A DNA stretch of 64,000 nt, taken from contig JAJCTO010000011.1 of assembly GCA_046563655.1 (NCBI GenBank), forward strand, positions 496,001 through 560,000. The letters are read 5' to 3'. The DNA is from Yuukianura sp. NJ FZ-2021. Taxonomy: Eukaryota. A program made the translations under genes and the position numbers. Shown piece by piece: positions 1 through 64,000 of the stretch. The notes under the pieces were generated by a model that saw only the letters and a program-made list of their open reading frames with translations, did no database searches and had not been told where the DNA came from. How positions within the stretch are numbered: the first letter of the stretch is position 1; each line of letters starts with the position of its first letter.

Positions 1-72
1 TGTCAACAGATCCAATAACTGTGAAACTAGTGTTGGAATCTCTGAGAATGAGTCGGAAGTATTTGGCAGAAC

Positions 73-3000
73 ATGATGCATTTGAATGCGGTGAAGGTGT
101 CGACGAGAGATTTTTTCGCAAATGTGAAGCAATCATCACATGAAGTCATCCAAGAAGACATCTCCAGATGGAAGAACCTAAGGATATTTTTTACCTTGGG
201 GTGTCACTTCACAAAGACACACGCAGATGGAACAGTTGAATCAAAAGATGCTGGATTCACATCATTTCGACACCTTGTCTTCAATGCAAACATGCTACCT
301 AAAGTTTGGTCAATCATGTGCAACCAAATGTCAGATCAAATTGAAGACTTCACAAATGAAGGAAGCCGCTGGACTCTGGATTCTATTTTGAAATTTGGAT
401 TTGTCACTTCAAAGTATCAATTCACCAAGATTGGTACATACATGGATACCCCATACCCACTATCGACTCAAAAAGTTCTTCTTAACATCAACTACAGCAA
501 AGTGTCAATTGACGATTCCCACAATAAATGCTTCGTCTGGTCAGTGCTCGCTCATGACAAAATCGGTGGCATACCGGTTGGGAAAAACAATCATAGGTGC
601 CGCATTGACAAGCTAGAGAAAACATACCAGCCACATGAATACAAGTTGAACACTAAAGGACTCCATTTTCCGATGACTTTGGAGCAGATCCCTCACTTTG
701 AAGAACTCAACCCGAACATTTCTATAACCGTTCTCGGCTATGACATGGATGGTGATGATATGATTTTACAGAAGCTGAGCAAAATTGAATCATTTAATTT
801 TATACAAAGCAAGATTTCATTACTGTACAATTCCCAACAGTCGAAAGACATACATGTGGACTTGATGTGTCTAATGCAAGGAAACAACGCACACTTCGTC
901 CTGATTCGAAACCTTGAAGCCTTAATGAGAGCACCAAATGATCACAAAGTCAAGCATATTTGTCGCAACTGTCTGTCAAATTTTCGAACAATTCAAACCC
1001 TGGAAGAGCACATCAAGTATTGCGCCTCGCTGGATCTTCAGAAAGTTGTATATCCAACTGACAATAAATTGACTTTCAACAAGTGGGCCAGAACTCAGCC
1101 TGTACCATTTCGATTCTACGCTGACTTTGAAGCTTTCCTGCCAAAGTTCAATCCCTCAACTATAGAAGAGGAGGAGCGCCGACAACTCAAAGAAGAAATA
1201 CGCGGAAGACCAGTTCAACCTGTGAATAAGTGTTGCACTCACCTACACAAGCCATGCGGATATGCATGGGTTTGCGTAGACTTCAATGGAAAGCGCAGGC
1301 ATGGTGAATATTATCATATCACTAACGATGACGAAGACGTTGCTGCCAAATTTATTCAGAGCATTACTGAGTACTCTAAAACACTGGAAGAGGAAGTGCG
1401 TTACTATGAAAAAATTGCACCAGATATGCTTAATCTGACTCCAGCACAAAGAAGTGCTGCTGCGCTTGAAAAAAAATGTTGTTTCTGCAAGAAGACATTG
1501 GATGGGACTAAAGTGCGACACCATTCACATCTTCCACCGTTCAACTATATCGGAATGGCTCATCAAGACTGCAACCTGCAAGCGCAAATCAAAAAGGAGT
1601 TTCCCGTCTTCATGCACAACTTCTCCTCGTACGATGTGCACTTCATTGTGCAATCTGCTGGAAAGCTAAAGCAGGACGGTATCATCAAGGATATCACTGT
1701 AATCCCTAAGAGCAGTGAAAAATATATGTCCATGAGTATCGTTCCCGCATACCACGATGATGTCGATGAGGACGAAGAACCACCTCGCTGGCAGAAGAAG
1801 CCCTTCAAGCTGAGGTTTACAGACAGTCTTGGATTTACACTGAAATCCTTGGACAAATTAGTGAAAGTGATGCGAGCTGATCCCAATGCCAAATTTCCAA
1901 TCACAAGACAGGAGTTTGCACAAAACGATGACATTGAGCTTCTCTTCAATAAGGGTGTTTACCCTTATTCTCTCATGAAGTCTTGTAAAGATTTCAAAAT
2001 CAAAAATCTACCACCAAAAGAAGATTTCTACAATGACTTGACAGAGTCACACATTGACGATAAATTGTACGAGCACGCTCAAAAAGTCTGGAAGAACTTC
2101 AACATTCAAGACATGGGAGATTGGCATGACTTATACGTCAGACTAGATGTATCGCTTCTGGCTGATGTGATGGAAGGAATCCGAAAAATAATGTTTGATG
2201 CTTACGAATTGGACCTGGCCCATTACTTCTCTTTACCAATGATGGCAATGGATTGCGTTCTCAAGAAATCAGGAGTGGAATTGGAGCTAATCACGGATCC
2301 AACCATGCATTGCTGGCTGGAGCATGCTATTAGAGGTAAAACCTAGAAGACAAATGGTAGGCATTTTCTAATTCATTTTATTTATAGGTGGATACGTTAG
2401 CGTTGGATCCATGCGAGAGGCTAGAGCGAACAACAAGTACATGGGAGATGAATACGATCCAGAAAAGGAATCCAGTTACCTCATCTACATCGATGCCAAC
2501 AACTTATATGTAAGTATTCAACAACGTCTATGAAAGATTATTATCTAAAATTTAATTATTCACTAGGGCAAAAGCATGAGTCTTCCGCTTCCAACTGGTC
2601 AGTTCCAATGGCTAACAGAGAAAGAGCTGAGGAGACTTCAAGAAAACCACTTCATCATGGACGATGAAAAAGGATACATGCTTGAAGTGGATTTGGAAAT
2701 TGACCCTTTATTGCATGACAAGCTGAATGATTTTCCTCCAGCTCCAGTTAACCGTACGGTTGCACAGAGCGAGCTGTCCAGTCACCAATTACAATTGACG
2801 GAAAAACTCGACATAGGTCCTGGAATTTTCAAAGTTAAGAAACTTGTGGCAGATCTAAACAATAAGAAAAACTATATTCTACATCACGCCATTTTGATGG
2901 AGTACCTGAAGCTTGGAGTTAAAGTTACAAAACTTCACCGCGGAATTTCCTTCAAGCAGAGACCATGGATGAAGGACTTTATCGACTTTAACACCGAAAT

Positions 3001-3972
3001 GAGAAAAAAGGCAAAGTCAGACTTTGAAAAGGATTATTGGAAACTCCTCAACAATTCTGCATTTGGTAAAACAATCGAACAAGTACGCAAGCGTCAGAAT
3101 GTCCGTATCGTTACATCAATGGAAGAAGCTCTACGTTACAACAAGAAACCCACCGTCCAGAATGTCATCCCAATTAACGAGTCAACAATCATCTTTATGA
3201 TGAAGAGACTTCAAGTTACTTTGAACAAACCGATATTTACGGGGGTAACAGTGCTTGAACTGGCAAAGAGCATCATGTATCGACATCACTACACTATACA
3301 GGCGAAGTATGGCATCAACAAGTGCCGCCTTATTTATACTGATACAGGTAAAAGGCGATATTAACCTAGTTAACTTTAAACTAACTTTATCTCACTAACA
3401 ATAAACTAATTTAAAACTTTATTTCAGATTCGTTCATCTATCACATCCAAACTGATGACGTTTATCAAGACATGCTCCAAGACAAGGACTTGTATGACAT
3501 GAGCGAATATGAATCCGATCACCCCATTTTCGGAGAGTTTCACGATCCCACAAACAAAAAAGTTTTGGGAAAATTCAAAGATGAGGCTGCCGGTTCGGTA
3601 GTCACTCATGTCGTTTGTCCACGTCCAAAAATGTACACCATTAGATCCTTAAAGCTACAAGTTTACAAAGGATTTGATGGAAAAAATATTTACCAAAAGA
3701 AGACTGATGGTAGCTGGTTCATCAAAGACGAATACACGAAGAAGGTCAAAGGGATAACTAAAACAGCTGTCAACAACCAAATAGCTTATGAAGATTTCGA
3801 GAAAGTCCTCAAGGAAGATGTTCAAACTCGTGTATGGATGAGAGGGTTTAGAAGTGTAGAACATAGAATTTTCACAGAAGTAACGTTAAAAAGGGCGTTA
3901 AACGGTTTAGATACTAAACGATATGGTATTGATAGAATTAACACATTAGCATTTGGACATAGAGACATTTAA
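73..3972 (+). CDS. Protein-primed family B DNA polymerase (pPolB), 4 exons: 73-2335, 2388-2509, 2567-3347, 3428-3972
   Basis: Exo motifs YADFE, HNFSSYD, YVRLDV; splicing GT-AG introns 2336-2387, 2510-2566 and 3348-3427 restores IRGG, DANNLYG (motif A) and YTDTDS (motif C) in one frame with KLLNNSAFGK (motif B); zinc-finger HICRNC..HIKYC and EndoVII-like CCFC..RHHSH..AHQDCNL insert. Confidence 0.93.
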
Positions 3973-4883
3973 TAATTTATTTTGACAAGTTGATTTTCAT
4001 ACCATCCTCCTAAGATTGGCACGCCTTCAGGATCTTCTAACATGTAAACTCTAGGAATTGTTTCTCGAATTTTTACAATTGTGTAAACTTCATCATAATA
4101 GTTGGGTGTATAACCCTTCTCAAATGTCTTCTTTTTCCTAGCCGCTAAAACCCTATCTCCAACAGAAAATTTAGGCGGCGTGTAATCAACTGGCTTTTCA
4201 GGATACAGATAACTATGTACTAGTTGTTCATTATCTTTAGTAACATTGTTCGGTGCCATCTTTATACTTCTATGATAAGTGTTATTGTATAGCTTTTCAA
4301 AATCATGAAGCCTGTTGACAAATCTCTTTGTCTTGTTATGTGTCATGTAACGCTGAATCTTTGAAAACAGGGTTCGAATAAATCGTTCTATCACAACACT
4401 TTTGAGAGGCGAATGTGTCCAAAACAAGTCGATTCCTTTCTTCTTCAAATAATTTTTCATAGTCTGATTGAGAAATTCTGTTCCTTCATCTACACTGATT
4501 CTCTTCGGAAGAGAGCCGCCTCGTTGAAATATCTTCTTCAAGGCATTGGTGACAATAACGCCAGTTTTCCGTGGTATGGCTTCAATCCAGGCTTTCTTTG
4601 AAAATACGTCTATAACAACCAGTAGATATTTTTTCTTAAAGTTGGCTGTTGAATGTTTCCGGATGTCCTTTAAATCCATAGAGTATTGTTCGTGTATCCC
4701 GCTAACCATCACCTTCCTCCGTGGAAACCGCCGTATGACTGGGTGATGTAGAGTATACGCAGGAATCTTCTTCAGCTCACGCCTCACTTTTTCCTTGGAA
4801 CCTTTTGGATTAAAATTTGACACGCCACTAAAGCTCCCAGGATTTTTCAAGCTCGTCCAACTTGTTGCTATATTGCTTGCCAT
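3969..4883 (-). CDS. Polinton retroviral-like (RVE) integrase
   Basis: YTLH..RRFPRR, MDLKD, IDVFSK, DEGTEF, IERFIRTL, YNNTYHRSIKMAP, FEKGY motifs; ATG at 4883 preferred (ORF track extends to 4934); stop overlaps the pPolB stop in TTAA. Confidence 0.93.
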   Translation of the reverse strand: MASNIATSWTSLKNPGSFSGVSNFNPKGSKEKVRRELKKIPAYTLHHPVIRRFPRRKVMVSGIHEQYSMDLKDIRKHSTANFKKKYLLVVIDVFSKKAWIEAIPRKTGVIVTNALKKIFQRGGSLPKRISVDEGTEFLNQTMKNYLKKKGIDLFWTHSPLKSVVIERFIRTLFSKIQRYMTHNKTKRFVNRLHDFEKLYNNTYHRSIKMAPNNVTKDNEQLVHSYLYPEKPVDYTPPKFSVGDRVLAARKKKTFEKGYTPNYYDEVYTIVKIRETIPRVYMLEDPEGVPILGGWYENQLVKINY

Positions 4884-4946
4884 TTTCAAACTGAATAAAT
4901 TCAGACTCTTCCGCCTATTATATTCAGTTGTCATCCAGCCTTCAAG
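4884..4946. promoter_or_regulatory. Compact divergent promoter between integrase and ATPase
   Basis: Minus strand TATAAT (4922-4917) with TCAGT (4894-4890); plus strand AATAAAT (4894-4900) with TCAGT (4924-4928); about 30-bp spacing in both directions. Confidence 0.5.
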
Positions 4947-5594
4947 ATGGAATATGACTATCGTCTACACCACCCATTTGTAATGACTTGCGCTGGTCCT
5001 ACACAGTGCGGAAAGAGCACCCTGATAAAGGACTTGATACTACGAAAGGATGAAATAATTCATCCTCACATTGAACGAGTGTTGTATTGCTACAATGAAG
5101 ATGAGCCTCCTTTTGCAGAAGAGTTAAAGACTGCGTTGGGAGATGCAATACACTTTCAAAAAGGTCTACTCGTTGATGTACCTGAAGGAAACACCATTCC
5201 AACATTAGTGATTTTGGACGACTTTATGGAGGAGGCCTCACAATCCAAAGACGTTTGCTCAATGTGCACCAGAGGATCCAGCCATAGATCGATGTCCATT
5301 ATAATTACACTCCAAAACTTTTTCTACAAGAATTGTCGAACGCTCACTCTCAACAGCAAGTACATAACGCTATTCCGGAATCCAAGAGACACGAGCATAA
5401 TCAACCACCTAAGTCGTCAGATGAATGGAGGAAAGGAGGGAATTTTGCGAACGGTCTATGAAGAACTCACAAGGAATAACCCGAACAGCTACATACATTT
5501 GGACATGTCTCAACAACAGAATGACGATCATCGAATCCGTTCAAATATATTTCCAGAATTGTGTACTGTTTATTCAACTTCGAAATTGTATTAG
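4947..5594 (+). CDS. A32/FtsK-like genome packaging ATPase
   Basis: Walker A GPTQCGKS, Walker B VILDD, HRSMSIIITLQN and LNSKYITLFRNPRD motifs. Confidence 0.92.
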   Translation: MEYDYRLHHPFVMTCAGPTQCGKSTLIKDLILRKDEIIHPHIERVLYCYNEDEPPFAEELKTALGDAIHFQKGLLVDVPEGNTIPTLVILDDFMEEASQSKDVCSMCTRGSSHRSMSIIITLQNFFYKNCRTLTLNSKYITLFRNPRDTSIINHLSRQMNGGKEGILRTVYEELTRNNPNSYIHLDMSQQQNDDHRIRSNIFPELCTVYSTSKLY

Positions 5595-5914
5595 TAGTAC
5601 TTTTTAAGTTCTAACATACTATGCAACAAGCAGCCGAATAAATCAATCTTCATTGCGATTCCAATACTTGAGTCTTCAATATTCCTAATGTGGGTAGGGC
5701 TGGACGAGACAATTCCCACTTCATCACCAAAGTAAATTGACCATCCTCCCTCCATCAGGATTTGGGGCTTCGGGGGCGACCCTCGAGCTGAACGTTGAAC
5801 GTGAAGCACAGTTGGCGTGCTCACAATATCCTTCTTCTTCTTCTTTTTTTGCATGATTTCCAACAAGTCCTGATAGACGTCCTCCCCAATTGCGTCTTGA
5901 CCATTTTCGTCTTC
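5591..5914 (-). CDS. Hypothetical Polinton protein (start uncertain; ORF track extends to 6034)
   Basis: ORF fills the gap between ATPase and the next gene; stop overlaps the ATPase stop; acidic start followed by a poly-K run; no recognisable motif. Confidence 0.35.
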   Translation of the reverse strand, partial: EDENGQDAIGEDVYQDLLEIMQKKKKKKDIVSTPTVLHVQRSARGSPPKPQILMEGGWSIYFGDEVGIVSSSPTHIRNIEDSSIGIAMKIDLFGCLLHSMLELKKYY

Positions 5915-6113
5915 CATTTTGTTTATTTCGACGTTGAAGGAGCAGTTTTGACAAACCGAAAACTCACTGTTGTTTTTCAGCAGAGAACACAAATAGGATC
6001 CAAAGCTAGCAATGCAACCCATTCGACTGGCCAAGTGAGACTGAGAAATTTCTTTATATACCCGAGCAATTAAATTGTACTGTCAGTCGTAATCTAGTCG
6101 GTAATGCGTCACC

Positions 6114-6461
6114 ATGCCTAGCCGGATGCTCTCGAATAAACACTTTCTAAAATATTTAGCAAAGTGTGGACCAAAGCAGAGAAAGGCTCTTTTACAAACC
6201 GCTAGCCCAGAGGAACTTACCAGCATTTGTGAACTCATCTACAACGTGTATCGAAAGAACGTTCCGGTCACGCCATCTGTCCTGGAAAAGTTAAGGAAGT
6301 TTGAAAGACCGATACGGACGATAGGCACAAAGCCGAGCTTATCAGTGGATCTTAAACGAAAGCTCTTGAGCCAGAGAGGAGGAGCTATTTTACCTCTCAT
6401 ACTTGGTTCGCTATTGCCGGCAGCTTTCTCGCTCGTGAAGAAGAAACTCCTGAATCAGTAA
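6114..6461 (+). CDS. Conserved small Polinton virion protein with QxGG protease site and C-terminal hydrophobic helix
   Basis: KQRKALL..ICELIYNV..LSQRGGAILPLILGSLL pattern typical of Polinton small ORFs; upstream TATATA (6055) and TCAGT (6083). Confidence 0.7.
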   Translation: MPSRMLSNKHFLKYLAKCGPKQRKALLQTASPEELTSICELIYNVYRKNVPVTPSVLEKLRKFERPIRTIGTKPSLSVDLKRKLLSQRGGAILPLILGSLLPAAFSLVKKKLLNQ

Positions 6462-6462
6462 T

Positions 6463-7181
6463 ATGCGTCGTATGCGGTTAATACCTGAGGCTGAATATCT
6501 GCAGTGGAAAGGAAGTCCTAAGACAAAACTGGGAGAAATACTAGCGACTGATGTTCCTACGGAGATCAAAAATCTTTTTTATCAGGATCAATTGCGGCGA
6601 CAACTCCAAACAGCTAAAGCTGACAGTCAGAAGCCTCTTCTTGTTAAGGATGTAACAAAGGTGTCAAGCGCTAGTTCGAGCGAAGATGACATTTTTCTGG
6701 AACTATCAAAACCGTATATCCTCAAAGAAATATCACAGAGAAAATTTTAAATCTTATGAAGTTAGCCCGTATAAAATACAACGAGAAGTTTGAAATTATC
6801 ATTGATGGAGTGAGATATCCAGGATCGAGCATAATCCAAATCTTACAACACATTATCAAAATTGAAGACAGGGCACAATACATTACACCCTTTGGAATGG
6901 AGGATGCTGTAGATGTTATTCTGTCTACCGTGGAGAATATTCCAAGAGAAATGCGTGCGTATCTGGAACTTGAAAAAGGAGAAACTACACCGACTACAGA
7001 GGAGTACACTACACCGGCACATTCGTTCTCTCCTGTACCTACAGAACCACTTCATCGCTCTCAATATGTTAACATGAAGCGAAGACTACGTCGAAGTCTC
7101 AACATGAATGCCGCTGTACTAGATGACACACCAGCAATGAAACGAGTACGGCAAGACGGTGGACGGTGGTTGTCTATATAA
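6463..7181 (+). pseudogene. Conserved Polinton ORF split by a frameshift (6463-6750 and 6756-7181)
   Basis: Start MRRMRLIPE and downstream EIIIDG..YPGSSI motif, which I recall co-occurring in one Polinton protein; the second frame is open upstream of its ATG and overlaps the first. Confidence 0.5.
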
Positions 7182-7227
7182 TTACGAAACACTGTAATAA
7201 ATCATCAGTCGTGTTCAAGTTGTCAAC

Positions 7228-9023
7228 ATGGTTCAATCCTTTTATGTTACTCTTCAGTCAAACGCGTCAACAAAGATTTATGAAGACAATACTATTCCAG
7301 AGTTTAAAAATAGGCTTGGGACTTTTATATCCCTCCCACCTGGACGATGGGAGGTCGCTATGACAGACATTAGCTACACCGCCGGCTTGGCCATTATAAG
7401 TAAAGACGAATTGCTGTTTACGAGAAGATGGGAGCTGAACTCTGTTACTGAAACTGATCTGCGAAGCAAAACAGATGTTACAACCCAGGACGAAATGCTC
7501 GATGTTCTCAGGACTGCTCTTCCAAATTCGACATTTTCAATCAACAACAACGTATTAGAATATAGCATCGAGTTGAGTAGTATTAGAATATAGCATCGAG
7601 TTGAGTAGTATTAGAATATAGCATCGAGTTGAGTAACCCAAAAGAAGTCATCATAGTGACCGAAAAAATCAAGGACTTGTTGGGCTTGCCTAGTGAGAAG
7701 TTGACAAGTAGCCGATCACATCGCCAATATATACAACATGAGCAAGCACCACAACAACTCCAAATTCGAGATGGAAATGGAATTCATTTCTTTGAGGCAG
7801 CAAAACGTACAAAAACTGGATTCAATAAAGTGCGAGCTAATTCGCTCTCTAGCTTTTTCACCCCGATGAATGTATTGTTACTACACAATGGCATTCAACT
7901 GGAGAGCAAGACTGGTACAATCATCATGCGCATGTACAGTCAACAGTACAGAAAGGTGGAAATATATCCAAAGGATTTTGCCAACCTCTTGGGTTTCTCA
8001 GAAAATGAGTTTCTGCTGACTCAAGATTATACAGCCGAACGGGAATTCAACGTTAAAGACTTCAATAATTATGAAGGATCTGTCGCCTTCTTGTTTTCAA
8101 GCCCGAGGAAATCAAAAAAATACGAGGTCCATAGTTCCGCAGTGGCCAACATTGAAGACCTGGTGAACACTATAAACAATATATGCAGAAGTAGCGATAT
8201 TCCCATCTACATATTCATCAATCAAAACACCGTGAGAATTCTTTGGAAAGGAACTTCTAAAATGCAAGCCTTCTTCACACCAGAAATTAACCGACTATTT
8301 GGAATTCCACAAACTACGGTTTTCCGAGAAGCTAAAGAATACATCTACAATTTACCGGAAGGAACTATATACAAGTCAATGAGAGAACCAATTGCCCTTT
8401 CGCAAACTAGCAATGCGATTCGACCGACTGCTGATGAAGTTCAACCAGTTCCATCTGAGAAAATTCCTGAAATTAGACCAGTTAAACCCGACAAGCCAGT
8501 TCAATCTAATCTTGAGGAAATTGAACCAGTCTCAAAACCTGTGTCCATACACGAAGAAAATCAACCAGTGGTAAATCCTGGGGAAAATCCACTGTATGAA
8601 GTAAGAAAAACCTCCAAAGAAATTACAGAGGAATCTTCAATTGACAAGACAACTGAAGCAGAGTCCTCCCCCAGTGAAGATGAAGAGGAATCTCCGGTCA
8701 AGGTTTCTGGTCTTCATAAGTGCGAAGGTGTAGGGGCTTACCCTATATTCCTTACAGCGGGAAATACCAAATTATTTGTTTATTGTAATTTGGTCAGACC
8801 TCAGTATATTGGAGATAGATTAGCCCCTTGTCTTCGTGTGGTACCCTACAGTGGAAACAATCGTGAACAACAACATCATGAATTTATACATCCTCATTTT
8901 ATGGAGCTTGCCTTATCAGAATTCGACACAGTGCACGTGTATATATTAAACGAAAGTGGTGAAAGAATGCCATTACAGTTTGGAAGTGTGACGGTGACAC
9001 TACAATTTCGAGAAAAAGAATGA
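7228..9023 (+). pseudogene. Minor capsid protein (penton) with a large central insertion, frameshifted by a tandem triplication
   Basis: N-terminal FYVTLQSNAS..NT..F..L..WEVA and C-terminal LFVYCNLV..QYIGD..PCLR..VTVTLQFR; removing two 28-bp copies gives one 579-aa ORF; upstream TATATAA (7175) and TCAGT (7205). Confidence 0.85.
7552..7635 (+). repeat. 3 x 28-bp perfect tandem repeat GTATTAGAATATAGCATCGAGTTGAGTA
   Basis: Read directly; copies start at 7552, 7580 and 7608. Confidence 0.95.
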
Positions 9024-9367
9024 ATTATCACTTGCAAAACGGAGGAGCATTTGACGACGGACGTCTGTATTTTGCCGGCATCCGAAGACAACGAGGTGGA
9101 GGTCTTGGTGGTGTCTTTGGTAGCGTAGCTCGCTATCTTGTACCATTCTTGAAAAAATTTATTCTACCACATGCAACATCTGCAATTACCAGTATTGCCA
9201 CCGACATGGTTGCAAAGAAGCAACCACTTTCCTCTGCGATAAAGGAACATGGACGGGAAGCTTTAAAAAGAGTTGGATCACAGATTATGGATCAGTCTGG
9301 TTCTGGGAAGCGAAGGAAGCGCAATCAGAAAAGGAAGCGGAAAACTGACGGAAAGTTTCTGTTCTAA
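9020..9367 (+). CDS. Basic core / membrane-active virion protein with adenain-type cleavage motifs
   Basis: QNGG, QRGGG and QSGSG motifs, amphipathic LGGVFGSVARYLVPFLKK, K/R-rich tail; lies between penton and major capsid. Confidence 0.75.
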   Translation: MNYHLQNGGAFDDGRLYFAGIRRQRGGGLGGVFGSVARYLVPFLKKFILPHATSAITSIATDMVAKKQPLSSAIKEHGREALKRVGSQIMDQSGSGKRRKRNQKRKRKTDGKFLF

Positions 9368-9368
9368 A

Positions 9369-10706
9369 ATGCCACGCCGAGTAAAACTAGCAAGTGCACC
9401 ATCCACACTACCGTTTACATTCATCCGTTCAGAGACACAACTGTTTCAAGAGCCACACTACGATGTCAGCTTGGTTTCAACACACTCGTCAGAGCATTAT
9501 CCAATCACGTCAATTAGTGATCAAACATCACCCTTGGAATTCTTCATTCAATCAAACGATGTTCAGTTTATCGATTTGAGCGAAACAAAGCTTTACGTTA
9601 AAGCCAAAGTGGTCAAACCAGATGGAAGTCAACTCGAAGAAGCAACAGTTGTGGGAACAGTTAACAACTTTTTGCATTCAATGTTTCAACAAGCAGCCAT
9701 CTATCTGAACGAAGTCTTGGTTACACCAGCAACAAACCATTATGCATACAGAAGCTATTTGGACACTCTACTTTCTTACAACAGAGAGTATAAAAAGTCA
9801 CAAGCTCAATGTGCCTTGTACTATCGTGAAAACGATCCAGCATCTGTTCTTACCACCGACGAAGATGGCTTCAGTGAACGCTACAAAGTGACAAAGGGAA
9901 GTCAAGTGTTTGAAATGATTGGTCGCCCGTTTTGCGACTTGTTTCTTCAAAACAAATACTTGATCCCTGGTATTGATATGCGGGTATCATTCGCAAGATC
10001 GCCAACTGCCTTTTGCCTGTTTACTGGACAAACGACAAGTGCAACGGTTCGGATTGTTGAAGCCAAGCTTTTGATCAAAAAGCATGTTCTTCTGCCTACA
10101 CTATTGAATGCAACAATTTCAGCGCTCCATGCTGGAAATCCTGCAACATATCCAATGAAACGTGTGGAACTCAAAGCCTATTCTATTGCTACGGGAGCTA
10201 CCAACGATGTGAATGACACTGTGCTAAGCGGATTACTACCAGATCGAATTGTTGTGGGATTAGTTTCCTCAAAAGCCTACAGCGGAGATATAAAGAGGAA
10301 CCCATTTCGATTTCAAGATTTCAACCTCAATCGTGTGGAAGTTGCTATAAATGGAGACAACACAACGTATCTACCTCTTCAATTGGATTTCAGTCAAAAT
10401 CAATACATTCAACTCTACAACAACCTGTTTGAAGGACTCGGAGTTTCGAATGAAGACGTTGGCTTGGATATCACACGGGAAACATTTAAGAGACATCCTC
10501 TGCTAGTTTACAATCTTCGACACATTCGAGATGGATTTGCGCTCCCCAAGTACGGAAATGTGAAGATTGATCTGGCATTTAAAGAAGCTCTAACCGAGTC
10601 TGTCACGGTTATCGTCTATGCTGAGTATCAATCAGTGTTGTATATTGATAAAAGCAAGAACGCCTACTTCAAAGATTTTCCAAACTCTCCAGCAATCGAA
10701 GTATGA
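9369..10706 (+). CDS. Major capsid protein (double jelly-roll)
   Basis: PLEFFI..FIDLSETKLYVK, NNFLHSMFQQ, YAYRSYLDTLL, QNKYLIPGIDMR, NPFRFQDF motifs; ATG at 9369 directly after the previous stop. Confidence 0.9.
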   Translation: MPRRVKLASAPSTLPFTFIRSETQLFQEPHYDVSLVSTHSSEHYPITSISDQTSPLEFFIQSNDVQFIDLSETKLYVKAKVVKPDGSQLEEATVVGTVNNFLHSMFQQAAIYLNEVLVTPATNHYAYRSYLDTLLSYNREYKKSQAQCALYYRENDPASVLTTDEDGFSERYKVTKGSQVFEMIGRPFCDLFLQNKYLIPGIDMRVSFARSPTAFCLFTGQTTSATVRIVEAKLLIKKHVLLPTLLNATISALHAGNPATYPMKRVELKAYSIATGATNDVNDTVLSGLLPDRIVVGLVSSKAYSGDIKRNPFRFQDFNLNRVEVAINGDNTTYLPLQLDFSQNQYIQLYNNLFEGLGVSNEDVGLDITRETFKRHPLLVYNLRHIRDGFALPKYGNVKIDLAFKEALTESVTVIVYAEYQSVLYIDKSKNAYFKDFPNSPAIEV

Positions 10707-11227
10707 ACACCGAAGAAATTTATGGATACCTGAACTGCTTCTTGTCAGATAATAGTTGTACATTTAATGTAATACCCTGTGACTTGCTTGTAAATTTAAA
10801 AATTCAAAAATACCCATTGTATTTAGTTTGTAATTCTGATGTTAGCTCTAAACCAGGGCAGCACTGGCTTGCACTTTACCAGGCGGAAAAATCATGTCCT
10901 ATCATTTTCATAGATTCCTATGGAAGAGGAATCGAAAGCTACAATGAAGTATTTAGAAACTTTGTGAATATTAATTCTTCAAAACTTATTGATTCGGATA
11001 GAATTCTACAGAGCATCACCAGCGATGTTTGTGGTCACTATACAATTTACTTTCTTCATAAGCTATTTAAAGAAAATGGATGTATTGGAAATATGTATAG
11101 AAACTTTACAAATGATACTGTAGCAAATGATAAAATTGTTGTAAACTTTGTAAAGAAAAGAATTTGTAGACTTGGCTCTGTATTTCCACGCACTGTTCAG
11201 TGCTGCAAAAAATTTTGTGAACAATAA
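10703..11227 (+). CDS. Adenain-like cysteine maturation protease
   Basis: NSD..KPGQHW, FIDSYG and LQ..SDVCGHY catalytic motifs. Confidence 0.93.
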   Translation: MNTEEIYGYLNCFLSDNSCTFNVIPCDLLVNLKIQKYPLYLVCNSDVSSKPGQHWLALYQAEKSCPIIFIDSYGRGIESYNEVFRNFVNINSSKLIDSDRILQSITSDVCGHYTIYFLHKLFKENGCIGNMYRNFTNDTVANDKIVVNFVKKRICRLGSVFPRTVQCCKKFCEQ

Positions 11228-11236
11228 ACTTTTATT
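11223..11236. terminator. Back-to-back poly(A) signals for convergent genes
   Basis: AATAAA on plus (11223-11228) and on minus (11236-11231), each overlapping a stop codon. Confidence 0.6.
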
Positions 11237-11600
11237 CATTCGGCTTAAAAGTAACAGCAGCAACAATGAATTGCATGGCAAAAATTTCTTGAAAAATTAA
11301 TAGATTTGACTTTGAATTGACAGAAAAGTTTTCAACAATATTAGCCACGTAAGAGTCCAATAAAGAATTTGAATATTTTCCAAGTATGTACGTCCACATG
11401 GATTCAGCATGTTGATCGTCTTCAAATCCTTGGAGTAGTGGGTATTCGGTAAAAATCCTGTTGCAGCCTTCCTTGGTTCTGATTTGTTGTGTATAGTCCA
11501 CAAAGTTGTCCGATGCCTGGTGGAATTTGTGCTTTAAGATTGGTGACAAGAAATGGTAAACAGGAAACCGGCTCGCCCTTAAATCAAAAAATATGGCCAT
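11232..11600 (-). CDS. Hypothetical terminal Polinton protein
   Basis: ORF with its own poly(A) signal and an upstream TCAGT (11629-11625); no recognised domain. Confidence 0.45.
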   Translation of the reverse strand: MAIFFDLRASRFPVYHFLSPILKHKFHQASDNFVDYTQQIRTKEGCNRIFTEYPLLQGFEDDQHAESMWTYILGKYSNSLLDSYVANIVENFSVNSKSNLLIFQEIFAMQFIVAAVTFKPNE

Positions 11601-11908
11601 GACGCTGTGAAGCTGACAATGCAACTGACTATTTAGGCTTCATCGTCTCCTTTTAACCGTCTTGGTCGCGGTATTCAGGACTCTCATTGGATAACCAAAA
11701 CTCCTCCCCATGGATTCCTATTTGTCCAAGGTGTTAACGGACATAGTGTTAACGGACAAAGGATTAAGCTCACAGGAAGTGTTAATTAAGAAAAGGAAGT
11801 CTTAATTAGTCTGACTTTGATAAGTCATAAGGATCTCACGCCAGTGGGTTTTAAACCTTATGGGTCCAAAGGTCGATTTGGCGTGAAAGTCCCCCCTAGG
11901 CTACTACT

Positions 11909-13547
11909 ATTACACACGGGTTTTTGAAACCAGTGTAAAGCAATTTTTCACCTAACATCTGACGCAGAATCATCGTGGAATGGATGTAAGGCCTTTGAAG
12001 AATTTTCAACTTTTACGCTATAGTGACTTGGTAGTAATACGTTGACATTTTATTACACGGTTTTTTGAAACCAGTGTAAAGCAATTTTTCACCTAAAATC
12101 TGACGCAGAATCATGGTGGAAGGGATATAAGGCTTTTGAAGAATTTTCAACTTTTACGCTATACGGACTTGCTAGTTATACATTGACATTTTATGATTTT
12201 CACACGGTTTTTTGAAACCAGTCTAAAGCAATTTGTCACATAACATCTGACGCAGAATCATCGTTGAAGGGATATAAGGCCTTTGAAGAATTTTCAACTT
12301 TTACGCCATAGAGACTTGGTAGTTATACATTGACATTTTATGATTTTCACACGGTTTTTTGAAACCAGTGTAAAGCAATTTGTCAACTAACATCTGACGC
12401 AGAATCATCGTGGAAGGGATATAAGGCCTTTGAAGAATTTTCAACTTTTACGCTATAGAGATATGGTAGTAATACATTGACGTTTTATGATTTTCACACG
12501 GTTTTTTGAAACCAGTGCAAAGCAATTTGTCACCTAACATCTGACGCAGAATCATCGTCGAAGGGATATAAGGCCTTTGAAGAATTTTCAACTTTTACGC
12601 TATAGAGACTTGCTAGTTATACATTGACATTTTATGATTTTCACACGGTTTTTTGAAACCAGTGTAAAGCAATTTGTCAACTAACATCTGACGCAGAATC
12701 ATCGTGGAAGGGATATAAGGCCTTTGAAGAATTTTCAACTTTTACGCTATAGAGACTTGGTAGTAATACATTGACGTTTTATGATTTTCACGCGGTTTTT
12801 TGAAACCAGTGCAAAGCAATTTGTCACCTAACATCTGACGCAGAATCATCGTGGAAGGGATATAAGGCTTTTGAAGAATTTTCAACTTTTACGCTATACG
12901 GACTTGCTAGTTATACATTGACATTTTATGATTTTCACACGGTTTTTTGAAACCAGTGTAAAGCAATTTGTCAACTAACATCTGACGCAGAATCATCGTG
13001 GAAGGGATATAAGGCCTTTGAAGAATTTTCAACTTTTACGCTATACGGACTTGCTAGTTATACATTGACATTTTATGATTTTCACACGGTTTTTTGAAAC
13101 CAGTCTAAAGCAATTTGTCACATAACATCTGACGCAGAATCATCGTCGAAGGGATATAAGGCCTTTGAAGAATTTTCAACTTTTACGCCATAGAGACTTG
13201 GTAGTTATACATTGACATTTTATGATTTTCACACGGTTTTTTGAAACCAGTGTAAAGCAATTTGTCAACTAACATCTGACGCAGAATCATCGTGGAAGGG
13301 ATATAAGGCCTTTGAAGAATTTTCAACTTTTACGCTATAGAGACTTGGTAGTAATACATTGACGTTTTATGATTTTCATGTTGTTTTTTGAAACCAATGT
13401 AAAGCAATTTGTCAACTAACATCTGACGCAGAATCATCGTAGAAGGGATATAAGGCCTTTGAAGAATTTTCAACTTTTACGCTATACGGACTTGCTAGTT
13501 ATACATTGACATTTTATAATTTTCAAACGGTTTTTTGAAACCAGTGT
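11909..13547 (+). repeat. Satellite A, 147-bp monomer, ~11 copies
   Basis: GAAACC recurs at 11926, 12067, 12214, 12361 ... 13537 (147-bp period; first unit 141 bp). Confidence 0.96.
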
Positions 13548-14431
13548 ATGTAAAATAAATTTAACCTTTTGAGGCTTGAAAAGAAAATTTGCATTTTGTT
13601 GCTGAGACGATATTAATCTTCCATAAAAAACCGATGCATTATGAAGTGATTTGGATGGAATAGCGGATGTTGGATTTTTGTATTTTTATTATAAAACGTT
13701 AATACTTTCCATTATTTACATTTAATTGATTATTTTTAATTAGAAATCGCAAAGTGCAGACCATGCTGCTTGGAATACAGAATTGAAGTGAAGAGGGGAA
13801 TTCCTCTGCTCATCTTCTTCGAAAACCACACTTTTTTCACACTTAAAGCTATACCTATAGCTAACACCTTTCTCCGACACTTTAAATTTGGCGCTTTCCT
13901 GTTGAGAAGCGTCTCAAATGCCAAAACACCGCCCTCCATTGAATGACTCTGTCATTCAATTTTGCACAAATAGAAAAAAAAAGAAAATGATGACCAATTT
14001 TGGAATTGCACACAAATGAAAAAATTGAAGGGTGCTCTGATGCTACTGGATTCGGTGGCTGAAGGTGGACGAAGCCTTCTTCCAATTGCTCAGGCTGGAA
14101 TTTGCCGTTTACTGGACCCTACCAGTAGACCAGAACACAAAAGGTCACACACATTGACACACATTCCAGAATTGGTTCACCTTACGTTCTAGTAATTACT
14201 TTACTCGAACGGAGGGTGTTTTAGCAAATGATTTTACCCCTAATTTTAAATTTGTGGAAAGAGATAAGTATTTAAACTAATTCTAAACCCAACACCTATG
14301 TTTTGAATGCATCAAAGAGATACTTAATTTCTAAGATTTTAAACTTAACTTTAACCCAAAAAATTTAAAGTTATGAAATAAATAAATATTTTTGAATTTA
14401 ACACTATTCACACAAGTTCCCTAGACTTACG

Positions 14432-16120
14432 CTACTCTGGCTCAAGTAGTTTCACAATTTTCACAATTGGACGAAGAAACACATGATCCTTGACTTTGGA
14501 TTGACCTTTCTTGTCGATTTCTGTCGTCTTGTGAGTTACTTCCACTGATCGAACTAAGTTGTCATCTGCAGCGAATGTTTTGGTGATTCTGGCGAGTTTC
14601 CACTTCAACGGTGGAGTGTCATCGTCCTTGATTAACACGAGATCGCCAGTCTTCACATTTTCAGCCTCGTTTCGCCACTTGTTACGTTGCTGGAGTAGAT
14701 TGAGGTACTCTTTCTTCCAGCGATTCCAGAAATGTTCAGACATCTGCTGGACACGTTGCCATCTCGACAGTCGATTTTCTTTGATTTCAGCCAAACTTGG
14801 CTCTGGTATGGCGAGTAACGGCTTCCCAATGAGGAAATCGCCTGGAGTCAACGCCTCAACGTCATCTGGGTCACGAGATTTTGCACATATCGGCCGTGAG
14901 TTGAGGACTGCTTCCACCATCGTCAGGAGCGTATGGAATTCTTCCAGTGTCAAAGTGGTGGATCCAACCACTCTCCTGAGGTGGTACTTAGCCGACTTTA
15001 CTCCTGACTCCCATAATCCACCCATGTGAGGAGCATCAGGAGGTATGAACTTCCACGTTATACCTGAAATGCACAAAAAATCAGAAATTTTAGTGTCATG
15101 TAAAATCTTTTGCCATTCTGCAATTTCATTGGCTGGACCCACGAAGTTTTTGCAGTTATCAGAATGGATTACAGACACAAGCCCTCTAATGGAAATAAGT
15201 CTTTTAAGAGTCGCTAGAAATGCTGCAGTGGTCAAATCAGTCACGGGTTCCAAATGAATTGCCCGTGTGGCAAAACAGACAAACACGCAGAAATACCCAT
15301 CAAATTGCCTCTTGCCACGCCCATATTTTTCTTGTAGCTTAATAGGGCCTGCGTAGTCGACTCCACAGTGAGTAAATGGCGGAGAAGGAGTTACTCTCGC
15401 CTTTGGTAGTGCTCCCATCAATTGTTCACTGGCTTTGGCTCGTAGTCTTTTGCACTTTAGGCAGTCTCTGACCACCTGACGAATTGTGACACGGGCTCTC
15501 ACAATCCAAAACTTTTTTGCCAAGTTGGCCCACAACAGCTGATAATTGGCGTGTAAATAAAATTGGTGGTAGTACCTTACCATGATTTTGGTGAAATGAC
15601 TATGACCTGATAGTATGATGGCGTGACACTGGTCACTCGGTAGGTCTGACTTTTGGAGTCTACCTCCAACGCGCATGACTCCATGACTGTCCAGGAATGG
15701 ATTTAGTGATTCTAGTGCACTTCCCTTGTCCACACGATTATTCCTCTTTAAGGCCATTATGTCATCATTGTAGTCGTCTTCTTGTGCTACTTTGATGCAG
15801 ATGAGGAGGGCTCTGTCCGTTTCTTCAACTGATAGATCACCAGTAAGCCTCTCCCCCTGTTTCAAACTCCTGCAATTGGAAACAAAACGCATGGCGTGCG
15901 CTACCGCACGGTTAAGCCTCATGAAATTTGAAAAACGATTAATCATTTCACGATCAATTATGGCAAGATTCACCTTTACCTTTCGTAATTCCAGGAGCTC
16001 AGAGTGGTCACTTACTTTACCCACTGACTCAAATACTGGCAAATTTACATTTTCTAACCAGTCTGGGCCACACCACCATAATTTTGAACTTACAAGTTCC
16101 TCTGCTGCGATTCCACGAGT
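14432..16120 (-). mobile_element. Bel/Pao LTR retrotransposon pol fragment (RNase H end plus integrase), 5'-truncated by a Helentron-like insertion
   Basis: TRG..LWWCGPDWL, LNPFLD..RVGGRL, HHCC zinc finger, GVDYAGP, SDN, GGLWES, WKKEYL. Confidence 0.9.
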
Positions 16121-17116
16121 TGGAGACGCACGTCTACGACGTGCTGAAGAAGACTATTGATACGACTTTGTCCGTCCGTCCGTCACACTTTTTAGGACTT
16201 TTTGCACTGAAACATTAGCCCCATTATTGACCGGGGGTTCTGTATCGCTCAAGTGTTTTCATTATGTCTACATTCCACTCAAAGTGTTATCTTAACAACG
16301 TAGAAGTGGGCGGCTACTTTACGTATCCGCAGTATAGTGGCTCCGCAATGCTGTTTTGGTTTCGATTACACTCAAAATATATTTAAACAACGAAGTTTTG
16401 ACTCTGTCATTTTCTGATAGTATGTTTATTTGGGTTGTTAAATTAAGACTGATCAGAGGGTGGAAAATCCGGCTTAAATGTTTAATATGTGAATAGTGCA
16501 TGACAGGGGTCAAATCTGCAGTTACTAGAAATTTTTATAATTTGGATTTTTACAAGCCATATTCGACCCCTCACTCTAGCGTTCATTTTTGTGCATGTTG
16601 CACAGTTATGACCAACTGGGATACATAAACGTTGAATTGTGATGCATGCACACAACTGAAAGTTTGTGCATGCTTGAGAACGATTGTGCATCAAAATAAT
16701 TTTGAGCAGAGTGAAATCTGAGCCCAATTTGAACAACATTATGATGCAGTTAAATTAACGCTGTTATGTGTAATGTATTGCCATGCAAACAATCGAAAAT
16801 ACAGTGTGTATTTTGCTCAAGAAATTAACAACATCAATTCAGTGGAGGTATTGTGAGCCTCAAAACCAAATCATGACTTTGGTGCAATTAAACTGTAAAA
16901 TTGCCAAGACAATTTTAGTGCAATTCATGCACAAAATAACATCTCACATTCGCACTGAAAATTTTTAACGACCTTTTAGAGCATCAATTCCATGAAAACG
17001 GTTTCTCACCTTATTGTCACACGGTTTTGTGGCCGGCGGATCTAAAAGTCGTATCAATTGTCAACTCCCTCCAGAAGACCTATGCTCAACCCTTGAGCAT
17101 TGCCCTACCTTGTTTT
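16121..17116 (+). mobile_element. Non-autonomous Helentron/DINE-1-like element, copy 1
   Basis: 5' ATTGATACGACTTT followed by (GTCC)n; 3' inverted AAAGTCGTATCAAT (~17046), hairpin ATGCTCAA-CCC-TTGAGCAT and a T-rich end. Confidence 0.7.
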
Positions 17117-17281
17117 TCTTTTAACTAGAGTGGACATGAGGCATTTTTTCAACAAAATTTTTGAAGCAAATTAAAAGAGGTTAAAAGAGGTAAAAAACCG
17201 ATTTCACCTGAACTTTAAGCTCGGTTCACACAAACGACGAAATTTAGATTTTCAGTTTTCAAAATTTCTAAAATTATGAAT

Positions 17282-18106
17282 AAACAAGGTAGGGCAATGC
17301 TCAAGGGTTGAGCATAGGCCTTCTGGAGGAAGTTGACAATTGATTGAAACGACATTTAGACCGACCTACCGCAAAACTGTGGACAAACTGAGAAACCGTT
17401 TTTATGGAGAAGAGTCAAATATAGTTTCTTTAAAATACTCATCGTTTCATGTTAATTCACAATGTGTTAAATTAAGTTATAAGCTATAGAGTCGAATATC
17501 ATTGTTAAAATCGAAATTATAAATGCGTCTCCAGAAGACTAAAATTGGTTTATGCAAATGCACAATTCAACGTTTATGTAATCCCTATTGGTCATAAGTG
17601 TGCAACGTGCACAAAAATAAACGTTGGAGTGAGGGGTCGAATATCGATTGTGAAAATCGAAATTATGAAAATTTCTAGTAAAATGCAATTCTGACCCGTG
17701 CTATGCACTATTCACATATTAAACATTTAAGCCGGAATTTCCACCCTCTGATAAGTATTAATTTAACAACGTAATTAAACATAGTGCCAGAAAGTGACCA
17801 GATCAAAACTCCGTTGTGTATAAATAATTTGAGTGCAATCGAAACCAAAACAGGTTTGCGGAGCCACGATACTGCGGGTACATAAAGTAGCCGCTAATTT
17901 CTATGTTGTTAATTTAACATTTTGAGTGAAATGTAGAGGTAGAGAAAACACTTGAGCCGTAGATAACCCCCCGACTGCGATGGGGCTTATGTTTCAGTGT
18001 AAAGGATCCTAAAAAACGTTACGGACAGACGGACGGACGGACAGACAAAGTCGTATCAATAGTCTTCTTCAGCATGTCGTAGATATGCGTCTCCAGAAGA
18101 CTAAAA
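17282..18106 (-). mobile_element. Non-autonomous Helentron/DINE-1-like element, copy 2 (inverted)
   Basis: Reverse-complement homolog of copy 1 with 5' TTTTAGTCTTCTGGAGACGCA, (GTCC/GTCT)n and the same 3' hairpin; extra 5'-end fragment at ~17524-17544. Confidence 0.7.
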
Positions 18107-18789
18107 TGCGAAAAGCAGGTTTTTTAAGACTTTTTAGACAAAATATCCGCGCATATCTGTCATGATTCAAATGGTGACTAGTAGTGTGCCAAGAGGAGGT
18201 GGCAGCGGCAGCAACCCAACAATTGCTTCTGCTGCTGAAATTGCTTTGGCAAAAAGTTAAATTGAAGTTACTATTTACTAATTCTAATTAAATTACTGAT
18301 ACTTAAGTTAATTACATCTAAACAACCTATCTACATCTAAGTTACTATCTACTTACTAAGTATACATCAATGGTAGAAAACACCAGGTCATTCTCCCGTG
18401 ATTTAGGAACTATGGATCTGACACGGGTGTCACTGATTTGTTTGGAGTTTGAGGCGACACAAACAGTCAAACAGTTTCTGAAGTTCAAAGTGTGGATCTT
18501 CAATTGGTGAACCCTGGAGTCAAATTAACTTCCTTCTAATTAGTTTCACTGCAATTGAGACTTCAAGCTGCTGTAGCTCAGAAGTTATGGATATCCTTCT
18601 AAAGTATCTAAAGTACTGCCACAACCGTTCTCTACAAATCTCCCTTGCAGTAAAGTTAATTAGCAAGAAGTTTATTTGGCTCCACGATTCACCAACCAAA
18701 GATCCACCCTTTGCAATTCAAAAATTATTTGACTGTCTTTTCAACTTTTTTTTATTGACAATTTTAGAAAGTTTGAAGGAACGTTTGAA

Positions 18790-19012
18790 TTTCGTCGTGA
18801 GAACCGGGCTTAAAGTTCAGGTGAAATCGGTTTTTTTACCTCTTTTAATTTGCTTCAAAAATTTTGTTGAAAGAATGCCTCATGTCCACTCTAGTTAAAA
18901 GAAAAACAAGGTAGGGCAATGCTCAAGGGTTGAGCATAGGTTTTCTGGAGGGAGTTGACAATTGATACGACTTTTAGATCCGCCGGCCACAAAACCGTGT
19001 AACAATAAGGTG
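18790..19012 (-). repeat. Inverted copy of ~17007-17240 (element 3' end plus its flank)
   Basis: Near-identical reverse complement that includes sequence beyond the hairpin. Confidence 0.8.
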
Positions 19013-19278
19013 TTACTCTAGTTAAAAGAAAAAACGAAAAATCGTCGTCTTGACAACTCTATGTGCATAATACGTTGCTACGGGAAAAAAACGGTTTTTT
19101 GTTTTCCCCAGCGGTTTTTTAAAACCAATTGCAGACGACTAGTGCAGAAGATGCAAACTGAGTTGAATACTAACCTAGGGGAATCGGGATGCTTGCACAA
19201 GCCTGGGACAAATTAACAAACTAATTAACCTAATCAACTCAGTTATGCAATTCAGCTTGCAGTGAGGCTTTATTTATC

Positions 19279-19395
19279 TTTTTTTTCTTCGGGCAGTATG
19301 AGGACTGACCCGAGTTTCGAACCTGCGACCTCGTCCTCCACTCTGCGGGATAGGAAAAAGTAAAGCAGCCGGTGTGACCACCGGACCATGGTGCC
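19279..19395 (-). mobile_element. Possible tRNA-derived SINE remnant
   Basis: A-box-like TGGTCCGGTGG, B-box GGTTCGAAAC and an A-rich tail; no cloverleaf apparent. Confidence 0.35.
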
Positions 19396-19656
19396 TGCTT
19401 ATCCAGTGGAGGCTTACCAATACTGTTTTCCCACACCACCCATTATGCAACTGAATAGTGTAGCCACCTATTGTAGCCACAAAGTGGCTACACTGTGCCG
19501 ATACAATGAAGGTTGCAAAACCTTATCTCAACCGATTGTAAGCATAATAGAAAATCTAACCCAAAAAAGTTTCGATTTGAGAGGATCTATTGTACAAATT
19601 TTGAACGCGGCCAAATTTCAAAATAAAAAATTTACACATCCTTTGAATTTCAGAAA

Positions 19657-20258
19657 TTATATTTTAATTAAAATTAACTTTGTGTAAATTACCTCTCTCA
19701 TAATTTGCAGTCCGTCTTGACGACTAGTTCGATGGTGCGTTAGATCAAGCATCCATCGAGCTAAAATGACGACACATTTGCTACGACTTCCCAAATCACT
19801 GTACTCTGCATCTAAGTCCAAAGCAGTCGGTGGTGGATGTCGTACGGCGATGTCACACTTGACTTTTTGTAATTCAGCGACATTTTGAAAAGCCAGTTTG
19901 AAGTGTAAATTGATCAATTCATGCAAATATTCGAATCCAGGAAGATAATTCTGGTCAATTCCTGCTAAAGTAAACAAATCCATCGTGGTTTCAACTTCCT
20001 CCAGCGTCATTCTTGCTTTCTCTAGATCTCCAGCAACAATTTCCAGAAAAAGTTGAACAAATAGAGCCAAAGTGGACTAAACATGTTTCGTTTCCTTACA
20101 GAAGAATCAGCCTCTTCTTTGTCTTCCGAACTTGTTGAGTTTTTGAGAAAATTGACTTCCTTCATTTTTTCTTTAATCGTATCAGTAGATACTTCCGCAG
20201 TATCATTCCAGTATAGCAAGTAATGCTTGCAAGCAGCCAGCTCTTCAATCGTCTCCAT
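19657..20258 (-). pseudogene. Unidentified helical protein gene fragment (two overlapping frames)
   Basis: Protein-like ORFs 20258-20022 and 20070-19657; possible splice donor near 19692; no family recognised. Confidence 0.3.
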
Positions 20259-21082
20259 ACTTGTTTTTTTAGTTTCAAAGTTAAAATAATTGAAAACTCA
20301 AAAGCTTGACTTTTTTAGTAAATCGACTGCACTGAATTGCAATCTTGCACTTTGATTGGCCCAAAACCACATTCAGTTAAGTCCGTTTGAGAAATGATAA
20401 AAAAGAGGTTTTTCAACTGTTGGTTTATAATGAAGAGAAGTTCGAAGTGTAAGTAAAAGATCGATTTGGTCAGACGGATTAGTCATACTGTTCCTACAAT
20501 TTTGTGAGACTTGTGTTTTAGGGTGGGTTAGTTTTAGCATAGAAATTTTCATGCGAGTGCAGCGTATCTTTCCACTTTACCACAAAAATGCAGTCAGGAA
20601 AGCTGCAAAAACGTTTCGTTCAACTTTGCAGTTTTGCGAAATTTGATGACAAAGACAAAGAAACTGGCATATCCAGCGTCAAATGTAATTGAAAAATCTT
20701 AAAAAGCTGTGGTTAACTAGTCATTTCTGTGGTTTATCATTATGATTTCAACCGATGTTACGAAGTTGGTGTAAAGTTTTAAAATTAGGAATGTTAAAAT
20801 AGTTAAATGAGGTGGTGTTGCACTTCACTGCTGTTTTTCTTAGGTTAGATTTATGAAAAAAATGTGCATGTAATTTGAATATTTATGTTTTTATCAATTA
20901 AATTGTGCTGTTATATAACCACATTGTGTTTAAAATTCCGGGAATTTAGTTCTAGTCAACTTTTATTTTTCAATCATGGTTCAATGAGAAACCTTAATTT
21001 TGAAAGTGTGACTTAATATTTCAGTTTGATGTTATGTTTCAAAATTTCCGTTCTTCTTAGAATCATGGTTGAGTCAAGTTAA

Positions 21083-21933
21083 TTAATATATGCTGCTGGG
21101 AGTAGTTCCTGCTCCACCAGCATCTTCTTCATAACAACCGCATCGCTGAACAGCATTGGCAGCATCGTTGATTCCAACATTTCCCAAATCCCTGTAGCCA
21201 TAGGAGTAATCTTCTTGACGTACGGCATGCCCATAACAACCTTTGTCCCGGAACAAAACGACACAGTTACCGTTCGTATGAAGCGACGTTATCATATTGG
21301 AGGCAGAAGCGGGGAAGTTCTGGCAACGACAAGTTCCGGCGACGGTAATATTCCAATGACGCCCTGAATAATTAGTCAAAATTGAACATTAATTTGATTA
21401 AGCGTTTTGCAAATCAACTCAAACTTTGACGTTCTTGGAAAATGTAATACAGAAGAAATACAAAAAAGTAATACTTTTAGCAACTTTTTTTTTGGTTAAG
21501 ACGCCGAGCCATTTTAGCCAACCAATTACAACGTGTTGCTAGAAGCGGAGCTTCTCATTCAGGAATAAGCTCTTATTGGCTGGTTGAGAGGAGAGTTCTT
21601 ATTGGTGCTTTGGCAGGAGTTCTCTGATTGGAAGGTTGGGTGAGAGGAGCGCGCTGATTGGTTGAGAGGGGACTTCCGGTGAATTATAGAACGATGGGTT
21701 CTTCTGTATTTCATTTCTTTTTTCGTTTCGCATCTTTTAGTGTTAGAATTTTTGAAATTGAAAAAAAATGAAAGGTTACCATTAAAGTAATGCTCAAAAA
21801 TGGTGACGTAAGGCAATCTTCCAGACTGTTCGGGACCAAATTGTCCATTCCCTTCTCGTTGTGCTACAACACAAATGCCTCCAAGGATGGTCACACCCAA
21901 AACCAAAAACATTCCTTTCAAAAAGAAATTCAT
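21083..21933 (-). CDS. Small secreted Cys-rich beta/gamma-crystallin-like protein, 144 aa; exons 21933-21780 and 21363-21083
   Basis: Hydrophobic signal peptide; GT-AG intron 21779-21364 with branch-like CTAAT joins VTIFEHYFN-G-RHWN; Greek-key-like VTIFE..F.G, NMITSL, CVVLF..C.G, DL..GIND; TATAAAA at ~22030. Confidence 0.7.
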
Positions 21934-22904
21934 TTCAAAAGTTCGAAAATCTTTTTTTTTTAATTAAGTGTTAGAAAGTCCTTTGAAGCTTTTGCGACTG
22001 CGAGTCGACTAAATCCGTTCGCATTGTTTTATAAATTTTGAAAATTAATTTAGCACTCTAATTCCAATATCATAACCGCAATAAATCCAAACACACCGAG
22101 ATTCCCAGTTACAATTTCCGCGTACATGTACATTTTTCGGCATCGGCAGTAAACATTCGCTTGTGAACAGATAAATATTGTTGTGGTATTTTCAATTAAA
22201 ACTTATAGGAAGTATCCGTATGGATTAGTAAATGTGGTTCAACTAATTAAGAACCGCCGATTCTGGATTAACTTTTGTAGATTTTACAATTCCTCGCGGC
22301 TTACAGATGATGTTAGAAGAAAACCACTTACGATTAGTTCAAAATTTCCAATTTGATATATTACTTAATATAACAATTTACCTTATTTCACTGAATCATT
22401 TGAACGCTGAATACAAAGCTAGAAGTTGTGATTTCAGATTCGTTTATTGAGAAATTTATTTACATTGCGGGGTGGTCCCAGCTTTTTGACAAAATGAAAG
22501 TAGAGTGGCGCTTTACACACTTACATGAAAAACTTTTTTTTTAATTTTTTACATTGCTTATACGTGGTAGTGCACATAGATGTTTCGCTAATATTTTCTA
22601 CAACGTTCATTTTTAATTTCATAATATACAACATAAGCGCATACGTTTTTGTTTTTATGTCCTTAAAATTGCGGCAAATGCATGTTACGAGTGCGTCTTG
22701 TAGTCGAGGAAATACGGTAGTAGGCAATGAGATACACTTCTCATTTGAGTTATATTTGTATAAAGTACCAATCGTACTTCATAAATGAATGCAAAAGTGC
22801 ATAAACCCAAGCACCACAGGAGCATGTAGAAACACGTAATAATATTTCTGTCAGGCTCAGTTTTCGAGGTCGAGTCTTTAGCCACTGTGTTTTTTCATGC
22901 TCAC

Positions 22905-23253
22905 TATTGAAAGTACTGCTGACTCTCGGTAAAATGGACTATTCGAACCACCGGTTCGAATATCCGTTAATCAAATAATTGAGAACTCAAAGAACTCAGC
23001 GAAGAGACAGGAGATGTAAATGATTATTACTTTTAATTACTTGAATCAATCAAATTACACCAATGAAGTGAGAGCGCAAAAACTTAGCTCCTAACGGCTC
23101 CACTTCTTCCTATCAACTTAACTCATTACACACACAAAAGGTTAGGATTTCTGAACAAAAATCAAATACAAAAGAAACCTAACCGACAAAATGCTATTTT
23201 AAAATTAGAGCCCTTCAGGCTCCTCCCATACAAAAAGTCTCATATTTCTAACA
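22905..23253 (-). repeat. 3' LTR
   Basis: Matches 28898-29246 apart from one substitution seen (GGATTTCTG vs GGATTCCTG). Confidence 0.95.
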
Positions 23254-23372
23254 TCTTCCCACCTTTCTTTGACGGGAGTTAAAGAAACAATTAAAGGTTT
23301 AAAAGTAAATTAGTCAATTAATGAAATGAATGAAAAAATTAATCAAATTATACAAAAATTCAAATCAAAAAA

Positions 23373-26300
23373 TTACTGTCCGTATCTTTGTGGTTGTCTA
23401 ACGGTTCTACCACGACGAGTAGTGACGACCTTCTCTTCGATCGGAGATTCTTCTTCCACAACAGTCGGCAGTTTCTTCTGCGGTTCCACTTCGACTTCAG
23501 TTGCAGCTTCTTGTAGTGGCATCGCAGCTACTTCCGGTAGATCCAGTGACACTTCCAGTGAGTACAAACGTTGAATGGAACGGAGTAAGGTTCCCACTGC
23601 AGTCTTCACTTTGACGACACGCTTGACTCCGTCCTTTCCCGGGATGATTTCGATGACCTTTGCCAATGGCCACACGAGTCTCTTCACATCGTCACTCCCG
23701 ATGATGACAATGTCGCCAATCTTGATTTCCCTCATCTTCTTTTCCTTCCCACGTTGAACCAGAAGAGACAAGTACTCCTTTCTGAATCTGGACTTGATCT
23801 CCTCACGAACACGGGTCAGATGACGGAATTGTTTCTGTAGTTCAGGTTCCTTGGGTGTGACTTGGTCAACTTCTGGGAACTGAACTTCAGTGATTTCTTG
23901 CAGGAACATGGCTGGTGTCAAGGCGATCAGATCTTCCGAATCCTCAGTGACACAGGTTAGGGGACGAGAATTGACAACTGCTTCACACAAGCAAGTTAGC
24001 AATTGTTCATAATTTAGTACTCGTTTACCCAAAATTCTTTTGAGGATGTCCTTCACTGATCGAATCAGCCGCTCCCAAAATCCTCCCCACCACGGAGATG
24101 CTGGAGGATTGAATATCCACTGGATCCGTTTTACTTCGAATTCCTTTTGTATTCGGACCCAGTCGAGCTTTGCAAAGAGGTTGTCTGCTCCTCGGAAGTT
24201 CGTCCCATTGTCTGAGTAGACTGTTTTGACACGTCCTCTTCTGTTGATGAATCTCTGGAAGCCCAAGATGAAGCATTCTGTGCTGAGTGACGTTAGTAGC
24301 TCCAGATGAACAGCACGGTAGACTGCACAAGTGGCAAGTAGGATCCAAATCTTGTCACCACCCTTGAGGTACATAGGACCTGCTAAGTCCACTCCCGTCA
24401 CTTCAAACACTTTGGTAGTGTTTACTCGTGCTCCAGGCAATGTTGGTAGTCCAGTATCGGCGTATGGTTTTGATTGAAAGCGACGACACTTGACACATCT
24501 TGAAACGATCTTGCTGACTGCCCGTCTCATCTGGAGGATCCAAAATTTCTCACGGAGTTTTGAAATGAGAAACTGAGTTCCTCCGTGACTGTTCTCCAAA
24601 TGAACTTCTCTAATCAGCTGATCTGTAAATAAATGAGAATTTGGCAAAATTAGTGGTAGTCGGAAACCAATTGTGTCGTCACGCTCCAGAAGTCTTGTTT
24701 TGAGTCTGAGGAGGCCGTCAGCATCACGAATGATGCGTATTCCTTTGATTATGTCTCCTGACTCTGGAAATGCTTCTGACTGGACTAGTTTCACGATTTT
24801 GAGTTCCGCTTTTTCCACTTCTGGAATCGTCAAAGGGCCATCGATTCTTCTGTCCTTTGGACTAGTACAATTTTGAATGAAACGAAGGATGAATCCCATG
24901 ACGTTGATGTTTTTCTTAAGTGATGAAAATCTTCTGAGGAACCATGGAATGACAATTTCTGTAGCAACTGCCGATGTGACACTGCACTTTTTGAGTTCCA
25001 CATTCACCAAATCCTGATCTGGAGTGAAACTTGAATTCGGCCAGTGCTCCATCTTCTCTTTTGGCCGTTCGGGTCCTTCCCACCATTTGAATTTTTGTAG
25101 TTCGGTTGCCGAGCATCCCCTTGAAGGCAAATCTGCTGGGTTTAAGGTACCAGGGACGAAACGCCAATCCTCTGAATTGGTAATTTTTAGAATGTCCCTT
25201 ACACGGTTCCCGACAAATGTTCCCCAACTGTTGTCTCCCTGGATCCATGCCAAGGCAGTTGAGGAGTCGCTCCAGAACGTTGTTTTGATTGAAGACAAAT
25301 CCAAGGCGGTTGTCACCGACTTCGTCAGCCTTGCCCCGATGAGACATGCCATAAGTTCGAGGCGAGGAATTGAAACTGACTTGATTGGTGCAGCCCTGGA
25401 TCTTGCTTGGAGTAAATTGACGCTGACTTCACGTTCGTTTTCACATCTCAGGAAGACGACTGCCGCGAAAGCCAGTTTAGAAGCATCGCAGAAACAGTGT
25501 AGTTGCCAAGTTGACTGGTTTGAGATTCCCCCCCTCACATTTCTCGTAATTTCAATCTCGTTGACGGCTCGTAGATCTTCCCACCATGTCATAAATCTTG
25601 AGCTGAACGTTTCTGGAAGCTCCTGGTCCCACCCAACTTTGCATGTCCAAGTTTCCTGGAGAATCATTTTTGGAAGAACTAGAACTGGGCACAAGTATCC
25701 AATGGGATCGAAAATTTTCTGTACACTGGAGAGAATGACCCGTTTTGTAATTTTCTCTGGTGGATCACTCTCCTGAAAATCAGAAAATAAAGTGTCTGAA
25801 ATTAGATTCCACTTCATGCCAAGTACTGGAGTCGCAGTTAACTTGTAGGAGTGACTACTGCCGGGTTCCAATCCGCACCCATCGCCAGTGGACGAGCCGA
25901 CTCTGGAACCCTCCACCGCAGTACACGCCCACTGCCTAAGCTCCATCTTAGCTTCACCTAAAATTTCAGTGGATTCAGATTTAAATTTTTGAAATTCTTC
26001 CATGGAGTCCACGGAAGTGACACAATTGTCTACGTAAAGACCACGGAGTAAATGAAGTGCTGACTGTTTTCGGTAGTCCTGAATTTGAGAAATGTGGTAC
26101 TGGATCACAGCGGCGAGTAGAAATGGGCTCGAATTTACTCCAAACACCACTCTCTTGTGTCGAAATGTCACTTGTCGCTCACTGTTGTCACTTTCCCACC
26201 ATAAAAATCGCAGAACGTCCCGATCACTCTTCTGAACTTCAATCATGAGAAAGGCCTTTCTGATGTCCGCTGTTACCCCAATTTTCTTGAGACGGAATCG

Positions 26301-28690
26301 CATCAGAATGGCAGGTAGAAGTTCCAGTAGGTTTGGACCTTTCTCCAAACAATCGTTGAGTGACGGTGAACGACCGCTACGACATGAAGCGTCGAATACT
26401 GGACGAATCGGTGTGGTGAGGCTCTCAGGTTTAATGACTGCACGATGTGGAAGGTAGTATGCATTGTTTTTGATTTCAGCATCCGGAACCACTTCAATGA
26501 CTCCTTCCTGTAGCCAGGATTGAAAAACTTGGTCATACAAATTATACATACCCTTTGACCTCAACTTGGCAGTCGTGTTGTAGAGTCTCTTTTCTGCCAC
26601 GAAACGATTGTCAGGAATTGTTTGTACGCCTCCGATCCACGGTAGTGCAACTGCGTATCGTCCATCTTCGGAGCGAGAAACAGTAGATTTGAACTGGGTC
26701 AAGGCCAATTCCTCCTTCTCCTCCTTGGACTGAGCCACTGCCGGGTCTTGAATACCGAGGACGTCAAGTTCCCATAATTTTGAAACTTCGAAGTTGGAGA
26801 CGAGTAGAGAGGTGACAGTCATACCCACGGAGGACTGTGAATTGAGAGCTCCTACCAACGTCCATCCAAACTTTGTTTCAATTGCTGAAATTCCATTGCT
26901 CAACTGCTCAACTCGACCTGTAAGTAGAGAACCATAAACGTCAGCACCGAGTAGCAACTCTATCTCTGGGGTTCCGCCGCCAAGATCACCAATCCAAATG
27001 CCCATTGTCCTTCAGTTCTTGAATCCATGCACCAGCTGATAAACGTGGAATATTTCCGCAGATTTGGTCATGGTCCAGAACGTTGATGGCTTTTTTGAAT
27101 TGATTCTGGGTCCCCTCCAGGTTGACTTCGTAAGTGACGTGTGTTCGACTTTCGGTTGAACAGCCAAAAAGAATGTGACGGAGTTGAACTGATCCTGTTG
27201 GTTTCAAATTCAGCTTCTCCGCCGTTGATTTTAAGATGTAGGAGCGTTGGGATCCACTGTCAATGATAGCTCGAACCTTGTGACGTTTCCCTTGCCTCCA
27301 AACATTGAGAAGAAGCGTCTGTAGAATGACACGATTTGAACAGTCCAGACTGGAAAATGCTGACTGTGTAGATTCATTTGTCTTCTCTTCCTTCTTCTTA
27401 TTGTTGCCGACATCTGCACACATGACAGTGGGATGTTTCTTTTGGCAAATGAAGCACTTGACTGCTTTTCTGCAATTTTTCGCAAAGTGCCCCACCTTGA
27501 AACACTTGTCCACATGCTTTCTTGGCTTGAATTCGGCTTCTTCTTTCTTCCAAGGTCAGAGTCTGAGCCTTGAAACAATTTTGAGTATCATGAGGTTTGT
27601 CGCAAAAGAGGCAAAGATTCGATTTTTGTTGTTGACCGGAAAATAATCCTGCAGCGGTCGGCATCTCTTCGCTCAATTCAGCCGGAACACCCTTGCGTTC
27701 ATTTTTGAATGGCTTTTTCGAATTACTTGCAGTGATTCCGAATCCACTTTTGGCCAAACTTCGTTGTTCTTCGCCTTCGACCTCGTGTCTGAGAAAGGTC
27801 ATGAGGAATTGAAGCTCGTTCTGTGGTGGTGAGTCCTTGGATCCATCTCGACCGTAGTTACTGCTGCGTTGCCAGGCTGTGAGAATGTCGTCAGGCAGAC
27901 TGGATTCCACCATGGGATAAAGAAACGTAGCGGTTTGGTCACTGGTAACACCTAAAGACTCAAGTGCACGAAGGTGAGTTTCAAGTCGATCATAAATTTT
28001 GAGTGGAGTTACTTTGTCACGTCCCTGAATTGAATTTTCAACTACCATTTTAAGTAACTCACGGACGTAGACTTGTTTCAAAAGTTTCTCCCTGCCAAAT
28101 CGCCTTTTCAGTTCCTCGATCGCCTTTTGGTAATTTGCTGCTGATTGTGGGAAGCTGTCAATGACGTCACGAGCCTTCGATCCTTCGACAGTAGACTGGT
28201 AAAGATACTGGAACTTGTCTCCCTCGTCGATATCCGGATCTTCGTGAAATTTGCCGAATTGTGCCCAAAATCCAAGCCACTCCCTCAAGTCCCCATCAAA
28301 CTTCTTAATTGAAATCTTGGGTAACTTGTATTTCTTCTTTGAGTGGTTATCGGCACTTTCGGAATGAGTACTGGAGGCAGAAATTGGAGTGCCACGAGCA
28401 GCTGATCTCAGGATGCTGCATTTGATGGTGAGATACTTCTTCTCGTACTCAGCCACACTCTTCTTCTCTTCATCCAGTGCTTCGTCAGTGACATCTGATT
28501 TTGCCATCAGAGCATTGAAAATTTCGGTGTCCAGGTCACGAATCTTCTCCATTTCATTATCCATCATTTCCAAATTGACGTGGAGCAAGATCTGATCTGG
28601 AACTGACGTAGCGAGGATAGCGTTGACTTCATTGGTCAAATTAGTAAGTTGACGACGATGAACTCCCCTCTCTCGAACTTTGTTAGTCAT
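23373..28690 (-). pseudogene. Bel/Pao gag-pro-RT-RNaseH-integrase polyprotein with two frameshifts (~27510 and ~27000)
   Basis: KLPKI..FDG gag, CCHC knuckles, IDSGSQRS protease, YLPH/RPVFDAS/ADIRKAF/YVDN RT, FCDAS/IPRLEL/NPADLPSRG RNase H, GVDLAGP/SDNGTNF/WGGFWERL integrase. Confidence 0.93.
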
Positions 28691-28897
28691 CTTTGGACCT
28701 TAAAATAACTCAGCAGAACGTACTGAATTAGAAAATGGTAACTTTCTAGAAGATAACCGGAACGTATTCACCTTAAGTACCCCCGAATGCTCAGGGTAGG
28801 GCCCACAAAGTGGCAGGACAGAAGGTGAAATGTTGACTGGATCCGGTCCTGTAGTCTCCTACGGCTGTCTGTTACCTCCGCTCAAAGGGTCACCAAA

Positions 28898-29246
28898 TAT
28901 TGAAAGTACTGCTGACTCTCGGTAAAATGGACTATTCGAACCACCGGTTCGAATATCCGTTAATCAAATAATTGAGAACTCAAAGAACTCAGCGAAGAGA
29001 CAGGAGATGTAAATGATTATTACTTTTAATTACTTGAATCAATCAAATTACACCAATGAAGTGAGAGCGCAAAAACTTAGCTCCTAACGGCTCCACTTCT
29101 TCCTATCAACTTAACTCATTACACACACAAAAGGTTAGGATTCCTGAACAAAAATCAAATACAAAAGAAACCTAACCGACAAAATGCTATTTTAAAATTA
29201 GAGCCCTTCAGGCTCCTCCCATACAAAAAGTCTCATATTTCTAACA
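28898..29246 (-). repeat. 5' LTR
   Basis: Direct repeat of 22905-23253; reads TGTTAG...CAATA on the element strand. Confidence 0.95.
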
Positions 29247-29895
29247 CTCACGTAAAATTTTGTCTCGTTTGGCAGGTCTTGGTTAGAGGAACCCACTTTT
29301 CCCACAAATGATAAATTCCAGCGCACATGAGTAGTTGCATTCTTTTGTATTTATGCTCAAGGTTAAAATGATATCCTATGGCCGTCCTCCATATTGGATC
29401 CTTTGTTGGAGCGTTTTCAGGGTTTCTGAGTCGTCTCAGGCAATTTCCTATATTCCCTATGTTAATTTTAGTCTTTCTAAGAAGTAAGGTTAACTTAGGC
29501 TCTCATTTGTTTACACGTGTCAGTTTCTATAGTTTCAATCTACATTTTTGTGTCTTTTCCTAGAAACTGTCATTTCAATTGGGGTGGATTTACGACCCAA
29601 CCCAAACTGTCTTTTTCTTACTTGTGACCAGGTCAGCCCTTGAGGTCGACCTCTACTCTATAAATTCCCTTCCTCTGCCATTCTCGGCAGGACAGTCTTT
29701 CATTAGTCTTCTTTCTTTCAACTAGTCAGTGTCTTCATGTGTCCGTTGACCTCTGCGGAGTCAACTCTCTTGTGTCCGTCGTTGCTCTACTATATAGACG
29801 ACTCTAACCTTTCCTTTGTGTGTGGTATCCTCTACTATTGTCTTTCTTCAACAGAAATCAGTTCATTGTTTCAATAAACCAGTAAAACCAACCAT

Positions 29896-30945
29896 CTACT
29901 TGGGGTCACAGCAAAGGTCAAAGGCATTCATTTGTGTACAGTGGGTCTGATACAATACAACAGTATTCGGGTCGACCCAGTTGTGTTTCTCTCTTAGTTT
30001 CCGTCCATTCAAGAACCCTGGGTGTTTACAGTCCGCCCAGCACAAAACAAGAGCAAACTGCTCTTCATCCTTTCCTTTCCGGAAATATACAGTTTCTACG
30101 CCGGAAAGTTTACTCTCACGTTGTATTCTGTTTTCGTAGTATGCCAAATATAAAATTAAGTCTGATTCCTGCAATACCAGAGCTGTTTTTTGAACAAGAA
30201 GAGAGAATTTCCGAAAGTCTCTTAGGTATATCTTTGATTCTGTGCAATTTGGAAGTCATGCCTAAATATTGCAGAGTACCTAGTATGATCGTGTTAGGAA
30301 GTTTAGACCTTGCCCATGCCGTGTATTCATCAAGCGAAGTCTCGTCTCTAATGTAGTATGCAAACCAGTCCCAGCAAAACTGGCTTGCTTGCAGCTGATG
30401 ATGAGGACCAATCAGATCAAGGCATTTGAAAGTACCTGAGTTGTTGAAATTTGTCATTGTCAAGTAAAGAGTGGCATAAGTTCTTGAATTATAAAAGATT
30501 CTTGGACTCCCAGTACTGAACAAAGGTCTCCTCTATAAGTATCACGAAACCTTCCTGCTGATTCAGTTTGTTGTATGTTTGTGTAATTGGTTTGTCAGTT
30601 GTCAGATGCGACGCAACTACACTTTTGAATGCTTTTGTCAAAATAATAGCTAGCAACGTCCACAAACTGAGAACAAAAATTTTACGATCTCGGGCATTTT
30701 TTTGCTGTAATTTAGTAGAAATTTCCCAAAGACTTCCGCAATAGATGAACAAAAAGTCTAGGCATATCGGAACTAATTTTCTAAACTGAAAAGTTGTGTG
30801 TGATTGGACATGAATTGCACAAGTAGCAAAAAGTGTCAATAATGCCGAATTTACACATTCCCATACCGTTCTTCTTTCTGTTGATCTTTCTGCCTTCCTT
30901 TCCGATTTTTCGGTTTATACATTCCTTTCCCTTGACAAAGACTTT
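29896..30945 (-). pseudogene. Frameshifted membrane-protein gene, possibly a divergent ionotropic receptor
   Basis: Chain of three minus-strand ORFs; LWTLLAIILTKAFKSVVASHLTTDKP resembles the iGluR/IR transmembrane W..I..Y.S...S.LT..P motif. Confidence 0.4.
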
Positions 30946-31408
30946 TCGCGGTAGGACTGTTCCGTCGACGTTTTTCGGATCTGGTAATCCTGTTTCTGGA
31001 GATTCCAACATTTTCCCAAAATCCGAGCGCGCGAAAATACCTTCATCGGATTGTGAGCCACTGTGACCAATGCTTACAACTGAGAATTTGTATGAAAGAT
31101 CCGTAATCGCTAGAAGAACGACGGAAAAATAGTTTTTGTAGTTGAAGTACGTTGTTCCAGAAAATCTTGGACTTTGAATTCTTATATGTTTCCCATCGAT
31201 TGCTCCACACGCATTAGGAAAATTCCACTTTTCTTTGAATCCGAGTTCATTTGTAGTCCACATTTCCTTGGTAGGTTTTGGCAAATAAATTGGACCAAGA
31301 TGGTGAAAGATGGAAGGCATGACTTCTCTCAAAATTTTGCAAATTGAGAACGGTGAAATTCGATAGCTCATAGCAAGTGAAATCTGTGAATTCCCAGTGG
31401 CAAGGTAT
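30946..31408 (-). pseudogene. PIF/Harbinger (HARBI1-like) DDE transposase exon, 3'-truncated
   Basis: YLATGNS..L, WNFPNACGAIDGKHIRI, YFNYKNYFSVVLLA, G..SD.GIF; splice acceptor T10-AAATTTAG ending at 31409; homology lost after GTVLP, before the GDxAF motif. Confidence 0.85.
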
Positions 31409-31428
31409 CTAAATTTAAAAAAAAAACG

Positions 31429-31812
31429 TCAATCAGACCTTAGTTGAAAAATATTTTCAACAACACTGGTTTCAAAAAACCACTTGAAGATCCTCAAACT
31501 AGACAAATGTCCCTATTTTTGTAGTCTGTCTCCATAGCGTCAAATTAAAATTGCTATCTTGGCACAATTCCGTTCCTCAGGATTCAATCAGACCTTAGTT
31601 GAAAAATATTTTCAACAACACTGGTTTCAAAAAACCACTTGAAGATCCTCAAACTAGACAAATGTCCCTATTTTTGTAGTCTGTCTCCATAGCGTCAAAT
31701 TAAAATTGCTATCTTGGCACAATTCCGTTCCTCAGGATTCAATCAGACCTTAGTTGAAAAATATTTTCAACAACACTGGTTTCAAAAAACCACTTGAAGA
31801 TCCTCAAACTAG
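31429..31812 (-). repeat. Satellite B, ~2.5 monomers in inverted orientation
   Basis: Reverse complement of the 155-bp consensus; switches strand at a shared TAG (31810-31812). Confidence 0.95.
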
Positions 31813-34800
31813 CAATTTTAATTTGACGCTATGGAGACAGACTACAAAAATAGGGACATTTGTCTAGTTTGAGGATCTTCAAGTGGTTTTTTGAAACCAG
31901 TGTTGTTGAAAATATTTTTCAACTAAGGTCTGATTGAATCCTGAGGAACGGAATTGTGCCAAGATAGCAATTTTAATTTGACGCTATGGAGACAGACTAC
32001 AAAAATAGGGACATTTGTCTAGTTTGAGGATCTTCAAGTGGTTTTTCGAAACCAGTGTTGTTGAAAATATTTTTCAACTAAGGTCTGATTGAATCCTGAG
32101 GAACGGAATTGTGCCAAGATAGCAATTTTAATTTGACGCTATGGAGACAGACTACAAAAATAGGGACATTTGTCTAGTTTGAGGATCTTCAAGTGGTTTT
32201 TTGAAACCAGTGTTGAAAATATTTTTCAACTAAGGTCTGATTGAATCCTGAGGAACGGAATTGTGCCAAGATAGCAATTTTAATTTGACGCTATGGAGAC
32301 AGACTACAAAAATAGGGACATTTGTCTAGTTTGAGGATCTTCAAGTGGTTTTTTGAAACCAGTGTTGTTGAAAATATTTTTCAACTAAGGTCTGATTGAA
32401 TCCTGAGGAACGGAATTGTGCCAAAATAGCAATTTTAATTTGACGCTATGGAGCCAGACTACAAAAATAGGGACATTTGTCTAGTTTGAGGATCTTCAAG
32501 TGGTTTTTTGAAACCAGTGTTGTTGAAAATATTTTACAACTAAGGTCTGAAATTCAATCATGAGGAACGGAATTGTGCCAAGATAGCAATTTTAATTTGA
32601 CGCTATGGAGACAGACTACAAAAATAGGGACATTTGTCTAGTTTGAGGATCTTCAAGTGGTTTTTTGAAACCAGTGTTGTTGAAAATATTTTTCAACTAA
32701 GGTCTGATTGAATCCTGAGGAACGGAATTGTGCCAAGATAGCAATTTTAATTTGACGCTATGGAGACAGACTACAAAAATAGGGACATTTGTCTAGTTTG
32801 AGGATCTTCAAGTGGTTTTTTGAAACCAGTGTTGTTGAAAATATTTTTCAACTACGGTCTGATTGAATCCTGAGGAACGGAATTGTGCCAAGATAGCAAT
32901 TTTAATTTGACGCTATGGAGACAGACTACAAAAATAGGGACATTTGTCTAGTTTGAGGATCTTCAAGTGGTTTTTTGAAACCAGTGTTAAAAATATTTTT
33001 CAACTAAGGTCTGATTGAATCCTGAGGAACGGAATTGTGCCAAGATAGCAATTTTAATTTGACGCTATGGAGACAGACTACAAAAATAGGGACATTTGTC
33101 TAGTTTGAGGATCTTAAAGTGGTTTTTTGAAACCAGTGTTGTTGAAAATATTTTTCAACTAAGGTCTGATTGAATCCTGAGGAACGGAATTGTGCCAAGA
33201 TAGAAATTTTAATTCGACGCTATGGAGACAGACTACAAAAATAGGGACATTTGTCTGGTTTGAGGATCTTCAAGTGGTTTTTTGAAACCAGTGTTGTTGA
33301 AAATATTTTTCAACTAAGGTCTGATTGAATCCTGAGGTACGGAATTGTGCCAAGATAGCAATTTTAATTTGACGCTATGGAGACAGACTACAAAAATAGG
33401 GACATTTGTCTAGTTTGAGGATCTTCAAGTGGTTTTTTGAAACCAGTGTTGAAAATATTTTTCAACTAAGGTCTGATTGAATCCTGAGGAACGAAATTGT
33501 GCCAAGATAGCGATTCTAATTTGACGCTATGGAGACAGACTACAAAAATAGGGACATTTGTCTAGTTTGAGGATCTTCAAGTGGTTTTTTGAAACCAGTG
33601 TTGTTGAAAATATTTTTCAACTAAGGTCTGATTGAATCCTGAGGAACGGAATTGTGCCAAGATAGCAATTTTAATTTGACGCTATGGAGACAGACTACAA
33701 AAATAGGGACATTTGTCTAGTTTGAGGATCTTCAAGTGGTTTTTTGAAACCAGTGTTGTTGAAAATATTTTTCAACTAAGGTCTGAAACTCAATCATGAG
33801 GAACGGAATTGTACCAAGATAGCAATTTTAATTTGACGCTATGGAGACAGACTACAAAAATAATGACTTTTGTCTAGTTTGAGGATCTTCAAGTGGTTTT
33901 TTGAAACCAGTGTTGTTGAAAATATTTTTCAACTAAGGTCTGAAACTCAATCATGAGGAACGGAATTGTGCCAAGATAGCAATTTTAATTTGACGCTATG
34001 GAGACAGACTACAAAAATAATGACTTTTGTCTAGTTTGAGGATCTTCAAGTGGTTTTTTGAAACCAGTGTTGTTGAAAATATTTTTCAACTAAGGTCTGA
34101 TTGAATCCTGAGGAACGGAATTGTGCCAAGATAGCAATTTTAATTTGACGCTATGGAGACAGACTACAAAAATAGGGACATTTGTCTAGTTTGAGGATCT
34201 TCAAGTGGTTTTTTGAAACCAGTGTTGTTGAAAATATTTTTCAACTAAGGTCTGATTGAATCCTGAGGAACGGAATTGTGCCAAGATAGCAATTTTAATT
34301 TGACGCTATGGAGACAGACTACAAAAATAGGGACATTTGTCTAGTTTGAGGATCTTCAAGTGGTTTTTTGAAACCAGTGTTGTTGAAAATATTTTTCAAC
34401 TAAGGTCTGATTGAATCCTGAGGAACGGAATTGTGCCAAGATAGCAATTTTAATTTGACGCTATGGAGACAGACTACAAAAATAGGGACATTTGTCTAGT
34501 TTGAGGATCTTCAAGTGGTTTTTTGAAACCAGTGTTGTTGAAAATATTTTTCAACTAAGGTCTGAAACTCAATCATGAGGAACGGAATTGTACCAAGATA
34601 GCAATTTTAATTTGACGCTATGGAGACAGACTACAAAAATAATGACTTTTGTCTAGTTTGAGGATCTTCAAGTGGTTTTTTGAAACCAGTGTTGTTGAAA
34701 ATATTTTTCAACTAAGGTCTGAAACTCAATCATGAGGAACGGAATTGTGCCAAGATAGCAATTTTAATTTGACGCTATGGAGACAGACTACAAAAATAAT

Positions 34801-37800
34801 GACTTTTGTCTAGTTTGAGGATCTTCAAGTGGTTTTTTGAAACCAGTGTTGTTGAAAATATTTTTCAACTAAGGTCTGATTGAATCCTGAGGAACGGAAT
34901 TGTGCCAAGATAGCAATTTTAATTTGACGCTATGGAGACAGACTACAAAAATAGGGACATTTGTCTAGTTTGAGGATCTTCAAGTGGTTTTTTGAAACCA
35001 GTGTTGTTGAAAATATTTTTCAACTAAGGTCTGATTGAATCCTGAGGAACGGAATTGTGCCAAGATAGCAATTTTAATTTGACGCTATGGAGACAGACTA
35101 CAAAAATAGGGACATTTGTCTAGTTTGAGGATCTTCAAGTGGTTTTTCGAAACCAGTGTTGTTGAAAATATTTTTCAACTAAGGTCTGATTGAATACTGA
35201 GGAACGGAATTGTGCCAAGATAGCAATTTTAATTTGACGCTATGGAGACAGACTACAAAAATAGGGACATTTGTCTAGTTTGAGGATCTTCAAGTGGTTT
35301 TTTGAAACCAGTGTTGTTGAAAATATTTTTCAACTAAGGTCTGATTGAATCCTGAGGAACGGAATTGTGCCAAGATAGCAATTTTAATTTGACGCTATGG
35401 AGACAGACTACAAAAATAGGGACATTTGTCTAGTTTGAGGATCTTCAAGTGGTTTTTTGAAACCAGTGTTGTTGAAAATATTTTTCAACTAAGGTCTGAT
35501 TGAATCCTGAGGAACGGAATTGTGCCAAGATAGCAATTTTAATTTGACGCTATGGAGACAGACTACAAAAATAGGGACATTTGTCTAGTTTGAGGATCTT
35601 CAAGTGGTTTTTTGAAACCAGTGTTGTTGAAAATATTTTTCAACTAAGGTCTGATTGAATCCTGAGGAACGGAATTGTGCCAAGATAGCAATTTTAATTT
35701 GACGCTATGGAGACAGACTACAAAAATAGGGACATTTGTCTAGTTTGAGGATCTTCAAGTGGTTTTTTGAAACCAGTGTTGAAAATATTTTTCAACTAAG
35801 GTCTGATTGAATCCTGAGGAACGGAATTGTGCCAAGATAGCAATTTTAATTTGACGCTATGGAGACAGACTACAAAAATAGGGACATTTGTCTAGTTTGA
35901 GGATCTTCAAGTGGTATTTTGAAACCAGTGTTGTTGAAAATATTTTTCAACTAAGGTCTGATTGAATCCTGAGGAACGGAATTGTGCCAAGATAGCAATT
36001 TTAATTTGACGCTATGGAGACAGACTACAAAAATAGGGACATTTGTCTAGTTTGAGGATCTTCAAGTGGTTTTTTGAAACCAGTGTTGTTGAAAATATTT
36101 TTCAACTAAGGTCTGATTGAATCCTGAGGAACGGAATTGTGCCAAGATAGCAATTTTAATTTGACGCTATGGAGACAGACTACAAAAATAGGGACATTTG
36201 TCTAGTTTGAGGATCTTCAAGTGGTTTTTCGAAACCAGTGTTGTTGAAAATATTTTTCAACTAAGGTCTGATTGAATCCTGAGGAACGGAATTGTGCCAA
36301 GATAGCAATTTTAATTTGACGCTATGGAGACAGACTACAAAAATAGGGACATTTGTCTAGTTTGAGGATCTTCAAGTGGTTTTTTGAAACCAGTGTTGTT
36401 GAAAATATTTTTCAACTAAGGTCTGATTGAATCCTGAGGAACGGAATTGTGCCAAGATAGCAATTTTAATTTGACGCTATGGAGACAGACTACAAAAATA
36501 GGGACATTTGTCTAGTTTGAGGATCTTCAAGTGGTTTTTTGAAACCAGTGTTGTTGAAAATATTTTTCAACTAAGGTCTGATTGAATCCTGAGGAACGGA
36601 ATTGTGCCAAGATAGCAATTTTAATTTGACGCTATGGAGACAGACTACAAAAATAGGGACATTTGTCTAGTTTGAGGATCTTCAAGTGGTTTTTTGAAAC
36701 CAGTGTTGTTGAAAATATTTTTCAACTAAGGTCTGATTGAATCCTGAGGAACGGAATTGTGCCAAGATAGCAATTTTAATTTGACGCTATGGAGACAGAC
36801 TACAAAAATAGGGACATTTGTCTAGTTTGAGGATCTTCAAGTGGTTTTTTGAAACCAGTGTTGTTGAAAATATTTTTCAACTAAGGTCTGATTGAATCCT
36901 GAGGAACGGAATTGTGCCAAGATAGCAATTTTAATTTGACGCTATGGAGACAGACTACAAAAATAGGGACATTTGTCTAGTTTGAGGATCTTCAAGTGGT
37001 TTTTTGAAACCAGTGTTGTTGAAAATATTTTTCAACTAAGGTCTGATTGAATCCTGAGGAACGGAATTGTGCCAAGATAGCAATTTTAATTTGACGCTAT
37101 GGAGACAGACTACAAAAATAGGGACATTTGTCTAGTTTGAGGATCTTCAAGTGGTTTTTTGAAACCAGTGTTGTTGAAAATATTTTTCAACTAAGGTCTG
37201 ATTGAATCCTGAGGAACGGAATTGTGCCAAGATAGCAATTTTAATTTGACGCTATGGAGACAGACTACAAAAATAGGGACATTTGTCTAGTTTGAGGATC
37301 TTCAAGTGGTTTTTCGAAACCAGTGTTGTTGAAAATATTTTTCAACTACGGTCTGATTGAATACTGAGGAACGGAATTGTGCCAAGATAGCAATTTTAAT
37401 TTGACGCTATGGAGACAGACTACAAAAATAGGGACATTTGTATAGTTTGAGGATCTTCAAGTGGTTTTTTGAAACCAGTGTTGTTGAAAATATTTTTCAA
37501 CTAAGGTCTGATTGAATCCTGAGGAACGGAATTGTGCCAAGATAGCAATATTAATTTGACGCTATGGAGAAAGACTACAAAAATAGGGACATTTGTCTAG
37601 TTTGAGGATCTTAAAGTGGTTTTTTGAAACCAGTGTTGTTGAAAATATTTTTCAACTAAGGTCTGATTGAATCCTGAGGAACGGAATTGTGCCAAGATAG
37701 CAATTTTAATTTGACGCTATGGAGACAGACTACAAAAATAGTGACATTTGTCTAGTTTGAGGATCTTCAAGTGGTTTTTTGAAACCAGTGTTGTTGAAAA

Positions 37801-39166
37801 TATTTTTCAACTAAGGTCTGATTGAATCCTGAGGAACGGAATTGTGCCAAGATAGCAATTTTAATTTGACGCTATGGAGACAGACTACAAAAATAGGGAC
37901 ATTTGTCTAGTTTGAGGATCTTCAAGTGGTTTTTTGAAACCAGTGTTGTTGAAAATATTTTTCAACTAAGGTCTGATTGAATCCTGAGGAACGGAATTGT
38001 GCCAAGATAGCAATTTTAATTTGACGCTATGGAGACAGACTACAAAAATAGGGACATTTGTCTAGTTTGAGGATCTTCAAGTGGTTTTTTGAAACCAGTG
38101 TTGTTGAAAATATTTTTCAACTAAGGTCTGATTGAATCCTGAGGAACGGAATTGTGCCAAGATAGCAATTTTAATTTGACGCTATGGAGACAGACTACAA
38201 AAATAGGGACATTTGTCTAGTTTGAGGATCTTCAAGTGGTTTTTTGAAACCAGTGTTGTTGAAAATATTTTTCAACTAAGGTCTGATTGAATCCTGAGGA
38301 ACGGAATTGTGCCAAGATAGCAATTTTAATTTGACGCTATGGAGACAGACTACAAAAATAGGGACATTTGTCTAGTTTGAGGATCTTCAAGTGGTTTTTT
38401 GAAACCAGTGTTGTTGAAAATATTTTTCAACTAAGGTCTGAAATTCAATCCTGAGGAACGGAATTGTGCCAAGATAGCAATTTTAATTTGACGCTATGGA
38501 GACAGACTACAAAAATAGGGACATTTGTCTAGTTTGAGGATCTTCAAGTGGTTTTTTGAAACCAGTGTTGTTGAAAATATTTTTCAACTAAGGTCTGATT
38601 GAATCCTGAGGAACGGAATTGTGCCAAGATAGCAATTTTAATTTGACGCTATGGAGACAGACTACAAAAATAGGGACATTTGTCTAGTTTGAGGATCTTC
38701 AAGTGGTTTTTTGAAACCAGTATTGAAAATATTTTTCAACTAAGGTCTGATTGAATCCTGAGGAACGGAATTGTGCCAAGATAGCAATTTTAATTTGACG
38801 CTATGGAGACAGACTACAAAAATAGGGACATTTGTCTAGTTTGAGGATCTTAAAGTGGTTTTTTGAAACCAGTGTTGTTGAAAATATTTTTCAACTAAGG
38901 TCTGATTGAATCCTGAGGAACGGAATTGTGCCAAGATAGCAATTTTAATTTGACGCTATGGAGACAGACTACAAAAATAGGGACATTTGTCTGGTTTGAG
39001 GATCTTCAAGTGGTTTTTTGAAACCAGTGTTGTTGAAAATATTTTTCAACTAAGGTCTGATTGAATCCTGAGGAACGGAATTGTGCCAAGATAGCAATTT
39101 TAATTTGACGCTATGGAGACAGACTACAAAAATAGTGACATTTGTCTAGTTTGAGGATCTTCAAGT
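31810..39166 (+). repeat. Satellite B, 155-bp monomer, left block (~47 copies)
   Basis: 155-bp period (36541 to 38401 = 12 units); 152-bp and 157-bp variants present. Confidence 0.98.
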
Positions 39167-42100
39167 TTTTATTTAACATAACAGAACTGAAAAAACTTAC
39201 ACCTGCCAGAGGCAGGTTGAGGTATTTAAAGACGTATTGAAAAAATTTTTAAATCATATAAATTTCGTAGAGTTCTTTTCCTGACGGTAGGGTACCCAAT
39301 ATAGAAGTGGCATTTCCTCTTTGGATGGCAAGGCTAATTCGTTGAAAGAGGAAGGATGTTGCTCGATTGTCACCGGTGGCTTCTGAGAGGCGATGTCCAA
39401 TGGAATTGAGTAGACGTCGGCCTTCTTCCCCGTAGACTCCAGTTGTCTCGACTGCAATGATGGAAACAATAAATCGATGATCAAGGTCACGGTAGAGGTC
39501 ATGCTTATGGATTTCAGCAACGGCAGCAGGATGACCGAGAACGGAGGATGATGTTGCTAGGTAGGACGCAGCGAAGGTGTCACGGCAGGTAAAGTCCCAG
39601 GCAAGGGAGCGACCGGACTTCCAAGGAATGAGAGTGATTCCATCAGGTCGCTTTCCATCAGTTCTGGAACAGCCGGAAGGTTCTTTCATACATGGTATTC
39701 CACTTGTTTGAAGCGATCTTGAAATGATGTCGTTTACAGCGGCGTGTCTTGAATGTCTGCCTGCACTTCTCGTACAGCTTAGGCCGTGCAAGCCGTTGCT
39801 TGATACCAAAGTTCCGCATGGACATCGATGAGGTTGGCAAATTTCGGTGCCTAGCCGCAATCCACAAGAAATTCTGAAGGTTTCGTCTGAAAGGAGCGTC
39901 CCAAGAGGCGAAGATGGAATAGCCAGTAGCCAATCTCCAGAATGAGGGGCGGCTGAAGCAAGCAGTCGTGCTTTATCGATGGGAGTGGTTGATTTCTCCA
40001 GCAGGTTGGAGTAGATTTTTTCGAAGATCTGAATTTCCCAGAGTTTTTGTATTTTTCCATCTTGCGGCGTTATGAAGTCCAAATTTGACCAACTGAGGGA
40101 AGCAAGGTCCACTGACTTATCGAAAGGCGAAAGATGTGGTGGAAGGAAGGTAGAAATTAGTTCGGCACAACTATAGACTGAAGCCAAAAAGGAAAATGTA
40201 GCACAGTCCGTCGCGTGGCGAATGCCTAAACCCCCTTGATTCACAGGCAAAGAAGACTGCAACCATGCTTCTTCATTCAAACTTGAGTTCAGGATGGATT
40301 CCAACACGGTGCGTAAAGCTGAGTCGTAAGCTTGTAGGAGGTCAGGTTCGAGGAATGCAGGAGAACATCTGACAAAGTACAGAAGTCTTGGTGTTGAAAT
40401 TGATGCCCTAAGTAGAAAAAACGCTACATGGGCTGGCAGGCAAGAGAGTCTTGATGAAAGTCTGTTGAAGTCATCAGTTTTGGATTTGAGGATACGACGT
40501 GAAGATTCTTTGAACAGAGGCGCTCCCAACAGTTCCGATTGTCCTTTCTCGGGGAAGACGAACTCCGGCGAAATCGATTTGAAGGAGTTGGTGATTAACT
40601 TTTGTTCAGACTGGTCGGCAGACAGAATGATTACTTCGCATTTCTTCATGTTCAAATGCAGACCAAAAGAACTGGCACTAGATTGGATGGTTATGAGGTT
40701 TTTGAGCACAACATCTGGAGAGTCGCCAATTGTCGCGTCGTCTAAGTACCACGAATTGAATTCGGTCGTTAGGGATGCGGCTAGTGGGTGAATTGTTAGT
40801 GCGAAAAGTGCAGGACCCAATGGGCAACCTTGTTGGACTCCTAACTTGGACTTGATGCAGCTAGAGTTGTAGAAGAGGTCTGATTCGAACGAGTATGCTT
40901 GAGAGACGAAATTGAAGATTTCTGGTAGATGAGTTTTCACAGCATTCAGCATTTGATCTCTTCTGATAAGATTAAAGGCGTTTCGAAAATCCAACTTCAG
41001 AAGAACCTTGGGAGAGGCGTGATTGGCGTTGCAGAAGATCCTGGCAGCATGAGCCACGGCTTCGGCTCCGTTCTTGACGCCGACGCCTGTTTGAATTGGA
41101 TGTAGGATGGACGAAATGGCGTTCATTGAGCGCGACAGGATTAGCTTCGACACTAGGCGTCTCCAGGTGAGGCCGATTGCAATTGGCCGGATTCCACCTT
41201 TTTCTTCTGAATCGCAATAAGGGAAGCACCGAAGAACACAGGCCGGATGTCGACAGGAAGAGAATCATTAGCGATGAGATTGCACAGCTTGGAAATTGAA
41301 GATAGCAGCGCTAAACCTGCATCTCCTGATGATTTTGATGTAAGTTCTTTTAGTATTTGAGGACGAAGCGAGTCAAGGCCACCGGAAGAACCATTTGGGA
41401 ATGAAGAGATAGATTTCAGGATGTCACTTTCTTCGAAAATGATGTTTGTTGGAGAAGGTGGGTCTGGCATGACGGTTGGTAGAGGATGAGCCGGGTGTAA
41501 CTCGTGGAGGGCTTCAATAGTGGAGGAGTCATCCGATGCCAAACAGTCATCAGAACAGAGAACTCGAATGGATCCACGAATGTCGCCGTCCGCTAGTTTA
41601 GATTGAACGAGTTTGGAACAATTCCAGTGTTGGGATGATGGCAAGTAGCGGGGGAGATTATGAGTTGATGGTGAGTTGAAGAACGTAGACGATGAGGAGG
41701 AGAAGCGGGTGACATTTGACTTCACCCATTTGGTCAGATTTGGAACAGGGTCTTCTTTTTTCGGAAGATGTAGTGCAGCATATGGAAAAAAGAAAAGCCT
41801 TTCCCACGATTCCGAGGAGTTTTCGGTAACGACTTGTTCTATGACGGCGGAGAGTGTGGATGCCACAACTTGTCTAGCTCCCTTGGGGATGTGTTTGAGA
41901 ATTTGAATTGATTTTTTCAAAAGTGCGAGTCGTGAACCAATAGTAAGATCCGGAGATGATGATTGAGCAGTGGGGTCCAAAAATGTAATCCCAAGATACG
42001 ATTGTTCAATGTGTTTCCGTCCGCTCGCCCTTGTTTTGGTGATATTTGGAAATATCTTCAAAAGTTTTGAACCCATGGTTGTGTCAGCTAGTGGTTTGAT

Positions 42101-42835
42101 ATGAATTGATGCACAAAAGCGGTGGTATTTGTCTTTAAATTCCTGCTTTTTCATCAAGCCACCGGAGACAAGGCGGATATTGTTTGAGATCCAGTCGTCA
42201 CTTAGTTTGGAAATTACAGATTTGCTTCGATTCTTGGAAGTAGAAGTACGATTGGAGAATGTCTGATGTCTGGCTGAATCGTCAACTCCCAATCCGCAGT
42301 CATCTAATGATGACCCGATTCCGGGAATCTCCACGATTGTAATGTCACGGATCGATGTTTCTGGGTCGTTTTGAACGACATTGGGATCAGACGAACAGTC
42401 AAAAGTAAAGTTGGTTTGAGAGTCTTGATTCGGATGAATGTTTGAACTGAAGTTTTCCATTCTCTCACTTGTTGTTGTTGTCAAGGTTATGCGAATGATA
42501 ATTGTGAATTCGGAATTTTTCGAAGAAAAATTAGTGAAGGCCCAATGTTGTCCAGGAGATAAGCAATTGATGATTTGTTTGTTTGAGTTATGATGTCTTG
42601 AGAGCGAATTTTGGAGTCAGAATTTCAGGACTTTGGTTGACGAAAGTGGGCCAGTTGACAAGTGTCCGGTTGTAAAATGCATGTAGAAGCACATCAAAGG
42701 ATGCGCGACAATGAGATGAACAATCTGATATGAAAATGATGGACTTTTGTACTAAATTCACTCAGAAAACAATCAAAAACTCGGGAGCGAATTTTTGCGT
42801 GTCAACAGATTGTTTGTTTTATTTCGTGGTTAATA
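39167..42835 (-). mobile_element. CRE-like RLE non-LTR retrotransposon (3.67 kb) inserted in satellite B
   Basis: TSD ATCTTCAAGT at 39157-39166 and 42836-42845 (last T ambiguous with the A tail); 3' end AAATAAAA; RT plus C-terminal restriction-like endonuclease. Confidence 0.92.
39249..42484 (-). pseudogene. Single ORF (winged-helix / RT / zinc knuckle / PD-D endonuclease) with a 1-bp frameshift at ~41200
   Basis: GSSGGLDSLRP, GGIRPIAIG..RRLVSK (after the shift), QTGVG, LDFRNAFN, GVQQGCPLGP, WYLDD, GGLGI, CPC..H..C..RH, RPDG..WDFT. Confidence 0.9.
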
Positions 42836-45800
42836 ATCTTCAAGTGGTTTTTTGAAACCAGTGTTGAAAATATTTTTCAACTAAGGTCTCGTTGAATCCT
42901 GAGGAACGGAATTGTGCCAAGATAGCAATTTTAATTTGACGCTATGGAGACAGACTACAAAAATAGGGACATTTGTCTAGTTTGAGGATCTTCAAGTGGT
43001 TTTTCGAAACCAGTGTTGTTGAAAATATTTTTCAACTACGGTCTGATTGAATACTGAGGAACGGAATTGTGCCAAGATAGCAATTTTAATTTGACGCTAT
43101 GGAGACAGACTACAAAAATAGGGACATTTGTCTGGTTTGAGGATCTTCAAGTGGTTTTTTGAAACCAGTGTTGTTGAACATATTTTTCAACTAAGGTCTG
43201 ATTGAATCCTGAGGAACGGAATTGTGCCAAGATAGCAATTTTAATTTGACGCTATGGAGACAGACTACAAAAATAGGGACATTTGTCTAGTTTGAGGATC
43301 TTCAAGTGGTTTTTTGAAACCAGTGTTGTTGAAAATATTTTTCAACTAAGGTCTGAAATTGAATCCTGAGGAACGGAATTGTGCCAAGATAGCAATTTTA
43401 ATTTGACGCTATGGAGACAGACTACAAAAATAGGGACATTTGTCTAGTTTGAGGATCTTCAAGTGGTTTTTTGAAACCAGTGTTGTTGAAAATATTTTTC
43501 AACTACGGTCTGATTGAATCCTGAGGAACGGAATTGTGCCAAGATAGCAATTTTAATTTGACGCTATGGAGACAGACTACAAAAATAGGGACATTTGTCT
43601 AGTTTGAGGATCTTCAAGTGGTTTTTGAAACCAGTGTTGTTGAAAATATTTTTCAACTAAGGTCTGATTGAATCCTGAGGAACGGAATTGTGCCAAGATA
43701 GCAATTTTAATTTGACGCTATGGAGACAGACTACAAAAATAGGGACATTTGTCTAGTTTGAGGATCTTCAAGTGGTTTTTTGAAACCAGTGTTGTTGAAA
43801 ATATTTTTCAACTAAGGTCTGATTGAATCCTGAGGAACGGAATTGTGCCAAGATAGCAATTTTAATTTGACGCTATGGAGACAGACTACAAAAATAGGGA
43901 CATTTGTCTAGTTTGAGGATCTTCAAGTGGTTTTTTGAAACCAGTGTTGAAAATATTTTTCAACTAAGGTCTGATTGAATCCTGAGGAACGGAATTGTGC
44001 CAAGATAGCAATTTTAATTTGACGCTATGGAGACAGACTACAAAAATAGGGACATTTGTCTGGTTTGAGGATCTTCAAGTGGTTTTTTGAAACCAGTGTT
44101 GTTGAAAATATTTTTCAACTAAGGTCTGATTGAATCCTGAGGAACGGAATTGTGCCAAGATAGCAATTTTAATTTGACGCTATGGAGACAGACTACAAAA
44201 ATAGGGACATTTGTCTAGTTTGAGGATCTTCAAGTGGTTTTTTGAAACCAGTGTTGTTGAAAATATTTTTCAACTAAGGTCTGATTGAATCCTGAGGAAC
44301 GGAATTGTGCCAAGATAGCAATTTTAATTTGACGCTATGGAGACAGACTACAAAAATAGGGACATTTGTCTAGTTTGAGGATCTTCAAGTGGTTTTTCGA
44401 AACCAGTGTTGTTGAAAATATTTTTCAACTAAGGTCTGATTGAATACTGAGGAACGGAATTGTGCCAAGATAGCAATTTTAATTTGACGCTATGGAGACA
44501 GACTACAAAAATAGGGACATTTGTCTGGTTTGAGGATCTTCAAGTGGTTTTTTGAAACCAGTGTTGTTGAAAATATTTTTCAACTAAGGTCTGATTGAAT
44601 CCTGAGGAACGGAATTGTGCCAAGATAGCAATTTTAATTTGACGCTATGGAGACAGACTACAAAAATAGGGACATTTGTCTAGTTTGAGGATCTTCAAGT
44701 GGTTTTTTGAAACCAGTGTTGTTGAAAATATTTTTCAACTAAGGTCTGATTGAATCCTGAGGAACGGAATTGTGCCAAGATAGCAATTTTAATTTGACGC
44801 TATGGAGACAGACTACAAAAATAGGGACATTTGTCTAGTTTGAGGATCTTCAAGTGGTTTTTTGAAACCAGTGTTGTTGAAAATATTTTTCAACTAAGGT
44901 CTGATTGAATCCTGAGGAACGGAATTGTGCCAAGATAGCAATTTTAATTTGACGCTATGGAGACAGACTACAAAAATAGGGACATTTGTCTAGTTTGAGG
45001 ATCTTCAAGTGGTTTTTTGAAACCAGTGTTGTTGAAAATATTTTTCAACTAAGGTCTGATTGAATCCTGAGGAACGGAATTGTGCCAAGATAGCAATTTT
45101 AATTTGACGCTATGGAGACAGACTACAAAAATAGGGACATTTGTCTAGTTTGAGGATCTTCAAGTGGTTTTTTGAAACCAGTGTTGTTGAAAATATTTTT
45201 CAACTAAGGTCTGATTGAATCCTGAGGAACGGAATTGTGCCAAGATAGCAATTTTAATTTGACGCTATGGAGACAGACTACAAAAATAGGGACATTTGTC
45301 TAGTTTGAGGATCTTCAAGTGGTTTTTTGAAACCAGTGTTGGAAAATATTTTTCAACTAAGGTCTGATTGAATCCTGAGGAACGGAATTGTGCCAAGATA
45401 GCAATTTTAATTTGACGCTATGGAGACAGACTACAAAAATAGGGACATTTGTCTAGTTTGAGGATCTTCAAGTGGTTTTTTGAAACCAGTGTTGTTGAAA
45501 ATATTTTTCAACTAAGGTCTGATTGAATCCTGAGGAACGGAATTGTGCCAAGATAGCAATTTTAATTTGACGCTACGGAGACAGACTACAAAAATAGGGA
45601 CATTTGTCTAGTTTGAGGATCTTCAAGTGGTTTTTTGAAACCAGTGTTGAAAATATTTTTCAACTAAGGTCTGATTGAATCCTGAGGAACGGAATTGTGC
45701 CAAGATAGCAATTTTAATTTGACGCTATGGAGACAGACTACAAAAATAGGGACATTTGTCTGGTTTGAGGATCTTCAAGTGGTTTTTTGAAACCAGTGTT

Positions 45801-48800
45801 GTTGAAAATATTTTTCAACTAAGGTCTGATTGAATCCTGAGGAACGGAATTGTGCCAAGATAGCAATTTTAATTTGACGCTATGGAGACAGACTACAAAA
45901 ATAGGGACATTTGTCTAGTTTGAGGATCTTCAAGTGGTTTTTGAAACCAGTGTTGAAAATATTTTTCAACTAAGGTCTGATTGAATCCTGAGGAACGGAA
46001 TTGTGCCAAGATAGCAATTTTAATTTGACGCTATGGAGACAGACTACAAAAATAGGGACATTTGTCTAGTTTGAGGATCTTCAAGTGGTTTTTTGAAACC
46101 AGTGTTGTTGAAAATATTTTTCAACTAAGGTCTGAAATTCAATCCTGAGGAACGGAATTGTACCAAGATAGCAATTTTAATTTGACGCTATGGAGACAGA
46201 CTACAAAAATAGGGACATTTGTCTAGTTTGAGGATCTTCAAGTGGTTTTTTAAAACCAGTGTTGTTGAAAATATTTTTCAACTAAGGTCTGATTGAATCC
46301 TGAGGAACGGAATTGTGCCAAGATAGCAATTTTAATTTGACGCTATGGAGACAGACTACAAAAATAGGGACATTTGTCTAGTTTGAGGATCTTCAAGTGG
46401 TTTTTTGAAACCAGTGTTGTTGAAAATATTTTTCAACTAAGGTCTGATTGAATCCTGAGGAACGGAATTGTGCCAAGATAGCAATTTTAATTTGACGCTA
46501 TGGAGACAGACTACAAAAATAGGGACATTTGTCTGGTTTGAGGATCTTCAAGTGGTTTTTTGAAACCAGTGTTGTTGAAAATATTTTTCAACTAAGGTCT
46601 GATTGAATCCTGAGGAACGGAATTGTGCCAAGATAGCAATTTTAATTTGACGCTATGGAGACAGACTACAAAAATAGGGACATTTGTCTAGTTTGAGGAT
46701 CTTCAAGTGGTTTTTTGAAACCAGTATTGTTGAAAATATTATTCAACTAAGGTCTGATTGAATCCTGAGGAACGGAATTGTGCCAAGATAGCAATTTTAA
46801 TTTGACGCTATGGAGACAGACTACAAAAATAGGGACATTTGTCTAGTTTGAGGATCTTCAAGTGGTTTTTTGAAACCAGTGTTGTTGAAAATATTTTTCA
46901 ACTAAGGTCTGATTGAATCCTGAGGAACGGAATTGTGCCAAGATAGCAATTTTAATTTGACGCTATGGAGACAGACTACAAAAATAGGGACATTTGTCTA
47001 GTTTGAGGATCTTCAAGTGGTTTTTTGAAACCAGTGTTGTTGAAAATATTTTTCAACTAAGGTCTGATTGAATCCTGAGGAACGGAATTGTGCCAAGATA
47101 GCAATTTTAATTTGACGCTATGGAGACAGACTACAAAAATAGGGACATTTGTCTAGTTTGAGGATCTTCAAGTGGTTTTTTGAAACCAGTGTTGTTGAAA
47201 ATATTTTTCAACTAAGGTCTGATTGAATCCTGAGGAACGGAATTGTGCCAAGATAGCAATTTTAATTTGACGCTATGGAGACAGACTACAAAAATAGGGA
47301 CATTTGTCTAGTTTGAGGATCTTCAAGTGGTTTTTTGAAACCAGTGTTGTTGAAAATATTTTTCAACTAAGGTCTGATTGAATCCTGAGGAACGGAATTG
47401 TGCCAAGATAGCAATTTTAATTTGACGCTATGGAGACAGACTACAAAAATAGGGACATTTGTCTAGTTTGAGGATCTTCAAGTGGTTTTTTGAAACCAGT
47501 GTTGTTGAAAATATTTTTCAACTAAGGTCTGATTGAATCCTGAGGAACGGAATTGTGCCAAGATAGCAATTTTAATTTGACGCTATGGAGACAGACTACA
47601 AAAATAGGGACATTTGTCTAGTTTGAGGATCTTCAAGTGGTTTTTTGAAACCAGTGTTGTTGAAAATATTTTTCAACTAAGGTCTGATTGAATCCTGAGG
47701 AACGGAATTGTGCCAAGATAGCAATTTTAATTTGACGCTATGGAGACAGACTACAAAAATAGGGACATTTGTCTAGTTTGAGGATCTTCAAGTGGTTTTT
47801 TGAAACCAGTGTTGTTGAAAATATTTTTCAACTAAGGTCTGATTGAATCCTGAGGAACGGAATTGTGCCAAGATAGCAATTTTAATTTGACGCTATGGAG
47901 ACAGACTACAAAAATAGGGACATTTGTCTAGTTTGAGGATCTTCAAGTGGTTTTTTGAAACCAGTGTTGTTGAAAATATTTTTCAACTAAGGTCTGATTG
48001 AATCCTGAGGAACGGAATTGTGCCAAGATAGCAATTTTAATTTGACGCTATGGAGACAGACTACAAAAATAGGGACATTTGTCTAGTTTGAGGATCTTCA
48101 AGTGGTTTTTTGAAACCAGTGTTGTTGAAAATATTTTTCAACTAAGGTCTGATTGAATCCTGAGGAACGGAATTGTGCCAAGATAGCAATTTTAATTTGA
48201 CGCTATGGAGACAGACTACAAAAATAGGGACATTTGTCTAGTTTGAGGATCTTCAAGTGGTTTTTTGAAACCAGTGTTGTTGAAAATATTTTTCAACTAA
48301 GGTCTGATTGAATCCTGAGGAACGGAATTGTGCCAAGATAGCAATTTTAATTTGACGCTATGGAGACAGACTACAAAAATAGGGACATTTGTCTAGTTTG
48401 AGGATCTTCAAGTGGTTTTTTGAAACCAGTGTTGTTGAAAATATTTTTCAACTAAGGTCTGATTGAATCCTGAGGAACGGAATTGTGCCAAGATAGCAAT
48501 TTTAATTTGACGCTATGGAGACAGACTACAAAAATAGGGACATTTGTCTAGTTTGAGGATCTTCAAGTGGTTTTTTGAAACCAGTGTTGTTGAAAATATT
48601 TTTCAACTAAGGTCTGATTGAATCCTGAGGAACGGAATTGTGCCAAGATAGCAATTTTAATTTGACGCTATGGAGACAGACTACAAAAACAGGGACATTT
48701 GTCTAGTTTGAGGATCTTCAAGTGGTTTTTTGAAACCAGTGTTGAAAATATTTTTCAACTAAGGTCTCGTTGAATCCTGAGGAACGGAATTGTGCCAAGA

Positions 48801-51800
48801 TAGCAATTTTAATTTGACGCTATGGAGACAGACTACAAAAATAGGGACATTTGTCTAGTTTGAGGATCTTCAAGTGGTTTTTCGAAACCAGTGTTGTTGA
48901 AAATATTTTTCAACTACGGTCTGATTGAATACTGAGGAACGGAATTGTTCCAAGATAGCAATTTTAATTTGACGCTATGGAGACAGACTACAAAAATAGG
49001 GACATTTGTCTAGTTTGAGGATCTTCAAGTGGTTTTTTGAAACCAGTGTTGTTGAAAATATTTTACAACTAAGGTCTGAAATTCAATCATGAGGAACGGA
49101 ATTGTGCCAAGATAGCAATTTTAATTTGACGCTATGGAGACAGACTACAAAAATAGGGACATTTGTCTAGTTTGAGGATCTTCAAGTGGTTTTTTGAAAC
49201 CAGTGTTGTTGAAAATATTTTTCAACTACGGTCTGATTGAATCCTGAGGAACGGAATTGTGCCAAGATAGCAATTTTAATTTGACGCTATGGAGACAGAC
49301 TACAAAAATAGGGACATTTGTCTAGTTTGAGGATCTTCAAGTGGTTTTTTGAAACCAGTGTTGAAAATATTTTTCAACTAAGGTCTGATTGAATCCTGAG
49401 GAACGGAATTGTGCCAAGATAGCAATTTTAATTTGACGCTATGGAGACAGACTACAAAAATAGGGACATTTGTCTAGTTTGAGGATCTTCAAGTGGTTTT
49501 TTGAAACCAGTGTTGTTGAAAATATTTTTCAACTAAGGTCTGATTGAATCCTGAGGAACGGAATTGTGCCAAGATAGCAATTTTAATTTGACGCTATGGA
49601 GACAGACTACAAAAATAGGGACATTTGTCTAGTTTGAGGATCTTCAAGTGGTTTTTTGAAACCAGTGTTGAAAATATTTTTCAACTAAGGTCTGATTGAA
49701 TCCTGAGGAACGGAATTGTGCCAAGATAGCAATTTTAATTTGACGCTATGGAGACAGACTACAAAAATAGGGACATTTGTCTGGTTTGAGGATCTTCAAG
49801 TGGTTTTTTGAAACCAGTGTTGTTGAAAATATTTTTCAACTAAGGTCTGATTGAATCCTGAGGAACGGAATTGTGCCAAGATAGCAATTTTAATTTGACG
49901 CTATGGAGACAGACTACAAAAATAGGGACATTTGTCTAGTTTGAGGATCTTCAAGTGGTTTTTTGAAACCAGTGTTGAAAATATTTTTCAACTAAGGTCT
50001 GATTGAATCCTGAGGAACGGAATTGTGCCAAGATAGCAATTTTAATTTGACGCTATGGAGACAGACTACAAAAATAGGGACATTTGTCTAGTTTGAGGAT
50101 CTTCAAGTGGTTTTTTGAAACCAGTGTTGTTGAAAATATTTTTCAACTAAGGTCTGAAATTCAATCATAAGCAACGGAATTGTACCAAGATAGCAATTTT
50201 AATTTGACGCTATGGAGACAGACTACAAAAATAGGGACATTTGTCTGGTTTGAGGATCTTCAAGTGGTTTTTTAAAACCAGTGTTGTTGAAAATATTTTT
50301 CAACTAAGGTCTGATTGAATCCTGAGGAACGGAATTGTGCCAAGATAGCAATTTTAATTTGACGCTATGGAGACAGACTACAAAAATAGGGACATTTGTC
50401 TAGTTTGAGGATCTTCAAGTGGTTTTTTGAAACCAGTGTTGAAAATATTTTTCAACTAAGGTGTGATTGAATCCTGAGGAACGGAATTGGGCCAAGATAG
50501 CAATTTTAATTTGACGCTATGGAGACAGACTACAAAAATAGGGACATTTGTCTGGTTTGAGGATCTTCAAGTGGTTTTTTGAAACCAGTGTTGTTGAAAA
50601 TATTTTTCAACTAAGGTCTGATTGAATCCTGAGGAACGGAATTGTGCCAAGATAGCAATTTTAATTTGACGCTATGGAGACAGACTACAAAAATAGGGAC
50701 ATTTGTCTAGTTTGAGGATCTTCAAGTGGTTTTTGAAACCAGTGTTGTTGAAAATATTTTTCAACTAAGGTCTGATTGAATCCTGAGGAACGGAATTGTG
50801 CCAAGATAGCAATTTTAATTTGACGCTATGGAGACAGACTACAAAAATAGGGACATTTGTCTAGTTTGAGGATCTTCAAGTGGTTTTTTGAAACCAGTGT
50901 TGTTGAAAATATTTTTCAACTAAGGTCTGATTGAATCCTGAGGAACGGAATTGTGCCAAGATAGCAATTTTAATTTGACGCTATGGAGACAGACTACAAA
51001 AATAGGGACATTTGTCTAGTTTGAGGATCTTCAAGTGGTTTTTTGAAACCAGTGTTGTTGAAAATATTTTTCAACTAAGGTCTGATTGAATCCTGAGGAA
51101 CGGAATTGTGCCAAGATAGCAATTTTAATTTGACGCTATGGAGACAGACTACAAAAATAGGGACATTTGTCTAGTTTGAGGATCTTCAAGTGGTTTTTTG
51201 AAACCAGTGTTGTTGAAAATATTTTTCAACTAAGGTCTGATTGAATCCTGAGGAACGGAATTGTGCCAAGATAGCAATTTTAATTTGACGCTATGGAGAC
51301 AGACTACAAAAATAGGGACATTTGTCTAGTTTGAGGATCTTCAAGTGGTTTTTTGAAACCAGTGTTGTTGAAAATATTTTTCAACTAAGGTCTGATTGAA
51401 TCCTGAGGAACGGAATTGTGCCAAGATAGCAATTTTAATTTGACGCTATGGAGACAGACTACAAAAATAGGGACATTTGTCTAGTTTGAGGATCTTCAAG
51501 TGGTTTTTTGAAACCAGTGTTGTTGAAAATATTTTTCAACTAAGGTCTGATTGAATCCTGAGGAACGGAATTGTGCCAAGATAGCAATTTTAATTTGACG
51601 CTATGGAGACAGACTACAAAAATAGGGACATTTGTCTAGTTTGAGGATCTTCAAGTGGTTTTTTGAAACCAGTGTTGTTGAAAATATTTTTCAACTAAGG
51701 TCTGATTGAATCCTGAGGAACGGAATTGTGCCAAGATAGCAATTTTAATTTGACGCTATGGAGACAGACTACAAAAATAGGGACATTTGTCTAGTTTGAG

Positions 51801-54800
51801 GATCTTCAAGTGGTTTTTTGAAACCAGTGTTGTTGAAAATATTTTTCAACTAAGGTCTGATTGAATCCTGAGGAACGGAATTGTGCCAAGATAGCAATTT
51901 TAATTTGACGCTATGGAGACAGACTACAAAAATAGGGACATTTGTCTAGTTTGAGGATCTTCAAGTGGTTTTTTGAAACCAGTGTTGTTGAAAATATTTT
52001 TCAACTAAGGTCTGATTGAATCCTGAGGAACGGAATTGTGCCAAGATAGCAATTTTAATTTGACGCTATGGAGACAGACTACAAAAATAGGGACATTTGT
52101 CTAGTTTGAGGATCTTCAAGTGGTTTTTTGAAACCAGTGTTGTTGAAAATATTTTTCAACTAAGGTCTGATTGAATCCTGAGGAACGGAATTGTGCCAAG
52201 ATAGCAATTTTAATTTGACGCTATGGAGACAGACTACAAAAATAGGGACATTTGTCTAGTTTGAGGATCTTCAAGTGGTTTTTTGAAACCAGTGTTGTTG
52301 AAAATATTTTTCAACTAAGGTCTGATTGAATCCTGAGGAACGGAATTGTGCCAAGATAGCAATTTTAATTTGACGCTATGGAGACAGACTACAAAAATAG
52401 GGACATTTGTCTAGTTTGAGGATCTTCAAGTGGTTTTTTGAAACCAGTGTTGTTGAAAATATTTTTCAACTAAGGTCTGATTGAATCCTGAGGAACGGAA
52501 TTGTGCCAAGATAGCAATTTTAATTTGACGCTATGGAGACAGACTACAAAAATAGGGACATTTGTCTAGTTTGAGGATCTTCAAGTGGTTTTTTGAAACC
52601 AGTGTTGTTGAAAATATTTTTCAACTAAGGTCTGATTGAATCCTGAGGAACGGAATTGTGCCAAGATAGCAATTTTAATTTGACGCTATGGAGACAGACT
52701 ACAAAAATAGGGACATTTGTCTAGTTTGAGGATCTTCAAGTGGTTTTTTAAAACCAGTGTTGTTGAAAATATTTTTCAACTAAGGTCTGATTGAATCCTG
52801 AGGAACGGAATTGTGCCAAGATAGCAATTTTAATTTGACGCTATGGAGACAGACTACAAAAATAGGGACATTTGTCTAGTTTGAGGATCTTCAAGTGGTT
52901 TTTTGAAACCAGTGTTGTTGAAAATATTTTTCAACTAAGGTCTGATTGAATCCTGAGGAACGGAATTGTGCCAAGATAGCAATTTTAATTTGACGCTATG
53001 GAGACAGACTACAAAAATAGGGACATTTGTCTAGTTTGAGGATCTTCAAGTGGTTTTTTGAAACCAGTGTTGTTGAAAATATTTTTCAACTAAGGTCTGA
53101 TTGAATCCTGAGGAACGGAATTGTGCCAAGATAGCAATTTTAATTTGACGCTATGGAGACAGACTACAAAAATAGGGACATTTGTCTAGTTTGAGGATCT
53201 TCAAGTGGTTTTTTGAAACCAGTGTTGTTGAAAATATTTTTCAACTAAGGTCTGATTGAATCCTGAGGAACGGAATTGTGCCAAGATAGCAATTTTAATT
53301 TGACGCTATGGAGACAGACTACAAAAATAGGGACATTTGTCTAGTTTGAGGATCTTCAAGTGGTTTTTTGAAACCAGTGTTGTTGAAAATATTTTTCAAC
53401 TAAGGTCTGATTGAATCCTGAGGAACGGAATTGTGCCAAGATAGCAATTTTAATTTGACGCTATGGAGACAGACTACAAAAATAGGGACATTTGTCTAGT
53501 TTGAGGATCTTCAAGTGGTTTTTTGAAACCAGTGTTGTTGAAAATATTTTTCAACTAAGGTCTGATTGAATCCTGAGGAACGGAATTGTGCCAAGATAGC
53601 AATTTTAATTTGACGCTATGGAGACAGACTACAAAAATAGGGACATTTGTCTAGTTTGAGGATCTTCAAGTGGTTTTTTGAAACCAGTGTTGTTGAAAAT
53701 ATTTTTCAACTAAGGTCTGATTGAATCCTGAGGAACGGAATTGTGCCAAGATAGCAATTTTAATTTGACGCTATGGAGACAGACTACAAAAATAGGGACA
53801 TTTGTCTAGTTTGAGGATCTTCAAGTGGTTTTTTGAAACCAGTGTTGTTGAAAATATTTTTCAACTAAGGTCTGATTGAATCCTGAGGAACGGAATTGTG
53901 CCAAGATAGCAATTTTAATTTGACGCTATGGAGACAGACTACAAAAATAGGGACATTTGTCTAGTTTGAGGATCTTCAAGTGGTTTTTTGAAACCAGTGT
54001 TGAAAATATTTTTCAACTAAGGTCTGATTGAATCCTGAGGAACGGAATTGTGCCAAGATAGCAATTTTAATTTGACGCTATGGAGACAGACTACAAAAAT
54101 AGGGACATTTGTCTAGTTTGAGGATCTTCAAGTGGTTTTTTGAAACCAGTGTTGTTGAAAATATTTTTCAACTAAGGTCTGATTGAATCCTGAGGAACGG
54201 AATTGTGCCAAGATAGCAATTTTAATTTGACGCTATGGAGACAGACTACAAAAATAGGGACATTTGTCTAGTTTGAGGATCTTCAAGTGGTTTTTTGAAA
54301 CCAGTGTTGTTGAAAATATTTTTCAACTAAGGTCTGATTGAATCCTGAGGAACGGAATTGTGCCAAGATAGCAATTTTAATTTGACGCTATGGAGACAGA
54401 CTACAAAAATAGGGACATTTGTCTAGTTTGAGGATCTTCAAGTGGTTTTTTGAAACCAGTGTTGTTGAAAATATTTTTCAACTAAGGTCTGATTGAATCC
54501 TGAGGAACGGAATTGTGCCAAGATAGCAATTTTAATTTGACGCTATGGAGACAGACTACAAAAATAGGGACATTTGTCTAGTTTGAGGATCTTCAAGTGG
54601 TTTTTTGAAACCAGTGTTGTTGAAAATATTTTTCAACTAAGGTCTGATTGAATCCTGAGGAACGGAATTGTGCCAAGATAGCAATTTTAATTTGACGCTA
54701 TGGAGACAGACTACAAAAATAGGGACATTTGTCTAGTTTGAGGATCTTCAAGTGGTTTTTTGAAACCAGTGTTGTTGAAAATATTTTTCAACTAAGGTCT

Positions 54801-57800
54801 GATTGAATCCTGAGGAACGGAATTGTGCCAAGATAGCAATTTTAATTTGACGCTATGGAGACAGACTACAAAAATAGGGACATTTGTCTAGTTTGAGGAT
54901 CTTCAAGTGGTTTTTTGAAACCAGTGTTGTTGAAAATATTTTTCAACTAAGGTCTGATTGAATCCTGAGGAACGGAATTGTGCCAAGATAGCAATTTTAA
55001 TTTGACGCTATGGAGACAGACTACAAAAATAGGGACATTTGTCTAGTTTGAGGATCTTCAAGTGGTTTTTTGAAACCAGTGTTGTTGAAAATATTTTTCA
55101 ACTAAGGTCTGATTGAATCCTGAGGAACGGAATTGTGCCAAGATAGCAATTTTAATTTGACGCTATGGAGACAGACTACAAAAATAGGGACATTTGTCTA
55201 GTTTGAGGATCTTCAAGTGGTTTTTTGAAACCAGTGTTGTTGAAAATATTTTTCAACTAAGGTCTGATTGAATCCTGAGGAACGGAATTGTGCCAAGATA
55301 GCAATTTTAATTTGACGCTATGGAGACAGACTACAAAAATAGGGACATTTGTCTAGTTTGAGGATCTTCAAGTGGTTTTTTGAAACCAGTGTTGTTGAAA
55401 ATATTTTTCAACTAAGGTCTGATTGAATCCTGAGGAACGGAATTGTGCCAAGATAGCAATTTTAATTTGACGCTATGGAGACAGACTACAAAAATAGGGA
55501 CATTTGTCTAGTTTGAGGATCTTCAAGTGGTTTTTTGAAACCAGTGTTGTTGAAAATATTTTTCAACTAAGGTCTGAAATTCAATCCTGAGGAACGGAAT
55601 TGTGCCAAGATAGCAATTTTAATTTGACGCTATGGAGACAGACTACAAAAATAGGGACATTTGTCTAGTTTGAGGATCTTCAAGTGGTTTTTTGAAACCA
55701 GTGTTGTTGAAAATATTTTTCAACTAAGGTCTGATTGAATCCTGAGGAACGGAATTGTGCCAAGATAGCAATTTTAATTTGACGCTATGGAGACAGACTA
55801 CAAAAATAGGGACATTTGTCTAGTTTGAGGATCTTCAAGTGGTTTTTTGAAACCAGTGTTGTTGAAAATATTTTTCAACTAAGGTCTGATTGAATCCTGA
55901 GGAACGGAATTGTGCCAAGATAGCAATTTTAATTTGACGCTATGGAGACAGACTACAAAAATAGGGACATTTGTCTAGTTTGAGGATCTTCAAGTGGTTT
56001 TTTGAAACCAGTGTTGTTGAAAATATTTTTCAACTAAGGTCTGATTGAATCCTGAGGAACGGAATTGTGCCAAGATAGCAATTTTAATTTGACGCTATGG
56101 AGACAGACTACAAAAATAGGGACATTTGTCTAGTTTGAGGATCTTCAAGTGGTTTTTTGAAACCAGTGTTGTTGAAAATATTTTTCAACTAAGGTCTGAT
56201 TGAATCCTGAGGAACGGAATTGTGCCAAGATAGCAATTTTAATTTGACGCTATGGAGACAGACTACAAAAATAGGGACATTTGTCTAGTTTGAGGATCTT
56301 CAAGTGGTTTTTTGAAACCAGTGTTGTTGAAAATATTTTTCAACTAAGGTCTGATTGAATCCTGAGGAACGGAATTGTGCCAAGATAGCAATTTTAATTT
56401 GACGCTATGGAGACAGACTACAAAAATAGGGACATTTGTCTAGTTTGAGGATCTTCAAGTGGTTTTTTGAAACCAGTGTTGTTGAAAATATTTTTCAACT
56501 AAGGTCTGATTGAATCCTGAGGAACGGAATTGTGCCAAGATAGCAATTTTAATTTGACGCTATGGAGACAGACTACAAAAATAGGGACATTTGTCTAGTT
56601 TGAGGATCTTCAAGTGGTTTTTTGAAACCAGTGTTGTTGAAAATATTTTTCAACTAAGGTCTGAAATTCAATCCTGAGGAACGGAATTGTGCCAAGATAG
56701 CAATTTTAATTTGACGCTATGGAGACAGACTACAAAAATAGGGACATTTGTCTGGTTTGAGGATCTTCAAGTGGTTTTTTAAAACCAGTGTTGTTGAAAA
56801 TATTTTTCAACTAAGGTCTGATTGAATCCTGAGGAACGGAATTGTGCCAAGATAGCAATTTTAATTTGACGCTATGGAGACAGACTACAAAAATAGGGAC
56901 ATTTGTCTAGTTTGAGGATCTTCAAGTGGTTTTTTGAAACCAGTGTTGTTGAAAATATTTTTCAACTAAGGTCTGATTGAATCCTGAGGAACGGAATTGT
57001 GCCAAGATAGCAATTTTAATTTGACGCTATGGAGACAGACTACAAAAATAGGGACATTTGTCTGGTTTGAGGATCTTCAAGTGGTTTTTTGAAACCAGTG
57101 TTGTTGAAAATATTTTTCAACTAAGGTCTGATTGAATCCTGAGGAACGGAATTGTGCCAAGATAGCAATTTTAATTTGACGCTATGGAGACAGACTACAA
57201 AAATAGGGACATTTGTCTAGTTTGAGGATCTTCAAGTGGTTTTTTGAAACCAGTGTTGTTGAAAATATTATTCAACTAAGGTCTGATTGAATCCTGAAGA
57301 ACGGAATTGTGCCAAGATAGCAATTTTAATTTGACGCTATGGAGACAGACTACAAAAATAGGGACATTTGTCTAGTTTGAGGATCTTCAAGTGGTTTTTT
57401 GAAACCAGTGTTGTTGAAAATATTTTTCAACTAAGGTCTGATTGAATCCTGAGGAACGGAATTGTGCCAAGATAGCAATTTTAATTTGACGCTATGGAGA
57501 CAGACTACAAAAATAGGGACATTTGTCTAGTTTGAGGATCTTCAAGTGGTTTTTTGAAACCAGTGTTGTTGAAAATATTTTTCAACTAAGGTCTGATTGA
57601 ATCCTGAGGAACGGAATTGTGCCAAGATAGCAATTTTAATTTGACGCTATGGAGACAGACTACAAAAATAGGGACATTTGTCTGGTTTGAGGATCTTCAA
57701 GTGGTTTTTTAAAACCAGTGTTGTTGAAAATATTTTTCAACTAAGGTCTGATTGAATCCTGAGGAACGGAATTGTGCCAAGATAGCAATTTTAATTTGAC

Positions 57801-60800
57801 GCTATGGAGACAGACTACAAAAATAGGGACATTTGTCTAGTTTGAGGATCTTCAAGTGGTTTTTTGAAACCAGTGTTGTTGAAAATATTTTTCAACTAAG
57901 GTCTGATTGAATCCTGAGGAACGGAATTGTGCCAAGATAGCAATTTTAATTTGACGCTATGGAGACAGACTACAAAAATAGGGACATTTGTCTAGTTTGA
58001 GGATCTTCAAGTGGTTTTTTGAAACCAGTGTTGAAAATATTTTTCAACTAAGGTCTGATTGAATCCTGAGGAACGGAATTGTGCCAAGATAGCAATTTTA
58101 ATTTGACGCTATGGAGACAGACTACAAAAATAGGGACATTTGTCTGGTTTGAGGATCTTCAAGTGGTTTTTTGAAACCAGTGTTGTTGAAAATATTTTTC
58201 AACTAAGGTCTGATTGAATCCTGAGGAACGGAATTGTGCCAAGATAGCAATTTTAATTTGACGCTATGGAGACAGACTACAAAAATAGGGACATTTGTCT
58301 AGTTTGAGGATCTTCAAGTGGTTTTTTGAAACCAGTGTTGTTGAAAATATTTTTCAACTAAGGTCTGATTGAATCCTGAGGAACGGAATTGTGCCAAGAT
58401 AGCAATTTTAATTTGACGCTATGGAGACAGACTACAAAAATAGGGACATTTGTCTAGTTTGAGGATCTTCAAGTGGTTTTTTGAAACCAGTGTTGTTGAA
58501 AATATTTTTCAACTAAGGTCTGAAATTCAATCATAAGCAACGGAATTGTACCAAGATAGCAATTTTAATTTGACGCTATGGAGACAGACTACAAAAATAG
58601 GGACATTTGTCTGGTTTGAGGATCTTCAAGTGGTTTTTTAAAACCAGTGTTGTTGAAAATATTTTTCAACTAAGGTCTGATTGAATCCTGAGGAACGGAA
58701 TTGTGCCAAGATAGCAATTTTAATTTGACGCTATGGAGACAGACTACAAAAATAGGGACATTTGTCTAGTTTGAGGATCTTCAAGTGGTTTTTTGAAACC
58801 AGTGTTGGGAGACAGACTACAAAAATAGGGACATTTGTCTAGTTTGAGGATCTTCAAGTGGTTTTTGAAACCAGTGTTGTTGAAAATATTTTTCAACTAA
58901 GGTGTGATTGAATCCTGAGGAACGGAATTGGGCCAAGATAGCAATTTTAATTTGACGCTATGGAGACAGACTACAAAAATAGGGACATTTGTCTGGTTTG
59001 AGGATCTTCAAGTGGTTTTTTGAAACCAGTGTTGTTGAAAATATTTTTCAACTAAGGTCTGATTGAATCCTGAGGAACGGAATTGTGCCAAGATAGCAAT
59101 TTTAATTTGACGCTATGGAGACAGACTACAAAAATAGGGACATTTGTCTAGTTTGAGGATCTTCAAGTGGTTTTTTGAAACCAGTGTTGTTGAAAATATT
59201 ATTCAACTAAGGTCTGATTGAATCCTGAAGAACGGAATTGTGCCAAGATAGCAATTTTAATTTGACGCTATGGAGACAGACTACAAAAATAGGGACATTT
59301 GTCTAGTTTGAGGATCTTCAAGTGGTTTTTTGAAACCAGTGTTGTTGAAAATATTTTTCAACTAAGGTCTGATTGAATCCTGAGGAACGGAATTGTGCCA
59401 AGATAGCAATTTTAATTTGACGCTATGGAGACAGACTACAAAAATAGGGACATTTGTCTAGTTTGAGGATCTTCAAGTGGTTTTTTGAAACCAGTGTTGA
59501 AAATATTTTTCAACTAAGGTCTGATTGAATCCTGAGGAACGGAATTGTGCCAAGATAGCAATTTTAATTTGACGCTATGGAGACAGACTACAAAAATAGG
59601 GACATTTGTCTGGTTTGAGGATCTTCAAGTGGTTTTTTAAAACCAGTGTTGTTGAAAATATTTTTCAACTAAGGTCTGATTGAATCCTGAGGAACGGAAT
59701 TGTGCCAAGATAGCAATTTTAATTTGACGCTATGGAGACAGACTACAAAAATAGGGACATTTGTCTAGTTTGAGGATCTTCAAGTGGTTTTTTGAAACCA
59801 GTGTTGTTGAAAATATTTTTCAACTAAGGTCTGATTGAATCCTGAGGAACGGAATTGTGCCAAGATAGCAATTTTAATTTGACGCTATGGAGACAGACTA
59901 CAAAAATAGGGACATTTGTCTAGTTTGAGGATCTTCAAGTGGTTTTTTGAAACCAGTGTTGTTGAAAATATTTTTCAACTAAGGTCTGATTGAATCCTGA
60001 GGAACGGAATTGTGCCAAGATAGCAATTTTAATTTGACGCTATGGAGACAGACTACAAAAATAGGGACATTTGTTTAGTTTGAGGATCTTCAAGTGGTTT
60101 TTGAAAACCAGTGTTGTTGAAAATATTTTTCAACTAAGGTCTGATTGAATCCTGAGGAACGGAATTGTGCCAAGATAGCAATTTTAATTTGACGCTATGG
60201 AGACAGACTACAAAAATAGGGACATTTGTCTAGTTTGAGGATCTTCAAGTGGTTTTTTGAAACCAGTGTTGTTGAAAATATTTTTCAACTAAGGTCTGAT
60301 TGAATCCTGAGGAACGGAATTGTGCCAAGATAGCAATTTTAATTTGACGCTATGGAGACAGACTACAAAAATAGGGACATTTGTCTAGTTTGAGGATCTT
60401 CAAGTGGTTTTTTGAAACCAGTGTTGTTGAAAATATTTTTCAACTAAGGTCTGAAATTCAATCATGAGGAACGGAATTGTACCAAGATAGCAATTTTAAT
60501 TTGACGCTATGGAGACAGACTACAAAAATAGGGACATTTGTCTAGTTTGAGGATCTTCAAGTGGTTTTTTGAAACCAGTGTTGTTGAAAATATTTTTCAA
60601 CTAAGGTCTGATTGAATCCTGAGGAACGGAATTGTGCCAAGATAGCAATTTTAATTTGACGCTATGGAGACAGACTACAAAAATAGGGACATTTGTCTAG
60701 TTTGAGGATCTTCAAGTGGTTTTTTGAAACCAGTGTTGTTGAAAATATTTTTCAACTAAGGTCTGAAATTCAATCATGAGGAACGGAATTGTACCAAGAT

Positions 60801-63800
60801 AGCAATTTTAATTTGACGCTATGGAGACAGACTACAAAAATAGGGACATTTGTCTAGTTTGAGGATCTTCAAGTGGTTTTTCGAAACCAGTGTTGTTGAA
60901 AATATTTTTCAACTAAGGTCTGATTGAATCCTGAGGAACGGAATTGTGCCAAGATAGCAATTTTAATTTGACGCTATGGAGACAGACTACAAAAATAGGG
61001 ACATTTGTCTAGTTTGAGGATCTTCAAGTGGTTTTTTGAAACCAGTGTTGTTGAAAATATTTTTCAACTAAGGTCTGATTGAATCCTGAGGAACGGAATT
61101 GTGCCAAGATAGCAATTTTAATTTGACGCTATGGAGACAGACTACAAAAATAGGGACATTTGTCTAGTTTGAGGATCTTCAAGTGGTTTTTTAAAACCAG
61201 TGTTGTTGAAAATATTTTTCAACTAAGGTCTGATTGAATCCTGAGGAACGGAATTGTGCCAAGATAGCAATTTTAATTTGACGCTATGGAGACAGACTAC
61301 AAAAATAGGGACATTTGTCTAGTTTGAGGATCTTCAAGTGGTTTTTTGAAACCAGTGTTGTTGAAAATATTTTTCAACTAAGGTCTGATTGAATCCTGAG
61401 GAACGGAATTGTGCCAAGATAGCAATTTTAATTTGACGCTATGGAGACAGACTACAAAAATAGGGACATTTGTCTAGTTTGAGGATCTTCAAGTGGTTTT
61501 TCGAAACCAGTGTTGTTGAAAATATTTTTCAACTAAGGTCTGATTGAATCCTGAGGAACGGAATTGTGCCAAGATAGCAATTTTAATTTGACGCTATGGA
61601 GACAGACTACAAAAATAGGGACATTTGTCTAGTTTGAGGATCTTCAAGTGGTTTTTTGAAACCAGTGTTGTTGAAAATATTTTTCAACTAAGGTCTGAAA
61701 TTCAATCATGAGGAACGGAATTGTACCAAGATAGCAATTTTAATTTGACGCTATGGAGACAGACTACAAAAATAGGGACATTTGTCTAGTTTGAGGATCT
61801 TCAAGTGGTTTTTTGAAACCAGTGTTGTTGAAAATATTTTTCAACTAAGGTCTGATTGAATCCTGAGGAACGGAATTGTGCCAAGATAGCAATTTTAATT
61901 TGACGCTATGGAGACAGACTACAAAAATAGGGACATTTGTCTAGTTTGAGGATCTTCAAGTGGTTTTTTGAAACCAGTGTTGAAAATATTTTTCAACTAA
62001 GGTCTGATTGAATCCTGAGGAACGGAATTGTGCCAAGATAGCAATTTTAATTTGACGCTATGGAGACAGACTACAAAAATAGGGACATTTGTCTAGTTTG
62101 AGGATCTTCAAGTGGTTTTTTGAAACCAGTGTTGTTGAAAATATTTTTCAACTAAGGTCTGATTGAATCCTGAGGAACGGAATTGTGCCAAGATAGCAAT
62201 TTTAATTTGACGCTATGGAGACAGACTACAAAAATATGGGACATTTGTCTAGTTTGAGGATCTTCAAGTGGTTTTTCGAAACCAGTGTTGTTGAAAATAT
62301 TTTTCAACTAAGGTCTGATTGAATCCTGAGGAACGGAATTGTGCCAAGATAGCAATTTTAATTTGACGCTATGGAGACAGACTACAAAAATAGGGACATT
62401 TGTCTAGTTTGAGGATCTTCAAGTGGTTTTTTGAAACCAGTGTTGTTGAAAATATTTTTCAACTAAGGTCTGATTGAATCCTGAGGAACGGAATTGTGCC
62501 AAGATAGCAATTTTAATTTGACGCTATGGAGACAGACTACAAAAATAGGGACATTTGTCTAGTTTGAGGATCTTCAAGTGGTTTTTTGAAACCAGTGTTG
62601 TTGAAAATATTTTTCAACTAAGGTCTGATTGAATCCTGAGGAACGGAATTGTGCCAAGATAGCAATTTTAATTTGACGCTATGGAGACAGACTACAAAAA
62701 TAGGGACATTTGTCTAGTTTGAGGATCTTCAAGTGGTTTTTTGAAACCAGTGTTGTTGAAAATATTTTTCAACTAAGGTCTGAAATTCAATCATGAGGAA
62801 CGGAATTGTGCCAAGATAGCAATTTTAATTTGACGCTATGGAGACAGACTACAAAAATAGGGACATTTGTCTAGTTTGAGGATCTTCAAGTGGTTTTTTG
62901 AAACCAGTGTTGTTGAAAATATTTTTCAACTAAGGTCTGATTGAATCCTGAGGAACGGAATTGTGCCAAGATAGCAATTTTAATTTGACGCTATGGAGAC
63001 AGACTACAAAAATAGGGACATTTGTCTAGTTTGAGGATCTTCAAGTGGTTTTTTGAAACCAGTGTTGTTGAAAATATTTTTCAACTAAGGTCTGATTGAA
63101 TCCTGAGGAACGGAATTGTGCCAAGATAGCAATTTTAATTTGACGCTATGGAGACAGACTACAAAAATAGGGACATTTGTCTAGTTTGAGGATCTTCAAG
63201 TGGTTTTTTGAAACCAGTGTTGTTGAAAATATTTTTCAACTAAGGTCTGAAATTCAATCATGAGGAACGGAATTGTACCACGATAGCAATTTTAATTTGA
63301 CGCTATGGAGACAGACTACAAAAATAGGGACATTTGTCTAGTTTGAGGATCTTCAAGTGGTTTTTTGAAACCAGTGTTGAAAATATTTTCAACTAAGGTC
63401 TGATTGAATCCTGAGGAACGGAATTGTGCCAAGATAGCAATTTTAATTTGACGCTATGGAGACAGACTACAAAAATAGGGACATTTGTCTAGTTTGAGGA
63501 TCTTCAAGTGGTTTTTTGAAACCAGTGTTGTTGAAAATATTTTTCAACTAAGGTCTGATTGAATCCTGAGGAACGGAATTGTGCCAAGATAGCAATTTTA
63601 ATTTGACGCTATGGAGACAGACTACAAAAATAGGGACATTTGTCTAGTTTGAGGATCTTCAAGTGGTTTTTTGAAACCAGTGTTGTTGAAAATATTTTTC
63701 AACTAAGGTCTGATTGAATCCTGAGGAACGGAATTGTGCCAAGATAGCAATTTTAATTTGACGCTATGGAGACAGACTACAAAAATAGGGACATTTGTCT

Positions 63801-64000
63801 AGTTTGAGGATCTTCAAGTGGTTTTTTGAAACCAGTGTTGTTGAAAATATTTTTCAACTAAGGTCTGATTGAATCCTGAGGAACGGAATTGTGCCAAGAT
63901 AGCAATTTTAATTTGACGCTATGGAGACAGACTACAAAAATAGGGACATTTGTCTAGTTTGAGGATCTTCAAGTGGTTTTTTGAAACCAGTGTTGTTGAA
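42836..64000 (+). repeat. Satellite B, 155-bp monomer, right block (~136 copies, runs off the window)
   Basis: Continuous, highly homogeneous tandem array with the same consensus as the left block. Confidence 0.98.

Follow-up and report, generated by a model that had tools for sequence, protein, structure and literature searches.

Retrotransposons of the non-LTR type that carry a restriction-like endonuclease (RLE) vary in how closely they are tied to one target. In the accessible part of PMC4640811, the CRE, R2, R4 and NeSL clades are described as mostly target-specific and HERO as mostly not, and YURE as having a weak preference for satellites derived from U2. The R2-like BLAG elements are reported in the accessible text of PMC7650587 as not site-specific, each copy having unique flanks. 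The locus described here adds an element with an R2-like RT and endonuclease part that is headed by an RFX-type winged helix and lies within satellite DNA. It is probably a recent copy of an autonomous R2-like RLE non-LTR retrotransposon with an RFX head, whose landing in the satellite represents one insertion and does not by itself demonstrate a dedicated specialist.

The window (the whole 64,000-nt stretch of DNA that was analysed) contains an array of a 155-bp satellite with a span of 32,572 bp, of which the satellite portion makes up 28,893 bp. The exact consensus monomer occurs 96 times in this array, and the first 2.5 monomers (31429–31812) are inverted relative to the rest. The array is split by an insert of 3,669 bp, flanked by two copies of the 10-bp target-site duplication (TSD) ATCTTCAAGT (Table 1). 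This decamer is present 183 times in the forward direction, once per monomer, and three times as its reverse complement at the inverted array start; a scan of the whole window found none outside the 155-bp array. Successive forward copies are 151–157 bp apart in 177 of 182 cases and 307–310 bp apart in three, while the remaining two spacings are 73 bp and 3,679 bp (n=1 each), the latter corresponding to 3,669 + 10. This spacing pattern means that the array is interrupted just once, that 10 bp are duplicated there and that the register is kept. The sequence-only reading of this DNA had claimed a clean 10-bp TSD, a monomer that resumes in exact register and a homogeneous array of more than 32 kb, and the exact coordinates and spacings agree. 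A BLAST search of the element against the window returned only the match to itself, with no second copy or repeat.

Table 1. Features of the retrotransposon and its satellite surroundings (window positions; aa, amino acids)
Feature	Position	Strand	Details
Related 147-bp satellite	11913..13548	+	11.2 copies, without insertion; 66% identical to the 155-bp satellite
155-bp satellite array	31429..64000	+	~186 monomers, 99.2% mean identity to consensus; continues past window end
Left TSD copy	39157..39166	.	ATCTTCAAGT, 10 bp
Non-LTR retrotransposon	39167..42835	-	Sense strand is the minus strand of the window
3' UTR	39167..39248	-	82 nt; end ...GUUAAAUAAAA; last letters AAATAAAA
Downstream frame	39249..41201	-	625 aa from first ATG at 41126; RT, thumb/linker, CCHC knuckle, RLE
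Restriction-like endonuclease (RLE)	39444..39758	-	RPDG with D495, WDFT with D511, K541, E560
CCHC zinc knuckle	39774..39824	-	C435, C437, H447, C451 of 625-aa frame
RT core (Pfam RVT_1)	40626..41081	-	aa 16-167 of 625-aa frame, E 3.5e-17
Upstream frame	41153..42460	-	435 aa: N-terminal tail, RFX-type winged helix, conserved pre-RT region
Frame junction homopolymer	41199..41203	.	T5 on plus strand (A5 in sense strand)
RFX-type winged-helix domain	41984..42196	-	aa 89-159 of 435-aa frame; Pfam PF02257, 28.2 bits (cut-off 27), E 2.9e-6
5' UTR	42461..42835	-	375 nt
Right TSD copy	42836..42845	.	ATCTTCAAGT, 10 bp
19-bp box GGTTTTTTGAAACCAGTGT	42846..42864	+	Dyad GGTTT-N4-AAACC; adjoins putative first-strand nick

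The 155-bp and 147-bp satellites are only 66% identical overall but share the 19-bp box beside the insertion without a single difference; the box has 165 forward copies in the former array and 6 in the latter. Within the window, the 35-nt target context has 155 exact matches forward and three as the reverse complement. That the insertion adjoins so conserved a box is suggestive of targeting, and no more than suggestive. The box is a dyad but apparently does not fit the X-box consensus. The 155-bp monomer length, the 99.2% homogeneity and the TE-rich flank are traits, all of them indirect, of a candidate centromeric satellite. An snRNA origin of the 155-bp satellite was considered and rejected: its best Rfam match, to the 3' half of U4 (17.9 bits, E 0.11, gathering score 46), is taken as noise, and the region of the 147-bp satellite, serving as a control, gave an unrelated match at E 0.12. 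Across the whole window, Rfam yields no match at gathering score. Pfam provided no family for the PolB-like ORF (52–2346) or for four other ORFs of a Maverick-like region.

Terminal repeats are absent from the element, while an A-rich 3' end and a TSD are present, as in RLE-bearing non-LTR retrotransposons. The 3' UTR contains a small hairpin, CCUGCCUCUGGCAGG (z -1.9; 9 of 200 shuffles fold equally well), and the fold of the 5' UTR is unremarkable (z -0.44). There is no Rfam match at gathering score to a ribozyme or structured RNA at the element ends, and in the 5' UTR region no match has an E value below 3.2. At the T5 run the window copy lacks one base, which splits its otherwise single coding region into two frames. 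The downstream frame stays open upstream of its ATG to 41201, where it reads KGGIRPIAIGLTWRRL..., and the pre-RT region of the upstream frame carries PKGAR ... GDIRGSIRVL, common to thousands of relatives.

The catalytic YLDD of the RT is located at aa 127–130 of the 625-aa frame, with D129 and D130 invariant across 96 relatives. In the CCHC knuckle, conservation across the 96 sequences is complete for C435 and H447 and at least 90% for C437 and C451, and the RLE residues D495, D511, K541 and E560, which are of PD-(D/E)xK type, are all invariant. Pfam shows no match to an APE-type endonuclease/exonuclease/phosphatase domain at E ≤ 0.1. The AF2 model of the 625-aa part has a pLDDT of 95, and its top structure matches are R2 proteins (554–572 of 625 residues, Z 20.7–23.3); the alignment runs up to residue 1107 of R2Bm and residue 1121 of R2 of Platysternon, which are their C-terminal ends. 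LINE-1 ORF2p is a poorer structural match (Z 12.1–16.7). In sequence, the element resembles solved R2 proteins only marginally (phmmer E 0.006). The identification of an RLE-bearing retrotransposon, already made in the sequence-only reading, is borne out by the YLDD within RVT_1, the CCHC knuckle and an RLE that superposes on R2 proteins to the C-terminal end; the accompanying statement that RLE clades are often specific for repeated targets agrees with the accessible part of PMC4640811.

By sequence, the RFX domain of the upstream frame matches RFX5 (chain 8zjr_M, E 6.1e-6). The AF2 model of the 435-aa frame has a pLDDT of 81.6, with values above 90 across the RFX domain and low confidence in the N-terminal tail, and the modelled domain superposes on 8zjr_M with a TM of 0.87 (rmsd 1.4) and on the RFX1/X-box complex 1dp7_P with a TM of 0.89 (rmsd 1.5). 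It thus has the winged-helix fold in common with the DNA-binding domains of cellular RFX1 and RFX5 (rmsd 1.4–1.5 Å over 75–79 columns) along with a recognisable sequence likeness, and differs from these factors in being fused to a retrotransposon polyprotein and in its wing residues, which in the sequence alignment are not those of RFX5. The only other Pfam match in the N-terminal 435 aa at E ≤ 0.1 is a weak zf-FCS, and neither CCHH zinc fingers nor Myb were found there at that threshold. We found no description of an RFX DNA-binding domain on an RT retrotransposon in the literature covered, which leaves out most subscription journals and the 2025 inventory by Fell et al.; among the matches listed, only an L1-domestication study brings RFX together with a non-LTR retrotransposon. 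An RFX-headed clade of R2-like retrotransposons seems not yet to have been published, and this absence is a weak one because most subscription journals fall outside the coverage.

The 435-aa frame has 2,655 protein matches at E ≤ 0.001, and the best 150 of these align mostly only from about aa 165 to aa 421. Seven relatives were checked for PF02257, and six score 29.5–79.6 bits; the seventh, L001, is below the cut-off at 18.9 bits. In a FastTree phylogeny of 96 rows (none dropped), consisting of database relatives without named reference elements, a single clade of 25 rows, with a support of 98, unites the element with all six RFX-flagged relatives. SAP-headed proteins form a separate clade, also with a support of 98, and head type tracks the RT phylogeny in this tree.

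No common target emerged from the flanks of 80 metagenome relatives, either with TRF or with Rfam, the latter run at gathering score on 20 of these loci (0 matches). Same-family cousin pairs with their 3' ends inside both metagenome contigs have unlike 3' flanks in all four cases. Five members of those pairs, at least one per pair, were scanned (L008, L021, L042, L044 and L059) and none has an RFX head, so that these cousins say little about the RFX clade. The tails of metagenome cousins are (TAA)n-like or (AAC)n, and L042 adjoins a (TAA)n tract. The closest metagenome locus, L001 (55%), ends in ...AATAAAAA, followed by unique sequence with an inverted repeat; no tandem repeat lies within 330 bp.

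Among the public sequencing runs listed, five from two studies match, none of them recorded as RNA, and four (X1–X4) were examined, all as contigs. Run X1 contains 89% of the sampled 31-mers of the element, and one of its contigs (1,718 nt) differs by one letter and one gap, an identity of about 99.9%. Variant letters occur at partial depth in the run contigs, and a variant with a 105-bp internal deletion occurs in X1 and X2. The contigs of the four runs show that the element family is multi-copy, and it is probably still active in the source organism. The frameshift of the window copy is lacking in other copies, and in-frame alleles at this site are seen in the run contigs. One more base is carried in X1, X3, X4 and part of X2: one extra T at the frameshift site accounts for all of the depth in X1 (785.4/785.4) and X3 (19/19) and for 608.3 of 2230 in X2, and an extra C three bases further on for all of that in X4 (54/54) and for 198 of 2230 in X2. 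Empty sites are also represented (four contigs in X1, one in X2), in which the joint 39156->42836 skips 3,679 bp and 10 letters fit both sides. About 20 bp before the 5' end the run contigs part from the window copy: record 8 of X1 and record 16 of X2 end at 42815; in X3, a contig of depth 48.5 diverges at 42813 and continues for 787 nt, the letters shown past the divergence being non-satellite. No 3' end joined to non-satellite sequence is seen in X1–X3 among the loose ends listed (24 of 108).

The anatomy of the element suggests how the insertion could have come about. The protein comprises an RFX-type winged helix, a conserved pre-RT region, RT, linker, CCHC knuckle and PD-(D/E)xK endonuclease. 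The endonuclease would nick the plus strand of the window at AAGT^GG, leaving T39166 as the presumed 3'-OH primer for first-strand cDNA, which would be primed on the RNA end ...AAAUAAAA. The second strand would be cut 10 bp off (GAGG^ATCT in plus-strand notation), and a 10-bp duplication would result because the second cut falls 10 bp from the first. We infer these steps of TPRT from the element anatomy.

An opportunistic or weakly selective insertion is somewhat more likely than the action of a dedicated satellite specialist, the copy having perhaps been retained because satellite heterochromatin tolerates insertion. Strict site-specificity as a rule in the wider lineage is opposed by the four cousin pairs, all with unlike flanks, and by the R2-like BLAG, which is not site-specific according to the accessible text of PMC7650587. 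For a specialist, the family would have to recognise the 155-bp monomer, most likely by the RFX head on GGTTT-N4-AAACC, to cut at the margin of that box and so to place most new copies at one monomer position, a safe-harbour strategy resembling that of R2 in rDNA; we regard this as possible but doubtful. Such a preference would be in keeping with the target specificity of most RLE clades and with that of YURE for U2-derived satellites (PMC4640811, accessible part), with a head whose predicted fold is that of a sequence-specific DNA-binding domain, and with a head type that follows the RT phylogeny, as expected if heads set targets. DNA-binding heads, however, are also present in non-specific RLE elements (BLAG, PMC7650587, and R2NS families, PMC5035012, each in its accessible part). 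The nick adjoins a box shared by two satellites of limited likeness, but this adjacency was noticed post hoc; the 35-nt target context is repeated throughout the array and the element is the sole TE inside it, but there is only the single copy, and the window has about 185 equivalent monomers that carry no insertion. Similarly, the loose ends listed for X1–X3 hold no 3' joint to other DNA, but the X3 contig departs at its 5' side into non-satellite letters, and neither Rfam nor the 5' UTR fold points to a ribozyme or other adaptation to co-transcription with the satellite. The single interruption in 28.9 kb, the nick at the edge of the 19-bp box, the lack of a listed non-satellite 3' joint and the RFX-less state of the cousins are together compatible with a genuine preference. 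Speculatively, and more tentatively still, an undescribed RFX-headed clade might use its winged helix to dock on the conserved 19-bp dyad box, the 155-bp satellite being (peri)centromeric, and nick exactly at the box edge, in a lineage that changes targets by head swapping (RFX, SAP, PHD, C2H2). Such a LINE would have a complex satellite as its safe harbour in place of a multicopy RNA gene.

Two further explanations concern the origin of the copies and the assembly. It is improbable that the element is a co-amplified passenger, a single insertion whose copies in satellite DNA were multiplied by unequal crossing-over and not by repeated retrotransposition. Homogenisation of the array to 99.2% implies that segmental turnover is active, yet the 32.6 kb contain a single copy, which does not recur periodically. 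The summed contig depth climbs toward the 3' end of the element in all four runs, which could mean amplified fragments, but 5' truncation gives the same climb, and the depths of contigs are no basis for ranking parts. The variant T39136 in the flanking monomer was rejected as linked to the element: with two occurrences in the window it is an ordinary minor variant and does not mark the element. An artefact, in which the assembler mis-joined the insert or a target deletion of 145 + 155n bp passes for a 10-bp TSD, is very improbable. By sequence logic, duplication lengths in this tandem array can be told only to within multiples of 155 bp, and such a deletion would look identical to a 10-bp TSD, but it is the less parsimonious reading; a duplication of 165 bp is ruled out, the 165 bp on either side of the insert differing at three places (159/165 identical, one 3-bp gap). 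Among the public-run contigs listed, none runs the full length of the stretch and none bridges the element-satellite junction on either side, and it is therefore the window assembly that carries this junction. A chimeric join, however, would not put both junctions at one monomer position, in exact register and overlapping by a perfect 10 bp, and the element itself is present in the runs at 99.9% identity.

If satellite targeting were true, a complex satellite would join the safe harbours of RLE LINEs (rDNA, snRNA and SL genes, tRNA genes, microsatellites), and the locus would offer a convenient example of a transposon residing in candidate centromeric DNA. In that case the RFX head would be a natural instance of target re-programming by swapping a DNA-binding module on an R2-like engine, and module swapping on R2 for site-specific insertion is being pursued by engineering groups (PMC13580325, accessible part). 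Even without targeting, the RFX-headed clade is noteworthy as it is apparently unpublished. A second review, PMC13586686, apparently also deals with the engineering of R2 for site-specific insertion.

Among described systems, the RLE LINEs found in simple tandem repeats are Dong/R4, some HERO and Togen (PMC4640811, accessible part). In contrast to these microsatellite elements, the element has inserted into a complex 155-bp monomer, and its 3' end is a fixed AAATAAAA with no simple-repeat tail. Like the element, the NeSL-clade Utopia and YURE are RLE LINEs with variable N-terminal modules (PMC4640811). YURE is reported there to have some preference for satellites derived from U2 snRNA genes, and it is the closest precedent in print for an RLE element that prefers satellites. 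Utopia and YURE have zinc-finger heads, in some families together with a protease or RNase H (same source); the head of the element is RFX, and the satellite here has no significant snRNA likeness. BLAG of Blattella germanica is an R2-like arthropod element, 3,215–3,669 bp long in full, with one ORF of 974–1,073 aa; BLAG and the element both have the CCHC knuckle and the RLE, and both are without Myb (PMC7650587, accessible part). The BLAG heads are CCHH zinc fingers, for which the element has no Pfam match, and by exact match the four 5–6-residue cores of the bipartite 'Blag' motif, situated between head and RT in BLAG, are absent from the element (as given in the accessible text of PMC7650587).

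The closest structural counterpart is R2 itself (R2Bm, R2Tg and R2 of Platysternon; 8gh6, 9nl3, 9nl2, 8ibw), which is a single-ORF LINE of about 3.5–4 kb, as the element probably is apart from the frameshift of the window copy. The R2 head consists of CCHH zinc fingers and Myb, that of the element of an RFX winged helix; the R2 target is 28S rDNA, whereas the element is flanked by a 155-bp satellite in a window without any Rfam family at gathering score. The element also differs in that Rfam detects no HDV-like ribozyme at its 5' end and in its TSD of 10 bp; R2Bm makes a small target deletion. Overall, R2 and the element agree in their RT, linker, CCHC knuckle and RLE, which superpose, in their location within tandemly repeated host sequence and, as far as can be inferred, in a TPRT with two staggered nicks.

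The right half of the window is occupied by an array of a 155-bp satellite (span 32,572 bp, of which 28,893 bp are satellite, or about 186 monomers), with a mean identity to its consensus of 99.2% and the consensus monomer itself occurring exactly 96 times. The motif ATCTTCAAGT is found once per monomer, with 183 forward copies and 3 in reverse complement at the inverted start of the array, and nowhere else in the window. Of the 182 spacings from one forward copy to the next, a single one is anomalous: at 3,679 bp, it accommodates an insert of 3,669 bp (39167-42835) and a further 10 bp. The sequence-only reading had placed a retrotransposon here, with a 10-bp duplication and the satellite resuming in exact register, and the motif intervals bear out its coordinates, the duplication and the register alike. 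The insert, which is the sole interruption of the array within the window, is a real and young insertion of an R2-like LINE that bears a restriction-like endonuclease (RLE) and an N-terminal RFX-type head. Its sense strand is the minus strand of the window, and the satellite at its 3′ junction reads ...GAGGATCTTCAAGT.

Within a tandem array, the length of a target-site duplication is defined only modulo 155 bp. A duplication of 165 bp is rejected, as the left and right 165-bp flanks of the insert are mismatched at three places; a target deletion of 145 + 155n bp in place of the 10-bp duplication is formally possible. Uninterrupted sites are plentiful in the contigs of the public sequencing runs, where the joints skip 3,679 bp and 10 letters fit both sides. 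None of the run contigs listed is seen to cross either element-satellite junction, so the junctions rest on the assembly of the window.

At the edge of the array (31429-31812), the first 2.5 monomers lie in the opposite orientation, are 100% matches and join the forward array directly. This stretch is an inversion or a palindromic junction, and adjoins a Harbinger-like DDE_Tnp_4 ORF (30781-31428). A partial duplication of 73 bp at 58580-59034, giving a local 227-bp unit, is the only other length anomaly of the array apart from mutated motifs. The 155-bp satellite has a homologue elsewhere in the window, a 147-bp satellite to which it is 66% identical over 179 columns, and a 19-bp box, GGTTTTTTGAAACCAGTGT (42846-42864), with the dyad GGTTT-N4-AAACC, is identical in the two. 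Its conservation between diverged satellites hints at a candidate protein-binding site. The 155-bp satellite is very abundant in the contigs of four public runs. Each monomer also shows, on the minus strand (43564-43659), a sub-threshold likeness to the 3′ half of U4 snRNA (17.9 bits against a gathering score of 46, E 0.11), including an Sm-site-like AUUUUUG; a control region gave an unrelated match of equal strength, so the likeness is at noise level and probably due to chance.

Features of the element and of the surrounding window
Feature	Position	Strand	Size or remark
Leader	5′ end of element	minus	375 nt
Upstream frame	42460-41153	minus	435 aa
Downstream frame	41126-39249	minus	625 aa; open upstream to 41201
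Trailer		minus	82 nt; end = AAATAAAA
155-bp satellite array	31429 to window end		right half of window
147-bp satellite	11913-13548		11.2 copies; related to 155-bp satellite
BEL/Pao LTR-retrotransposon coding regions (two)	23373-28699 and 14432-16153

The two frames of the element meet at ...FFGASLIAIQKKKVESG...stop (upstream) and KGGIRPIAIGLTWRRL... (downstream). Since relatives read through this place (...GASLTAL.KK.GGIRPIAVG...) within one single frame, the copy lacks one base at an A5 run (T5 on the plus strand, 41199-41203). Among the contigs of four public runs (X1-X4), those of X1 and X3 at all depth, and part of X2, have an extra T at the frameshift site; in those of X4 and in part of X2, the additional base is a C, three positions further along. 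In-frame copies therefore exist, and the frame break is either private to the window copy or due to an assembly error in the homopolymer.

The 625-aa frame has an RVT_1 match in Pfam (E 3.5e-17) with YLDD, and its CCHC knuckle and D495, D511, K541 and E560 show little or no variation across 96 relatives. Its AlphaFold model (pLDDT 95, pTM 0.90) finds its best structural matches in R2 retrotransposon proteins, both by Foldseek (E 1.9e-17 to 5.2e-14, ∼670-720 columns) and by VIA-align (Z 20.7-23.3 over 554-572 residues, spanning the RT to the C-terminus of the R2 endonuclease), with LINE-1 ORF2p matching more weakly (Z 12.1-16.7). By sequence, in contrast, the likeness to R2 proteins with solved structures is marginal (E 0.006).

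The RFX-type winged helix occupies residues 89-159 of the 435-aa part, where PF02257 scores 28.2 bits (cut-off 27) and RFX5 matches by sequence (E 6.1e-6). The model of the head has a pLDDT above 90 over this domain and superposes on the domains of RFX5 (8zjr_M) and RFX1/X-box (1dp7_P) with TM 0.87-0.89 and an rmsd of 1.4-1.5 Å; fold matches after these two have E above 0.1. A Pfam search of the 435-aa part for a CCHH finger or Myb found neither. Six of seven relatives scanned for the RFX domain lie above the Pfam cut-off (29.5-79.6 bits), locus L001 falling below it at 18.9 bits, and a PHD finger is present as well in three of these seven relatives. The pre-RT region behind the head is common to 2,655 database proteins (E <= 0.001), and most of the best 150 of these matches align only from about residue 165, which marks the head as a variable module. 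The same RT-RLE body is joined at its N-terminus to other modules (SAP, C2H2, PHD, ubiquitin-hydrolase domain) in the database proteins P0043, P0057, P0063, P0065, P0083, P0091, P0030 and P0079, and precomputed Pfam flags for the best 120 RT relatives give RFX 6, SAP 6, PHD 6, C2H2 1 and UCH 1. Because relatives with the same body carry other modules, head swapping within the lineage of the element is suggested. In a FastTree phylogeny (96 RT-RLE sequences, 0 rows dropped, midpoint-rooted, local support values only), a single clade of 25 rows (SH-like support 98) takes in the element together with each of the six RFX-flagged proteins, and the SAP-headed proteins make up a separate clade (support 98).

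The element is present in five runs from two studies, the contigs of four of which were compared, and it is multi-copy, as seen from partial-depth variant letters, two in-frame allele kinds and many contig breaks. A variant with a 105-bp deletion occurs in X1 and X2. Run contigs part from the window copy about 20 bp short of its 5′ end; an X3 contig (depth 48.5) diverges near this end and continues for 787 nt, the letters displayed beyond being non-satellite. In each of the four runs the summed contig depth, which cannot rank parts, climbs toward the 3′ end, a pattern expected from 5′ truncation. Among the loose ends listed for X1-X3, none joins the 3′ end of the element to non-satellite DNA.

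The nearest protein among the matches listed is metagenomic (P0001, 54% identical), and the nearest named proteins there are from the springtail Folsomia candida (∼50%). The F. candida proteins P0002, P0004, P0007 and P0019 are among the members of the RFX clade. Springtails (Folsomia, Orchesella) are also the best named relatives, at ∼50%, of a BEL/Pao element in the window. Of the two BEL/Pao coding regions, one combines a Pao peptidase and RT with an integrase zinc domain and DUF5641, and is accompanied by a gag-like ORF (DUF1759, 27398-28699). Going by such protein matches, the host is probably an arthropod not represented among the proteins of the database. A run of long same-strand ORFs at 52-11227 is Maverick/Polinton-type in appearance, and includes a 764-aa ORF that is PolB-like by eye. 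In this region Pfam detects an rve integrase on the minus strand (3969-4964) as well as, weakly, an AAA ATPase (4899-5594), and no family in five further ORFs, the PolB-like one included.

Beyond the anatomy, duplication and folds described here, which are shown, we infer an order of nicks and a role for the head. The element protein would bind a monomer and its RLE would nick the plus strand after T39166, the 3′-OH then priming reverse transcription on an RNA end ...AAAUAAAA. The opposite strand would be cut 10 bp off, at GAGG^ATCT (plus-strand notation), and second-strand synthesis would turn the 10-bp stagger into the duplication.

Three points that would favour a preference of the element for the satellite are suggestive, and were in part noticed after the fact. 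The nick for the first strand, AAGT^GG, coincides exactly with one edge of the 19-bp box that is shared by satellites otherwise only 66% alike, the array has no other interruption, and the RFX head belongs to a sequence-specific kind of domain. Among 80 relatives fetched with flanks, all four same-family pairs with 3′ ends inside both contigs have unlike 3′ flanks, and their tails are (TAA)n-like or (AAC)n. All five pair members scanned (L008, L021, L042, L044, L059) are without an RFX head, so the unlike flanks bear on these cousins only. Such tails, (TAA)n-like or (AAC)n, close the metagenome cousins L042 (1-53 and 3317) and L059 (4694 onward), and the 5′ side of L042 adjoins a (TAA)n tract, resembling microsatellite-associated RLE LINEs. 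As for adaptation to co-transcription, no ribozyme was found and the fold of the leader is unremarkable. Overall, we consider targeting of the satellite rather doubtful, and lean towards an element without a dedicated satellite target. In published work, BLAG elements, which are R2-like and match this one in size, are reported to insert without specificity (PMC7650587), and R2 families without target specificity exist (PMC5035012); RLE clades are described as mostly target-specific, with YURE showing a preference for U2-derived satellites (PMC4640811).

Follow-up and report, generated by a model that had tools for sequence, protein, structure and literature searches.

A predicted RFX-type winged helix at the N-terminus of a lineage of non-LTR retrotransposons, one member of which interrupts a 155-bp satellite

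Target-primed reverse transcription has its model in the site-specific non-LTR retrotransposons, and zinc-finger and Myb modules are, to our knowledge, the only ones for which target reading by these elements is known. A satellite array of Yuukianura sp. NJ FZ-2021 is interrupted by a non-LTR retrotransposon in which a stretch upstream of the reverse transcriptase (RT) resembles an RFX-type winged helix. The locus raises the question of whether this domain is real, how it came to be there and what it does for the element. An earlier note, made from the letters of the DNA, had recognised the RFX pattern by eye and supposed that a captured winged helix could supply target specificity. The window analysed here is the whole 64,000-nucleotide stretch of contig JAJCTO010000011.1 from 496,001 to 560,000; positions below are those of the window, and all features of the element lie on the minus strand.

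The insertion is a whole non-LTR retrotransposon of 3669 bp (39167..42835), as judged from its junctions and from public contigs that contain the empty site. In the latter, position 39156 is joined to 42836 and 10 letters match either flank. The target-site duplication consists of an upstream 10-bp copy at 42836..42845, ACTTGAAGAT, and a downstream 10-bp copy at 39157..39166, and the termini of the element are 39167 and 42835. LTRs are absent; the 10-bp duplication, seen by way of the empty sites, is the signature of target-primed reverse transcription. The 5′ untranslated region comprises 375 nt (42461..42835), and public contigs end or diverge 20–22 bases within it (42813–42815). The 3′ untranslated region comprises 82 nt (39167..39248), has no poly(A) tail at its end and contains a 7-bp GC-rich hairpin at 39201–39217. 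Its fold (−13.7 kcal/mol, z −1.85, equalled by 10 of 200 shuffles) is unremarkable. A search of Rfam across the element and its flanks (38900–43100) returned zero families at E ≤ 1, thus no rRNA, HDV-like ribozyme or R2 RNA element. In the public contigs denoted X1 the 3′ end has about nine times the read depth of the element body, the pattern expected with 5′-truncated copies. Searches of the window with the element (blastn and tblastn) gave the self-match and no second copy. Near-identical copies with an unbroken frame are present in public contigs from two studies; there are no RNA runs among the listed public datasets that hold the element.

The element has one open reading frame (ORF), which encodes, in order, the RFX domain, a conserved N-terminal region, the RT, a CCHC knuckle and a restriction-like endonuclease (RLE). 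Its start is the ATG at 42460, not 42484 as had been noted earlier. The first part of the ORF (aa 1–421, 41198..42460) runs from this ATG to a frame break in the assembly, which results from one base in a run of five A (41199..41203) where two frames overlap. Public contigs contain a one-base length variant of this run (depth 785/785 in X1, 19/19 in X3 and 608/2230 in X2) that unites both parts in one frame. The region between RFX and RT (41198..41938, approximately aa 175–421), recognised by its invariant columns (PKGAR ... NLT.WVK ... DGD ... GS.GG.D.LRPQ), is common to the query and 2655 library representatives. The RT core matches Pfam RVT_1 at 40626..41201 (69.9 bits, E 3.1e-19, cutoff 29.6). 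The C-terminal 217-aa segment was modelled with a pLDDT of 92.7, and all seven Foldseek matches at E ≤ 0.001 are R2 retrotransposon proteins. Conservation and the model locate in it a CCHC zinc knuckle (C-x-C ... H ... C, 39774..39824), whose predicted structure matches the corresponding part of R2 proteins, and the endonuclease core (E ... RPDG ... WDF ... K, 39492..39683). Across 42 sequences C27, H39 and C43 of the knuckle are invariant and C29 nearly so, as are, without exception, E74, D87, D103 and K133 of the endonuclease. Pfam found no APE family in the element protein.

The peptide on which the earlier note was based (41981–42205) is indeed stop-free in translation, LSDDWISNNIRL...SYLGITF, and the RFX pattern that had been seen in it by eye proved real. 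Within it the domain spans 41984..42196, approximately aa 89–159 of the ORF. Pfam RFX_DNA_binding (PF02257) matches the 75-aa piece with 32.8 bits (E 1.1e-7; curated cutoff 27) over profile positions 6–76 of 79; with the whole 487-aa frame the score is 28.2 bits, 1.2 above the cutoff. When phmmer was run against all PDB sequences, RFX5 (8zjr_M, E 1e-5) was the sole sequence at E ≤ 1. The AlphaFold2 model of 95 residues around the domain has a mean pLDDT of 89.7 and superposes on RFX5 with TM 0.77/0.89 and an rmsd of 1.4 Å, and on RFX1 in the co-crystal of its DNA-binding domain with the X-box (1dp7) with TM 0.70/0.86 and an rmsd of 1.5 Å. Foldseek matches at E ≤ 0.001 comprise RFX5 and RFX1 only, the next match having E 0.11, and the D5/P4 primase chains, whose winged helices are similar, do not occur among the 50 ranks listed. 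Identity in the structural alignments is 27% to RFX5 and 15% to RFX1. Sequence and model together thus confirm that the stretch encodes a predicted but genuine RFX-type winged helix. In RFX proteins basic residues of wing 1 contact the X-box; in alignment with RFX5 the wing of the window's copy keeps one R and the GR while other positions are changed. The wing also deviates from the consensus of the element family, though its basic residues persist (TRASGRKH). No RFX dimerisation region was detected by Pfam. The earlier impression that zinc fingers and Myb domains are missing upstream of the RT also holds for the Pfam search, where zf-FCS alone appeared, at 13.4 bits against a cutoff of 22.4.

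The domain is present in at least 17 related proteins, including two from the springtail Folsomia candida. Of the 120 closest relatives listed, 8 carry PF02257 in precomputed annotation. A family-specific HMM finds RFX in 11 of these 120, all 11 being among the 38 whose sequence ahead of the conserved region is 90 aa or longer, and in 6 of 143 library representatives. Among metagenome loci (597 matched stretches, 333 confirmed and 80 kept) RFX is found in 4 of the 80; their flanks, 79–1377 bp on the 5′ side and 85–411 bp on the 3′ side, contain no satellite and no convincing terminal direct repeat. Word-based searching with the 75-aa piece found no longer protein among 259 candidates at E ≤ 0.01, the closest relatives having come from a search with the RT part; a profile of four N-terminal proteins matched eight proteins, two with RFX, both previously found. 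The core W, Y, G, F and P of the domain are invariant in eight sequences. The copy in the window has the lowest Pfam score of the family, 32.8 bits versus 36.8–58.9 in the four relatives above cutoff in the Pfam scan of library representatives. The RT–endonuclease part of the lineage is 45–56% identical to that of this element while the RFX domains are 20–31% identical, so that the domain has changed faster. In the Protein Atlas the nearest entries are unnamed RVT_1 clusters, whose few labelled members include arthropods, sponges, cnidarians and plants and may serve as leads. One of the F. candida elements carries the name ‘RFX-like transcription factor daf-19’ in its source, a mislabelling of which annotators should be warned.

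A tree of the RT–endonuclease part (51 rows, FastTree, midpoint root) was built with those 50 of 263 relatives that have full RT–endonuclease coverage and a stretch of 90 aa or more ahead of the conserved N-terminal region. The RFX label requires 4 changes on this tree versus a shuffled mean of 11.8, and 0 of 500 shuffles were as low. One set of 14 rows includes 12 of the 13 RFX rows. Of the two unlabelled rows of this cluster, P0027 retains a degenerate RFX-like stretch, and P0035 has, by eye, two C-x2-C...H-x3-5-H motifs at the RFX position. The remaining RFX row, P0036, falls outside the cluster, which reflects either more than one gain of RFX or imperfect FastTree topology; with FastTree and a midpoint root, gain and loss of RFX are not distinguishable. 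Other lineages have PHD, C2H2, SAP or OTU at this position. A PHD finger immediately precedes RFX in P0007, P0009, P0124 and P0127, and PHD-like Cys/His patterns do so in P0008 and P0023, whereas the window's element, P0005, P0010 and P0036 have RFX without PHD. In the wider family no N-terminal domain is more common than PHD on its own, which is at or above cutoff in 11 of 89 proteins scanned (the Pfam scan covered 89 of the 143 new library representatives, and the family-specific RFX profile the other 54). The word ‘captured’ in the earlier note, which suggests a local event, is not supported by this comparison. With RT–endonuclease parts only 45–56% identical to that of this element in the lineage that carries it, the sequences show the RFX domain to be an inherited feature of a diverged clade and not a one-off capture.

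The host array of the 155-bp satellite, identified with Tandem Repeats Finder, extends over 31810..64000 and is interrupted by the element. The consensus monomer has 101 exact occurrences, and the element is the single insertion among some 200 monomers in the window. It may be satellite-specific. Against this, a contig from organism B departs from the element at 42813 into 787 letters of unrelated sequence, and an X4 contig departs at 39193 into non-satellite sequence. The monomer was scanned with the X-box consensus. The best match is 12/14 (two mismatches), which 13.6% of shuffled monomers equal and which is thus no better than chance. With four other spacings the X-box had no match at ≤ 2 mismatches in the monomer.

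Elements with a comparable ground plan are known. The earlier note called the element CRE-like, a label that is provisional. CRE-clade elements have N-terminal zinc fingers, of which none is seen here, and MoTeR and Cnl1, which insert into telomeric repeats, belong to the same clade. As RLE-bearing, deep-branching and mostly target-specific non-LTR elements, the CRE clade (CRE1/2, SLACS, CZAR; PMC4640811) shares its endonuclease type with our element. The targets known for it, spliced-leader genes or telomeres, differ from the 155-bp satellite found here. The NeSL/Utopia/YURE and HERO groups combine, as here, an RLE with a variable N-terminus, in their case one to three zinc fingers and sometimes a Ulp1 protease or RNase H; microsatellites or U2-derived satellites are the specific targets of some families, and the accessible text of the source reports no winged helix for them (PMC4640811). 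RLE elements bind DNA through N-terminal zinc fingers and Myb domains (PMC7650587, PMC4640811). A similar layout is seen in R2 (R2Bm, R2Tg and others), which likewise has a single ORF with an N-terminal DNA-binding module, RT, CCHC and RLE, and a tandemly repeated target. R2 differs in having one to three zinc fingers plus Myb and in inserting into 28S rDNA (PMC7650587), where we find RFX and the 155-bp satellite. The element has no zinc finger or Myb at or above cutoff and a satellite as target, and departs from the R2 clade in both respects. It is also distant in sequence: by profile the best R2 among PDB sequences has E 2.2e-11, with L1 ORF2p not far behind (1.4e-9), and the RT is about equally remote from R2 and L1. 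RFX transcription factors (RFX1–8, DAF-19) share the DNA-binding fold and the Pfam family with the element, whose domain differs in being fused to a retrotransposon polyprotein and in lacking a detected RFX dimerisation region.

The RFX domain occupies the position that zinc fingers and Myb hold in R2, NeSL/Utopia and CRE elements, and its role is most likely the same as theirs. It stands at the N-terminus of a single-ORF element, and we consider it probable that it is a functional RFX DNA-binding domain that docks the protein at its target; that the copy in the window binds DNA, which site it binds and that the domain chooses the target are points that we infer. The winged helix would dock the protein on double-stranded target DNA close to the insertion site. 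The endonuclease would then nick the bottom strand between monomer positions 155 and 1, and the freed 3′ end would prime reverse transcription of the element RNA. A cut of the top strand 10 bp further on would give the 10-bp duplication. A more specific form of this proposal, which we put forward tentatively and with less than even confidence, holds that the RFX elements are an unrecognised RLE lineage in which the winged helix has taken over target reading from zinc fingers and Myb. The member in the window would be satellite-specific, with a defined monomer motif as the docking site of its RFX domain and two copies of the protein cutting the strands 10 bp apart. One candidate motif is an 8+3+8 palindrome, GTTGAAAA-ATA-TTTTCAAC, whose end lies 20 bp upstream of the first nick; another is the X-box-like GTCTCCATAGCGTC, which lies 46 bp downstream of that nick.

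Other explanations of the domain have to be weighed against this one. The domain might bind DNA or chromatin without choosing the nick site, tethering the protein (together with PHD in several relatives) to chromatin of a certain state or to a certain region, for instance heterochromatin or satellite, or acting on the element's own promoter, while the endonuclease or other parts set the exact position. We regard this as unlikely. In its favour, PHD directly precedes RFX in the four relatives named above and is the commonest N-terminal domain when alone, the element sits beside a large satellite in a region rich in transposons, and there is no significant X-box near the insertion site. Set against these points, RFX can evidently stand alone, as in the window's element and in three relatives; the base-precise junction and the fixed 10-bp stagger fit sequence recognition nearby, and in one lineage of the cluster the RFX position is taken by zinc-finger-like motifs.

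A use with no role at the target DNA appears improbable. The domain would in that case have been repurposed for the element's own RNA or an RNA/DNA hybrid, or would be a mere dimerisation or scaffold piece, for which one could point to the departure of the wing from the canonical RRLG.RG of RFX5, to the small stable hairpin in the 3′ untranslated region and to the faster evolution of RFX relative to the RT. Such fast change is, however, equally expected of a specificity module, the wing keeps its basic residues, and the fold superposes at 1.4–1.5 Å on DNA-bound RFX structures; in solved R2 complexes, moreover, it is other parts of the protein that bind the RNA. That there is no real feature at all, the similarity being due to chance or to an RFX exon of a host gene joined on by the element or by the assembly, is very hard to credit. 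The narrow excess over the Pfam cutoff with the whole frame and the empty result of the word-based search would fit it, but Pfam, the phmmer match to RFX5 and the fold search are three independent lines that agree. The domain also lies inside the target-site-duplication boundaries and in frame with the rest, recurs in the same arrangement in the relatives, which come from other sources, and is identical in sequence in contigs of a second study. Docking at the target by the RFX domain is the reading we retain.

The earlier note knew of no description of this architecture, and we also found none in the literature on RFX and retrotransposons that was searched; the RLE inventory of Fell et al., mentioned in PMC13580325, may list such elements. 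Among the papers listed, RFX occurs only in PMC12129022, which concerns L1-derived exons in host genes. Site-specific non-LTR retrotransposons are under development for gene insertion (PMC13580325, PMC13586686), and with RFX a second DNA reader whose structure is understood becomes available for testing. Retention of RFX at the same position over deep divergence, with zinc-finger-like motifs in one member, indicates that the reader module is exchangeable in nature. If RFX does read the target, the element would amount to an R2-like machine retargeted by nature, its DNA reader being new, compact and possibly exchangeable. The sharing of RFX among the related elements of the lineage suggests a way of choosing landing sites that has so far not been described. 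Should the satellite targeting also prove true, it would bear on how satellites, possibly including centromeric arrays, gain and retain retrotransposons of their own.

The element lies within a 155-bp satellite and its boundaries can be placed to the base. On the (-) strand, satellite ending in ...AAAAAACC ACTTGAAGAT gives way to unrelated sequence from 42835 downwards; the insert ends at 39167 with ...TAAATAAAA and the satellite restarts as ACTTGAAGAT CCTCAAAC. Contigs of the empty site, in which the satellite is unbroken, pass straight from 39156 to 42836; they leave out 3679 bases, and 10 letters at the joint match both sides, which confirms that 3669 bp were inserted and a target site of 10 bp was duplicated. 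The element has neither terminal repeats nor a poly(A) tail, and no second copy was found within the window. The host array runs from 31810 to the window end (64000), with 101 exact occurrences of the consensus monomer. The first 2.5 monomers (31429-31812) are 100% mutually identical and opposite in orientation to the main array (31810-64000), so that the two meet head to head near 31810. A higher-order period of 465-467 bp (three monomers) is present in the array, and monomer likeness is 98% from 58808 onwards as against 87% before. The non-satellite half of the window consists of other mobile elements, with Pfam families on the (-) strand at 23373-28699, 14432-16153, 3969-4964 and 30781-31428. 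They comprise an LTR retrotransposon of BEL/Pao type (Peptidase_A17, RT, integrase zinc domain, DUF5641, DUF1759), another fragment with DUF5641 and integrase, an rve integrase, and a Harbinger-like transposase (DDE_Tnp_4) that directly adjoins the satellite. Three long open frames on the (+) strand, 52-2346, 7605-9023 and 9267-10706 (764, 472 and 479 aa), match no Pfam family at E <= 0.001.

The peptide quoted in the earlier note at 41981-42205 (-) is indeed a stop-free translation. It sits inside a long open frame that is separated from a second one by a break of one base; combined, the two run from an ATG at 42460 to a stop at 39249-39251 (-). The break falls in a run of five A (41199-41203), where the protein reads ...IQKKK before and ...GGIRPIAIG after; relatives carry KK.GGIRPIA(V/I)G at this position without interruption. 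Contigs from public sequencing runs show a one-base length variant exactly at the A run, at a depth of 785/785 in X1, 608/2230 in X2 and 19/19 in X3, the last from a second study and a differently coded organism. The variant form gives a continuous frame of about 1070 aa. Since both the public contigs and the relatives show a continuous frame, either the break is private to this copy or the assembly has a homopolymer error here. A minority of X1 and X2 contigs skip 105 bases at 40172-40278, in the RT-linker region, so that some copies carry an internal deletion.

The 75-aa piece matches Pfam RFX_DNA_binding with 32.8 bits (E 1.1e-7; curated cutoff 27), covering profile positions 6-76 of 79; the whole frame scores 28.2 bits against the same cutoff. 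When phmmer was run against every PDB sequence, the sole match at E <= 1 was human RFX5 (E 1e-5). A template-free AlphaFold2 model of 95 residues, based on an alignment to 14 relatives, has a mean pLDDT of 89.7 and the element order helix, strand, helix, helix, strand, strand. Foldseek against the PDB returned two matches at E <= 0.001: RFX5 on the nucleosome (TM 0.77/0.89, rmsd 1.4 A) and the RFX1 domain on an X-box (TM 0.70/0.86, rmsd 1.5 A). The third-best match has E 0.11, and PadR-type, Orc/Cdc6 and other winged helices occupy lower ranks. A D5 or P4 primase winged helix was absent from the Foldseek ranks listed. With the Pfam score above cutoff, the sequence match to RFX5 and the modelled fold matching RFX5 and RFX1, the winged helix is specifically of RFX type, bearing out the earlier identification.

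Some 250 aa directly after this domain are common to 2655 representatives of a 1.84-billion-protein library; the reverse transcriptase follows them (RVT_1, 69.9 bits). In the C-terminal 217 aa a C, C, H, C pattern and E, D, D, K residues are invariant across 42 sequences, the second C only nearly so. Their model (pLDDT 92.7) matches seven PDB chains at E <= 0.001, all R2 retrotransposon proteins. No apurinic-type endonuclease family reached cutoff in the Pfam scan of the element protein. Given the RT, the R2-fold C-terminus with its invariant residues and the absence of an apurinic-type match, the element is a restriction-like-endonuclease (RLE) non-LTR retrotransposon. By sequence its RT is distant from that of R2: a single-sequence search found L1 ORF2p at E 9.7e-7 and R2 at E 2.7e-5, and a three-sequence profile R2 at E 2.2e-11 and L1 at E 1.4e-9. 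Its target, a satellite, is not that of CRE elements. Zinc finger and Myb families, of which the earlier note saw none, likewise fall short of Pfam cutoff.

Whether the RFX domain is a local acquisition, as the word "captured" in the earlier note implied, can be judged from the relatives. A search with the RT-endonuclease part found at least 448 proteins at E <= 1e-5 (8000 candidates scored). PF02257 is precomputed beside PF00078 in 8 of the best 120 of these, two of the eight from the springtail Folsomia candida. The source names of the Folsomia proteins, "RFX-like transcription factor daf-19" for P0018 (full-length, RFX and RT) and a name taken from R2 of Drosophila for P0007, have probably been transferred in error from best hits. 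The family's own RFX profile finds the domain in 11 of the 120 best relatives; the same 11 are among the 38 whose sequence extends 90 aa or more beyond the upstream edge of the conserved stretch between RFX domain and RT. Six of 143 further library representatives are also positive, and Pfam supports four of the six above cutoff (36.8-58.9 bits; 89 of the 143 scanned). Four of 80 metagenome loci carry the domain too. In the closest RFX-bearing relative, L001, a 42-bp (14-codon) unit is repeated in tandem 13 times at 645-1207, in the open frame upstream of RFX. The RFX core W, Y, G, F, P is invariant in eight sequences, and identity to the window's copy is 20-31% over the RFX segment as against 45-56% over the RT-endonuclease part. 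Local capture does not fit this recurrence; the domain is an inherited feature of the lineage.

A FastTree of 51 RT-endonuclease rows, with RFX columns left out, groups the window copy with P0004 and P0005 (support 100). It places 12 of the 13 RFX rows inside a starred set of 14, P0036 alone falling outside. The RFX label requires 4 changes, as against 11.8 in shuffles (0/500 as low). Within the set, the unlabelled P0027 retains a degenerate RFX-like stretch (8.6 bits), and P0035, precomputed in Pfam as RVT_1 only, carries by eye two C-x2-C...H-x3-5-H motifs in the RFX position, apparently a case in nature of one N-terminal module exchanged for another. OTU and C2H2 domains occur in the sister group, and PHD, SAP or C2H2 at the N-terminus of further lineages. 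A PHD finger immediately precedes RFX in several RFX-bearing relatives; a Pfam scan found none in the window's element. Four relatives (P0167, P0171, P0172, P0204) have a C-terminal ubiquitin hydrolase (UCH) after the endonuclease, and three (P0046, P0139, P0159) an N-terminal OTU protease, two of them with an adjoining C2H2 finger. These deubiquitinase domains would be either true fusions or gene-calling joins.

The element may be specific for the satellite. In favour of this are the base-precise junction and three contigs (one from X3, two from X4) that share the satellite flank and the element's last 66 bases and then diverge, as different inserts at one and the same position would. The shared stretch, within 39096-39232, includes the 3' hairpin, and the contigs may come from a different or non-autonomous element sharing 3' end and insertion position. 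No 3'-end exit at 39166 into other sequence occurs among the loose ends listed for the organism A runs. Against specificity, or neutral to it, the window holds a single insertion among about 200 monomers, and inserts could have multiplied together with the array. Some 20-22 bases in from the 5' end, at 42813-42815, contigs halt or diverge, one of them with 787 further letters of other sequence, and at 39193 one X4 contig passes from the 3' region to sequence that is not satellite. X1 depths (body about 785, 3' end 6870, satellite about 3-4 x 10^5), which as sums over contigs are no measure of copy number, fit many 5'-truncated copies. That near-identical copies, continuous in frame, occur in two studies suggests that the element was active recently.

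Passages of PMC7650587 and PMC4640811 describe how the proteins of R2 and related elements are kept on target by zinc fingers and Myb at their N-terminus during endonuclease nicking, the nick then priming reverse transcription. The RFX domain may best be read as the lineage's reader of target DNA, because it occupies the zinc finger/Myb position in the same kind of protein, because it is kept through deep divergence yet changes faster than the enzyme core, and because one inner branch has zinc-finger-like motifs in its stead. Judging from the 10-bp duplication, the bottom strand would be nicked first, where monomer position 155 meets position 1, and the top strand would be cut 10 bp downstream. 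Three stretches of the monomer are candidates for the landing site: an 8+3+8 palindrome at positions 117-135, whose end lies 20 bp upstream of this nick (arms as long in 66/3000 shuffles), a 6+4+6 palindrome abutting the nick, and positions 47-60, a 12/14 match to the X-box consensus that is within chance (13.6% of shuffles equal it).

The suggestion that this architecture is undescribed agrees with a full-text literature search, which found no paper joining RFX and retrotransposon; its reach ended short of Repbase, Dfam and the RLE inventory of Fell et al., mentioned in a passage of PMC13580325. Among the matches listed by a broader search, the sole paper mentioning RFX concerns L1-derived exons. 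The accessory domains described for RLE clades in passages of PMC4640811, PMC7650587 and PMC13580325 are zinc fingers, Myb, Ulp1 protease and RNase H. Pipelines had already detected the domain, as precomputed Pfam labels and one source name show, the latter misreading the element as a transcription factor. The element belongs to a lineage of RLE retrotransposons in which the winged helix is real and conserved and would be the reader of target DNA.
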